DNA from: Nemertoderma westbladi
Taxonomy: Eukaryota > Animalia > Xenacoelomorpha
Reading direction: 5' to 3'
Length of the DNA: 64,000 nucleotides
NCBI GenBank assembly: GCA_032718475.1
Contig: JAUCBJ010009153.1
Location: forward strand, 62,484-126,483
Shown: positions 1 to 64,000 of the stretch, in pieces
Position numbering within the stretch: the stretch's first letter is position 1
Layout: every line of letters starts with the position of its first letter
The notes under the pieces: generated by a model
Databases searched by the model: none
What the model was told of the DNA's origin: nothing
Seen by the model: only the letters and a program-made list of their open reading frames with translations
Made by a program: the position numbers and the translations under genes

Positions 1-115
1 AGGGGTAATCCTATATGTTATGTTGGACAATACCTTTATACCGGTACATTGTTTGGTGTATTTGTTATTGTTTTTACATAATGTATAAATAAATCTATAA
101 AATAAATCTATCTAT
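1..115 (+). mobile_element. 3' end of CR1-group LINE (copy 0, truncated by the window edge)
   Basis: Matches 13775-13889 and 33436-33550. Ends AATAAATCTATCTAT and abuts satellite GGCACTC exactly as the other copies do. Confidence 0.9.
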
Positions 116-3100
116 GGCACTCTACCGGTACTACCTAGTAAAACAAACAAAGTTCGGCACTCTACCGGTACTACCTAGTAAAACAAACAAAGTGCGGCAC
201 TCTACCGGTACTACCTAGTAAAACAAACAAAGTGCGGCACTCTACCGGTACCACCTAGTGAAACAAACAAAGTTCGGCACTTTACCGGTACTACCTAGTA
301 AAACAAACAAAGTGCGGCACTCTACCAGTACTACCTAGTAAAACAAACAAAGTGCGGCACTCTACCGGTACTACCTAGTAAAACAAACAAAGTTCGGCAC
401 TCTACCGGTACTACCTAGTAAAACAAACAAAGTGCGGCACTCTACCAGTACTACCTAGTAAAACAAACAAAGTGCGGCACTCTACCGGTACTACCTAGTA
501 AAACAAACAAAGTTCGGCACTCTACCGGTACTACCTAGTAAAACAAACAAAGTGCGCCACTTTACCGGTACTACCTAGTAAAACAAACAAAGTGCGGCAC
601 TCTACCGGTACTACCTAGTAAAACAAACAAAGTGCGGCACTCTACCGGTACTACCTAGTAAAACTCAAAGTCCGGCACTCTACCAGTACTACCTAGTAAA
701 ACAAACAAAGTGCGGCACTCTAACGGTACTACCTAGTAAAACTCAAAGTTCGGCTCTCTACCGGTACTACCTAGTAAAACAAACAAAGTGCGGCACTCTA
801 CCAGTACTACCTGGTGAAACAAACAAAGTTCGGCACTCTACCAGTACTACCTAGTAATACAAACAAAGTGCGGCACTCTACCAGTACTACCTAGTAAAAC
901 TCAAAGTTCGGCACTCTACCGGTACTACCTAGTAAAACAAACAAAGTGCGGCACTCTACCAGTACTACCTAGTAAAACTCAAAGTTCGGCACTCTACCGG
1001 TACTACCTAGTAAAACAAACAAAGTGCGGCACTCTACCGGTACTACCTAGTAAAACAAACAAAGTGCGGCACTCTACCGGTACTACCTAGTAAAACAAAC
1101 AAAGTGCGGCACTCTACCGGTACTACCTAGTAAAACTCAAAGTCCGGCACTCTACCAGTACTACCTAGTAAAACAAACAAAGTGCGGCACTCTAACGGTA
1201 CTACCTATTAAAACTCAAAGTTCGGCACTCTACCGGTACTACCTAGTAAAACAAACAAAGTGCGGCACTCTACCAGTACTACCTGGTGAAACAAACAAAG
1301 TTCGGCACTCTACCAGTACTACCTAGTAATACAAACAAAGTGCGGCACTCTACCAGTACTACCTAGTAAAACTCAAAGTTTGGCAATCTACCAGTACTAC
1401 CTAGTAAAACAAACAAAGTTCGGCACTCTACCAGTACTACCTAGTGAAACTCAAAGTTCGTCCATCTACCAGAACTACCTAGTAAAACAAACAAAGTTCG
1501 GCACTCTACCAGTACTACCTAGTGAAACAAACAAAGTTCGGCACTCTACCGGTACTACCTAGTAAAACAAACAAAGTCCGGCACTCTACCAGTACTACCT
1601 AGTAAAACAAACAAAGTGCGGCACTCTACCAGTACTACCTAGTGAAACAAACAAAGTGCGGCACACTACCAGTACTACCTAGTAAAACAAACAAAGTGCG
1701 GCACTCTACCGGTACTACCTAGTGAAACAAACAAAGTGCGGCACTCTACCGGTACTACCTAGTGAAACAAACAAAGTTCGGCTCTCTACCAGTTCTACCT
1801 AGTGAAACAAACAAAGTTCGGCACTCTACCGGTACTACCTAGTAAAACAAACAAAGTGCGGCACTCTACCAGTACTACCTAGTGAAACAAACAAAGTTCG
1901 GCACTCTACCAGTACTACCTAGTGAAACAAACAAAGTTCGGCACTCTACCGGTACTACCTAGTAAAACAAACAAAGTGCAGCACTCTACCGGTACAACCT
2001 AGTGAAACAAACAAAGTGCGGCACTCTACCAGTACTACCTAGTAAAACAAACAAAGTGCGGCACTCTACCAGTACTACCTAGTGAAACAAACAAAGTGCG
2101 GCACTCTACCAGTACTACCTAGTAAAACAAACAAAGTGCGGCACTCTACCGGTACTACCTAGTGAAACAAACAAAGTGCGGCACTCTACCGGTACCACCT
2201 AGTGAAACAAACAAAGTTCGGCACTCTACCAGTACTACCTAGTAAAACAAACAAAGTTCGGCACTCTACCGGTACTACCTAGTAAAACTCAAAGTTCGGC
2301 AATCTACCAGTACTACCTAGTAAAACAAACAAAGTTCGGCACTCTACCAGTACTACCTTGTGAAACTCAAAGTTCGGCCATCTACCAGTACTACCTAGTA
2401 AAACAAACAAAGTTCGGCACTCTACCAGTACTACCTAGTGAAACAAACAAAGTTCGGCACTCTACCGGTACTACCTAGTAAAACAAACAAAGTTCGGCAC
2501 TCTACCAGTACTACCTAGTAAAACAAACAAAGTGCGGCACTCTACCGGTACTACCTAGTAAAACAAACAAATTGCGGCACTCTACACTACCTAGTAAAAC
2601 AACCAAAGTGCGGCACTCTACCAGTACTACCTAGTGAAACAAACAAAGTGCGGCACTCTACCAGTACTACCTAGTAAAACAAACAAAGTCCGGCACTCTA
2701 CCAGTACTACCTAGTAAAACAAACAAAGTGCGGCACTCAACCAGTACTACCAGTAAAACAAACAAAGTGCGGCACTCTACCAGTACTACCTAGTAAAACA
2801 AACAAAGTGCGGCACTCTACCGGTACTACCTAGTAAAACAAACAAAGTGCGGCACTCTACCGGTACTACCTAGTGAAACAAACAAAGTTCGGCACTCTAC
2901 CAGTACTACCTAGTGAAACAAACAAAGTTCGGCACTCTACCGGTACTACCTAGTAAAACAAACAAAGTGCGGCACTCAACCAGTACTACCTAGTGAAACA
3001 AACAAAGTTCGGCACTCTACCAGTACTACCTAGTGAAACAAACAAAGTTCGGCACTCTACCGGTACTACCTAGTAAAACAAACGAAGTGCAGCACTCTAC

Positions 3101-6100
3101 CAGTACTACCTAGTGAAACAAACAAAGTGCGGCACTCTACCAGTACTACCTAGTAAAACAAACAAAGTGCGGCACTCTACCAGTACTACCTAGTGAAACA
3201 AACAAAGTGCGGCACTCTACCAGTACTACCTAGTAAAACAAACAAAGTGCGGCACTCTACCGGTACTACCTAGTGAAACAAACAAAGTGCGGCACTCTAC
3301 CGGTACCACCTAGTGAAACAAACAAAGTTCGGCACTCTACCAGTACTACCTAGTAAAACAAACAAAGTTCGGCACTCTACCGGTACTACCTAGTAAAACA
3401 AACAAAGTGCGGCACTCTACCAGTACTACCTAGTAAAACAAACAAAGTGCGGCACTCTACCGGTACTACCTAGTAAAACAAACAAAGTTCGGCACTCTAC
3501 CGGTACTACCTAGTAAAACAAACAAAGTGCGGCACTCTACCGGTACTACCTAGTAAAACAAACAAAGTGCGGCACTCTACCGGTACTACCTAGTAAAACA
3601 AACAAAGTGCGGCACTCTACCGGTACTACCTAGTAAAACTCAAAGTCCGGCACTCTACCGGTACTACCTAGTAAAACAAACAAAGTGCGGCACTCTACCA
3701 GTACTACCTGGTGAAACAAACAAAGTTCGGCACTCTACCAGTACTACCTAGTAATACAAACAAAGTGCGGCACTCTACCAGTACTACCTAGTAAAACTCA
3801 AAGTTTGGCAATCTACCAGTACTACCTAGTAAAACAAACAAAGTGCGGCACTCTACCGGTACCACCTAGTGAAACAAACAAAGTTCGGCACTCTACCAGT
3901 ACTACCTAGTAAAACAAACAAAGTTCGGCACTCTACCGGTACTACCTAGTAAAACAAACAAAGTGCGGCACTCTACCAGTACTACCTGGTGAAACAAACA
4001 AAGTTCGGCACTCTACCAGTACTACCTAGTAAAACAAACACAGTGCGGCACTCTAACGGTACTACCTAGTAAAACTCAAAGTTCGGCACTCTACCGGTAC
4101 TACCTAGTAAAACAAACAAAGTGCGGCACTCTACCGGTACCACCTAGAGAAACAAACAAAGTTCGGCACTCTACCAGTACTACCTAGTAAAACAAACAAA
4201 GTTCGGCACTCTACCGGTACTACCTAGTAAAACAAACAAAGTGCGGCACTCTACCAGTACTACCTAGTAAAACAAACAAAGTGCGGCACTCTACCGGTAC
4301 TACCTAGTAAAACAAACAAAGTTCGGCACTCTACCGGTACTACCTAGTAAAACAAACAAAGTGCGGCACTCTACCGGTACTACCTAGTAAAACAAACAAA
4401 GTGCGGCACTCTACCGGTACTACCTAGTAAAACAAACAAAGTGCGGCACTCTACCGGTACTACCTAGTAAAACTCAAAGTCCGGCACTCTACCAGTACTA
4501 CCTAGTAAAACAAACAAAGTGCGGCACTCTAACGGTACTACCTAGTAAAACTCAAAGTTCGGCTCTCTACCGGTACTACCTAGTAAAACAAACAAAGTGC
4601 GGCACTCTACCAGTACTACCTGGTGAAACAAACAAAGTTCGGCACTCTACCAGTACTACCTAGTAATACAAACAAAGTGCGGCACTCTACCAGTACTACC
4701 TAGTAAAACTCAAAGTTCGGCACTCTACCGGTACTACCTAGTAAAACAAACAAAGTGCGGCACTCTACCAGTACTACCTAGTAAAACTCAAAGTTCGGCA
4801 CTCTACCGGTACTACCTAGTAAAACAAACAAAGTGCGGCACTCTACCGGTACTACCTAGTAAAACAAACAAAGTGCGGCACTCTACCGGTACTACCTAGT
4901 AAAACAAACAAAGTGCGGCACTCTACCGGTACTACCTAGTAAAACAAACAAAGTGCAGCACTCTACCGGTACAACCTAGTGAAACAAACAAAGTGCGGCA
5001 CTCTACCAGTACTACCTAGTAAAACAAACAAAGTGCGGCACTCTACCAGTACTACCTAGTGAAACAAACAAAGTGCGGCACTCTACCAGTACTACCTAGT
5101 AAAACAAACAAAGTGCGGCACTCTACCGGTACTACCTAGTGAAACAAACAAAGTGCGGCACTCTACCGGTACCACCTAGTGAAACAAACAAAGTTCGGCA
5201 CTCTACCAGTACTACCTAGTAAAACAAACAAAGTTCGGCACTCTACCGGTACTACCTAGTAAAACTCAAAGTTCGGCAATCTACCAGTACTACCTAGTAA
5301 AACAAACAAAGTTCGGCACTCTACCAGTACTACCTTGTGAAACTCAAAGTTCGGCCATCTACCATAACTACCTAGTAAAACAAACAAAGTTCGGCACTCT
5401 ACCAGTACTACCTAGGGAAACAAACAAAGTTCGGCACTCTACCGGTACTACCTAGTAAAACAAACAAAGTTCGGCACTCTACCAGTACTACCTAGTAAAA
5501 CAAACAAAGTGCGGCACTCTACCGGTACTACCTAGTAAAACAAACAAAGTGCGGCACTCTACACTACCTAGTAAAACAACCAAAGTGCGGCACTCTACCA
5601 GTACTACCTAGTGAAACAAACAAAGTGCGGCACTCTACCAGTACTACCTAGTAAAACAAACAAAGTCCGGCACTCTACCAGTACTACCTAGTAAAACAAA
5701 CAAAGTGCGGCACTCTACCAGTACTACCAGTAAAACAAACAAAGTGCGGCACTCTACCAGTACTACCTAGTAAAACAAACAAAGTGCGGCACTCTACCGG
5801 TACTACCTAGTAAAACAAACAAAGTGCGGCACTCTACCGGTACTACCTAGTGAAACAAACAAAGTTCGGCACTCTACCAGTACTACCTAGTGAAACAAAC
5901 AAAGTTCGGCACTCTACCGGTACTACCTAGTAAAACAAACAAAGTGCGGCACTCTACCAGTACTACCTAGTGAAACAAACAAAGTTCGGCACTCTACCAG
6001 TACTACCTAGTGAAACAAACAAAGTTCGGCACTCTACCGGTACTACCTAGTAAAACAAACGAAGTGCAGCACTCTACCAGTACTACCTAGTGAAACAAAC

Positions 6101-9100
6101 AAAGTGCGGCACTCTACCAGTACTACCTAGTAAAACAAACAAAGTGCGGCACTCTACCAGTACTACCTAGTGAAACAAACAAAGTGCGGCACTCTACCAG
6201 TACTACCTAGTAAAACAAACAAAGTGCGGCACTCTACCGGTACTACCTAGTGAAACAAACAAAGTGCGGCACTCTACCGGTACCACCTAGTGAAACAAAC
6301 AAAGTTCGGCACTCTACCAGTACTACCTAGTAAAACAAACAAAGTTCGGCACTCTACCGGTACTACCTAGTAAAACAAACAAAGTGCGGCACTCTACCAG
6401 TACTACCTAGTAAAACAAACAAAGTGCGGCACTCTACCGGTACTACCTAGTAAAACAAACAAAGTTCGGCACTCTACCGGTACTACCTAGTAAAACAAAC
6501 AAAGTGCGGCACTCTACCGGTACTACCTAGTAAAACAAACAAAGTGCGGCACTCTACCGGTACTACCTAGTAAAACAAACAAAGTGCGGCACTCTACCGG
6601 TACTACCTAGTAAAACTCAAAGTCCGGCACTCTACCGGTACTACCTAGTAAAACAAACAAAGTGCGGCACTCTACCAGTACTACCTGGTGAAACAAACAA
6701 AGTTCGGCACTCTACCAGTACTACCTAGTAATACAAACAAAGTGCGGCACTCTACCAGTACTACCTAGTAAAACTCAAAGTTTGGCAATCTACCAGTACT
6801 ACCTAGTAAAACAAACAAAGTGCGGCACTCTACCGGTACCACCTAGTGAAACAAACAAAGTTCGGCACTCTACCAGTACTACCTAGTAAAACAAACAAAG
6901 TTCGGCACTCTACCGGTACTACCTAGTAAAACAAACAAAGTGCGGCACTCTACCAGTACTACCTGGTGAAACAAACAAAGTTCGGCACTCTACCAGTACT
7001 ACCTAGTAAAACAAACACAGTGCGGCACTCTAACGGTACTACCTAGTAAAACTCAAAGTTCGGCACTCTACCGGTACTACCTAGTAAAACAAACAAAGTG
7101 CGGCACTCTACCGGTACCACCTAGTGAAACAAACAAAGTTCGGCACTCTACCAGTACTACCTAGTAAAACAAACAAAGTTCGGCACTCTACCGGTACTAC
7201 CTAGTAAAACAAACAAAGTGCGGCACTCTACCAGTACTACCTAGTAAAACAAACAAAGTGCGGCACTCTACCGGTACTACCTAGTAAAACAAACAAAGTT
7301 CGGCACTCTACCGGTACTACCTAGTAAAACAAACAAAGTGCGGCACTCTACCGGTACTACCTAGTAAAACAAACAAAGTGCGGCACTCTACCGGTACTAC
7401 CTAGTAAAACAAACAAAGTGCGGCACTCTACCGGTACTACCTAGTAAAACTCAAAGTCCGGCACTCTACCAGTACTACCTAGTAAAACAAACAAAGTGCG
7501 GCACTCTAACGGTACTACCTAGTAAAACTCAAAGTTCGGCTCTCTACCGGTACTACCTAGTAAAACAAACAAAGTGCGGCACTCTACCAGTACTACCTGG
7601 TGAAACAAACAAAGTTCGGCACTCTACCAGTACTACCTAGTAATACAAACAAAGTGCGGCACTCTACCAGTACTACCTAGTAAAACTCAAAGTTCGGCAC
7701 TCTACCGGTACTACCTAGTAAAACAAACAAAGTGCGGCACTCTACCAGTACTACCTAGTAAAACTCAAAGTTCGGCACTCTACCGGTACTACCTAGTAAA
7801 ACAAACAAAGTGCGGCACTCTACCGGTACTACCTAGTAAAACAAACAAAGTGCGGCACTCTACCGGTACTACCTAGTAAAACAAACAAAGTGCGGCACTC
7901 TACCGGTACTACCTAGTAAAACTCAAAGTCCGGCACTCTACCAGTACTACCTAGTAAAACAAACAAAGTGCGGCACTCTAACGGTACTACCTAGTAAAAC
8001 TCAAAGTTCGGCACTCTACCGGTACTACCTAGTAAAACAAACAAAGTGCGGCACTCTACCAGTACTACCTGGTGAAACAAACAAAGTTCGGCACTCTACC
8101 AGTACTACCTAGTAATACAAACAAAGTGCGGCACTCTACCAGTACTACCTAGTAAAACTCAAAGTTTGGCAATCTACCAGTACTACCTAGTAAAACAAAC
8201 AAAGTTCGGCACTCTACGAGTACTAATAGTGAAACTCAAAGTTCGTCCATCTACCAGTACTACCTAGTAAAACAAACAAAGTTCGGCACTCTACCAGTAC
8301 TATCTAGTGAAACAAACAAAGTTCGGCACTCTACCGGTACTACCTAGTAAAACAAACAAAGTCCGGCACTCTACCAGTACTACCTAGTAAAACAAACAAA
8401 GTGCGGCACTCTACCAGTACTACCTAGTGAAACAAACAAAGTGCGGCACTCTACCAGTACTACCTAGTAAAACAAACAAAGTTCGGCACTCTACCGGTAC
8501 TACCTAGTAAAACAAACAAAGTGCGGCACTCTACCAGTACTACCTAGTAAAACAAACAAAGTGCGGCACTCTACCGGTACTACCTAGTAAAACAAACAAA
8601 GTTCGGCACTCTACCGGTACTACCTAGTAAAACAAACAAAGTGCGGCACTCTACCGGTACTACCTAGTAAAACAAACAAAGTGCGGCACTCTACGGGTAC
8701 TACCTAGTAAAACAAACAAAGTGCGGCACTCTACCGGTACTACCTAGTAAAACTCAAAGTCCGGCACTCTACCAGTACTACCTAGTAAAACAAACAAAGT
8801 GCGGCACTCTAACGGTACTACCTAGTAAAACTCAAAGTTCGGCTCTCTACCGGTACTACCTAGTAAAACAAACAAAGTGCGGCACTCTACCAGTACTACC
8901 TGGTGAAACAAACAAAGTTCGGCACTCTACCAGTACTACCTAGTAATACAAACAAAGTGCGGCACTCTACCAGTACTACCTAGTAAAACTCAAAGTTCGG
9001 CACTCTACCGGTACTACCTAGTAAAACAAACAAAGTGCGGCACTCTACCAGTACTACCTAGTAAAACTCAAAGTTCGGCACTCTACCGGTACTACCTAGT

Positions 9101-12100
9101 AAAACAAACAAAGTGCGGCACTCTACCGGTACTACCTAGTAAAACAAACAAAGTGCGGCACTCTACCGGTACTACCTAGTAAAACAAACAAAGTGCGGCA
9201 CTCTACCGGTACTACCTAGTAAAACTCAAAGTCCGGCACTCTACCAGTACTACCTAGTAAAACAAACAAAGTGCGGCACTCTAACGGTACTACCTAGTAA
9301 AACTCAAAGTTCGGCACTCTACCGGTACTACCTAGTAAAACAAACAAAGTGCGGCACTCTACCAGTACTACCTGGTGAAACAAACAAAGTTCGGCACTCT
9401 ACCAGTACTACCTAGTAATACAAACAAAGTGCGGCACTCTACCAGTACTACCTAGTAAAACTCAAAGTTTGGCAATCTACCAGTACTACCTAGTAAAACA
9501 AACAAAGTTCGGNNNNNNNNNNNNNNNNNNNNNNNNNNNNNNNNNNNNNNNNNNNNNNNNNNNNNNNNNNNNNNNNNNNNNNNNNNNNNNNNNNNNNNNN
9601 NNNNNNNNNNNNGGTGAAACAAACAAAGTTCGGCACTCTACCAGTACTACCTAGTAATACAAACAAAGTGCGGCACTCTACCAGTACTACCTAGTAAAAC
9701 TCAAAGTTTGGCAATCTACCAGTACTACCTAGTAAAACAAACAAAGTTCGGCACTCTACGAGTACTAATAGTGAAACTCAAAGTTCGTCCATCTACCAGT
9801 ACTACCTAGTAAAACAAACAAAGTTCGGCACTCTACCAGTACTATCTAGTGAAACAAACAAAGTTCGGCACTCTACCGGTACTACCTAGTAAAACAAACA
9901 AAGTCCGGCACTCTACCAGTACTACCTAGTAAAACAAACAAAGTGCGGCACTCTACCAGTACTACCTAGTGAAACAAACAAAGTGCGGCACTCTACCAGT
10001 ACTACCTAGTAAAACAAACAAAGTTCGGCACTCTACCGGTACTACCTAGTAAAACAAACAAAGTGCGGCACTCTACCAGTACTACCTAGTAAAACAAACA
10101 AAGTGCGGCACTCTACCGGTACTACCTAGTAAAACAAACAAAGTTCGGCACTCTACCGGTACTACCTAGTAAAACAAACAAAGTGCGGCACTCTACCGGT
10201 ACTACCTAGTAAAACAAACAAAGTGCGGCACTCTACGGGTACTACCTAGTAAAACAAACAAAGTGCGGCACTCTACCGGTACTACCTAGTAAAACTCAAA
10301 GTCCGGCACTCTACCAGTACTACCTAGTAAAACAAACAAAGTGCGGCACTCTAACGGTACTACCTAGTAAAACTCAAAGTTCGGCTCTCTACCGGTACTA
10401 CCTAGTAAAACAAACAAAGTGCGGCACTCTACCAGTACTACCTGGTGAAACAAACAAAGTTCGGCACTCTACCAGTACTACCTAGTAATACAAACAAAGT
10501 GCGGCACTCTACCAGTACTACCTAGTAAAACTCAAAGTTCGGCACTCTACCGGTACTACCTAGTAAAACAAACAAAGTGCGGCACTCTACCAGTACTACC
10601 TAGTAAAACTCAAAGTTCGGCACTCTACCGGTACTACCTAGTAAAACAAACAAAGTGCGGCACTCTACCGGTACTACCTAGTAAAACAAACAAAGTGCGG
10701 CACTCTACCGGTACTACCTAGTAAAACAAACAAAGTGCGGCACTCTACCGGTACTACCTAGTAAAACTCAAAGTCCGGCACTCTACCAGTACTACCTAGT
10801 AAAACAAACAAAGTGCGGCACTCTAACGGTACTACCTAGTAAAACTCAAAGTTCGGCACTCTACCGGTACTACCTAGTAAAACAAACAAAGTGCGGCACT
10901 CTACCAGTACTACCTGGTGAAACAAACAAAGTTCGGCACTCTACCAGTACTACCTAGTAATACAAACAAAGTGCGGCACTCTACCAGTACTACCTAGTAA
11001 AACTCAAAGTTTGGCAATCTACCAGTACTACCTAGTAAAACAAACAAAGTTCGGCACTCTACGAGTACTAATAGTGAAACTCAAAGTTCGTCCATCTACC
11101 AGTACTACCTAGTAAAACAAACAAAGTTCGGCACTCTACCAGTACTACCTAGTGAAACAAACAAAGTTCGGCACTCTACCGGTACTACCTAGTAAAACAA
11201 ACAAAGTCCGGCACTCTACCAGTACTACCTAGTAAAACAAACAAAGTGCGGCACTCTACCAGTACTACCTAGTGAAACAAACAAAGTGCGGCACTCTACC
11301 AGTACTACCTAGTAAAACAAACAAAGTGCGGCACTCTACCGGTACTACCTAGTGAAACAAACAAAGTGCGGCACTCTACCGGTACTACCTAGTGAAACAA
11401 ACAAAGTTCGGCTCTCTACCAGTTCTACCTAGTGAAACAAACAAAGTTCGGCACTCTACCGGTACTACCTAGTAAAACAAACAAAGTGCGGCACTCTACC
11501 AGTACTACCTAGTGAAACAAACAAAGTTCGGCACTCTACCAGTACTACCTAGTGAAACAAACAAAGTTCGGCACTCTACCGGTACTACCTAGTAAAACAA
11601 ACAAAGTGCAGCACTCTACCGGTACAACCTAGTGAAACAAACAAACTGCGGCACTCTACCAGTACTACCTAGTAAAACAAACAAAGTGCGGCACTCTACC
11701 AGTACTACCTAGTGAAACAAACAAAGTGCGGCACTCTACCAGTACTACCTAGTAAAACAAACAAAGTGCGGCACTCTACCGGTACTACCTAGTGAAACAA
11801 ACAAAGTGCGGCACTCTACCGGTACCACCTAGTGAAACAAACAAAGTTCGGCACTCTACCAGTACTACCTAGTAAAACAAACAAAGTTCGGCACTCTACC
11901 GGTACTACCTAGTAAAACAAACAAAGTGTGGCACTCTACCAGTACTACCTAGTAAAACAAACAAAGTGCGGCACTCTACCAGTACTACCTAGTAAAACTC
12001 AAAGTTCGGCACTCTACCGGTACTACCTAGTAAAACAAACAAAGTGCGGCACTCTACCGGTACTACCTAGTAAAACAAACAAAGTGCGGCACTCTACCGG

Positions 12101-12478
12101 TACTACCTAGTAAAACAAACAAAGTGCGGCACTCTACCGGTACTACCTAGTAAAACTCAAAGTCCGGCACTCTACCAGTACTACCTAGTAAAACAAACAA
12201 AGTGCGGCACTCTAACGGTACTACCTAGTAAAACTCAAAGTTCGGCACTCTCCCGGTACTACCTAGTAAAACAAACAAAGTGCGGCACTCTACCAGTACT
12301 ACCTAGTAAAACTCAAAGTTTGGCAATCTACCAGTACTACCTAGTAAAACAAACAAAGTTCGGCACTCTACCAGTACTACCTAGTGAAACTCAAAGTTCG
12401 TCCATCTACCAGTACTACCTAGTAAAACAAACAAAGTTCGGCACTCTACCAGTACTACCTAGTGAAACAAACAAAGTT
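116..12478. repeat. Tandem satellite array, 40-bp monomer with 38-bp variant
   Basis: Continuous head-to-tail GGCACTCTACC(A/G)GTACTACCTAGT(A/G)AAACAAACAAAGT(G/T/C)C. The 38-bp units carry AAACTCAAAGT. Confidence 0.98.
9513..9612. other. Assembly gap (100 N)
   Basis: Exactly 100 N, a typical scaffolding spacer. Confidence 0.97.
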
Positions 12479-12486
12479 TAGGCCTG

Positions 12487-13554
12487 ATGGGTGTAGGTTC
12501 TATAGACTGGTTCAAGTCCTACCTGTCAGACAGAGGTCAAACTGTAGTCATTAGCAAATCGCTGTCTACTGTACAAGAGATTACCTGTGGTGTACCGCAA
12601 GGTAGTATATTAGGTCCTCTGCTTTTTGTATGCTATGTAAATGATATGATAAGTAGTATAGATCCCGATTTTAAACTCATTTTATATGCCGACGACAGTG
12701 CTCTTATTTTCTCTCATAAAGATCCTATCCATATTTCCCAAAAGTTAAGTGCAGTTCTAGAATCCTGTAATGAGTGGTTGGTTGATAATAAGCTATCCAT
12801 TCACTACGGTAAAACTGAAAGTATTTTGTTTGGTTCCAAAAGAAAGTTAAAGAAGGTAACTAAGTTTGAAGTCACTAGTAATGGACATAAGATTGAAAAT
12901 AAATAGGAAGTTAAATATTTAGGCGCCACATTAGATAACTGCTTATCAGGAGAAAGTACAGTGAAAAATATTTTCTCGAAAGTTAACAGTAGGCTTAGGT
13001 TTCTATACAGAAATAAAAATAGTTTGAACACCGACTCCCGCAAGTTACTTTGCTCTTCTTTAATACAGTGTCACATGGACTATGCGTGCTCTTCTTGGTA
13101 TGAAGGCTTAACCTAACAGCTTAAATGTAAATTACAAGTAGCTCAGAATAAAGTAGTACGATTTATTAAAGACTACAAACCTAGACACCACCTAACTCCA
13201 GATGACTTTTCTGAATCTGGACTACTTAACTTAGATAGTAGAGTTAAGCAGCTACGCCTTAACCATGTGCATAAAGTGTATAATGGTAAATGTCCCAATT
13301 ACCTAAAACAAAAATTCAACAGAGTACGCGATACACACTCTTACAGTACCAGAGCTAGTGCTTCAAACTTCTACCTCCCGAATTGTAAATCCTTCGAATC
13401 TGATACTTTCTTTTTTAACGGCATAAAAAATTGGAACGCTCTGCCTAATGAAATTAAAAACCTAAATAATCAACATTCTTTTAAATCTGCAGTTAAATCT
13501 CATCTCCGTGTGCAATGTAAAAATAGGTACAATAGTCCTACAGTAAGTTATTAG
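12487..13554 (+). pseudogene. LINE ORF2 C-terminal half (reverse transcriptase), disrupted
   Basis: One reading frame with in-frame stops TAG 12904-12906 and TAA 13114-13116. Endonuclease and N-terminal RT are absent. Confidence 0.9.
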
Positions 13555-13742
13555 TTTATTAATTATTTACTATTTATACTGTAATTACGTTTTTAATAAA
13601 TTGTTCTGTACATTACATCTTTATCGTTGAGTCGGGCATTGTCACGCTCTCGGTAAAGTTGTACATGTACATAGTGTAATTACGTTTTATATTCGTTTAG
13701 GTTAGCGTAGTGTAATATTGTATTTGTAACCAAGTAACATAA

Positions 13743-13786
13743 AGGACCCCCTTGGAAATAAGCTGCAAAGCTTTAGGGGTAATCCT
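13743..13786 (+). other. LINE 3'-terminal stem-loop (probable RT recognition element)
   Basis: AGGACCCC...AAGC-TGCAAA-GCTT...GGGGTAATCCT can fold back. Such 3' stem-loops are typical of CR1/L2-group elements. Repeated at about 33404-33447. Confidence 0.6.
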
Positions 13787-13889
13787 ATATGTTATGTTGG
13801 ACAATACCTTTATACCGGTACATTGTTTGGTGTATTTGTTATTGTTTTTACATAATGTATAAATAAATCTATAAAATAAATCTATCTAT

Positions 13890-16800
13890 GGCACTCTACC
13901 GGTACTACCTAGTAAAACAAACAAAGTTCGGCACTCTACCGGTACTACCTAGTAAAACAAACAAAGTGCGGCACTCTACCAGTACTACCTAGTAAAACAA
14001 ACAAAGTGCGGCACTCTACCAGTACTACCTAGTAAAACTCAAAGTCCGGCACTCTACCAGTACTACCTAGTAAAACAACCAAAGTGCGGCACTCTACCAG
14101 TACTACCTAATGAAACAAACAAAGTGCGGCACTCTACCAGTACTACCTAGTAAAACAAACAAAGTCCGGCACTCTACCAGTACTACCTAGTAAAACAAAC
14201 AAAGTGCGGCACTCTACCAGTACTACCTAGTAAAACAAACAAAGTGCGGCACTCTACCAGTACTACCTAGTAAAACAAACAAAGTGCGGCACTCTACCGG
14301 TACTACCTAGTGAAACAAACAAAGTGCGGCACTCTACCGGTATTACCTAGTGAAACAAACAAAGTTCGGCTCTCTACCAGTTCTACCTAGTGAAACAAAC
14401 AAAGTTCGGCACTCTACCGGTACTACCTAGTAAAACAAACAAATTGCGGCACTCTACCAGTACTACCTAGTGAAACAAACAAAGTTCGGCACTCTACCAG
14501 TACTACCTAGTGAAACAAACAAAGTTCGGCACTCTACCGGTACTACCTAGTAAAACAAACAAAGTGCAGCATTCTACCGGTACTACCTAGTGAAACAAAC
14601 AAAGTGCGGCACTCTACCAGTACTACCTAGTAAAACAAACAAAGTGCGGCACTCTACCAGTACTACCTAGTGAAACAAACAAAGTGCGGCACTCTACCAG
14701 TACTACCTAGTAAAACAAACAAAGTGCGGCACTCTACCGGTACTACCTAGTGAAACAAACAAAGTGCGGCACTCTACTGGTACTACCTAGTGAAACAAAC
14801 AAAGTTCGGCACTCTACCAGTACTACCTAGTGAAACAAACAAAGTTCGGCACTCTACCGGTACTACCTAGTAAAACAAACAAAGTGCGGCACTCTACCAG
14901 TACTACCTAGTGAAACAAACAAAGTGCGGCACTCTACCAGTACTACCTAGTGAAACTTAAAGTTCGGCACTCTACCAGTACTACCTAGTGAAACAAACAA
15001 AGTGCGGCACTCTACCAGTACTACCTAGTGAAACTCAAAGTTCGGCACTCTACCGGTACTACCTAGTGAAACAAACAAAGTTCGGCACTCTACCGGTGCT
15101 ACCTAGTAAAACAAACAAAGTGCGGCACTCTACCAGTACTACCTAGTGAAACAAACAAAGTGCGGCACTCTACCAGTACTACCTAGTGAAACTCAAAGTT
15201 CGGCACTCTACCGGTACTACCTAGTAAAACAAACAAAGTGCGGCACTCTACCGGTACTACCTAGTAAAACAAACAAAGTGCGGCACTCTACCGGTACTAC
15301 CTAGTAAAACAAACAAAGTGCGGCACTCTACCGGTACTACCTAGTAAAACTCAAAGTCCGGCACTCTACCAGTACTACCTAGTAAAACAAACAAAGTGCG
15401 GCACTCTACCGATACTACCTAGTAAAACAAACAAAGTGCGGCACTCTACCAGTACTACCTAGTAAAACTCAAAGTTCGGCAATCTACCAGTACTACCTAG
15501 TAAAACAAACAAAGTTCGGCACTCTACCAGTACTACCTAGTGAAACTCAAAGTTCGTCCATCTACCAGTACTACCTAGTAAAACAAACAAAGTTCGGCAC
15601 TCTACCAGTACTACCTAGTGAAACAAACAAAGTTCGGCACTCTACCGGTACTACCTAGTGAAACTCAAAGTTCGGCACTCTACCAGTACTACCTAGTAAA
15701 ACAAACAAAGTGCGGCACTCTAACGGTACTACCTAGTAAAACTCAAAGTTCGGCACTCTACCGATACTACCTAGTAAAACAAACAAAGTGCGGCACTCTA
15801 CCAGTACTACCTAGTAAAACAAACAAAGTTCGGCACTCTACCGGTACTACCTAGTGAAACTCAAAGTTCGGCCATCTACCAGTACTACCTAGTAAAACAA
15901 ACAAAGTTAGGCACTCTACCGGTACTACCTAGTAAAACAAACAAAGTTCGGCACTCTACCGGTACTACCTAGTGAAACTCAAAGTTCGGCCATCTACCAG
16001 TACTACCTAGTAAAACAAACAAAGTTCGGCACTCTACCAGTACTACCTAGTGAAACAAACAAAGTTCGGCACTCTACCAGTACTACCTAGTGAAACTCAA
16101 AGTCCGGCACTCTACCAGTACTACCTAGTGAAACAAACAAAGTTCACTACGTAGTGAAACTCAAAGTCCGGCACTCTACCAGTACTACCTAGTGAAACAA
16201 ACATAGTTCGGCACTCTACCGGTACTACCTAGTGAAACAAACAAAGTTCGGCACTCTACCAGTACTACCTAGTTAAACAAACAAAGTGCGGCACTCTACC
16301 AGTACTACCTAGTGAAACAAACAAAGTGCGGCACTCTACCAGTACTACCTAGTGAAACAAACAAAGTGCGGCACTCTACCAGTACTACCTAGTGAAACAA
16401 ACAAAGTGCGGCACTCTACCAGTACTACCTAGTGAAACAAACAAAGTGCGGCACTCTACCAGTACTACCTAGTGAAACAAACAAAGTGCGGCACTCTACC
16501 AGTACTACCTAGTGAAACAAACAAAGTTCGGCACTCTACCAGTACTACCAAGTGAAACAAACAAAGTTCGGCACTCTACCGGTACTACCTAGTAAAACAA
16601 ACAAAGTTCGGCACTCTACCGGTACTACCTAGTGAAACTCAAAGTTCGGCCATCTACCAGTACTACCTAGTAAAACAAACAAAGTTCGGCACTCTACCAG
16701 TACTACCTAGCGAAACAAACAAAGTTCGGCACTCTACCGGTACTACCTAGTGAAACTCAAAGTTCGGCCATCTACCAGTACTACCTAGTAAAACAAACAA

Positions 16801-19800
16801 AGTTCGGCACTCTACCAGTACTACCTAGTGAAACAAACAAAGTTCGGCACTCTATCAGTACTACCTAGTGAAACAAACAAAGTGCGGCACTCTACCAGTA
16901 CTACCTAGTGAAACTCAAAGTTCGGCCTTCTACCAGTACTACCTAGTAAAACAAACAAAGTTCGGCACTCTACCGGTACTACCTAGTGAAACAAACATAG
17001 TTCGGCACTCTACCAGTACGACCTAGTGAAACAAACATAGTTCGGCACTCTACCGGTACTACCTAGTGAAACAAACAAAGTTCGGCACTCTACCAGTACT
17101 ACCTAGTGAAACAAACAAAGTGCGGCACTCTACCAGTACTACCAAGTGAAACAAACAAAGTGCGGCACTCTACCAGTACTACCTAGTGAAACAAACAAAG
17201 TGCGGCACTCTACCAGTACTACCTAGTGAAACAAACAAAGTGCGGCACTCTACCAGTACTACCTAGTGAAACAAACAAAGTGCGGCACTCTACCAGTACT
17301 ACCTAGTGAAACAAACAAAGTTCGGCACTCTACCAGTACTACCAAGTGAAACAAACAAAGTTCGGCACTCTACCGGTACTACCTAGTAAAACAAACAAAG
17401 TTCGGCACTCTACCGGTACTACCTAGTGAAACTCAAAGTTCGGCCATCTACCAGTACTACCTAGTAAAACAAACAAAGTTCGGCACTCTACCAGTACTAC
17501 CTAGTGAAACAAACAAAGTTCGGCACTCTACCGGTACTACCTAGTGAAACTCAAAGTTCGGCCATCTACCAGTACTACCTAGTAAAACAAACAAAGTTCG
17601 GCACTCTACCAGTACTACCTAGTGAAACAAGCAAAGTTCGGCACTCTACCAGTACTACCTAGTGAAACAAACAAAGTGCGGCACTCTACCGGTACTACCT
17701 AGTGAAACTCAAAGTTCGGCCATCTACCAGTACTACCTAGTAAAACAAACAAAGTTCGGCACTCTACCGGTACTACCTAGTGAAACAAACAAAGTTCGGC
17801 ACTCTACCAGTACTACCTAGTGAAACTCAAAGTTCGGCCATCTACCAGTACTACCTAGTAAAACAAACAAAGTTCGGCACTCTACCGGTACTACCTAGTG
17901 AAACAAACAAAGTCCGGCACTCTACCGGTACTACGTAGTGAAACAAACAAAGTTCGGCACTCTACCAGTACTACCTAGTGAAACTCAAAGTCCGGCACTC
18001 TACCAGTACTACCTAGTGAAACAAACATAGTTCGGCACTCTACCGGTACTACCTAGTGAAACAAACAAAGTTCGGCCATCTACCAGTACTACCTAGTAAA
18101 ACAAACAAAGTTCGGCACTCTACCGGTACTACCTAGTGAAACTCAAAGTCCGGCACTCTACCGGTACTACCTAGTGAAACTCACAGTTCGGCACTCTACC
18201 AGTACTACCTAGTGAAACAAACAAAGTCCGGCACTCTACCGGTACTACCTAGTGAAACTCAAAGTCCGGCACTCTACCGGTACTACCTAGTGAAACTCAA
18301 AGTTTGGCACTCTACCAGTACTACCTAGTGAAACTCAAAGTTCGGCCATCTACCAGTACTACCTAGTAAAACAAACAAAGTCCGGCACTCTACCAGTACT
18401 ACCTAGTGAAACAAACAAAGTTCGGCACTCTACAAGTACTACCTAGTGAAACTCAAAGTTCGGCCATCTACCAGTACTACCTAGTAAAACAAACAAAGTT
18501 TGGCACTCTACCAGTACTACCCAGTGAAACAAACAAAGTTCGGCACTCTGCCAGTACTACCTAGTGAAACTCAAAGTCCGGCACTCTACCAGTACTACCT
18601 AGTGAAACAAACAAAGTTCGGCACTCTACCGGTACTACCTAGTGAAACAAACAAAGTTCGGCACTCTACAAGTACTACCCAGTGAAACAAACAAAGTTCG
18701 GCACTCTACCAGTACTACCTAGTGAAACTCAAAGTCCGGCACTCTACCAGTACTACCTAGTGAAACAAACAAAGTTCGGCACTCTACCGGTACTACCTAG
18801 TGAAACAAACAAAGTTCGGCACTCTACCGGTACTACCTAGTAAAACAAACAAAGTGCGGCACTCTACCAGTACTACCTAGTAAAACAAACAAAGTGCGGC
18901 ACTCTACCAGTACTACCTAGTGAAACAAACAAAGTTCGGCACTCTACCAGTACTACCAAGTGAAACAAACAAAGTTCGGCACTCTACCGGTACTACCTAG
19001 TAAAACAAACAAAGTTCGGCACTCTACCGGTACTACCTAGTGAAACTCAAAGTTCGGCCATCTACCAGTACTACCTAGTAAAACAAACAAAGTTCGGCAC
19101 TCTACCAGTACTACCTAGTGAAACAAACAAAGTTCGGCACTCTACCGGTACTACCTAGTGAAACTCAAAGTTCGGCCATCTACCAGTACTACCTAGTAAA
19201 ACAAACAAAGTTCGGCACTCTACCAGTACTACCTAGTGAAACAAGCAAAGTTCGGCACTCTACCAGTACTACCTAGTGAAACAAACAAAGTGCGGCACTC
19301 TACCGGTACTACCTAGTGAAACTCAAAGTTCGGCCATCTACCAGTACTACCTAGTAAAACAAACAAAGTTCGGCACTCTACCGGTACTACCTAGTGAAAC
19401 AAACAAAGTTCGGCACTCTACCAGTACTACCTAGTGAAACTCAAAGTTCGGCCATCTACCAGTACTACCTAGTAAAACAAACAAAGTTCGGCACTCTACC
19501 GGTACTACCTAGTGAAACAAACAAAGTCCGGCACTCTACCGGTACTACGTAGTGAAACAAACAAAGTTCGGAACTCTACCAGTACTACCTAGTGAAACTC
19601 AAAGTCCGGCACTCTACCAGTACTACCTAGTGAAACAAACATAGTTCGGCACTCTACCGGTACTACCTAGTGAAACAAACAAAGTTCGGCCATCTACCAG
19701 TACTACCTAGTAAAACAAACAAAGTTCGGCACTCTACCGGTACTACCTAGTGAAACTCAAAGTCCGGCACTCTACCGGTACTACCTAGTGAAACTCACAG

Positions 19801-22800
19801 TTCGGCACTCTACCAGTACTACCTAGTGAAACAAACAAAGTCCGGCACTCTACCGGTACTACCTAGTGAAACTCAAAGTCCGGCACTCTACCGGTACTAC
19901 CTAGTGAAACTCAAAGTTTGGCACTCTACCAGTACTACCTAGTGAAACTCAAAGTTCGGCCATCTACCAGTACTACCTAGTAAAACAAACAAAGTCCGGC
20001 ACTCTACCAGTACTACCTAGTGAAACAAACAAAGTTCGGCACTCTACAAGTACTACCTAGTGAAACTCAAAGTTCGGCCATCTACCAGTACTACCTAGTA
20101 AAACAAACAAAGTTTGGCACTCTACCAGTACTACCCAGTGAAACAAACAAAGTTCGGCACTCTGCCAGTACTACCTAGTGAAACTCAAAGTCCGGCACTC
20201 TACCAGTACTACCTAGTGAAACAAACAAAGTTCGGCACTCTACCGGTACTACCTAGTGAAACAAACAAAGTTCGGCACTCTACAAGTACTACCCAGTGAA
20301 ACAAACAAAGTTCGGCACTCTACCAGTACTACCTAGTGAAACTCAAAGTCCGGCACTCTACCAGTACTACCTAGTGAAACAAACAAAGTTCGGCACTCTA
20401 CCGGTACTACCTAGTGAAACAAACAAAGTTCGGCACTCTACCGGTACTACCTAGTAAAACAAACAAAGTGCGGCACTCTACCAGTACTACCTAGTAAAAC
20501 AAACAAAGTGCGGCACTCTACCAGTACTACCTAGTAAAACAAACAAAGTGCGGCACTCTACCAGTACTACCTAGTGAAACTCAAAGTTCGGCCATCTACC
20601 TGTACTACCTAGTAAAACAAACAAAGTTCGGCACTCTACCAGTACTACCTAGTGAAACAAACAAAGTTCGGCACTCTACCAGTACTACCTAGTGAAACAA
20701 ACAAAGTTCGGCCATCTACCAGTACTACCTAGTAAAACAAACAAAGTTCGGCACTCTACCAGTACTACCTAGTGAAACAAACAAAGTGCGGCACTCTACC
20801 AGTACTACCTAGTGAAACTCAAAGTCCGGCACTCTACCAGTACTACCTAGTGAAACAAACAAAGTTCGGCACTCTACCGGTACTACCTAGTGAAACAAAC
20901 AAAGTTCGGCACTCTACCAGTACTACCCAGTGAAACAAACAAAGTTCGGCACTCTACCAGTACTACCTAGTGAAACTCAAAGTCCGGCACTCTACCAGTA
21001 CTACCTAGTGAAACAAACAAAGTTCGGCACTCTACCGGTACTACCTAGTGAAACAAACAAAGTTCGGCACTCTACCGGTACTACCTAGTAAAACAAACAA
21101 AGTCCGGCACTCTACCGGTACTACCTAGTAAAACAAACAAAGTGCGGCACTCTACCGGTACTACCTAGTAAAACAAACAAAGTGCGGCACTCTACCGGTA
21201 CTACCTAGTAAAACAAACAAAGTGCGACACTCTACCGGTACTACCTAGTGAAACAAACAAAGTGCGGCACTCTACCGGTACTACCTAGTGAAACAAACAA
21301 AGTGCGGCACTCTACCGGTACTACCTAGTAAAACAAACAAAGTGCGGCACTCTACCGGTACTACCTAGTAAAACTCAAAGTCCGGCACTCTACCGGTACT
21401 ACCTAGTAAAACAAACAAAGTGCGGCACTCTACCAGTACTACCTGGTGAAACAAACAAAGTTCGGCACTCTACCAGTACTACCTAGTAATACAAACAAAG
21501 TGCGGCACTCTACCAGTACTACCTAGTAAAACTCAAAGTTTGGCAATCTACCAGTACTACCTAGTAAAACAAACAAAGTGCGGCACTCTACCGGTACCAC
21601 CTAGTGAAACAAACAAAGTTCGGCACTCTACCAGTACTACCTAGTAAAACAAACAAAGTTCGGCACTCTACCGGTACTACCTAGTAAAACAAACAAAGTG
21701 CGGCACTCTACCAGTACTACCTGGTGAAACAAACAAAGTTTGGCACTCTACCAGTACTACCTAGTAAAACAAACACAGTGCGGCACTCTAACGGTACTAC
21801 CTAGTAAAACTCAAAGTTCGGCACTCTACCGGTACTACCTAGTAAAACAAACAAAGTGCGGCACTCTACCGGTACCACCTAGTGAAACAAACAAAGTTCG
21901 GCACTCTACCAGTACTACCTAGTAAAACAAACAAAGTTCGGCACTCTACCGGTACTACCTAGTAAAACAAACAAAGTGCGGCACTCTACCAGTACTACCT
22001 AGTAAAACAAACAAAGTGCGGCACTCTACCGGTACTACCTAGTAAAACAAACAAAGTTCGGCACTCTACCGGTACTACCTAGTAAAACAAACAAAGTGCG
22101 GCACTCTACCGGTACTACCTAGTAAAACAAACAAAGTGCGGCACTCTACCGGTACTACCTAGTAAAACAAACAAAGTGCGGCACTCTACCGGTACTACCT
22201 AGTAAAACTCAAAGTCCGGCACTCTACCAGTACTACCTAGTAAAACAAACAAAGTGCGGCACTCTAACGGTACTACCTAGTAAAACTCAAAGTTCGGCTC
22301 TCTACCGGTACTACCTAGTAAAACAAACAAAGTGCGGCACTCTACCAGTACTACCTGGTGAAACAAACAAAGTTCGGCACTCTACCAGTACTACCTAGTA
22401 ATACAAACAAAGTGCGGCACTCTACCAGTACTACCTAGTAAAACTCAAAGTTCGGCACTCTACCGGTACTACCTAGTAAAACAAACAAAGTGCGGCACTC
22501 TACCAGTACTACCTAGTAAAACTCAAAGTTCGGCACTCTACCGGTACTACCTAGTAAAACAAACAAAGTGCGGCACTCTACCGGTACTACCTAGTAAAAC
22601 AAACAAAGTGCGGCACTCTACCGGTACTACCTAGTAAAACAAACAAAGTGCGGCACTCTACCGGTACTACCTAGTAAAACTCAAAGTCCGGCACTCTACC
22701 AGTACTACCTAGTAAAACAAACAAAGTGCGGCACTCTAACGGTACTACCTAGTAAAACTCAAAGTTCGGCACTCTACCGGTACTACCTAGTAAAACAAAC

Positions 22801-25800
22801 AAAGTGCGGCACTCTACCAGTACTACCTGGTGAAACAAACAAAGTTCGGCACTCTACCAGTACTACCTAGTAATACAAACAAAGTGCGGCACTCTACCAG
22901 TACTACCTAGTAAAACTCAAAGTTTGGCAATCTACCAGTACTACCTTGTAAAACAAACAAAGTTCGGCACTCTACGAGTACTAATAGTGAAACTCAAAGT
23001 TCGTCCATCTACCAGTACTACCTAGTAAAACAAACAAAGTTCGGCACTCTACCAGTACTACCTAGTGAAACAAACAAAGTTCGGCACTCTACCGGTACTA
23101 CCTAGTAAAACAAACAAAGTCCGGCACTCTACCAGTACTACCTAGTAAAACAAACAAAGTGCGGCACTCTACCAGTACTACCTAGTGAAACAAACAAAGT
23201 GCGGCACTCTACCAGTACTACCTAGTAAAACAAACAAAGTTCGGCACTCTACCGGTACTACCTAGTAAAACAAACAAAGTGCGGCACTCTACCAGTACTA
23301 CCTAGTAAAACAAACAAAGTGCGGCACTCTACCGGTACTACCTAGTAAAACAAACAAAGTTCGGCACTCTACCGGTACTACCTAGTAAAACAAACAAAGT
23401 GCGGCACTCTACCGGTACTACCTAGTAAAACAAACAAAGTGCGGCACTCTACCGGTACTACCTAGTAAAACAAACAAAGTGCGGCACTCTACCGGTACTA
23501 CCTAGTAAAACTCAAAGTCCGGCACTCTACCAGTACTACCTAGTAAAACAAACAAAGTGCGGCACTCTAACGGTACTACCTAGTAAAACTCAAAGTTCGG
23601 CTCTCTACCGGTACTACCTAGTAAAACAAACAAAGTGCGGCACTCTACCAGTACTACCTGGTGAAACAAACAAAGTTCGGCACTCTACCAGTACTACCTA
23701 GTAATACAAACAAAGTGCGGCACTCTACCAGTACTACCTAGTAAAACTCAAAGTTCGGCACTCTACCGGTACTACCTAGTAAAACAAACAAAGTGCGGCA
23801 CTCTACCAGTACTACCTAGTAAAACTCAAAGTTCGGCACTCTACCGGTACTACCTAGTAAAACAAACAAAGTGCGGCACTCTACCGGTACTACCTAGTAA
23901 AACAAACAAAGTGCGGCACTCTACCGGTACTACCTAGTAAAACAAACAAAGTGCGGCACTCTACCGGTACTACCTAGTAAAACTCAAAGTCCGGCACTCT
24001 ACCAGTACTACCTAGTAAAACAAACAAAGTGCGGCACTCTAACGGTACTACCTAGTAAAACTCAAAGTTCGGCACTCTACCGGTACTACCTAGTAAAACA
24101 AACAAAGTGCGGCACTCTACCAGTACTACCTGGTGAAACAAACAAAGTTCGGCACTCTACCAGTACTACCTAGTAATACAAACAAAGTGCGGCACTCTAC
24201 CAGTACTACCTAGTAAAACTCAAAGTTTGGCAATCTACCAGTACTACCTAGTAAAACAAACAAAGTTCGGCACTCTACGAGTACTAATAGTGAAACTCAA
24301 AGTTCGTCCATCTACCAGTACTACCTAGTAAAACAAACAAAGTTCGGCACTCTACCAGTACTACCTAGTGAAACAAACAAAGTTCGGCACTCTACCGGTA
24401 CTACCTAGTAAAACAAACAAAGTCCGGCACTCTACCAGTACTACCTAGTAAAACAAACAAAGTGCGGCACTCTACCAGTACTACCTAGTGAAACAAACAA
24501 AGTGCGGCACTCTACCAGTACTACCTAGTAAAACAAACAAAGTGCGGCACTCTACCGGTACTACCTAGTGAAACAAACAAAGTGCGGCACTCTACCGGTA
24601 CTACCTAGTGAAACAAACAAAGTTCGGCTCTCTACCAGTTCTACCTAGTGAAACAAACAAAGTTCGGCACTCTACCGGTACTACCTAGTAAAACAAACAA
24701 AGTGCGGCACTCTACCAGTACTACCTAGTGAAACAAACAAAGTTCGGCACTCTACCAGTACTACCTAGTGAAACAAACAAAGTTCGGCACTCTACCGGTA
24801 CTACCTAGTAAAACAAACAAAGTGCAGCACTCTACCGGTACAACCTAGTGAAACAAACAAACTGCGGCACTCTACCAGTACTACCTAGTAAAACAAACAA
24901 AGTGCGGCACTCTACCAGTACTACCTAGTGAAACAAACAAAGTGCGGCACTCTACCAGTACTACCTAGTAAAACAAACAAAGTGCGGCACTCTACCGGTA
25001 CTACCTAGTGAAACAAACAAAGTGCGGCACTCTACCGGTACCACCTAGTGAAACAAACAAAGTTCGGCACTCTACCAGTACTACCTAGTAAAACAAACAA
25101 AGTTCGGCACTCTACCGGTACTACCTAGTAAAACAAACAAAGTGTGGCACTCTACCAGTACTACCTAGTAAAACAAACAAAGTGCGGCACTCTACCAGTA
25201 CTACCTAGTAAAACTCAAAGTTCGGCACTCTACCGGTACTACCTAGTAAAACAAACAAAGTGCGGCACTCTACCGGTACTACCTAGTAAAACAAACAAAG
25301 TGCGGCACTCTACCGGTACTACCTAGTAAAACAAACAAAGTGCGGCACTCTACCGGTACTACCTAGTAAAACTCAAAGTCCGGCACTCTACCAGTACTAC
25401 CTAGTAAAACAAACAAAGTGCGGCACTCTAACGGTACTACCTAGTAAAACTCAAAGTTCGGCACTCTCCCGGTACTACCTAGTAAAACAAACAAAGTGCG
25501 GCACTCTACCAGTACTACCTAGTAAAACTCAAAGTTTGGCAATCTACCAGTACTACCTAGTAAAACAAACAAAGTTCGGCACTCTACCAGTACTACCTAG
25601 TGAAACTCAAAGTTCGTCCATCTACCAGTACTACCTAGTAAAACAAACAAAGTTCGGCACTCTACCAGTACTACCTAGTAAAACAAACAAAGTGCGGCAC
25701 TCTACCAGTACTACCTAGTAAAACAAACAAAGTGCGGCACTCTACCAGTACTACCTAGTAAAACAAACAAAGTGCGGCACTCTACCGGTACTACCTAGTA

Positions 25801-26134
25801 AAACAAACAAAGTGCGGCACTCTACCAGTACTACCTAGTAAAACAAACAAAGTGCGGCACTCTACCAGTACTACCTAGTAAAACAAACAAAGTGCGGCAC
25901 TCTACCAGTACTACCTAGTAAAACAAACAAAGTTCGGCACTCTACCAGTACTACCTAGTAAAACAAACAAAGTGCGGCACTCTACCAGTACTACCTAGTA
26001 AAACAAACAAAGTGCGGCACTCTACCAGTACTACCTAGTAAAACAAACAAAGTGCGGCACTCTACCGGTACTACCTAGTAAAACAAACAAAGTTCGGCAC
26101 TCTACCAGTACTACCTAGTGAAACAAACAAAGTT
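13890..26134. repeat. Tandem 40/38-bp satellite array
   Basis: Same monomer, uninterrupted. Confidence 0.98.
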
Positions 26135-26142
26135 TAGGCCTG

Positions 26143-27210
26143 ATGGGTGTAGGTTCTATAGACTGGTTCAAGTCCTACCTGTCAGACAGAGGTCAAACTG
26201 TAGTCATTAGCAAATCGCTGTCTACTGTACAAGAGATTACCTGTGGTGTACCGCAAGGTAGTATATTAGGTCCTCTGCTTTTTGTATGCTATGTAAATGA
26301 TATGATAAGTAGTATAGATCCCGATTTTATACTCATTTTATATGCCGACGACAGTGCTCTTATTTTCTCTCATAAAGATCCTATCCATATTTCCCAAAAG
26401 TTAAGTGCAGTTCTAGAATCCTGTAATGAGTGGTTGGTTGATAATAAGCTATCCATTCACTACGGTAAAACTGAAAGTATTTTGTTTGGTTCCAAAAGAA
26501 AGTTAAAGAAGGTAACTAAGTTTGAAGTCACTAGTAATGGACATAAGATTGAAAATAAATAGGAAGTTAAATATTTAGGCGCCACATTAGATAACTGCTT
26601 ATCAGGAGAAAGTACAGTGAAAAATATTTTCTCGAAAGTTAACAGTAGGCTTAGGTTTCTATACAGAAATAAAAATAGTTTGAACACCGACTCCCGCAAG
26701 TTACTTTGCTCTTCTTTAATACAGTGTCACATGGACTATGCGTGCTCTTCTTGGTATGAAGGCTTAACCAAACAGCTTAAATGTAAATTACAAGTAGCTC
26801 AGAATAAAGTAGTACGATTTATTAAAGACTACAAACCTAGACACCACCTAACTCCAGATGACTTTTCTGAATCTGGACTACTTAACTTAGATAGTAGAGT
26901 TAAGCAGCTACGCCTTAACCATGTGCATAAAGTGTATAATGGTAAATGTCCCAATTACCTAAAACAAAAATTCAACAGAGTACGCGATACACACTCTTAC
27001 AGTACCAGAGCTAGTGCTTCAAACTTCTACCTCCCGAATTGTAAATCCTTCGAATCTGATACTTTCTTTTTTAACGGCATAAAAAATTGGAACGCTCTGC
27101 CTAATGAAATTAAAAACCTAAATAATCAACATTCTTTTAAATCTGCAGTTAAATCTCATCTCCGTGTGCAATGTAAAAATAGGTACAATAGTCCTACAGT
27201 AAGTTATTAG
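26143..27210 (+). pseudogene. LINE ORF2 C-terminal half (reverse transcriptase), disrupted
   Basis: Shares the TAG stop (26560-26562) with copy 1, but has AAA at 26770 where copy 1 has TAA. Confidence 0.9.
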
Positions 27211-27386
27211 TTTATTAATTATTTACTATTTATACTGTAATTACGTTTTTAATAAATTGTTCTGTACATTACATCTTTATCGTTGAGTCGGGCATTGTCA
27301 CGCTCTCGGTAAAGTTGTACATGTACATAGTGTAATTACGTTTTATATTCGTTTAGGTTAGCGTAGTGTAATATTGTATTTGTAAC

Positions 27387-30300
27387 CGAGAGAAAGCCGC
27401 CCCAATATTAGATTATTACAACAACATATCCATTGGGTAAGAAAGTGGAGGAGAGCCAGCCCGTCTCTTAATTTTTTACTTTATATTACGCGATCAATTT
27501 TCACTCATCTCGTCATGAACCCAACATGTATGTAACCTTTTGTTAAATTTGTTGGCTATGCGTTTGAGGTTGTTTGGGCGGAGTGTGGTAGGCCTACACT
27601 TTTCATACTTAAATATTTTGGTTGTGAAATGTTACAGGGCATAGCGATCTGAGATATTTCATTTATATTTTATTATGAGAGGAAGAAGAACATACAACGT
27701 TATTTACTATGTAACAAAATAATTGTTTTCGGGTTTAACTTGGAAGCCTCCCCAAATAGTTGATATACAATTATATTTAAAATTATTTCCATGGTCATGG
27801 TCATTCACCCGTCTTTAGTTAGAAATTTGTTTGCATGAAAGACAGTTTAGTTTAGTTTTTACTGATTTATTATCTCTTATCTGACTGGGGTAATAATAAA
27901 GGATAGGATAAATGGAAGCAAAGTGTGACAGTAACAAATATTTCCCCGTCACCCTAGCATGTCTTAAGTATATGATATATCAAAGGGGGAAGTTTGGATT
28001 CACTGCATAAATGCAGTTCACCAAACTTCCCCCGAATGCACACTGTAACTTCCCCCTTCCCACAAATATCCACTGTTGAATTAATTTGAAGCGATATAAT
28101 AAGTACAAAATTGTGCGAGTTTTTAATTGTGTGGTCCAATTGTTATTTGATTTCTATTTATTATTTAAAGTGCATTTAATATCACACTGGTTTTTAGAAT
28201 ATTATACTATACAACCTTATGTTTTATTAATTTACCCAATCGAAGCCTCATAAGGGCCGGTTATTTGTACGCATATCCCCTAATGCGCTCAGTAAGGTTC
28301 AAACAACATATTAATATGAAAATAAAGTATCTGCAAAGAAAATAACCCAATACTATATAATTTGACCTTATTAAAAAATTTGCACTTTTGAACACTTATT
28401 TGTACAAGTGCACTTTAGCAGATCGTAATGGTGGCTCTTATTTAACAAACTTATGTTTATCCTTTGCCGATCTACGATAGTGTATGATCAAGTGTCAGTC
28501 GCTAAAAGTGTCAAAAATCCAATTTAATAAATCTGGATTTGCGATTTTGGACCATATTCATGGACATTTTAAGTCACTTTATAGACATAAAAAGTTAAAC
28601 AAATGTTACGATTATAGTTAGAAATCATTCCAAACTACATTTTAATCCAAAAAATAACATTCTACGATGAATAGAACTGGAAATAATAGTGTTTGAAATA
28701 TCGAAAAAATGTTCACTATTTAAGTGCATTTTGCACTAAGTGCACATGCGTCTTTTCCCAAGTTGTATCCTATTTCACACACTACAATCTATTCTCTATC
28801 CAATGAAAAAAGTTTCAGATTAAACGGCCCTCTAGAACCGAAGTTATTTATGTTTAAAAATAGTCACTCGAAAATTTCAAATTCTATTGGTCACATAGTC
28901 TAGTGGTTATCAATCACGTTAATGAAACCTAAGTTCGTGGGTTCGAAACCCAATATTGACCTGACCATTCTTAATTTTTTTGCAAAAAAAATTATTTTTA
29001 CTTTGTCACTAAAATCGCTCTAACTTCGGTTCTGGTGGTCCAAATTCAATAAAATTGGTATATTCTTTGCCGTAATTTTTTTCTTAATCTTTTGAGAAGG
29101 GGTTATTTTTGGCCCCAAAAAAATTAAAAAAAAGGGCCAAAATAACGCGATATTTTTCGACCCTTAAAATTCGTAATTTTAATTATATATGTTAAGATAA
29201 AAGATAGCGGAGTTAATTTGATACTTTTTACAGGTACTTTTGGCGAAATACGCTAAATTATAATGGAATAGCGATTTGTTAAAAAAAAAAATTTTTCGTC
29301 CCTTTTTATAAATATTATATTTCACACGATCGCCTGCCGCTCCAGTTTTATAATACCTCCAGCGCTGTGATTAACGCTGTTAGATAGATAATTTAACGCA
29401 CTATAAGTCTGTGTAAACAAATCTCCCGTAAGTTAAGTAGTTTTCGAGCTAGACGATTTCCCGCGAAGCAAGTTTGAAGCGCAAAATTATAATTTTGGCC
29501 CTCATTTTTTTAATATCATCCTTGGAGCAAAACCGATAGCATATTTGAATTCCCCGTATGGATATTGACTGTATAGAATGTACCTTAACCAACTAAAGTT
29601 AAAAATAAAAAATTATTCGATAAAAACTACTTTACAAATTCTGGCCCTTTTTGGCCCCTATTGCCGACATATTTTTTGTACCCCCATTCGATAGGAACGT
29701 AGCCCCAATGGTCTTCTACGAGTTTCATAAAAGAATTAGTGGATTCCTACCCGCGTTGTCGAATTAAACATTTCAGAAATAAGTTTTCCAAAAAAGACGG
29801 ACAAAAACGTACAAATTTACAGCCCCTTTTTCCACCCGAAATTTTAATAAATATCTTACCCCCATTCGATACGAAGGTAGTACCACTCTTCCCCTTTCCA
29901 ACCGCGTTACTTTCGTCCCCGTACGATTAATATTAGCCGAGTTATAGCCGATCCCGCAAAGTCATTTTGTCCGTTTTTTCAACTTTGACGGACATTTTCG
30001 GAAAAAAGGCGTGGTAATCTTTTTTGAAAAAAAAAACGAATTCACTAATTAATCCCTTCTATCGTATCCCGGCGTCGGCTAAGCAATAACCTAGGGTTTT
30101 TTCGAGCCACTGTAGAGCGCCTTTCAAAAAAATTTTAAAATTGTCGAAAAAATGACGGTTTTTTGTCCGCCGTGTCCGTCGAAGGGTTATATTTCATAAT
30201 GTTAGAGTTGCTAATATCTTAGAATTCCGAGCCGCTCCCCTGGTGAGAAAATAAAAAAATTTGGTCAGTTCCTTCATCGAAAAGTCCCCCAGAATCCCAA

Positions 30301-30411
30301 GTTAACCTATATAGTTAGCGAGGGCCTGCGGCTTTAGGAGCGGCCGCGGTATTCACCTCCCTCATAGCGGCCGCGGCGGTGTTGCGTCAAATGGAGAAAT
30401 ATTTATCCCAC
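27387..30411. mobile_element. Non-coding ~3.0-kb transposon-like unit A (candidate non-autonomous rolling-circle element)
   Basis: Absent from the paralogous LINE copy. Begins CGAG, ends ATATTTATCCCAC followed by CAAG. Homologous to unit B over about 27975-30030 and at the right terminus. No credible ORF. Confidence 0.7.
28889..28961 (+). pseudogene. tRNA-derived cassette (Pol III box A/box B) in unit A
   Basis: 73 nt. GGTCA...TGACC acceptor-like pairing, box A TAGTCTAGTGG, T-arm TGGG-TTCGAAA-CCCA. D and anticodon arms do not pair well. Confidence 0.65.
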
Positions 30412-33391
30412 CAAGGCGGACCCCTCAATAAAGATATACTTAACGAAAGACCACGAGGTAAAGGGAAAAGCGTGCAGGGAGGGGGAAGGATGGGGGTATG
30501 GGTCGAATGAAATGACAAGAGGGGAGACCAACTGGACTCGTTAATTTTATATTACTCGAAATTTTATGTAATATATTTTCGCTCCCAGTGTACACTTGTT
30601 CTATATACCGGTAACCCCTTAATATTAATATATACTACTCAGTCGTTTGTACATAATACGAAGCCTGTAAGTTATAGTCACCGAAACATTTCAGCTCGGA
30701 AATAATAATATATGAATCAAGGATGTCTCTCTTATGATCTACATAGAATAGATATGGTTATTGATACTGTTACATTGTGATAATGGATTCTAGGTTTCTT
30801 TCACTGGTAAATCCGCATAATAGTTGAAGTAATAAAATTTAATTACACAACCATAGTTCGAAGATCAGCATTTTTCATACCAGTCATTGCTTAGAAATTT
30901 TACAGGATAATATTGTTAATCTGACTTAAGTTGTTTAGGTTGAACAAAGTCTACATAGTAAACAACAGGTCCTCCAAAGAGTGTGTCTTTGGTATATTAT
31001 ATCATGAAGGGGGAAGTTAGATTCACTGCATAAATGCAGTTCATCTAACTTCCCCCAAATATCTACTGTTGAATAAAATTGAAGCGATATATTAAGTCCG
31101 AAGAGGTGCGAGTTTTTTAATAAATTGTGTGGTCCATTTGTTATCTGTTCTCTATTTATTGTTTAAAGTTCATTTAAGATCACACTGGTTTTTAGAATAT
31201 TACAACCTTATTTATTATTAATTTAACCAATCGAACCCTTATAAGGATCGGTTATTCGTACACATACTCCTAATGCGCTCAGTAAGATCCAAACAACATA
31301 TTAATATGAAAATAAATTATCTGCAACGAAAAGAACCCAATAATACACCATTTGACCTTATTAAAAAAATTGCACATTTGCACACATATTTGCACAAGTG
31401 CTATTTAACGGATCCTAAATGTGGTTCCTATTTAACACACTTATGTCTATCCTCTACCGATCTGCGATGGTGCATGATCAAGTCTCAGTCACTAAAAGTG
31501 TCAAAAATCCAATTTAATAAATCGCGACATTTGCGATTTTGGACCATATTCATGGACATTTTAAGTCACTTTATAGACATAAAAAGATAAACAAATGTTA
31601 AGATTATAGTTAGAAATCACTCCAAACTACATTTTAACCCAAAAAATAACATTCTAGGATGTATAGAACTTGAAATAATAGTGTTTGAATTATCGAAAAA
31701 ATGTGCACTATTTAAGTGCATTTTGCACTAAGTGCACATGCGTCTTTTCCCAAGTTGTATCCTATTTCACACACTACAATCTATCCTCTATCCAATGAAA
31801 AAAGTTTCAGATCAAACGGCCCAGTAGAACCGAAGTTATTGATGTTTAAAAATAGTCACTCGAAAATTTCAAAATCACTTGGTCACATAGTCTAGTGGTT
31901 ATCAATCACGTTAATGAAACCTAAGTTCGTGGGTACGAAATCCAATATTGGCCATTCTTAATTTTTTGTAAAAAAAATTTTTTTTATTTTTTCACTAAAA
32001 TCGCTCTAACTTCGGTTCTGATGGTCCAAATTCAATAAAATTTGTATATTCTTTGCCGTAATTTTTTTTTCTATCTTTTGAGAGGGGGTCATTTTTGGCC
32101 CCAAAAAAAATTGAAAAAAAGGGCCAAAATTACGCGATATTTTTCGGCCCTTAAAATTCATAATTTTAATTATAAATGTTAAGAAAAAAGATAGCGGAGG
32201 TAATTATCTACATTTTAAATGTACTTTTGGAGCAATACACTAAATTATAATGGAGTAGCGATTTATTAAAAATAAAATTTTTTTTGCCCCTTTTTATAAA
32301 TATTTTATTTCACACGATCGTCTACCGCACCAGTTGTATAATAGCTACGGCGTTGTAACTAACGCTGAAAGATAGATAATTTAACGCTCTATAAGAATGT
32401 TTAAATACGTTTCCCCGACGTTGAGTAGTTTTCGAGCTACACGTGTTCCCGCGCAGCCAGTTTGAAACGCGAAATTTTAATATTGGCCCTCATTTTTTTT
32501 ATATCATTTGCGCAGCAAAACCAATCGAATATTTGGATTGCCCGTATTAATATTAACCTTATAAAATGCACCTTAACCTTCTAGAGTCAAAAATTTAAAA
32601 GTTATTAGTTATAAATCATTTATCAGTTTCTGGCCCTTTTTGGACCCTTTTGCCGACATATTTTTTGTACCCCCATTCGATAGGAATGTAGCCCCTGTGG
32701 TCTGTTACACCTTCCGAAAAGAATTGGCAGATTCCTACTAGCGTTTTCGAATTAAAAATTTCGGAAATATTAATTATATATAAAAGACGGACAAAAACGG
32801 AAAAGTTACGGCCCCTTTTTCCACCCGCAATATTAATAAATATCTTACCCCCATTCGATAAGAATGTAGTACCACTCTTTCCCTATCCACCCGCGTTACT
32901 TTCGTCTCCGTACGATTAATATTGTCCGAGTTATAGCGCATTCCGCAAAGTCATTTTGTCCGTTTTCTCGATTTTGACGGACATTAGCTGGAAAACGATC
33001 GGCTTAATTTTTAAAACAAAAATATGTGAAATCTAATTTTTAAACCCTCTTTCGATTCCGGGCGACGTCTTGTCCGTAGAGGCGAGATTTAATTTTTTTT
33101 ACATAGACCCTAATGGTGAAAAAGACAAAAAAACCAGACAATTGTCCGTCATGTCCGTCAAAACGATAGATTCGCTAAAAGCTCTGAAGAATCTTATTTT
33201 TTTGGCATTACGCGTCCCCCTTCGAAAAATCGAGAAAATCGTACGGCTGGAAATAGGTCGAATGGGGGGGGAACACCGTTTTCGCAGTAACTACGCGTCC
33301 AGTATGTAGACTGCGTCCTTTAGAGGGGCGGCGAATTCACCTCACTCGACGCCGCCCTTACTGAATGTTTTTAAAAGATATTTCTTCCCAC
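30412..33391. mobile_element. Non-coding ~3.0-kb transposon-like unit B (diverged relative of unit A)
   Basis: Begins CAAG, ends ATATTTCTTCCCAC followed by target CAAG. Same order of hairpins, tRNA-like cassette and motifs as unit A. Confidence 0.7.
31881..31953 (+). pseudogene. tRNA-derived cassette in unit B
   Basis: Homologue of 28889-28961 with box B altered (GGTACGAAATCC). Confidence 0.6.
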
Positions 33392-33550
33392 CAAGTAACA
33401 TAAAGGACCCCCTTGGAAATAAGCTGCAAAGCTTTAGGGGTAATCCTATATGTTATGTTGGACAATACCTTTATACCGGTACATTGTTTGGTGTATTTGT
33501 TATTGTTTTTACATAATGTATAAATAAATCTATAAAATAAATCTATCTAT

Positions 33551-36500
33551 GGCACTCTACCGGTACTACCTAGTAAAACAAACAAAGTTCGGCACTCTAC
33601 CGGTACTACCTAGTAAAACAAACAAAGTGCGGCACTCTACCAGTACTACCTAGTAAAACAAACAAAGTGCGGCACTCTACCAGTACTACCTAGTAAAACT
33701 CAAAGTCCGGCACTCTACCAGTACTACCTAGTAAAACAACCAAAGTGCGGCACTCTACCAGTACTACCTAATGAAACAAACAAAGTGCGGCACTCTACCA
33801 GTACTACCTAGTAAAACAAACAAAGTCCGGCACTCTACCAGTACTACCTAGTAAAACAAACAAAGTGCGGCACTCTACCAGTACTACCTAGTAAAACAAA
33901 CAAAGTGCGGCACTCTACCAGTACTACCTAGTAAAACAAACAAAGTGCGGCACTCTACCGGTACTACCTAGTGAAACAAACAAAGTGCGGCACTCTACCG
34001 GTATTACCTAGTGAAACAAACAAAGTTCGGCTCTCTACCAGTTCTACCTAGTGAAACAAACAAAGTTCGGCACTCTACCGGTACTACCTAGTAAAACAAA
34101 CAAATTGCGGCACTCTACCAGTACTACCTAGTGAAACAAACAAAGTTCGGCACTCTACCAGTACTACCTAGTGAAACAAACAAAGTTCGGCACTCTACCG
34201 GTACTACCTAGTAAAACAAACAAAGTGCAGCATTCTACCGGTACTACCTAGTGAAACAAACAAAGTGCGGCACTCTACCAGTACTACCTAGTAAAACAAA
34301 CAAAGTGCGGCACTCTACCAGTACTACCTAGTGAAACAAACAAAGTGCGGCACTCTACCAGTACTACCTAGTAAAACAAACAAAGTGCGGCACTCTACCG
34401 GTACTACCTAGTGAAACAAACAAAGTGCGGCACTCTACTGGTACTACCTAGTGAAACAAACAAAGTTCGGCACTCTACCAGTACTACCTAGTGAAACAAA
34501 CAAAGTTCGGCACTCTACCGGTACTACCTAGTAAAACAAACAAAGTGCGGCACTCTACCAGTACTACCTAGTGAAACAAACAAAGTGCGGCACTCTACCA
34601 GTACTACCTAGTGAAACTTAAAGTTCGGCACTCTACCAGTACTACCTAGTGAAACAAACAAAGTGCGGCACTCTACCAGTACTACCTAGTGAAACTCAAA
34701 GTTCGGCACTCTACCGGTACTACCTAGTGAAACAAACAAAGTTCGGCACTCTACCGGTGCTACCTAGTAAAACAAACAAAGTGCGGCACTCTACCAGTAC
34801 TACCTAGTGAAACAAACAAAGTGCGGCACTCTACCAGTACTACCTAGTGAAACTCAAAGTTCGGCACTCTACCGGTACTACCTAGTAAAACAAACAAAGT
34901 GCGGCACTCTACCGGTACTACCTAGTAAAACAAACAAAGTGCGGCGCTCTACCGGTACTACCTAGTAAAACAAACAAAGTGCGGCACTCTACCGGTACTA
35001 CCTAGTAAAACTCAAAGTCCGGCACTCTACCAGTACTACCTAGTAAAACAAACAAAGTGCGGCACTCTACCGATACTACCTAGTAAAACAAACAAAGTGC
35101 GGCACTCTACCAGTACTACCTAGTAAAACTCAAAGTTCGGCAATCTACCAGTACTACCTAGTAAAACAAACAAAGTTCGGCACTCTACCAGTACTACCTA
35201 GTGAAACTCAAAGTTCGTCCATCTACCAGTACTACCTAGTAAAACAAACAAAGTTCGGCACTCTACCAGTACTACCTAGTGAAACAAACAAAGTTCGGCA
35301 CTCTACCGGTACTACCTAGTGAAACTCAAAGTTCGGCACTCTACCAGTACTACCTAGTAAAACAAACAAAGTGCGGCACTCTAACGGTACTACCTAGTAA
35401 AACTCAAAGTTCGGCACTCTACCGATACTACCTAGTAAAACAAACAAAGTGCGGCACTCTACCAGTACTACCTAGTAAAACAAACAAAGTTCGGCACTCT
35501 ACCGGTACTACCTAGTGAAACTCAAAGTTCGGCCATCTACCAGTACTACCTAGTAAAACAAACAAAGTTAGGCACTCTACCGGTACTACCTAGTAAAACA
35601 AACAAAGTTCGGCACTCTACCGGTACTACCTAGTGAAACTCAAAGTTCGGCCATCTACCAGTACTACCTAGTAAAACAAACAAAGTTCGGCACTCTACCA
35701 GTACTACCTAGTGAAACAAACAAAGTTCGGCACTCTACCAGTACTACCTAGTGAAACTCAAAGTCCGGCACTCTACCAGTACTACCTAGTGAAACAAACA
35801 AAGTTCACTACGTAGTGAAACTCAAAGTCCGGCACTCTACCAGTACTACCTAGTGAAACAAACATAGTTCGGCACTCTACCGGTACTACCTAGTGAAACA
35901 AACAAAGTTCGGCACTCTACCAGTACTACCTAGTTAAACAAACAAAGTGCGGCACTCTACCAGTACTACCTAGTGAAACAAACAAAGTGCGGCACTCTAC
36001 CAGTACTACCTAGTGAAACAAACAAAGTGCGGCACTCTACCAGTACTACCTAGTGAAACAAACAAAGTGCGGCACTCTACCAGTACTACCTAGTGAAACA
36101 AACAAAGTGCGGCACTCTACCAGTACTACCTAGTGAAACAAACAAAGTGCGGCACTCTACCAGTACTACCTAGTGAAACAAACAAAGTTCGGCACTCTAC
36201 CAGTACTACCAAGTGAAACAAACAAAGTTCGGCACTCTACCGGTACTACCTAGTAAAACAAACAAAGTTCGGCACTCTACCGGTACTACCTAGTGAAACT
36301 CAAAGTTCGGCCATCTACCAGTACTACCTAGTAAAACAAACAAAGTTTGGCACTCTACCAGTACTACCTAGTGAAACAAACAAAGTTCGGCACTCTACCG
36401 GTACTACCTAGTGAAACTCAAAGTTCGGCCATCTACCAGTACTACCTAGTAAAACAAACAAAGTTCGGCACTCTACCAGTACTACCTAGTGAAACAAACA

Positions 36501-39500
36501 AAGTTCGGCACTCTATCAGTACTACCTAGTGAAACAAACAAAGTGCGGCACTCTACCAGTACTACCTAGTGAAACTCAAAGTTCGGCCATCTACCAGTAC
36601 TACCTAGTAAAACAAACAAAGTTCGGCACTCTACCGGTACTACCTAGTGAAACAAACATAGTTCGGCACTCTACCAGTACGACCTAGTGAAACAAACATA
36701 GTTCGGCACTCTACCGGTACTACCTAGTGAAACAAACAAAGTTCGGCACTCTACCAGTACTACCTAGTGAAACAAACAAAGTGCGGCACTCTACCAGTAC
36801 TACCAAGTGAAACAAACAAAGTGCGGCACTCTACCAGTACTACCTAGTGAAACAAACAAAGTGCGGCACTCTACCAGTACTACCTAGTGAAACAAACAAA
36901 GTGCGGCACTCTACCAGTACTACCTAGTGAAACAAACAAAGTGCGGCACTCTACCAGTACTACCTAGTGAAACAAACAAAGTTCGGCACTCTACCAGTAC
37001 TACCAAGTGAAACAAACAAAGTTCGGCACTCTACCGGTACTACCTAGTAAAACAAACAAAGTTCGGCACTCTACCGGTACTACCTAGTGAAACTCAAAGT
37101 TCGGCCATCTACCAGTACTACCTAGTAAAACAAACAAAGTTCGGCACTCTACCAGTACTACCTAGTGAAACAAACAAAGTTCGGCACTCTACCGGTACTA
37201 CCTAGTGAAACTCAAAGTTCGGCCATCTACCAGTACTACCTAGTAAAACAAACAAAGTTCGGCACTCTACCAGTACTACCTAGTGAAACAAGCAAAGTTC
37301 GGCACTCTACCAGTACTACCTAGTGAAACAAACAAAGTGCGGCACTCTACCAGTACTACCTAGTGAAACTCAAAGTTCGGCCATCTACCAGTACTACCTA
37401 GTAAAACAAACAAAGTTCGGCACTCTACCGGTACTACCTAGTGAAACAAACAAAGTCCGGCACTCTACCGGTACTACGTAGTGAAACAAACAAAGTTCGG
37501 CACTCTACCAGTACTACCTAGTGAAACTCAAAGTCCGGCACTCTACCAGTACTACCTAGTGAAACAAACATAGTTCGGCACTCTACCGGTACTACCTAGT
37601 GAAACAAACAAAGTTCGGCCATCTACCAGTACTACCTAGTAAAACAAACAAAGTTCGGCACTCTACCGGTACTACCTAGTGAAACTCAAAGTCCGGCACT
37701 CTACCGGTACTACCTAGTGAAACTCACAGTTCGGCACTCTAGCAGTACTACCTAGTGAAACAAACAAAGTCCGGCACTCTACCGGTACTACCTAGTGAAA
37801 CTCAAAGTCCGGCACTCTACCGGTACTACCTAGTGAAACTCAAAGTTTGGCACTCTACCAGTACTACCTAGTGAAACTCAAAGTTCGGCCATCTACCAGT
37901 ACTACCTAGTAAAACAAACAAAGTCCGGCACTCTACCAGTACTACCTAGTGAAACAAACAAAGTTCGGCACTCTACCAGTACTACCTAGTGAAACTCAAA
38001 GTTCGGCCATCTACCAGTACTACCTAGTAAAACAAACAAAGTTTGGCACTCTACCAGTACTACCCAGTGAAACAAACAAAGTTCGGCACTCTGCCAGTAC
38101 TACCTAGTGAAACTCAAAGTCCGGCACTCTACCAGTACTACCTAGTGAAACAAACAAAGTTCGGCACTCTACCGGTACTACCTAGTGAAACAAACAAAGT
38201 TCGGCACTCTACAAGTACTACCCAGTGAAACAAACAAAGTTCGGCACTCTACCAGTACTACCTAGTGAAACTCAAAGTCCGGCACTCTACCAGTACTACC
38301 TAGTGAAACAAACAAAGTTCGGCACTCTACCGGTACTACCTAGTGAAACAAACAAAGTTCGGCACTCTACCGGTACTACCTAGTAAAACAAACAAAGTGC
38401 GGCACTCTACCAGTACTACCTAGTAAAACAAACAAAGTGCGGCACTCTACCAGTACTACCTAGTAAAACAAACAAAGTGCGGCACTCTACCAGTACTACC
38501 TAGTGAAACTCAAAGTTCGGCCATCTACCTGTACTACCTAGTAAAACAAACAAAGTTCGGCACTCTACCAGTACTACCTAGTGAAACAAACAAAGTTCGG
38601 CACTCTACCAGTACTACCTAGTGAAACAAACAAAGTTCGGCCATCTACCAGTACTACCTAGTAAAACAAACAAAGTTCGGCACTCTACCAGTACTACCTA
38701 GTGAAACAAACAAAGTGCGGCACTCTACCAGTACTACCTAGTGAAACTCAAAGTCCGGCACTCTACCAGTACTACCTAGTGAAACAAACAAAGTTCGGCA
38801 CTCTACCGGTACTACCTAGTGAAACAAACAAAGTCCGGCACTCTACCAGTACTACCTAGTGAAACAAACAAAGTTCGGCACTCTACCGGTACTACCTAGT
38901 GAAACAAACAAAGTTCGGCACTCTACCGGTACTACCTAGTAAAACAAACAAAGTGCGGCACTCTACCAGTACTACCTAGTAAAACAAACAAAGTGCGGCA
39001 CTCTACCAGTACTACCTAGTAAAACAAACAAAGTGCGGCACTCTACCAGTACTACCTAGTGAAACTCAAAGTTCGGCCATCTACCTGTACTACCTAGTAA
39101 AACAAACAAAGTTCGGCACTCTACCAGTACTACCTAGTGAAACAAACAAAGTTCGGCACTCTACCAGTACTACCTAGTGAAACAAACAAAGTTCGGCCAT
39201 CTACCAGTACTACCTAGTAAAACAAACAAAGTTCGGCACTCTACCAGTACTACCTAGTGAAACAAACAAAGTGCGGCACTCTACCAGTACTACCTAGTGA
39301 AACTCAAAGTCCGGCACTCTACCAGTACTACCTAGTGAAACAAACAAAGTTCGGCACTCTACCGGTACTACCTAGTGAAACAAACAAAGTTCGGCACTCT
39401 ACCAGTACTACCCAGTGAAACAAACAAAGTTCGGCACTCTACCAGTACTACCTAGTGAAACTCAAAGTCCGGCACTCTACCAGTACTACCTAGTGAAACA

Positions 39501-42500
39501 AACAAAGTTCGGCACTCTACCGGTACTACCTAGTGAAACAAACAAAGTTCGGCACTCTACCGGTACTACCTAGTAAAACAAACAAAGTCCGGCACTCTAC
39601 CGGTACTACCTAGTAAAACAAACAAAGTGCGGCACTCTACCGGTACTACCTAGTAAAACAAACAAAGTGCGGCACTCTACCGGTACTACCTAGTAAAACA
39701 AACAAAGTGCGACACTCTACCGGTACTACCTAGTGAAACAAACAAAGTGCGGCACTCTACCGGTACTACCTAGTGAAACAAACAAAGTCTGGCACTCTAC
39801 CGGTACTACCTAGTGAAACAAACAAAGTGCGGCCCTCTACCGGTACTACCTAGTGAAACAAACAAAGTCCGGCACTCTACCGGTACTACCTAGTAAAACA
39901 AACAAAGTGCGACACTCTACCGGTACTACCTAGTAAAACAAACAAAGTGCGGCACTCTACCGGTACTACCTAGTAAAACAAACAAAGTGCGACACTCTAC
40001 CAGTACTACCTAGTAAAACAAACAAAGTCCGGCACTCTACCAGTACCACCTAGTAAAACAAACAAAGTTCGGCACTCTACCGGTACTACCTAGTGAAACA
40101 AACAAAGTCCGGCACTCTACCGGTACTACCTAGTGAAACTCAAAGTCCGGCACTCTACCGGTACTACCTAGTGAAACTCAAAGTTCGGCACTCTACCAGT
40201 ACTACCTAGTGAAACAAACAAAGTCCGGCACTCTACCGGTACTACCTAGTGAAACTCAAAGTCCGGCACTCTACCGGTACTACCTAGTGAAACTCAAAGT
40301 TCGGCACTCTACCAGTACTACCTAGTGAAACTCAAAGTTCGGCCATCTACCAGTACTACCTAGTAAAACAAACAAAGTACGGCACTCTACCAGTACTACC
40401 TAGTGAAACAAACAAAGTTCGGCACTCTACCAGTACTACCTAGTGAAACTCAAAGTTCGGCCATCTACCAGTACTACCTAGTAAAACAAACAAAGTTCGG
40501 CACTCTACCGGTACTACCTAGTGAAACAAACAAAGTTCGGCACTCTACCAGTACTACCTAGTGAAACTCAAAGTTCGGCCATCTACCAGTACTACCTAGT
40601 AAAACAAACAAAGTCCGGCACTCTACTGGTACTACCTAGTAAAACAAACAAAGTTCGGCACTCTACCGGTACTACCTAGTGAAACAAACAAAGTTCGGCA
40701 CTCTACCGGTACTACCTAGTAAAACAAACAAAGTTCGGCACTCTACCGGTACTACCTAGTAAAACAAACAAAGTTCGGCACTCTACCGGTACTACCTAGT
40801 AAAACAAACAAAGTCCGGCACTCTACCAGTACTACCTAGTGAAACAAACAAAGTTCGGCACTCTACCAGTACTACCTAGTGAAACAAACAAAGTCCGGCA
40901 CTCTACCAGTACTACCTAGTAAAACAAACAAAGTTCGGCACTCTACCAGTACTACCTAGTAAAACAAACAAAGTTCGGCACTCTACCAGTACTACCTAGT
41001 GAAACTCAAAGTTCGGCCATCTACCAGTACTACCTAGTAAAACAAACAAAGTTCGGCACTCTACCGGTACTACCTAGTAAAACAAACAAAGTTCGGCACT
41101 CTAGCGGTACTACCTAGTGAAACAAACAAAGTTCGGCACTCTACCAGTACTACCTAGTGAAACTCTAAGTTCGGCCATCTACCAGTACTACCTAGTAAAA
41201 CAAACAAAGTTCGGCACTCTACCAGTACTACCTAGTGAAACTCAAAGTTCGGCCATCTACCAGTACTACCTAGTAAAACAAACAAAGTTCGGCACTCTAC
41301 CAGTACTACCCAGTGAAACAAACAAAGTTCGGCACTCTACCAGTACTACCTAGTGAAACTCAAAGTCCAGCACTCTACCAGTACTACCTAGTGAAACAAA
41401 CAAAGTTCGGCACTCTACCGGTACTACCTAGTGAAACAAACAAAGTTCGGCACTCTACCAGTACTACCTAGTGAAACTCAATGTTCGGCCATCTACCAGT
41501 ACTACCTAGTAAAACAAACAAAGTTCGGCACTCTACCAGTACTACCTAGTGAAACAAACAAAGTTCGGCACTCTACCGGTACTACCTAGTGAAACTCAAA
41601 GTTCGGCACTCTACCAGTACTACCTAGTAAAACAAACAAAGTGCGGCACTCTAACGGTACTACCTAGTAAAACTCAAAGTTCGGCACTCTACCGATACTA
41701 CCTAGTAAAACAAACAAAGTGCGGCACTCTACCAGTACTACCTAGTAAAACTCAAAGTTCGGCAATCTACCAGTACTACCTAGTAAAACAAACAAAGTTC
41801 GGCACTCTACCAGTACTACCCAGTAAAACAAACAAAGTGCGGCACTCTACCAGTACTACCTAGTAAAACTCAAAGTTCGGCAATCTACCAGTACTACCTA
41901 GTAAAACAAACAAAGTTCGGCACTCTACCAGTACTACCCAGTAAAACAAACAAAGTTCGGCACTCTACCAGTACTACCTAGTAAAACAAACAAAGTGCGG
42001 CACTCTACCGGTACTACCTAGTGAAACTCAAAGTTCGGCCATCTACCAGTACTACCTAGTAAAACAAACAAAGTTCGGCACTCTACCAGTACTACCTAGT
42101 GAAACACACAAAGTTCGGCACTCTACCGGTACTACCTAGTGAAACTCAAAGTCCGGCACTCTACCAGTACTACCTAGTAAAACAAATAAAGTGCGGCACT
42201 CTACCAGTACTACCTAGTAAAACAAACAAAGTTCGGCACTCTACCGGTACTACCTAGTAAAACAAACAAAGTGCGGCACTCTACCAGTACTACCTAGTAA
42301 AACGCAAAGTCCGGCACTCTACCGGTACTACCTAGTGAAACAAACAAAGTTCGGCACTCTACCAGTACTACCTAGTAAAACAAACAAAGTGCGGCACTCT
42401 ACCAGTACTACCTAGTAAAACTCAAAGTCCGGCACTCTACCGGTACTACCTAGTGAAACAAACAAAGTCCGGCACTCTACCAGTACTACCTAGTGAAACT

Positions 42501-45134
42501 CAAAGTTCGGCAATCTACCAGTACTACTTAGTAAAACAAACAAAGTGCGGCACTCTACCAGTACTACCTAGTAAAACTCAAAGTCCGGCACTCTACCAGT
42601 ACTACCTAGTAAAACAAACAAAGTCCGGCACTCTACCAGTACTACCTAGTGAAACTCAAAGTTCGGCAATCTACCAGTACTACTTAGTAAAACAAACAAA
42701 GTGCGGCACTCTACCAGTACTACCTAGTAAAACTCAAAGTTCGGCACTCTACCAGTACTACCTAGTAAAACAAACAAAGTTCGGCACTCTACCGGTACTA
42801 CCTAGTGAAACAAACAAAGTCCGGCACTCTACCAGTACTACCTAGTGAAACTCAAAGTTCGGCAATCTACCAGTACTACTTAGTAAAACAAACAAAGTGC
42901 GGCACTCTACCAGTACTACCTAGTAAAACTCAAAGTTCGGCACTCTACCAGTACTACCTAGTAAAACAAACAAAGTTCGGCACTCTACCGGTACTACCTA
43001 GTAAAACAAAGAAAGTGCGGCACTCTTCCAGTACTACCTAGTAAAACAAACAAAGTGCGGCACTCTACCAGTACTACCTAGTAAAACAAACAAAGTCCGG
43101 CACTCTACCAGTACTACCTAGTGAAACTCAAAGTTCGGCAATCTACCAGTACTACTTAGTAAAACAAACAAAGTGCGGCACTCTACCAGTACTACCTAGT
43201 AAAACTCAAAGTTCGGCACTCTACCAGTACTACCTAGTAAAACAAACAAAGTTCGGCACTCTACCGGTACTACCTAGTGAAACAAACAAAGTCCGGCACT
43301 CTACCAGTACTACCTAGTGAAACTCAAAGTTCGGCAATCTACCAGTACTACTTAGTAAAACAAACAAAGTGCGGCACTCTACCAGTACTACCTAGTAAAA
43401 CTCAAAGTTCGGCACTCTACCAGTACTACCTAGTAAAACAAACAAAGTTCGGCACTCTACCGGTACTACCTAGTAAAACAAAGAAAGTGCGGCACTCTTC
43501 CAGTACTACCTAGTAAAACAAACAAAGTGCGGCACTCTACCAGTACTACCTAGTGAAACAAACAAAGTTCGGCACTCTACCAGTACTACCTAGTGAAACT
43601 CAAAGTTCGGCCATCTACCAGTACTACTTAGTAAAACAAACAAAGTTCGGCACTCTACCGGTACTACCTAGTGAAACAAACAAAGTTCGGCACTCTACCA
43701 GTACTACCTAGTGAAACTCAAAGTTCGGCCATCTACCAGTACTACCTAGTAAAACAAACAAAGTCCGGCACTCTACCGGTACTACCTAGTAAAACAAACA
43801 AAGTTCGGCACTCTACCGGTACTACCTAGTAAAACAAACAAAGTTCGGCACTCTACCGGTACTACCTAGTGAAACAAACAAAGTTCGGCACTCTACCGGT
43901 ACTACCTAGTAAAACAAACAAAGTTCGGCACTCTACCGGTACTACCTAGTAAAACAAACAAAGTTCGGCACTCTACCGGTACTACCTAGTAAAACAAACA
44001 AAGTCCGGCACTCTACCAGTACTACCTAGTGAAACAAACAAAGTTCGGCACTCTACCAGTACTACCTAGTGAAACAAACAAAGTCCGGCACTCTACCAGT
44101 ACTACCTATTAAAACAAACAAAGTTCGGCACTCTACCAGTACTACCTAGTAAAACAAACAAAGTTCGGCACTCTACCAGTACTACCTAGTGAAACTCAAA
44201 GTTCGGCCATCTACCAGTACTACCTAGTAAAACAAACAAAGTTCGGCACTCTACCGGTACTACCTAGTAAAACAAACAAAGTTCGGCACTCTAGCGGTAC
44301 TACCTAGTAAAACAAAGAAAGTGCGGCACTCTTCCAGTACTACCTAGTAAAACAAACAAAGTACGGCACTCTACCAGTACTACCTAGTGAAACTCAAAGT
44401 CCGGCACTCTACCAGTACTACCTAGTAAAACAAACAAAGTTCGGCACTCTACCGGTACTACCTAGTAAAACAAAGAAAGTGCGGCACTCTTCCAGTACTA
44501 CCTAGTAAAACAAACAAAGTACGGCACTCTACCAGTACTACCTAGTGAAACAAACAAAGTTCGGCACTCTACCAGTACTACCTAGTGAAACTCAAAGTTC
44601 GGCCATCTACCAGTACTACCTAGTAAAACAAACAAAGTTCGGCACTCAACCGGTACTACCTAGTGAAACAAACAAAGTTCGGCACTCTACCAGTACTACC
44701 TAGTGAAACTCAAAGTTCGGCCATCTACCAGTACTACCTAGTAAAACAAACAAAGTCCGGCACTCTACCGGTACTACCTAGTAAAACAAACAAAGTTCGG
44801 CACTCTACCGGTACTACCTAGTAAAACAAACAAAGTTCGGCACTCTACCGGTACTACCTAGTGAAACAAACAAAGTTCGGCACTCTACCGGTACTACCTA
44901 GTAAAACAAACAAAGTTCGGCACTCTACCGGTACTACCTAGTAAAACAAACAAAGTTCGGCACTCTACCGGTACTACCTAGTAAAACAAACAAAGTCCGG
45001 CACTCTACCAGTACTACCTAGTGAAACAAACAAAGTTCGGCACTCTACCAGTACTACCTAGTGAAACAAACAAAGTCCGGCACTCTACCAGTACTACCTA
45101 GTAAAACAAACAAAGTTCGGCACTCTACCAGTAC
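33551..45134. repeat. Tandem 40/38-bp satellite array
   Basis: Same monomer. The first several kb reproduce the variant order seen after 13890. Confidence 0.98.
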
Positions 45135-45660
45135 TGTTAGCTTATCCAATTCCGCTAACACAAACCCATAGAGTGAGCCATAAAGCAATATTGGGAGCAC
45201 GAGGTTGATCACCAATCAACCTCGTGTCAGCCCAGTAAACGGGGACAATAGGCCCCAAAGGAAGCACACAATAGAGGGTCAGGGGCCAAACCCCTAACCC
45301 AAGGAGAACACAGGGAGTGAAGGGAAACACTCCAAAGGGTGCCAACAAGGGTATCAACCAATCAGAGGGGGGAAAGGCATCGATTGAGTAGCAATAAGGC
45401 CACCGTGCAATATAACCAGTAACCTGTAATCATTCATTCAGTTTACTCAGTCAGATCAGTAGGGTGGAACGGGGACTTCTGTCACCGTCCGCTACCGCCA
45501 TCATACTTATATTACCTGTTGTGTTATACTATATATATATCAGACTATTATACCTTATACATATAACCGGACACCAGAACTGTTTCACCTTTCACACAAC
45601 GGCGGGGACGCGTGGATAGAAAACCCAACGGATAAACCGGGATCCGTAGATCCCGTCACA
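45135..45660 (+). repeat. 5' LTR
   Basis: TGTTAGC...CGTCACA. No differences from the 3' LTR seen by eye. Contains a CCAAT box, a TATA-like TATAA near 45411 and an Inr-like TCAGTT near 45438. Confidence 0.95.
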
Positions 45661-45749
45661 GTGACAGAACTAGATCCGCCCAGCTGCCCTGACAGAGATA
45701 GAATAGAGCTACCGTCCTAGCTAGCGACGACCAGCTACTAAAGACGAAG

Positions 45750-48700
45750 ATGAGTCGAGAGAGAGGAACGACACCGCCGCGGACCCCGGACGACGATCTA
45801 ACGATCCGTGAGGCCACGGCGAGACGATACGAACCCACGACGCCGATCGATGCCACGCCGACCACGTCGACGCAGGTTGACGCCACGTCGACAACGAGCG
45901 ACCCGGCGAACCAAGATGTGGGGGGTCGTCTACAACCGGAGAGCGAGTCGAGGGAAGGAGACGAGAAGGGAGGAGAAGAGAAAGACGAGTCGACGCGGAG
46001 CGAGGGTCGACATACCGATGTCACCGGTCAGCCACAGGCCGAGGACGACGGACGGTCCACCGGAACGGCAACGGTGGGGCCGTCGGTACGACGTCGGACC
46101 CGGAGAGACAGAGGAGAGATCGGCGACGAGGACGTCGGGGTTTCTGATCGACTTCGACGGGCCTACAACGCGACCCGGGAACTACTAAAGGAGGCCAAGG
46201 AGGGGGCGAAGGTAGACGAGGTGAGACTGAGGAGACGACTAGGTGAGTCGAACAGGTACCTTGATCACCTAGTGTGTTCTGGGCAGAGAGAACTAGCCGA
46301 GGAGAGGGCGTGGGGAGTTGCCTTCGGACTGTTTGAACTATGGGAATGTGGGGGTATGGAGCCTAGTGTAGTGTACATAGGGCCATACTTAGTCGATGCC
46401 CGGGGAGCAAAATTAGTGGGTTGGAAGAGACCTGAGGAGGGCGAATCCGAGGTTAAACCCAAGGATTCGGTCTCGTCGGTCGGAAGAAGTTCCGGGAAGC
46501 GGGGGAAAGTTGGTAGGACGGAGGGGCGACGGGAGTCTGTCGCAACCGATAAGTCTGCTACATCCTCCGCAAAAGAAAGAAGGGTGCGGGAGAGATATCT
46601 AAAGTGTAAATTAGGAATGGCGGCGGCAGAGCAGGAACAGTTAGAGTGGCAATTGAGGAGTGAAACCACATTATTAGAGTTGGCAAGGGAGGATAGAGAG
46701 AGAGCCGAGGAGCGAAGAGATCGGGAGATGAGAGTAGAGAGCGAGCCGGCGAGCTGGTTTGATATGCTTGCGAGAGAGACGGCCGAGCGAAGTTTACGAG
46801 GGTACAGAGAGAGAGAGATAGAGAAAGAGCGTGACCGGGATGATTTGTGTGCCCGGATAGGGAGGCTTGCGCAATATCAAGCCAAACTTAAACGGCGCCG
46901 ACTAGAACTGGCGCGGTTGGAAATGTCAGAGAGTGAGACCCCACTTACAGGCACCGGGCGAGAGAACCAGAACTGGTGTAGCCGTACGGGCGGGGGGGGT
47001 AGTAGTAGTACGTTAGAGACAGTTAATGTTAATAGTACCGTAGTAAATAACCCTAATCCCTTTATTACAGGAAATATTTTACCCGGTAGTAGTAATTTAA
47101 GTTTAAATTCAAATAATAACATTAATTCAAATATTCAGAATAATTCAAATAATACGAATAATAATTTAAATTTTGAAAATAATAACAATCCTAATTTAAA
47201 TAATTTAAATAATAATCCCGTTTCAAATTCTAATAATTTAATTGATTTAACAAATAATATTGGGAATGGTGCTATTGATATGAGCGTGTCGGACGTGCAT
47301 AACCCGACAGACGGTGGCCTGGTAGGCCACGTAGTTAGTAGGCAGGAAGTGGCAGGGCTGAGCCAACCCGACGGCGGCCTGGTAGGCCACGTAGTTGGTA
47401 GGCAGGAGGTAGCGGGGTTGAGCCAACCCGAGGTGGGCCTGATGGGCCACGCAGTAGTAGAGAGAGAGGCGGGGGTGAATAGACCCAGCCGTAGTAGAGA
47501 CAGTGCGTCGACTAGAGAGGGGTGTAGAGACGAAGTAAGATATAGTGAAGTTAGATGTGGCGAGTGGGGGGGGGGCTACCGGCGCCCCACCACGTAAGAC
47601 TAGTGGCGAGAGAGGGGGGGCAGAGAATGCCCCACAAGAGGGACGCAAAAGTGTAGTAAGAGATAGTGGAGTTAGAAGTGGCGGGTGGGGGGGGGCTACG
47701 GGCACCCCACCGCGAGAAGTTAGTAGAGAGAGAGGGGGGACAGAGAGTGTCCCACAGCCGTCAGCGGATAATGTGCGGGCCGAATCAGGTAAACCGCAAC
47801 AACCGGCGACGGAGAGTAATAGGGGGATTGCGAGTATCCCCAGCGGCGTGCGATCGAGCAGAGAGAGGCAGGTTGACGTCGCGAGAGGGCAGACGAAGCG
47901 TCGAGCCCGACCAGAAGAGAGAAGAAGAACAGTGGAGTTTAACCGGGAGGTCGACGAGAGATCTCACGAGCCGGAATACTACACAGAAAAGAGAAGAAGA
48001 GAAGATAGTAAAAAAGGTGTCGCCACGAATGATAGGAGTGCGAGGACGGATAACGAACCGTCGATAGTAGAGATGGAGTCAGGGAGCCAGTGGGGTCGAA
48101 CTTCGGGAGATTGCCGTCGCCCCGGAGAAACGCACCGCACGCCAAGAGAGGGGTACAAGACGTACCAATACAGAGTCTAGAACAGGAGAGGGGATCGGAG
48201 AGAAGCTTCCCGACGGGATATAGCTGCCGATCGAGAGTGCAGTAGTCGCGGGGAGATTCGAGATTCGCGAAGAATAAACGTCGGTTCGGAAGGGCACATG
48301 CAGACTGCAGGACATACTGTAGGCCTTACTGCACATACTATTATAGGCCATGCTGGGAGAGATAGAGTAGGCGATGGGGTAGCGCGAACGACGGAATTAA
48401 ACCCGGAAGTCGCGGAGTACATACCGGTAGGTAGGCGAGAGGTAGGTAGGCCTATATCGGTACAGCAGCATGACTATAATACACAGGGACATAATATATA
48501 TCCAGGGGAGGGGGGAGTTATTGGAGATAGACGTATGGGCCCCAATGTATTAACATCAACCCCAGCACCAAACATACCGGCCGGGGGGGGACAGGGTGAC
48601 ATTCCCCCATCACAATATCGACAATGTACCCCGATAGGAGCAAGAACATCGAACTCCCTGGACGAGAACAGGTCGTGCGGACAGTCACAACCACACGCGG

Positions 48701-49449
48701 CCGTACAGGGGACTGCTAGTCCACAGTTAGGTGGTAGCAGGACCACACCGTGGCAGGGACAGAAAGAAAATAACACCAAAAATAAACACAATCCCAATAT
48801 ACCCAGTAGGCCGAGTCTAGACAACCAAAACATTAAATCGGTACATATAAACCTAAGCGCGATACGTGAAGGACTATACAGGAAACGCTATAATCCAGGA
48901 TTCCAATGTCAATTACATCGGGACGGAACCCATAAGACCAGGAGTTGCAAGTACTGGCAAGCGTTGCCCAAACGAGATCGTGTAGCCTACACAGACGCAA
49001 ACGGACTATGTCATCGATGTGTGGTAAAAGGACACAGATCCGGAGAGTGTTGGAAAGGGAAAGGATACGAAAGGACTAAACCAGGGGCAGAGAAGCCCAT
49101 TAGCAAACTTAAGGGAGTCGGGAAAGTAGGAGGAGGCGTGTTGCATACACACGCAGGACGGACACAGTGCGAGGGGGCATTGCACGGGCAGACACCGCGT
49201 ATACCGAGGGACGAGCGGGGGTCGTCGAGGGCTCTAATGCCAGCGCACATACGAAGGGGGAGGCCAGCAAAGGTGGCACCGAAGAGAGTGTGGCGAAGAG
49301 TTAGAGGACGTATAGGAGGGCAACAGGAGAGTGCCTACTGGAAGAAGGGGCACCTGAGAGTTTTTAGTCGTCCAAAGTTTTGGACTGAGGGGGGTGGGAA
49401 TGAGGGCGAGACGCCCTTCCCACGCACAAAATATAAAATAATTATTTAA
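45750..49449 (+). pseudogene. gag: Gag-like ORF (~1230 codons) with one frameshift and one in-frame stop
   Basis: ORFs 45750-47597, 47545-48180 and 48298-49449 join if one G is removed from G10 at 47566-47575 and TAG 48178-48180 is read through. Contains PKDSVS plus a coiled coil, and Cys-His knuckles CQLHRDGTHKTRSC and CHRCVVKGHRSGEC with BEL/Pao-like spacing. Confidence 0.75.
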
Positions 49450-49489
49450 TTAAAAATAAGAAAATAATTAAATAATAGAGTAGGTAGAA

Positions 49490-49502
49490 GTTAGGTAGTA
49501 AG

Positions 49503-49543
<41 letters not shown>

Positions 49544-51310
49544 AAGAGGGTACGTAGTACCGTTAGTTAGAGAGTTAGTAGGTACGTAGTACCTAATCAG
49601 AGTTAGAGTTAGTAGGTACGTAGTACCTAGAGTTAGTTAGAGTTAGTAGGTACGTAGTACCTAATCAGAGTTAGAGTTAGTAGGTACGTAGTGCCTAGAG
49701 TTAGAGAGTTAGTAGGTACGTAGTGCCTAGAGTTAGAGAGTTAGTAGGTACGTAGTACCGATAGTTAGAGAGTTAGTAGGTACGTGGTACCTAGTTAGAG
49801 TTAGAGTTAGTAGGTACGTAGTACCTAGAGTTAGTTAGAGAGTCAGTAGGTACGTGGTACCTAGTTAGAGTTAGAGTTAGTAGGTACGTGGTACCTAGTT
49901 AGAGTTAGAGTTAGTAGGTACGTGGTACCTAGTTAGAGTTAGAGTTAGTAGGTACGTGGTACCTAGTTAGAGTTAGAGTTAGTAGGTACGTGGTACCTAG
50001 TTAGAGTTAGAGCTAGAGGGTACGTAGTACCGATAGTTAGAGAGTTAGAGGGTACGTAGTACCAATAGTTAGTTAGAGTTAGTAGGTACGTAGTACCTAG
50101 TTCGAGTTAGAGTTAGAGGGTATGTAGTACCGCTAGTTAGAGTTAGAGTTAGTAGGTACGTAGTACCTAGAGTTAGTTAGAGAGTCAGTAGGTACGTGGT
50201 ACCTAGTTAGAGTTAGAGTTAGTAGGTACGTGGTACCTAGTTAAAGTTAGAGTTAGAGGGTATGTAAGTACCGCTAGTTAGGAAGTAGTAGAGCAGTAGG
50301 GGTTGTGGGCACCGGAAGCGCCACGCAGTTAGACTTAGTAGGGAATGCGCTGAACTTAGTGGGGCACGGGCGTGATGACGTGTTTGATGTAAGAGCAGGG
50401 TATGTTAATTAGGGTGGGTGCCGGGCACAAGAGGTGCCGGGCACAAAAAGAGTTAGTAGTAGAGTTAGTTGAGTTAGTAGTAGAGTTAGTTGAGTTAGTA
50501 GTAGAGTTAGTTGAGTTAGTAGTAGAGTTAGTAGAGTTAGAAGGTGCTGGGCACAAGAGGTGCCGGGCACAAAAAGAGTTAGTAGAGTTAGAAGAGAGTT
50601 AGTAGAGTTAGTAGAGTCAGTAGTAGTTCACATAATTAACGTACCCACTCTGCCGGCACTCAGAGCGTCACGTGTAGGCGATGAGACGTAAAGGGGGAGT
50701 AGAGGAGTAGAGACGGGTACATAGGGTACCAGTGAGTAGAAGAGTAGAGACGGGCACGTAGGGTGCCAGGTAGTAGAGTTAGAGAGTTAGAGATAGAGTA
50801 GAGTAGTAGAGAGGGCACATAGGGTGCCAGGTAGTAAGTTAGAGAGGTAGTAGTGTAGTAGAGAGGGCACATAGGGTGCCAGGTAGTAGAGTAGAGCAGA
50901 GGGGGCACATAGGGTGCCAGGTAGTAGAGCTAGAGAGGTAGCTGAGTAGTAGAGGGCACATAGGGTGCCAGATAGTAGAATGGTTGTGGGCACCGCAAGC
51001 GCCACGTACTTAGAAGAGTGGAGTAGAGTTAGTAGAGCTAGTTAGTAGAGTTAGCAGAGCTAGTGGAGTAGAGTTAGTAGAGCTAGTTAGCGGACTTGGT
51101 AGACTCGGAGGAGTCAAGTAGAGCTAGTAGAAGTAGAAAGTTAGTAGGAGTTAGTTAGACTTAGTACAGAGTTTGAGTCAGTAGAAAGTTAGAGGCCCTC
51201 AGTTAGAGCTAGAAGTAGTAAGAGTTAGTAGTTAGCAGAGTTAGTTAGATAGTTAGAGTTAGTAAGCAGTAGGTAGATAGTATGATAGCACAGGGGTAGC
51301 ATTAGAGATT
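49490..51310. repeat. Purine-rich tandem/low-complexity repeats inside the LTR element
   Basis: (TTAG)n, then ~30-bp units AGTTAGTAGGTACGT(A/G)GTACCTAG, then GAGTTAGTAGTA runs, then GGGCACATAGGGTGCCAGGTAGTAGAG units. Confidence 0.9.
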
Positions 51311-51672
51311 AAAGCCTTAGGGAGTGACAAGAGAGTGGAGAGGTAATAGTGCGGAGTGCGAAGAGAGCGTGGGCGCAATTCAAGTGTGGGGGAGGAGAAG
51401 TGAGAGGAAGAGTGTGGGACGAGGAAGTCCGGGAGTATGCGAGAGTTGGAGTAGAATGGTGAGAGTGTTGGGGAAACAAAAATTGTGTGAGAGAAGCGCA
51501 CGATCGGCCCGACACGAGACGCCAGAGGGTAGTGACATCATACCCATAGGGAGCGGCCTGGAAAGCCGACTCCGAAAAAATATACCCACCCCACACCCGA
51601 TAATAGATCGGGATCCAGCGGAATTGTAGCGCACTTGAGTTGGATGCTATCTTCTCACCGGGAAGATAGCAT

Positions 51673-51681
51673 GGGGGGGAG
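51673..51681 (+). other. Polypurine tract
   Basis: GGGGGGGAG immediately 5' of the 3' LTR. Confidence 0.75.
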
Positions 51682-52207
51682 TGTTAGCTTATCCAATTCC
51701 GCTAACACAAACCCATAGAGTGAGCCATAAAGCAATATTGGGAGCACGAGGTTGATCACCAATCAACCTCGTGTCAGCCCAGTAAACGGGGACAATAGGC
51801 CCCAAAGGAAGCACACAATAGAGGGTCAGGGGCCAAACCCCTAACCCAAGGAGAACACAGGGAGTGAAGGGAAACACTCCAAAGGGTGCCAACAAGGGTA
51901 TCAACCAATCAGAGGGGGGAAAGGCATCGATTGAGTAGCAATAAGGCCACCGTGCAATATAACCAGTAACCTGTAATCATTCATTCAGTTTACTCAGTCA
52001 GATCAGTAGGGTGGAACGGGGACTTCTGTCACCGTCCGCTACCGCCATCATACTTATATTACCTGTTGTGTTATACTATATATATATCAGACTATTATAC
52101 CTTATACATATAACCGGACACCAGAACTGTTTCACCTTTCACACAACGGCGGGGACGCGTGGATAGAAAACCCAACGGATAAACCGGGATCCGTAGATCC
52201 CGTCACA
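51682..52207 (+). repeat. 3' LTR
   Basis: Direct repeat of 45135-45660 (offset 6547). Confidence 0.95.
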
Positions 52208-55200
52208 AGTACTACCTAGTAAAACAAACAAAGTTCGGCACTCTACCAGTACTACCTAGTGAAACTCAAAGTTCGGCCATCTACCAGTACTACCTAGTAA
52301 AACAAACAAAGTTCGGCACTCTACCGGTACTACCTAGTAAAACAAACAAAGTTCGGCACTCTAGCGGTACTACCTAGTGAAACAAACAAAGTTCGGCACT
52401 CTACCAGTACTACCTAGTGAAACTCAAAGTTCGGCCATCTACCAGTACTACCTAGTAAAACAAACAAAGTTCGGCACTCTACCAGTACTACCTAGTGAAA
52501 CTCAAAGTTCGGCCATCTACCAGTACTACCTAGTAAAACAAACAAAGTTCGGCACTCTACCAGTACTACCCAGTGAAACAAACAAAGTTCGGCACTCTAC
52601 CAGTACTACCTAGTGAAACTCAAAGTCCAGCACTCTACCAGTACTACCTAGTGAAACAAACAAAGTTCGGCACTCTACCGGTACTACCTAGTGAAACAAA
52701 CAAAGTTCGGCACTCTACCAGTACTACCTAGTGAAACTCAATGTTCGGCCATCTACCAGTACTACCTAGTAAAACAAACAAAGTTCGGCACTCTACCAGT
52801 ACTACCTAGTGAAACAAACAAAGTTCGGCACTCTACCGGTACTACCTAGTGAAACTCAAAGTTCGGCACTCTACCAGTACTACCTAGTAAAACAAACAAA
52901 GTGCGGCACTCTAACGGTACTACCTAGTAAAACTCAAAGTTCGGCACTCTACCGATACTACCTAGTAAAACAAACAAAGTGCGGCACTCTACCAGTACTA
53001 CCTAGTAAAACTCAAAGTTCGGCAATCTACCAGTACTACCTAGTAAAACAAACAAAGTTCGGCACTCTACCAGTACTACCCAGTAAAACAAACAAAGTTC
53101 GGCACTCTACCAGTACTACCTAGTAAAACAAACAAAGTGCGGCACTCTACAGGTACTACCTAGTGAAACTCAAAGTTCGGCCATCTACCAGTACTACCTA
53201 GTAAAACAAACAAAGTTCGGCACTCTACCAGTACTACCTAGTGAAACAAACAAAGTTCGGCACTCTACCGGTACTACCTAGTGAAACTCAAAGTCCGGCA
53301 CTCTACCAGTACTACCTAGTAAAACAAACAAAGTGCGGCACTCTACCAGTACTACCTAGTAAAACAAACAAAGTTCGGCACTCTACCGGTACTACCTAGT
53401 AAAACAAACAAGGTGCGGCACTCTACCAGTACTACCTAGTAAAACGCAAAGTCCGGCACTCTACCGGTACTACCTAGTGAAACAAACAAAGTTCGGCACT
53501 CTACCAGTACTACCTAGTAAAACAAACAAAGTGCGGCACTCTACCAGTACTACCTAGTAAAACTCAAAGTCCGGCACTCTACCGGTACTACCTAGTGAAA
53601 CAAACAAAGTCCGGCACTCTACCAGTACTACCTAGTGAAACTCAAAGTTCGGCAATCTACCAGTACTACTTAGTAAAACAAACAAAGTGCGGCACTCTAC
53701 CAGTACTACCTAGTAAAACTCAAAGTCCGGCACTCTACCAGTACTACCTAGTAAAACAAACAAAGTTCGGCACTCTACCGGTACTACCTCGTAAAACAAA
53801 GAAAGTGCGGCACTCTTCCAGTACTACCTAGTAAAACAAACAAAGTGCGGCACTCTACCAGTACTACCTAGTAAAACAAACAAAGTTCGGCACTCTACCG
53901 GTACTACCTAGTAAAACAAACAAAGTGCGGCACTCTACCAGTACTACCTAGTAAAACAAACAAAGTCCGGCACTCTACTAGTACTACCTAGTAAAACAAA
54001 CAAAGTGCGGCACTCTACCAGTACTACCTCGTAAAACAAAGAAAGTGCGGCACTCTTCCAGTACTACCTAGTAAAACAAACAAAGTGCGGCACTCTACCG
54101 GTACTACCTCGTAAAACAAAGAAAGTGCGGCACTCTTCCAGTACTACCTAGTAAAACAAACAAAGTGCGGCACTCTACCAGTACTACCTAGTAAAACAAA
54201 CAAAGTGCGGCACTCTACCAGTACTACCTAGTAAAACAAACAAAGTGCGGCACTCTACCAGTACTACCTAGTAAAACAAACAAAGTGCGGCACTCTACCG
54301 GTACTACCTCGTAAAACAAACAAAGTGCGGCACTCTACCGGTACTACCTCGTAAAACAAAGAAAGTGCGGCACTCTTCCAGTACTACCTAGTAAAACAAA
54401 CAAAGTGCGGCACTCTACCAGTACTACCTAGTAAAACAAACAAAGTGCGGCACTCTACCTGTACTCCCTATTAAAACAAACAAAGTCCGGCACTCTACCA
54501 GTACTACCTAGTAAAACAAACAAAGTGCGGCACTCTACCAGTACTACCTAGTAAAACTCAAAGTTCGGCACTCTACCGGTACCACCTAGTAAAACTCAAA
54601 GTTCGGCAATCTACCAGTACTACCTAGTAAAACAAACAAAGTTCGGCACTCTACCAGTACTACCTAGTGAAACAAACAAAGTGCGGCACTCTACCAGTAC
54701 TACCTAGTAAAACAAACAAAGTCCGGCACTCTACTAGTACTACCTAGTAAAACAAACAAAGTGCGGCACTCTACCAGTACTACCTAGTAAAACAAACAAA
54801 GTGCGGCACTCTACCGGTACTACCTAGTAAAACAAACAAAGTTCGGCACTCTACCAGTACTACCTAGTGAAACAAACAAAGTGCGGCACTCTACCAGTAC
54901 TACCTAGTAAAACAAACAAAGTCCGGCACTCTACTAGTACTACCTAGTAAAACTCAAAGTTCGGCACTCTACCAGTACTACCTAGTAAAACAAACAAAGT
55001 GCGGCACTCTACCGGTACTACCTAGTAAAACAAACAAAGTTCGGCACTCTACCGGTACTACCTAGTGAAACAAACAAAGTCCGGCACTCTACCGGTACTA
55101 CCTAGTGAAACTCAAAGTCCGGCACTCTACCGGTACTACCTAGTGAAACTCAAAGTTCGGCACTCTACCAGTACTACCTAGTAAAACAAACAAAGTTCGG

Positions 55201-58200
55201 CACTCTACCGGTACTACCTAGTGAAACAAACAAAGTCCGGCACTCTACCAGTACTACCTAGTGAAACAAACAAAGTGCGGCACTCTACCGGTACTACCTA
55301 GTGAAACAAACAAAGTCCGGCACTCTACCAGTACTACCTAGTGAAACAAACAAAGTTCGGCACTCTACCGGTACTACCTAGTGAAACAAACAAAGTCCGG
55401 CACTCTACCAGTACTACCTAGTGAAACAAACAAAGTGCGGCACTCTACCAGTACTATCTAGTAAAACAAACAAAGTCCGGCACTCTACTAGTACTACCTA
55501 GTAAAACAAACAAAGTGCGGCACTCTACCAGTACTACCTAGTAAAACAAACAAAGTCCGGCACTCTACTAGTACTACCTAGTAAAACTCAAAGTTCGGCA
55601 CTCTACCAGTACTACCTAGTAAAACAAACAAAGTGCGGCACTCTACCGGTACTACCTAGTAAAACCAACAAAGTCCGGCACTCTACCAGTACTACCTAGT
55701 GAAACAAACAAAGTTCGGCACTCTACCGGTACTACCTAGTGAAACAAACAAAGTCCGGCACTCTACCAGTACTACCTAGTGAAACAAACAAAGTTCGGCA
55801 CTCTACCGGTACTACCTAGTGAAACAAACAAAGTCCGGCACTCTACCAGTACTACCTAGTGAAACAAACAAAGTGCGGCACTCTACCAGTACTATCTAGT
55901 AAAACAAACAAAGTCCGGCACTCTACTAGTACTACCTAGTAAAACAAACAAAGTGCGGCACTCTACCAGTACTACCTAGTAAAACAAACAAAGTGCGGCA
56001 CTCTACCGGTACTACCTAGTAAAACCAACAAAGTGCGGCAATCTACCAGTACTACCTAGTAAAACTCAAAGTTCGGCGCTCTACCAGTACTACCTAGTAA
56101 AACAAACAAAGTCCGGCACTCTACCAGTACTACCCAGTAAAACAAACAAAGTTCGGCACTCTACCGGTACTACCTAGTGAAACAAACAAAGTCCGGCACT
56201 CTACCGGTACTACCTAGTGAAACTCAAAGTCCGGCACTCTACCAGTACTACCTAGTAAAACAAACAAAGTTCGGCACTCTACCGGTACTACCTAGTGAAA
56301 CAAACAAAGTCCGGCACTCTACCAGTACTACCTAGTGAAACAAACAAAGTGCGGCACTCTACCAGTACTATCTAGTAAAACAAACAAAGTCCGGCACTCT
56401 ACTAGTACTACCTAGTAAAACAAACAAAGTGCGGCACTCTACCAGTACTACCTAGTAAAACAAACAAAGTCCGGCACTCTACTAGTACTACCTAGTAAAA
56501 CTCAAAGTTCGGCACTCTACCAGTACTACCTAGTAAAACAAACAAAGTGCGGCACTCTACCGGTACTACCTAGTAAAACCAACAAAGTGCGGCAATCTAC
56601 CAGTACTACCTAGTAAAACTCAAAGTTCGGCGCTCTACCAGTACTACCTAGTAAAACAAACAAAGTCCGGCACTCTACCAGTACTACCCAGTAAAACAAA
56701 CAAAGTTCGGCACTCTACCGGTACTACCTAGTGAAACAAACAAAGTCCGGCACTCTACCGGTACTACCTAGTGAAACTCAAAGTCCGGCACTCTACCGGT
56801 ACTACCTAGTGAAACTCAAAGTTCGGCACTCTACCAGTACTACCTAGTGAAACTCAAAGTCCGGCACTCTACCAGTACTACCTAGTAAAACAAACAAAGT
56901 TCGGCACTCTACCGGTACTACCTAGTGAAACAAACAAAGTCCGGCACTCTACCGGTACTACCTAGTGAAACTCAAAGTCCGGCACTCTACCGGTACTACC
57001 TAGTGAAACTCAAAGTTCGGCACTCTACCAGTACTACCTAGTGAAACTCAAAGTCCGGCACTCTACCAGTACTACCTAGTGAAACAAACAAAGTGCGGCA
57101 CTCTATCAGTACTACCTAGTGAAACTCAAAGTTCGGCCATCTACCAGTACTACCTAGTAAAACAAACAAAGTTCGGCACTCTACCAGTACTACCTAGTGA
57201 AACAAACAAAGTTCGGCACTCTACCGGTACTACCTAGTGAAACTCAAAGTTCGGCACTCTACCAGTACTACCTAGTAAAACAAACAAAGTGCGGCACTCT
57301 AACGGTACTACCTAGTAAAACTCAAAGTTCGGCACTCTACCGATACTACCTAGTAAAACAAACAAAGTGCGGCACTCTACCAGTACTACCTAGTAAAACT
57401 CAAAGTTCGGCAATCTACCAGTACTACCTAGTAAAACAAACAAAGTTCGGCACTCTACCAGTACTACCTAGTGAAACTCAAAGTTCGGCCATCTACCAGT
57501 ACTACCTAGTAAAACAAACAAAGTTCGGCACTCTACCAGTACTACCTAGTGAAACAAACAAAGTTCGGCACTCTACCGGTACTACCTAGTGAAACTCAAA
57601 GTCCGGCACTCTACCAGTACTACCTAGTAAAACAAACAAAGTGCGGCACTCTACCAGTACTACCTAGTAAAACAAACAAAGTTCGGCACTCTACCGGTAC
57701 TACCTTGTAAAACAAACAAAGTGCGGCACTCTACCAGTACTACCTAGTAAAACTCAAAGTCCGGCACTCTACCGGTACTACCTAGTGAAACAAACAAAGT
57801 TCGGCACTCTACCAGTACTACCTAGTAAAACAAACAAAGTGCGGCACTCTACCAGTACTACCTAGTAAAACTCAAAGTCCGGCACTCTACCGGTACTACC
57901 TAGTGAAACAAACAAAGTCCGGCACTCTACCAGTACTACCTAGTGAAACTCAAAGTTCGGCAATCTACCAGTACTACCTAGTAAAACAAACAAAGTGCGG
58001 CACTCTACCAGTACTACCTAGTAAAACTCAAAGTCCGGCACTCTACCAGTACTACCTAGTAAAACAAACAAAGTTCGGCACTCTACCGGTACTACCTAGT
58101 AAAACAAAGGAAGTGCGGCACTCTACCAGTACTACCTAGTAAAACAAACAAAGTGCGGCACTCTACCAGTACTACCTAGTAAAACAAACAAAGTTCGGCA

Positions 58201-58734
58201 CTCTACCGGTACTACCTAGTAAAACAAACAAAGTGCGGCACTCTACTAGTACTACCTAGTAAAACAAACAAAGTGCGGCACTCTACCTGTACTCCCTATT
58301 AAAACAAACAAAGTCCGGCACTCTACGAGTACTACCTAGTAAAACAAACAAAGTGCGGCACTCTACCAGTACTACCTAGTAAAACTCAAAGTTCGGCACT
58401 CTACCGGTACCACCTAGTAAAACTCAAAGTTCGGCAATCTACCAGTACTACCTAGTAAAACAAACAAAGTTCGGCACTCTACCAGTACTACCTAGTGAAA
58501 CAAACAAAGTGCGGCACTCTACCAGTACTACCTAGTAAAACAAACAAAGTCCGGCACTCTACTAGTACTACCTAGTAAAACAAACAAAGTGCGGCACTCT
58601 ACCAGTACTACCTAGTAAAACAAACAAAGTGCGGCACTCTACCGGTACTACCTAGTAAAACAAACAAAGTTCGGCACTCTACCAGTACTACCTAGTGAAA
58701 CAAACAAAGTGCGGCACTCTACCAGTACTACCTA
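52208..58734. repeat. Tandem 40/38-bp satellite array
   Basis: Same monomer. Ends abruptly mid-monomer at ...ACTACCTA. Confidence 0.98.
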
Positions 58735-58871
58735 TGATGAATTATTTCACTATAAGGTAGCATTTGTAGTTTAACTTTAACGTAAAAACTTTCGAAAATC
58801 CGACGTATTTTGATTAAGTTACAGTAATGTAATATGCCTATTCATATTTGTACACATAAAACCCTTAGGTA

Positions 58872-58947
58872 CTCTCGTGGCGTAGTGGTCAGATGGTTAA
58901 GGCGTTGGTTACATTACATAGGTTACGAGGTCGAATCCCGGTCGGGA
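58872..58947 (+). pseudogene. tRNA-derived sequence (SINE head or tRNA pseudogene)
   Basis: Box A TGGCGTAGTGG and box B-like GGTCGAATCCC with tRNA-like spacing. The cloverleaf is degenerate. Confidence 0.55.
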
Positions 58948-60572
58948 AATTTGTATTTTGGGGCCATTTATTTTCGTTTGGTGCTAATTGGTAGGCCAAT
59001 GAGAAGCGTACAGCGTAGCGAATGATGAGCCAGGCCAATCATAGGGTGTAAAAGCTTTTGTGGGATAACTGATTCGTTTGCCTTGTTGGCCAGTTCCCCC
59101 CCAGTCGCTAAGAATACTCTCAAAGTGATCTACAGCTAAAAATAGTGCAAGTTACCAGCTTATTGGCTGATTTGCTGTACGCAGGCATCTGGGCTCTGTT
59201 TAATCGGCCAACAAGCCTAGGGAGGTTGCGTCATAGCCTTGTTTTTGTATCTCCCAATAGAATTTGAGTTAGCCTTGATTTTGACCTATCACAGGCTACT
59301 GAACTGAAATTTGCCTATCTCACTGCTCTTTCTCTGTGTTGAACGGGAGCTTCGTGGAATAAGGGAGTTGGTATCCTCGTATAGAGCAGTAGTCACGAGT
59401 TTTTCAAAGCCACGAAAGAACGGCTTTTTAGTGTTTTGTGCTTTCTGCTTTTTAGCTCAACACTAGTAGGTTTAATTATAAGGACATATATCCTTTAACT
59501 GGCGACAGCAACTGCTGCCACACGGCTTTTAATAACTGCTGAAACTGCTAAAATTACCTGCTCAATCAATACTGTATACTGCTATTTGTTGTCAGTTATT
59601 CATTATATTTGTTGATGAATTATTATATTGGAATAACGAGAAATAACCCCGACACCCAATATTCTTGATATACCGAAGGTAAGAGAGAAAGGTTACCAAT
59701 AACGATTGTGACTTATGTTAAAGTGGTTTGAAGTGAATCTAATGTTATTTGATAGACCCTACATGAGTCAGTCTGTGTTCCTTCTATACGTGACTAAAAT
59801 CAGTGAAGATTGGCAGATTAGTGTGCAGTATTGTGCAGCATTGCGTATGAGTGAGTCTGTTAAAGAAGCATTTCCTAAAGAATGTGCCATATATGTGAAA
59901 TATAATTAAGCCATATCGTTGTGAGTAGTTTAAGTCATAACTCTGTTTATATAGATAAAGCGCCACGTCCTAAAGGAACTGTTAATATTCCCGAAGGTGA
60001 ATAATATTGTCAGAGATTATATAATACTGTCAGTCGAATAATACATTAGGCTTACATAGCAATAAAATTAAACCGTCGAACCCAATCTCCCGGGAATATC
60101 CAGCGGGTGAATGGTCGCGCACAGATTGGTTTCGACTAGTGTAGTGAATCAAATACTTGTCATAGGCTAAAAAGCGATTTAATATCTAGAAGACATCTTA
60201 ATTTGGCGGGTTAAACTGCCAAAGGTCTGAAAGCGCGAACATTAAAGGATATAGCTTCTTTGTTGCAGTAAGCAATAAAGTTGAAAGTACCGGTCAACCG
60301 GTAAACCTGAATCGGTACATCTGTAGGTCAGTAGGCCCAACCGCTAGAACCGGTACTTCTGTAGGTCCGTAGGCCTAACTGTCCTAACCGGTACCTCCCG
60401 TATAAGTACATTAGTATTATTCGATTTGATTGTTGTATACCGGTAGGTCTTAGTATTTAATCAGGGAACGGCCGCCCTGGTTTTTTATTGAGATTTTACT
60501 TATTTCTGTCAAGTTTTATTTGTTTGTAGGCCAGTATTGAACAGAAGGCGTGTAAGCCTGATCAGATTGTAC

Positions 60573-61148
60573 AGACAATTTGTAGGCTGAGCTGTTGTCT
60601 GATTGCTGTTAAGTCCGAACGGATTGCCGCGTGTGTAGATCATCTGTCCGATTAAGTACGTTTAGGCAGTAGGGGCAGCGAACGCTGTAAGGTAAACCCC
60701 CAACTAAAGAATAAGTCGCACTACTGGGTTAGAGCGCATACTCCCTAATCATTTCAGAGTCTGCATGTCCTGTAGTTTATTTAGGCTTGAGAGTAGTCTG
60801 CCATCGTTTAGTCTGTACTTTGTTTGTGTAAGTCTGTACGGGTAGCGTATAATTTTATTTAGATAATTTGTAGGCTGGATAGTTGTCTGGCTGTTATTAG
60901 GTCTGAGCGGATTGCCGCGTGTGTAGATCATCTGTCCGATTAAGTACGGTTAGGCAGTAGGGGCAGCGAACGCTGTAAGGTAAACCCCCAACTAAAGAAT
61001 AAGTCGCACTACTGGGTTAGAGCGCATACTCCCTAATCATTTCGGAGTCTGCATATACCGTAGTTTGTTTAGGCTTGATAGTAGTCTGTCAGTGTTCGGT
61101 CTGTATTTTGTTTGAGTAGTTTGTACGCGTAGCGTAATATTTATTATT
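60573..61148. repeat. Two tandem copies of a 288-bp unit
   Basis: 60573-60860 versus 60861-~61148, constant offset 288. Confidence 0.9.
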
Positions 61149-62465
61149 CAGAGTTTATGCGATTATCCGCAACATTCATTCCCCAAGTTTGTTCCTACAG
61201 TAATTGTGTTTGTTATACATACCGCTATAGTTAAATTAACCCCGGTACTACACGGGCTGCTCGGCGTAGGTAAAGACTGGTGATTTTGTGCATCGGTCAC
61301 TCCAGCAGATGCCGTGGTTCTTTTAGCTGTTCAAGTATATTTAACTACTGATTATCTGTTGTACAAGTACTCGTACCTAATTTAGGGTTTAGTGTACAGT
61401 ACTTTCCGAAGTAATTATTGTAGACATTATATCTGTGTTGTAAAGTGGTTGATAGGCACATTCGATTAGCTCTATTAACTTCTAGGTAGGAACACTCCGT
61501 GATACATAACGTAGAACCTATAGCGATACGGCTATAGGTCGTCAGGCGGTGGTATTTTCCTATCTAGACAACGCAGTGTATTTACTACTACTTATTATTT
61601 CAAATACCGTAGTACCCTGTCCGTTGTAATAACCGGTTATCTAACCCTTTGTTAGGCTGGTTTGTAGACTTCTTGTAAAATTACCCTAAAAATTCGTATT
61701 TTGTGTTTTTTTGTAAATTTTTGTGTTTATTTAGAGATTGTAATCTCACCCGAATTGTACGTAATTTGTAGTATTAAGTAACTTAGGTAAATTAGTATTA
61801 TTTGTTTTAGTGTCCTATAAGTAACACTTCATTGAAAGCGCACCGCTTTGTGTAGTGATTACTCCCCAGAAATAATAACATTTATTTCAAACATTGACTA
61901 AACCCATTAAAACGGGTATATATATATTATAAATCAAATCTAACGATTTATAAATAGTAGGCCTACCATATAACAATTAGGTCTCCATATCAGTTGGACT
62001 ACTGCTCAAATAACGGTAATAAAGTAAGTAAAGTAACAAAGTAACCCTAAAGTAACAGAAATTCAATTATTTGAAATAATTGATATACCGGTATTTACGA
62101 TAGGCCTATTATCTTTATTTCTATAAATCTAGGCTGAAATTATACCGGTACTTGTAATTAATTCTATTTCAGAATTATATATCCTACAAACTGTAAGCTG
62201 TATACCGGTATTCCAGATAGGCCTATTATATATTTATATATATTGGTGCTAAAATTATACCGGTATTCTGTGATAAACCTAGTCTGTAATAATACTTATA
62301 TACTTATATATACTATAAGTATACCGGTATTCTAATATATTATATATACCACGCTGCATTGAGTAGCAATACTGGTAATTAATTATTAGGCTAACAGTTA
62401 ATACTGAGTTACTAGACTTGCTCAGACTGTAATACAGCAGTAGACATTCAACGGTATACATAGTC

Positions 62466-64000
62466 ATGTCTGATACTAAGCAGAACCTGTCAGACAGTAT
62501 ATTAGATGTAACTATCTGCGACTCAGATAGAGACGTACAACCGTCTGGTCGTAAATTCAGTTCACCTCCCACTGTGAGGAAGGTCATCCCTCCAGTAGTA
62601 ATAACAGAACCTAGGCTAGTCCAACATCGTAGGTCTATCATAGGCACTCGAGCTCAGGTCAAGCGGGACCAAGAAGCAGCGGAACAGCAACAACCCGCGA
62701 GTCAAGAACTTATTCCTCAGCGGCCCAGCAGCTCCAGTAGTGAGGATACTGTAGAGCTGACACCCGAGCGCGGAGCAGAGATGACGGATGCGGTTTATAC
62801 GGATCCCCTTCTCATCCTTCCTGCAGCCGTACTCACTAGGTTATTGATCGCGGTGGAAGAACACCAGATCGATTGGGCGAGGAGTCAACGATCAACTAGA
62901 GATAGTTATGCGGGGTACACGAGGGAAGAATTGAAGTCTATTGTCGAGTCGCAATGGAACTTCCCCGGACCCGGACTCCCGTTTGATTTATCAGAAGCTG
63001 CCTGGGAAGACATACACCGTATGGGAGTAGCCAAAGAAACCATCGATCCAGCTGTATGGAAGAGGTCCGCAGCCGGATACGCACAGGGATTCTTCAGCTC
63101 TATGGAGCGAGTAGAAAGACAACTGTTTAAACAACCTCAAGGACCTCAAGAGCAGGGATCGCTGCTTTATCAAGTTAGAGAAAGAGTTCTACGAATTAGG
63201 CTAATATTATCGGCCTTTGAGGAGGCTTCTAAACGAAGACAAGACACGTCGTTGCAAGTCGCCGTAAAGACTTGGTTTCAAAGGGTGAATCTCCAGGTTC
63301 AAGGAACAGCTCAGTGGAAAGCTCAGCTGGAGGAGCGATCAACCCATGGAGAATCAACAGACGCTACTTTTTCCCAAGTGGAAAGTGAAGCGACGGCAGA
63401 GAAACCGCATAAGAGGGATGCCATTGACATCTATCTGTCAGACTATCAACGTTTTTTAGGTGATGACGAGTTGAGGAGAAGGTTAGAGGGACTTAGCCCT
63501 AATAGCGAAGGAACCAAGCTTGTGTTGGATGCCATCGATGTGGAAATGAGGGCTGCGAATCAGGCTAAATTTGATGAACAACTCCGCCTGACACGAGTCC
63601 AAGAAGAACAAGTAAAGAAAAAACGTATAGAAGACAGAAAGAAAGCAGCAGTGGTAGCTGCAGAAGCAGAAAGAAAAGTGGCAGCGGCAGAGGCAGCAGC
63701 AGAGGCAAAAGCGGCAACGGCAGCGGCAGAGGCAAAGGCGGCAGAGGCAGCGGCAGAGGCAAAGGCGGCAGAGGCAGCGGCAGAAGCAAAGGCGACCTTG
63801 GCAGAAGCAGCAGCTGAAAGAAAGGCGGCAGAGGCAGTGGCAGAAGCAGAACGGAGAGCGACTGAAGAAACCACCCAGTTAGAATTGGAAAACATTCAGG
63901 AGAATCAAGACTGCATAAATAAACAGTTAACGGCTAGCAATATGCAGATGATGGATCGATCTACTCCCAAAAGACAGGGATATACATCATCGGAGGAAGG
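62466..64000 (+). CDS. Uncharacterised protein, at least 511 aa, Gag/ORF1-like with Ala/Glu/Lys coiled coil (3'-incomplete)
   Basis: ATG at 62466 (MSDTKQNLSDSILDVTICD...), hand-translated with no stop to the window end. AEAKAAEAA repeats at about 63660-63860. Omitted from the ORF track because it has no stop. Confidence 0.8.
   Translation, partial: MSDTKQNLSDSILDVTICDSDRDVQPSGRKFSSPPTVRKVIPPVVITEPRLVQHRRSIIGTRAQVKRDQEAAEQQQPASQELIPQRPSSSSSEDTVELTPERGAEMTDAVYTDPLLILPAAVLTRLLIAVEEHQIDWARSQRSTRDSYAGYTREELKSIVESQWNFPGPGLPFDLSEAAWEDIHRMGVAKETIDPAVWKRSAAGYAQGFFSSMERVERQLFKQPQGPQEQGSLLYQVRERVLRIRLILSAFEEASKRRQDTSLQVAVKTWFQRVNLQVQGTAQWKAQLEERSTHGESTDATFSQVESEATAEKPHKRDAIDIYLSDYQRFLGDDELRRRLEGLSPNSEGTKLVLDAIDVEMRAANQAKFDEQLRLTRVQEEQVKKKRIEDRKKAAVVAAEAERKVAAAEAAAEAKAATAAAEAKAAEAAAEAKAAEAAAEAKATLAEAAAERKAAEAVAEAERRATEETTQLELENIQENQDCINKQLTASNMQMMDRSTPKRQGYTSSEE

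What the first reader, a model, noticed from the sequence alone, without database searches (positions are those of the whole stretch)
27387..33391. Tandem non-coding insertion with IS91-like rolling-circle junctions in a eukaryotic genome
Seen: the empty site in the sister LINE copy is TGTAAC|CAAG (13725-13734). Here it reads TGTAAC|CGAG...TCCCAC|CAAG...TCCCAC|CAAG. On the minus strand each unit starts GTGGGA right after CTTG and ends in CTTG or CTCG, with no TIRs. Established, from memory and worth verifying: bacterial IS91-family elements insert next to CTTG/GTTC without TSD and their ter ends are CTCG/CTTG/GTTC. Canonical Helitrons (A|TC...CTRR|T) and Helentrons (TT targets) do not fit these ends. 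Inference: a non-autonomous member of an HUH-endonuclease (IS91- or Replitron-like) transposon family targeting ACCAAG. The breakpoint is ambiguous within a shared ACC, so a 3-bp TSD or a tyrosine-recombinase core remain alternatives.
Basis: partly seen in the sequence, partly recalled or inferred. Interest (0 to 1): 0.85.

Follow-up and report, generated by a model that had tools for sequence, protein, structure and literature searches.

The report
Self-stacking, target-specific animal DNA transposon
Two related 3-kb gene-less DNA elements sit head to tail at one six-base site; other copies sit at similar sites, so this is likely a jumping-gene family that inserts at a fixed short target, probably with a borrowed Crypton-type recombinase rather than the bacterial-style rolling-circle enzyme first proposed, though no enzyme gene was found.

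Summary
The insertion is real. It is 6,005 bp, and removing it restores the sister site (2 mismatches in 1,411). It is two subfamilies, not one duplicated unit: 86% alike over a 2-kb core, 44-57% at the ends, with no terminal inverted repeats and no protein gene. Contigs from three samples show many copies, recurrent head-to-tail junctions and foreign flanks. Of 10 right-flank contigs listed, 7 keep CAAG, 1 reads ACC-TAG and 2 leave inside ACC. All 4 other left junctions seen keep AC(C). The signature is a six-base motif carried on the element's left end (ACCRAG) plus a near-identical target on the right (about AYCWAG). That is the donor/target pattern described for Cryptons and Starships, and it resembles Replitron repeats. 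The IS91 motif match is real but not specific, and the would-be ter end has no palindrome. A stem-loop near the right end keeps its pairing with different stem bases, which keeps a single-strand (HUH) mechanism alive. No mobilising gene was found, so the family is unassigned: Crypton-type 0.45, HUH 0.30. The scan holds no look-alike sequence; it has noted Crypton-like elements of a similar kind in other genomes.

The parts
27385..30409 (+). Unit 1: 3,025-bp non-coding element (register with the six-base motif on its left end)
   Evidence: multicopy in runs X1-X4
30410..33389 (+). Unit 2: 2,980-bp non-coding element of a second subfamily
   Evidence: left ends with foreign flanks
27385..27390 (+). 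Left-end motif of unit 1, ACCGAG (inferred donor copy)
   Evidence: an X4 contig begins exactly at 27385 (table 8, record 27)
30410..30415 (+). ACCAAG: left-end motif of unit 2, and right-hand target of unit 1
   Evidence: contigs with foreign upstream flank start at 30410, contigs with foreign downstream flank leave at 30410-30416
33390..33395 (+). ACCAAG: target in the LINE 3' UTR
   Evidence: same six bases at the empty site
13729..13734 (+). Empty target in the duplicated LINE fragment
30340..30374 (.). Subterminal stem-loop of unit 1: 8-bp GC stem round a 13-base core, 35 nt from the right end
   Evidence: (19 of 500 shuffles hold such a stem)
33326..33357 (.). Subterminal stem-loop of unit 2: a different 8-bp GC stem round the same core (12 of 13 bases), 32 nt from the right end
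   Evidence: z -2.9 and -3.3; 9 of 500 shuffles
27985..28033 (.). Long internal hairpin of unit 1, at the start of the conserved core
   Evidence: -19.8 kcal/mol, z -7.1, 0 of 200 shuffles
31009..31056 (.). Long internal hairpin of unit 2 (23-nt arms); both arms differ from unit 1 in matching places
   Evidence: -20.5 kcal/mol, z -8.7, 0 of 200 shuffles
27960..30005 (+). Conserved non-coding core of unit 1 (86% to 30984-32995; 2 of 15 indels are multiples of three)
30984..32995 (+). Conserved non-coding core of unit 2
30164..30181 (+). Two TGTCCG motifs 9 bases apart, 236-245 nt from the right end; also at 33143-33160 in unit 2; possible protein-binding repeats (inferred)
26135..27384 (+). Host of the insertion: 5'-truncated LINE (RT fragment, 3' UTR), continuing at 33390-33550; duplicate at 12479-13889
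   Evidence: (RVT_1, E 1.7e-15)

Best explanation
The insert is two gene-less copies of one repeat family, from two subfamilies, that likely move by site-specific recombination at a six-base core, probably catalysed in trans by a Crypton-type tyrosine recombinase that was not found here. Shown: each unit begins with ACCRAG, ends in TCCC and is followed by a near-copy of the same motif; there are no TIRs and no gene; copies with foreign flanks and head-to-tail junctions occur in three samples. Inferred: one motif copy belongs to the element and the other is the genomic target (about AYCWAG). An excised circle would carry one core at its joined ends and recombine with a target, crossing over at or just left of the first A-C, so that nothing is duplicated. 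Because the unit-2 left end is itself a perfect target, later copies would land directly in front of earlier ones. That gives the mixed unit1-unit2 tandem here by two events, and the recurrent tandems elsewhere. The subterminal stem-loop and the 9-base-spaced motifs are predicted recognition elements; their role is untested.
For: Right junctions vary where a target would: of 10 contigs in the 5 junction rows table 7, 7 run on through CAAG (30415/30416), 1 reads ACC then TAG, and 2 leave after 30410 (consensus TCTAG); X3 record 18 leaves after 30411 with 539 foreign letters. Left junctions keep the motif in 4 of 4 other cases seen: a locus with 400 foreign letters starting at 30410 (X1 record 6, X2 record 15, X3 record 23, probably one locus), X2 row 30434, and X2 record 9 and X4 record 27. 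This one-fixed, one-degenerate pattern is what PMC9977147 reports for de novo CryptonF-1_cRei insertions (ends CACCG, targets CAYCG, clean excision, copy gain; passages) and PMC10104507 for Starships (passages). CryptonF repeats listed in PMC3212892 supplement 1 (TTGRTA; TAACTA/TACCTA) share the AYCWA core on one strand. Cryptons and abundant non-autonomous derivatives are known in animals; Replitrons were not reported from animals in a search of all NCBI eukaryote assemblies of June 2021. No TIR or ATIR.
Against: No recombinase gene was found; no genome was available to look for one. PMC3212892 found no terminal repeats in animal CryptonA and CryptonI, so this would be atypical for animal Cryptons. 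The internal copy of the joined ends that earlier scan notes report for animal CryptonA minis is absent here (25 and 26 of 30 shuffles score as well). The right-end stem keeps its pairing while changing sequence, which suits single-strand recognition, and head-to-tail arrays are a recognised sign of rolling-circle elements (PMC5876387 passage). The flank data are thin: 19 of 46 loose-end rows shown, consensus letters of 1-3 contigs each, loci may repeat across runs, and the contigs that leave inside ACC could be decayed copies. A motif likeness of five or six bases is weak for any family.
Confidence: 0.45

Rival explanations
1. A single-strand HUH transposon. The minus strand is nicked at or just after CTWG(RT), copied or peeled off to a second such site at the other end, and joined to a target with the same letters. 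The partner would be Replitron-like, IS605-like, IS91-like or an unusual Helitron2-group enzyme. The IS91 register proposed by the first reader is one sub-case (about 0.10 of the 0.30).
For: IS91 target CTTG and ter cut CTCG are exactly the letters at the window's junctions. Replitrons have short direct terminal repeats, one right-end palindrome, oriented insertion and mostly no TSD. IS605-type elements insert 3' of a 4-5 base target. The one-end stem-loop keeps an 8-bp stem with different bases in 2 of 2 units, against at most 4 bp in 18 of 18 chance loci with the same core. Tandem junctions are deep: X3 contigs at 572.6, 411.5 and 376.2 and X1 at 431.8, against 10-50 for contigs with unique flanks.
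Against: No hairpin in the first 106 nt of either left end, where IS91 ter and IS605 ends have one. Right junctions that leave inside ACC do not fit a fixed GT start. A mixed unit1-unit2 junction cannot come from concatemeric copying of one template. No ATIR of 12-16 bp and no A|T or T|T target, so not HLE1 or HLE2 as described. None of 30 Replitron consensus starts seen (of 36) begins with this motif or its complement; none is from an animal.
Confidence: 0.3
2. A non-autonomous eukaryotic IS607-type element moved by a serine recombinase that crosses over at a central GG (minus strand CTTGGT, CTCGGT).
For: IS607-family elements have no TIR or TSD, mostly end in GG and carry repeat units at their ends, and eukaryotic members exist (PMC13565253 passages). 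The shared core here contains GG on the minus strand, and 9-base-spaced repeats are conserved in both units.
Against: The 2 contigs with consensus TCTAG lack the GG. The repeats lie about 240 nt inside, not at the ends (that IS607 repeats sit close to the ends is recalled). Conservation extends over six bases, not two. No serine recombinase or Fanzor remnant in the 4 ORFs scanned.
Confidence: 0.1
3. A cut-and-paste (DDE) element with degenerate ends and a 3-bp target-site duplication ACC.
For: ACC stands on both sides of both units; the AT-rich core with short repeated motifs is common in non-autonomous DNA transposons (general knowledge).
Against: No TIR above chance. It does not explain why the three bases after ACC are RAG inside the left end and WAG in the flank. 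Left junctions keep ACC while some right junctions do not.
Confidence: 0.07

Closest known systems
Crypton DNA transposons: CryptonF-1_cRei (PMC9977147, passages), CryptonF and CryptonS (PMC3212892, passages and supplement 1)
   Same: No TIR; 5-6 base direct repeat with one copy on the element and one from a near-identical target; a pyrimidine-degenerate AYC core; non-autonomous derivatives; high copy number.
   Different: No recombinase gene seen; animal CryptonA and CryptonI were reported without terminal repeats; 3-kb non-autonomous length (listed non-autonomous Cryptons are 353-1,656 bp); recurrent head-to-tail stacking; the exact motif ACCRAG/AYCWAG is not in the list seen.
IS91 family (IS91, IS801, IS1294; PMC13181058, passages)
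   Same: Target-side CTTG and far-end CTCG/CTTG on the minus strand; no TSD; oriented insertion; a palindrome near the target-adjacent end.
   Different: No palindrome at the would-be ter end; bases on both sides of the proposed nick are conserved; right flank varies as CTAG rather than GTTC; no Y2 transposase; no DNA similarity to 72,556 plasmid records; eukaryotic host.
Replitrons (PMC10288648; parts 1-5 of 7, Dataset S1, 30 of 36 consensus ends)
   Same: Short direct repeats at the ends, one subterminal palindrome, 2-4 kb size range, oriented target-specific insertion.
   Different: Not reported in animals; no matching terminal motif among those seen; no Rep gene; no fuzzy ends or variable TSD seen at this locus.
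Helitrons HLE1 and HLE2 (Helitron2, Helentron, FoHeli; PMC11417382, PMC5148889, passages)
   Same: Subterminal GC-rich hairpin about 30 nt from one end; no TSD; tandem arrays.
   Different: No TC...CTRR ends with A|T target, no 12-16 bp asymmetric inverted repeats, no T|T target.
IS607 and its eukaryotic members (PMC13565253, PMC3627910, passages)
   Same: No TIR or TSD; GG in the junction core; short direct repeats inside.
   Different: Six-base conservation; GG absent at some right junctions; no serine recombinase or Fanzor.

Membership tests
Crypton | Encodes, or shares ends with an element that encodes, a tyrosine recombinase | not testable with these tools
   No ORF above 122 aa; no genome held; pattern scans gave only chance loci
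Crypton | No TIR or long terminal repeat | tested here: met
Crypton | 4-6 bp direct repeat, one copy from the element, one from a near-identical target | tested here: met
   Window junctions and empty site; 4 of 4 other left junctions keep AC(C); 8 of 10 right contigs keep ACC-WAG, 2 read TCTAG; few loci
Crypton | Precise excision or circular intermediate | tested here: inconclusive
   Joined ends exist in DNA but cannot be told from tandems; the empty sister may be pre-insertion or excised
Animal CryptonA minis as described in earlier scan notes | Internal copy of the joined ends | tested here: not met
   26 of 30 and 25 of 30 shuffles score as high
IS91 | Y2 HUH transposase | not testable with these tools
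   No gene in either unit; partner unknown
IS91 | Tetranucleotide target (CTTG/GTTC) next to the ori end, no TSD | tested here: inconclusive
   CTTG at 2 of 2 window junctions and 7 of 10 contigs; CTAG in 3; 2 leave inside the would-be ori end
IS91 | ter end cut at CTCG/GTTC | tested here: met
   CTCG in unit 1, CTTG in unit 2 (for the rule)
IS91 | Subterminal palindrome next to the ter cleavage site | tested here: not met
   Left 106 nt fold no better than shuffles on either strand (z 0.48, 0.69, -0.02, 0.27); no 8-bp stem
Replitron | Y1 Rep (HUQ) transposase | not testable with these tools
   No gene; partner unknown
Replitron | Short direct repeats at or near the termini, with a one-end palindrome | tested here: met
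   feature described
Helitron HLE1 | 5' TC, 3' hairpin plus CTRR, insertion between A and T | tested here: not met
   No register on either strand gives these ends (rule)
Helitron HLE2 / Helentron | Asymmetric inverted repeats of 12-16 bp and T|T target | tested here: not met
   rule
IS200/IS605 | Hairpins at both ends | tested here: not met
   Only the right end folds; rule
IS607-type | Ends in GG, serine recombinase | tested here: inconclusive
   GG in the core at 3 of 3 window junctions; absent in the TCTAG consensus; no gene
DDE TIR transposons | Terminal inverted repeats and TSD | tested here: not met

The most novel reading that the evidence does not exclude
An undescribed single-strand (HUH) transposon family of animals, neither HLE1 nor HLE2, that nicks at the same CTTG-type motif as bacterial IS91, recognises a one-end stem-loop by shape, and stacks into head-to-tail arrays because its own end is a target. 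It would be a non-Helitron HUH transposon in an animal, which the papers searched here do not report.
Probability: 0.25. Interest if true: 0.8.

Novelty: new variant of a known kind. Interest (0 to 1): 0.42.

Why it matters
Two groups of eukaryotic HUH transposons are described, Helitrons and Replitrons, and the second is not reported from animals (PMC10288648). The Crypton mechanism has not been shown experimentally (PMC13565253 passage), and animal Cryptons were described without terminal repeats. This family has many copies, a defined six-base donor/target signature and two subfamilies whose ends diverged around a few kept motifs. It therefore gives sharp handles: the ends can fish out the autonomous partner from the assembly in one search. 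A recombinase partner would give an animal Crypton-type element with a mapped crossover core and candidate binding motifs. An HUH partner would be a new class for animals. Until the partner is found it is an unclassified non-autonomous repeat, of which invertebrate genomes hold many.

Tried and rejected
No whole genome is held for this window, so copies could be seen only through Logan contigs of four runs (X1 and X2 are one sample, one of the samples may be the window's own; none is RNA). Depth is not a copy number; the one rough figure is a core contig at depth 9,542 in X3 against 10-50 for X3 contigs with unique flanks, which points to a few hundred copies.

Pattern scans for the right-end motif gave 5 and 2 viral loci, 8 metagenome loci and 3 prokaryote loci. 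All 18 lack the stem (at most 4 bp) and none has BLAST similarity to the insert: chance. Exact core words gave 0 in prokaryote genomes and 0 in viral contigs. BLASTN of the insert gave no match in plasmids or phages. Rfam gave one hit at E 0.27, far below its gathering score; no tRNA; promoter-like sites are fewer than in shuffles (16 vs 23.5) and that bacterial scan is not meaningful here.

A coding role for the core was rejected: 2 of 15 indels between the units are multiples of three; 4 of the insert's ORFs were scanned, with 0 Pfam hits. An asymmetric inverted repeat (8 bp in unit 1) is not above chance. An internal copy of the joined ends is absent. The idea that the core is a separate nested element was set aside because the ends are homologous too (global identity 0.435 and 0.50 against shuffle maxima 0.416 and 0.421 in 15 shuffles) and of the same length.

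Dating the insertion against the duplication was inconclusive. About 20 near-fixed differences from other copies are listed over the 6 kb and 4 over 1.2 kb of LINE (40 of 368 rows shown), more than the 0.14% between the duplicates would give; but a copy can inherit rare alleles from its donor, so this does not show excision from the sister.

The protein search with the LINE fragment gave 67 RT relatives without taxon names; that the host is an animal rests on earlier, unchecked scan notes on the same genome. Nine literature searches found no description of an element with these ends or of an IS91-type element in animals; Repbase and Dfam could not be searched, and the family may be catalogued there.


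Full report
What is there. The stretch lies in the 3' UTR of a 5'-truncated LINE (RT fragment, RVT_1 E 1.7e-15) that sits in a 40-bp satellite. The insert is 6,005 bp; taking it out gives the sister site with 2 mismatches in 1,411 bases. The sister is not an independent LINE: it is the same fragment duplicated with its flanks (99.86% over 2,865 bases). The insert is two units of 3,025 and 2,980 bp. They are 86% identical over a 2-kb core and 44-57% in the end bins, which is still above shuffled controls. They are two subfamilies of one family. Neither has a TIR or asymmetric inverted repeat above chance. ORFs reach 122 aa at most; 0 of 4 scanned hit Pfam; 2 of 15 core indels keep frame. That the host is an animal comes from earlier scan notes on this genome, which I did not check.

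Kept features. The right ends share little but a 13-base core (12 of 13 identical) and the last TCCC. In both units the core is closed by a perfect 8-bp GC stem, 35 and 32 nt from the end, and the two stems differ in sequence. Such a stem occurs in 19 and 9 of 500 shuffles of the last 100 bases, and in 0 of 18 chance loci that hold the same core (at most 4 bp). For unit 1 the folding energy of the whole 106-nt end is not better than shuffles (z -0.15 and -0.27); for unit 2 it is (z -2.9 and -3.3). The left 106 nt do not fold on either strand. A long hairpin opens the core about 600 nt from the left end (z -7.1 and -8.7). Two TGTCCG motifs 9 bases apart lie 236-246 nt from the right end in both units.

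Other copies. No genome was held. Five public DNA runs of one organism code hold the stretch or part of it; four were laid, three samples, all as contigs. The units are covered in 30 of 30 bins in each run, by thousands of short contigs in three of them. I then laid the 151 bases round the middle junction. Summed depth falls from about 50,000 at 30407-30412 to 13,000 and then 3,000 in X1, and several contigs stop at 30412, so paths branch after ACC. Nineteen of 46 loose-end rows were shown. Five rows (10 contigs) are right flanks at the junction: 7 contigs run through CAAG to 30415 or 30416, 1 reads TAG after ACC (X3 record 17, 833 foreign letters), 2 leave after 30410 with consensus TCTAG. 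X3 record 18 leaves after 30411 with 539 foreign letters and may be one of those two. On the left, a locus with 400 foreign letters starts at 30410 in three runs (probably one locus), and a second shows foreign letters and then ACCAAGG (X2 row 30434). For unit 1, an X2 contig starts at 27383 after 17 foreign letters and an X4 contig begins exactly at 27385 (records 9 and 27). So 4 of 4 other left junctions keep AC(C). Loci may repeat between runs and the consensus letters rest on 1-3 contigs, so this is a small sample. Head-to-tail junctions recur: contigs that start at TCCC and run into the unit-2 left end have depths 572.6, 411.5 and 376.2 in X3 and 431.8 in X1, against 10-50 for contigs with unique flanks; unit-2 right ends joined to unit-2 left ends are seen in X2 and X4.

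Reading the junctions. The simplest summary is: free flank, ACCRAG, element, TCCC, about AYCWAG, free flank. One copy of a six-base motif is fixed and the other is slightly degenerate. The unit-2 left end is then itself a perfect target. This explains the mixed tandem by two events (unit 2 into the LINE's ACCAAG and unit 1 in front of unit 2, or a ready-made pair moved as one) and the recurrent tandems. Copying one template round a circle cannot join two subfamilies.

Which enzyme. IS91: the recalled rules hold (target CTTG, terIS cut at CTCG, no TSD; PMC13181058, passages), and the window's letters match them. But terIS has a palindrome next to the cut, which is absent here; the target is four bases on one side, which does not ask for the kept AC on the left; and the contigs that leave inside ACC do not fit a fixed ori end. 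Cryptons: 4-6 bp direct repeats, one thought to be the target (PMC3212892, passages; PMC13465315, passages; PMC13565253, passages). De novo CryptonF-1_cRei insertions end in CACCG, target CAYCG, excise cleanly and still gain copies (PMC9977147, passages); Starships behave alike (PMC10104507, passages). Listed CryptonF repeats include TTGRTA and TAACTA/TACCTA (supplement 1 read whole), which share AYCWA with this target. So the motif likeness to IS91 is not specific. Against: the same paper found no terminal repeats in animal Cryptons, and the internal copy of the joined ends noted by earlier scan reports for animal CryptonA minis is absent. Replitrons have short direct repeats, one palindrome and oriented insertion, but are reported from green algae, non-seed plants, stramenopiles, cryptophytes and haptophytes only (PMC10288648, parts 1-5 of 7; Dataset S1); none of 30 of 36 consensus starts seen matches. 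HLE1 and HLE2 ends fail (PMC11417382 and PMC5148889, passages). Tandem arrays and a subterminal hairpin are marks of rolling-circle elements (PMC5876387, passages), and a stem that changes sequence but keeps pairing suits single-strand recognition; this keeps HUH at 0.30. IS607-type elements end in GG without TIR or TSD (PMC3627910, passages) and remain a minor rival. Passages of PMC5753468 and PMC12130899 added only that non-autonomous Cryptons are known in fish and are hard to classify without the autonomous element.

Search for a partner. Motif and word scans of viral, metagenome and prokaryote collections and BLASTN against plasmids and phages gave chance loci or nothing. The scan's own index holds no look-alike sequence. 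Nine literature searches found no description of these ends; Repbase and Dfam were not searchable, so prior cataloguing is open.

Verdict. It works like a Crypton in its junctions and like an HUH element in its one-end hairpin and tandems. It cannot be filed as a member of either without the enzyme. It fails a tested feature of IS91 (ter palindrome), HLE1, HLE2, IS605 and TIR transposons. I commit to recombination at a six-base core by a Crypton-type enzyme at 0.45, HUH at 0.30 (IS91 register about 0.10), IS607-type 0.10, DDE 0.07; the rest is unassigned. Interest 0.42: the class is unresolved but one search of the assembly would settle it, and the HUH outcome would deserve 0.8.

Noticed in passing
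window 116-58734: The window is mostly a 40-bp satellite with higher-order duplication; the LINE fragment and several kb of satellite on both sides are duplicated at about 99.8-99.9% (12479-13889 vs 26135-33550), and a third LINE 3' end opens the window at 1-115.
   Followed up: partly
window 45135-52207: An LTR element with identical 525-bp LTRs and a 5-bp duplication AGTAC, inserted in the satellite; two long ORFs (one weak zinc-knuckle hit, E 0.07), no pol hit, and internal 34-bp tandem repeats: likely a young non-autonomous LTR retrotransposon.
   Followed up: partly
window 27387-33397 joint, run X2 (table 5c): One LINE copy (depth 181) has a short palindromic duplication exactly at this target site instead of the insert. 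It could be a repair footprint after cutting at the site or a local template switch; a single observation.
   Followed up: no
window 28006-28046: Other copies carry tandem duplications of a 37-43 base piece beside the long internal hairpin (tables 5 and 5c); unit 1 has a 30-base extra there relative to unit 2.
   Followed up: no
window 27385-33389: Identity between the units is a mosaic: 93-96% at 28523-29120, 80-90% elsewhere in the core, 44-57% at the ends, which suggests repeated exchange of the interior between subfamilies. In run X4 depth falls from the left end to the right, and one contig leaves after 27965, so elements with the same left end and another interior exist.
   Followed up: partly
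window 58735-64000: A further repeat begins at the satellite's end, with a 288-bp tandem pair at 60572-61152 and an ORF with an alanine/glutamate-rich repeat running off the window; perhaps another LTR element.
   Followed up: no
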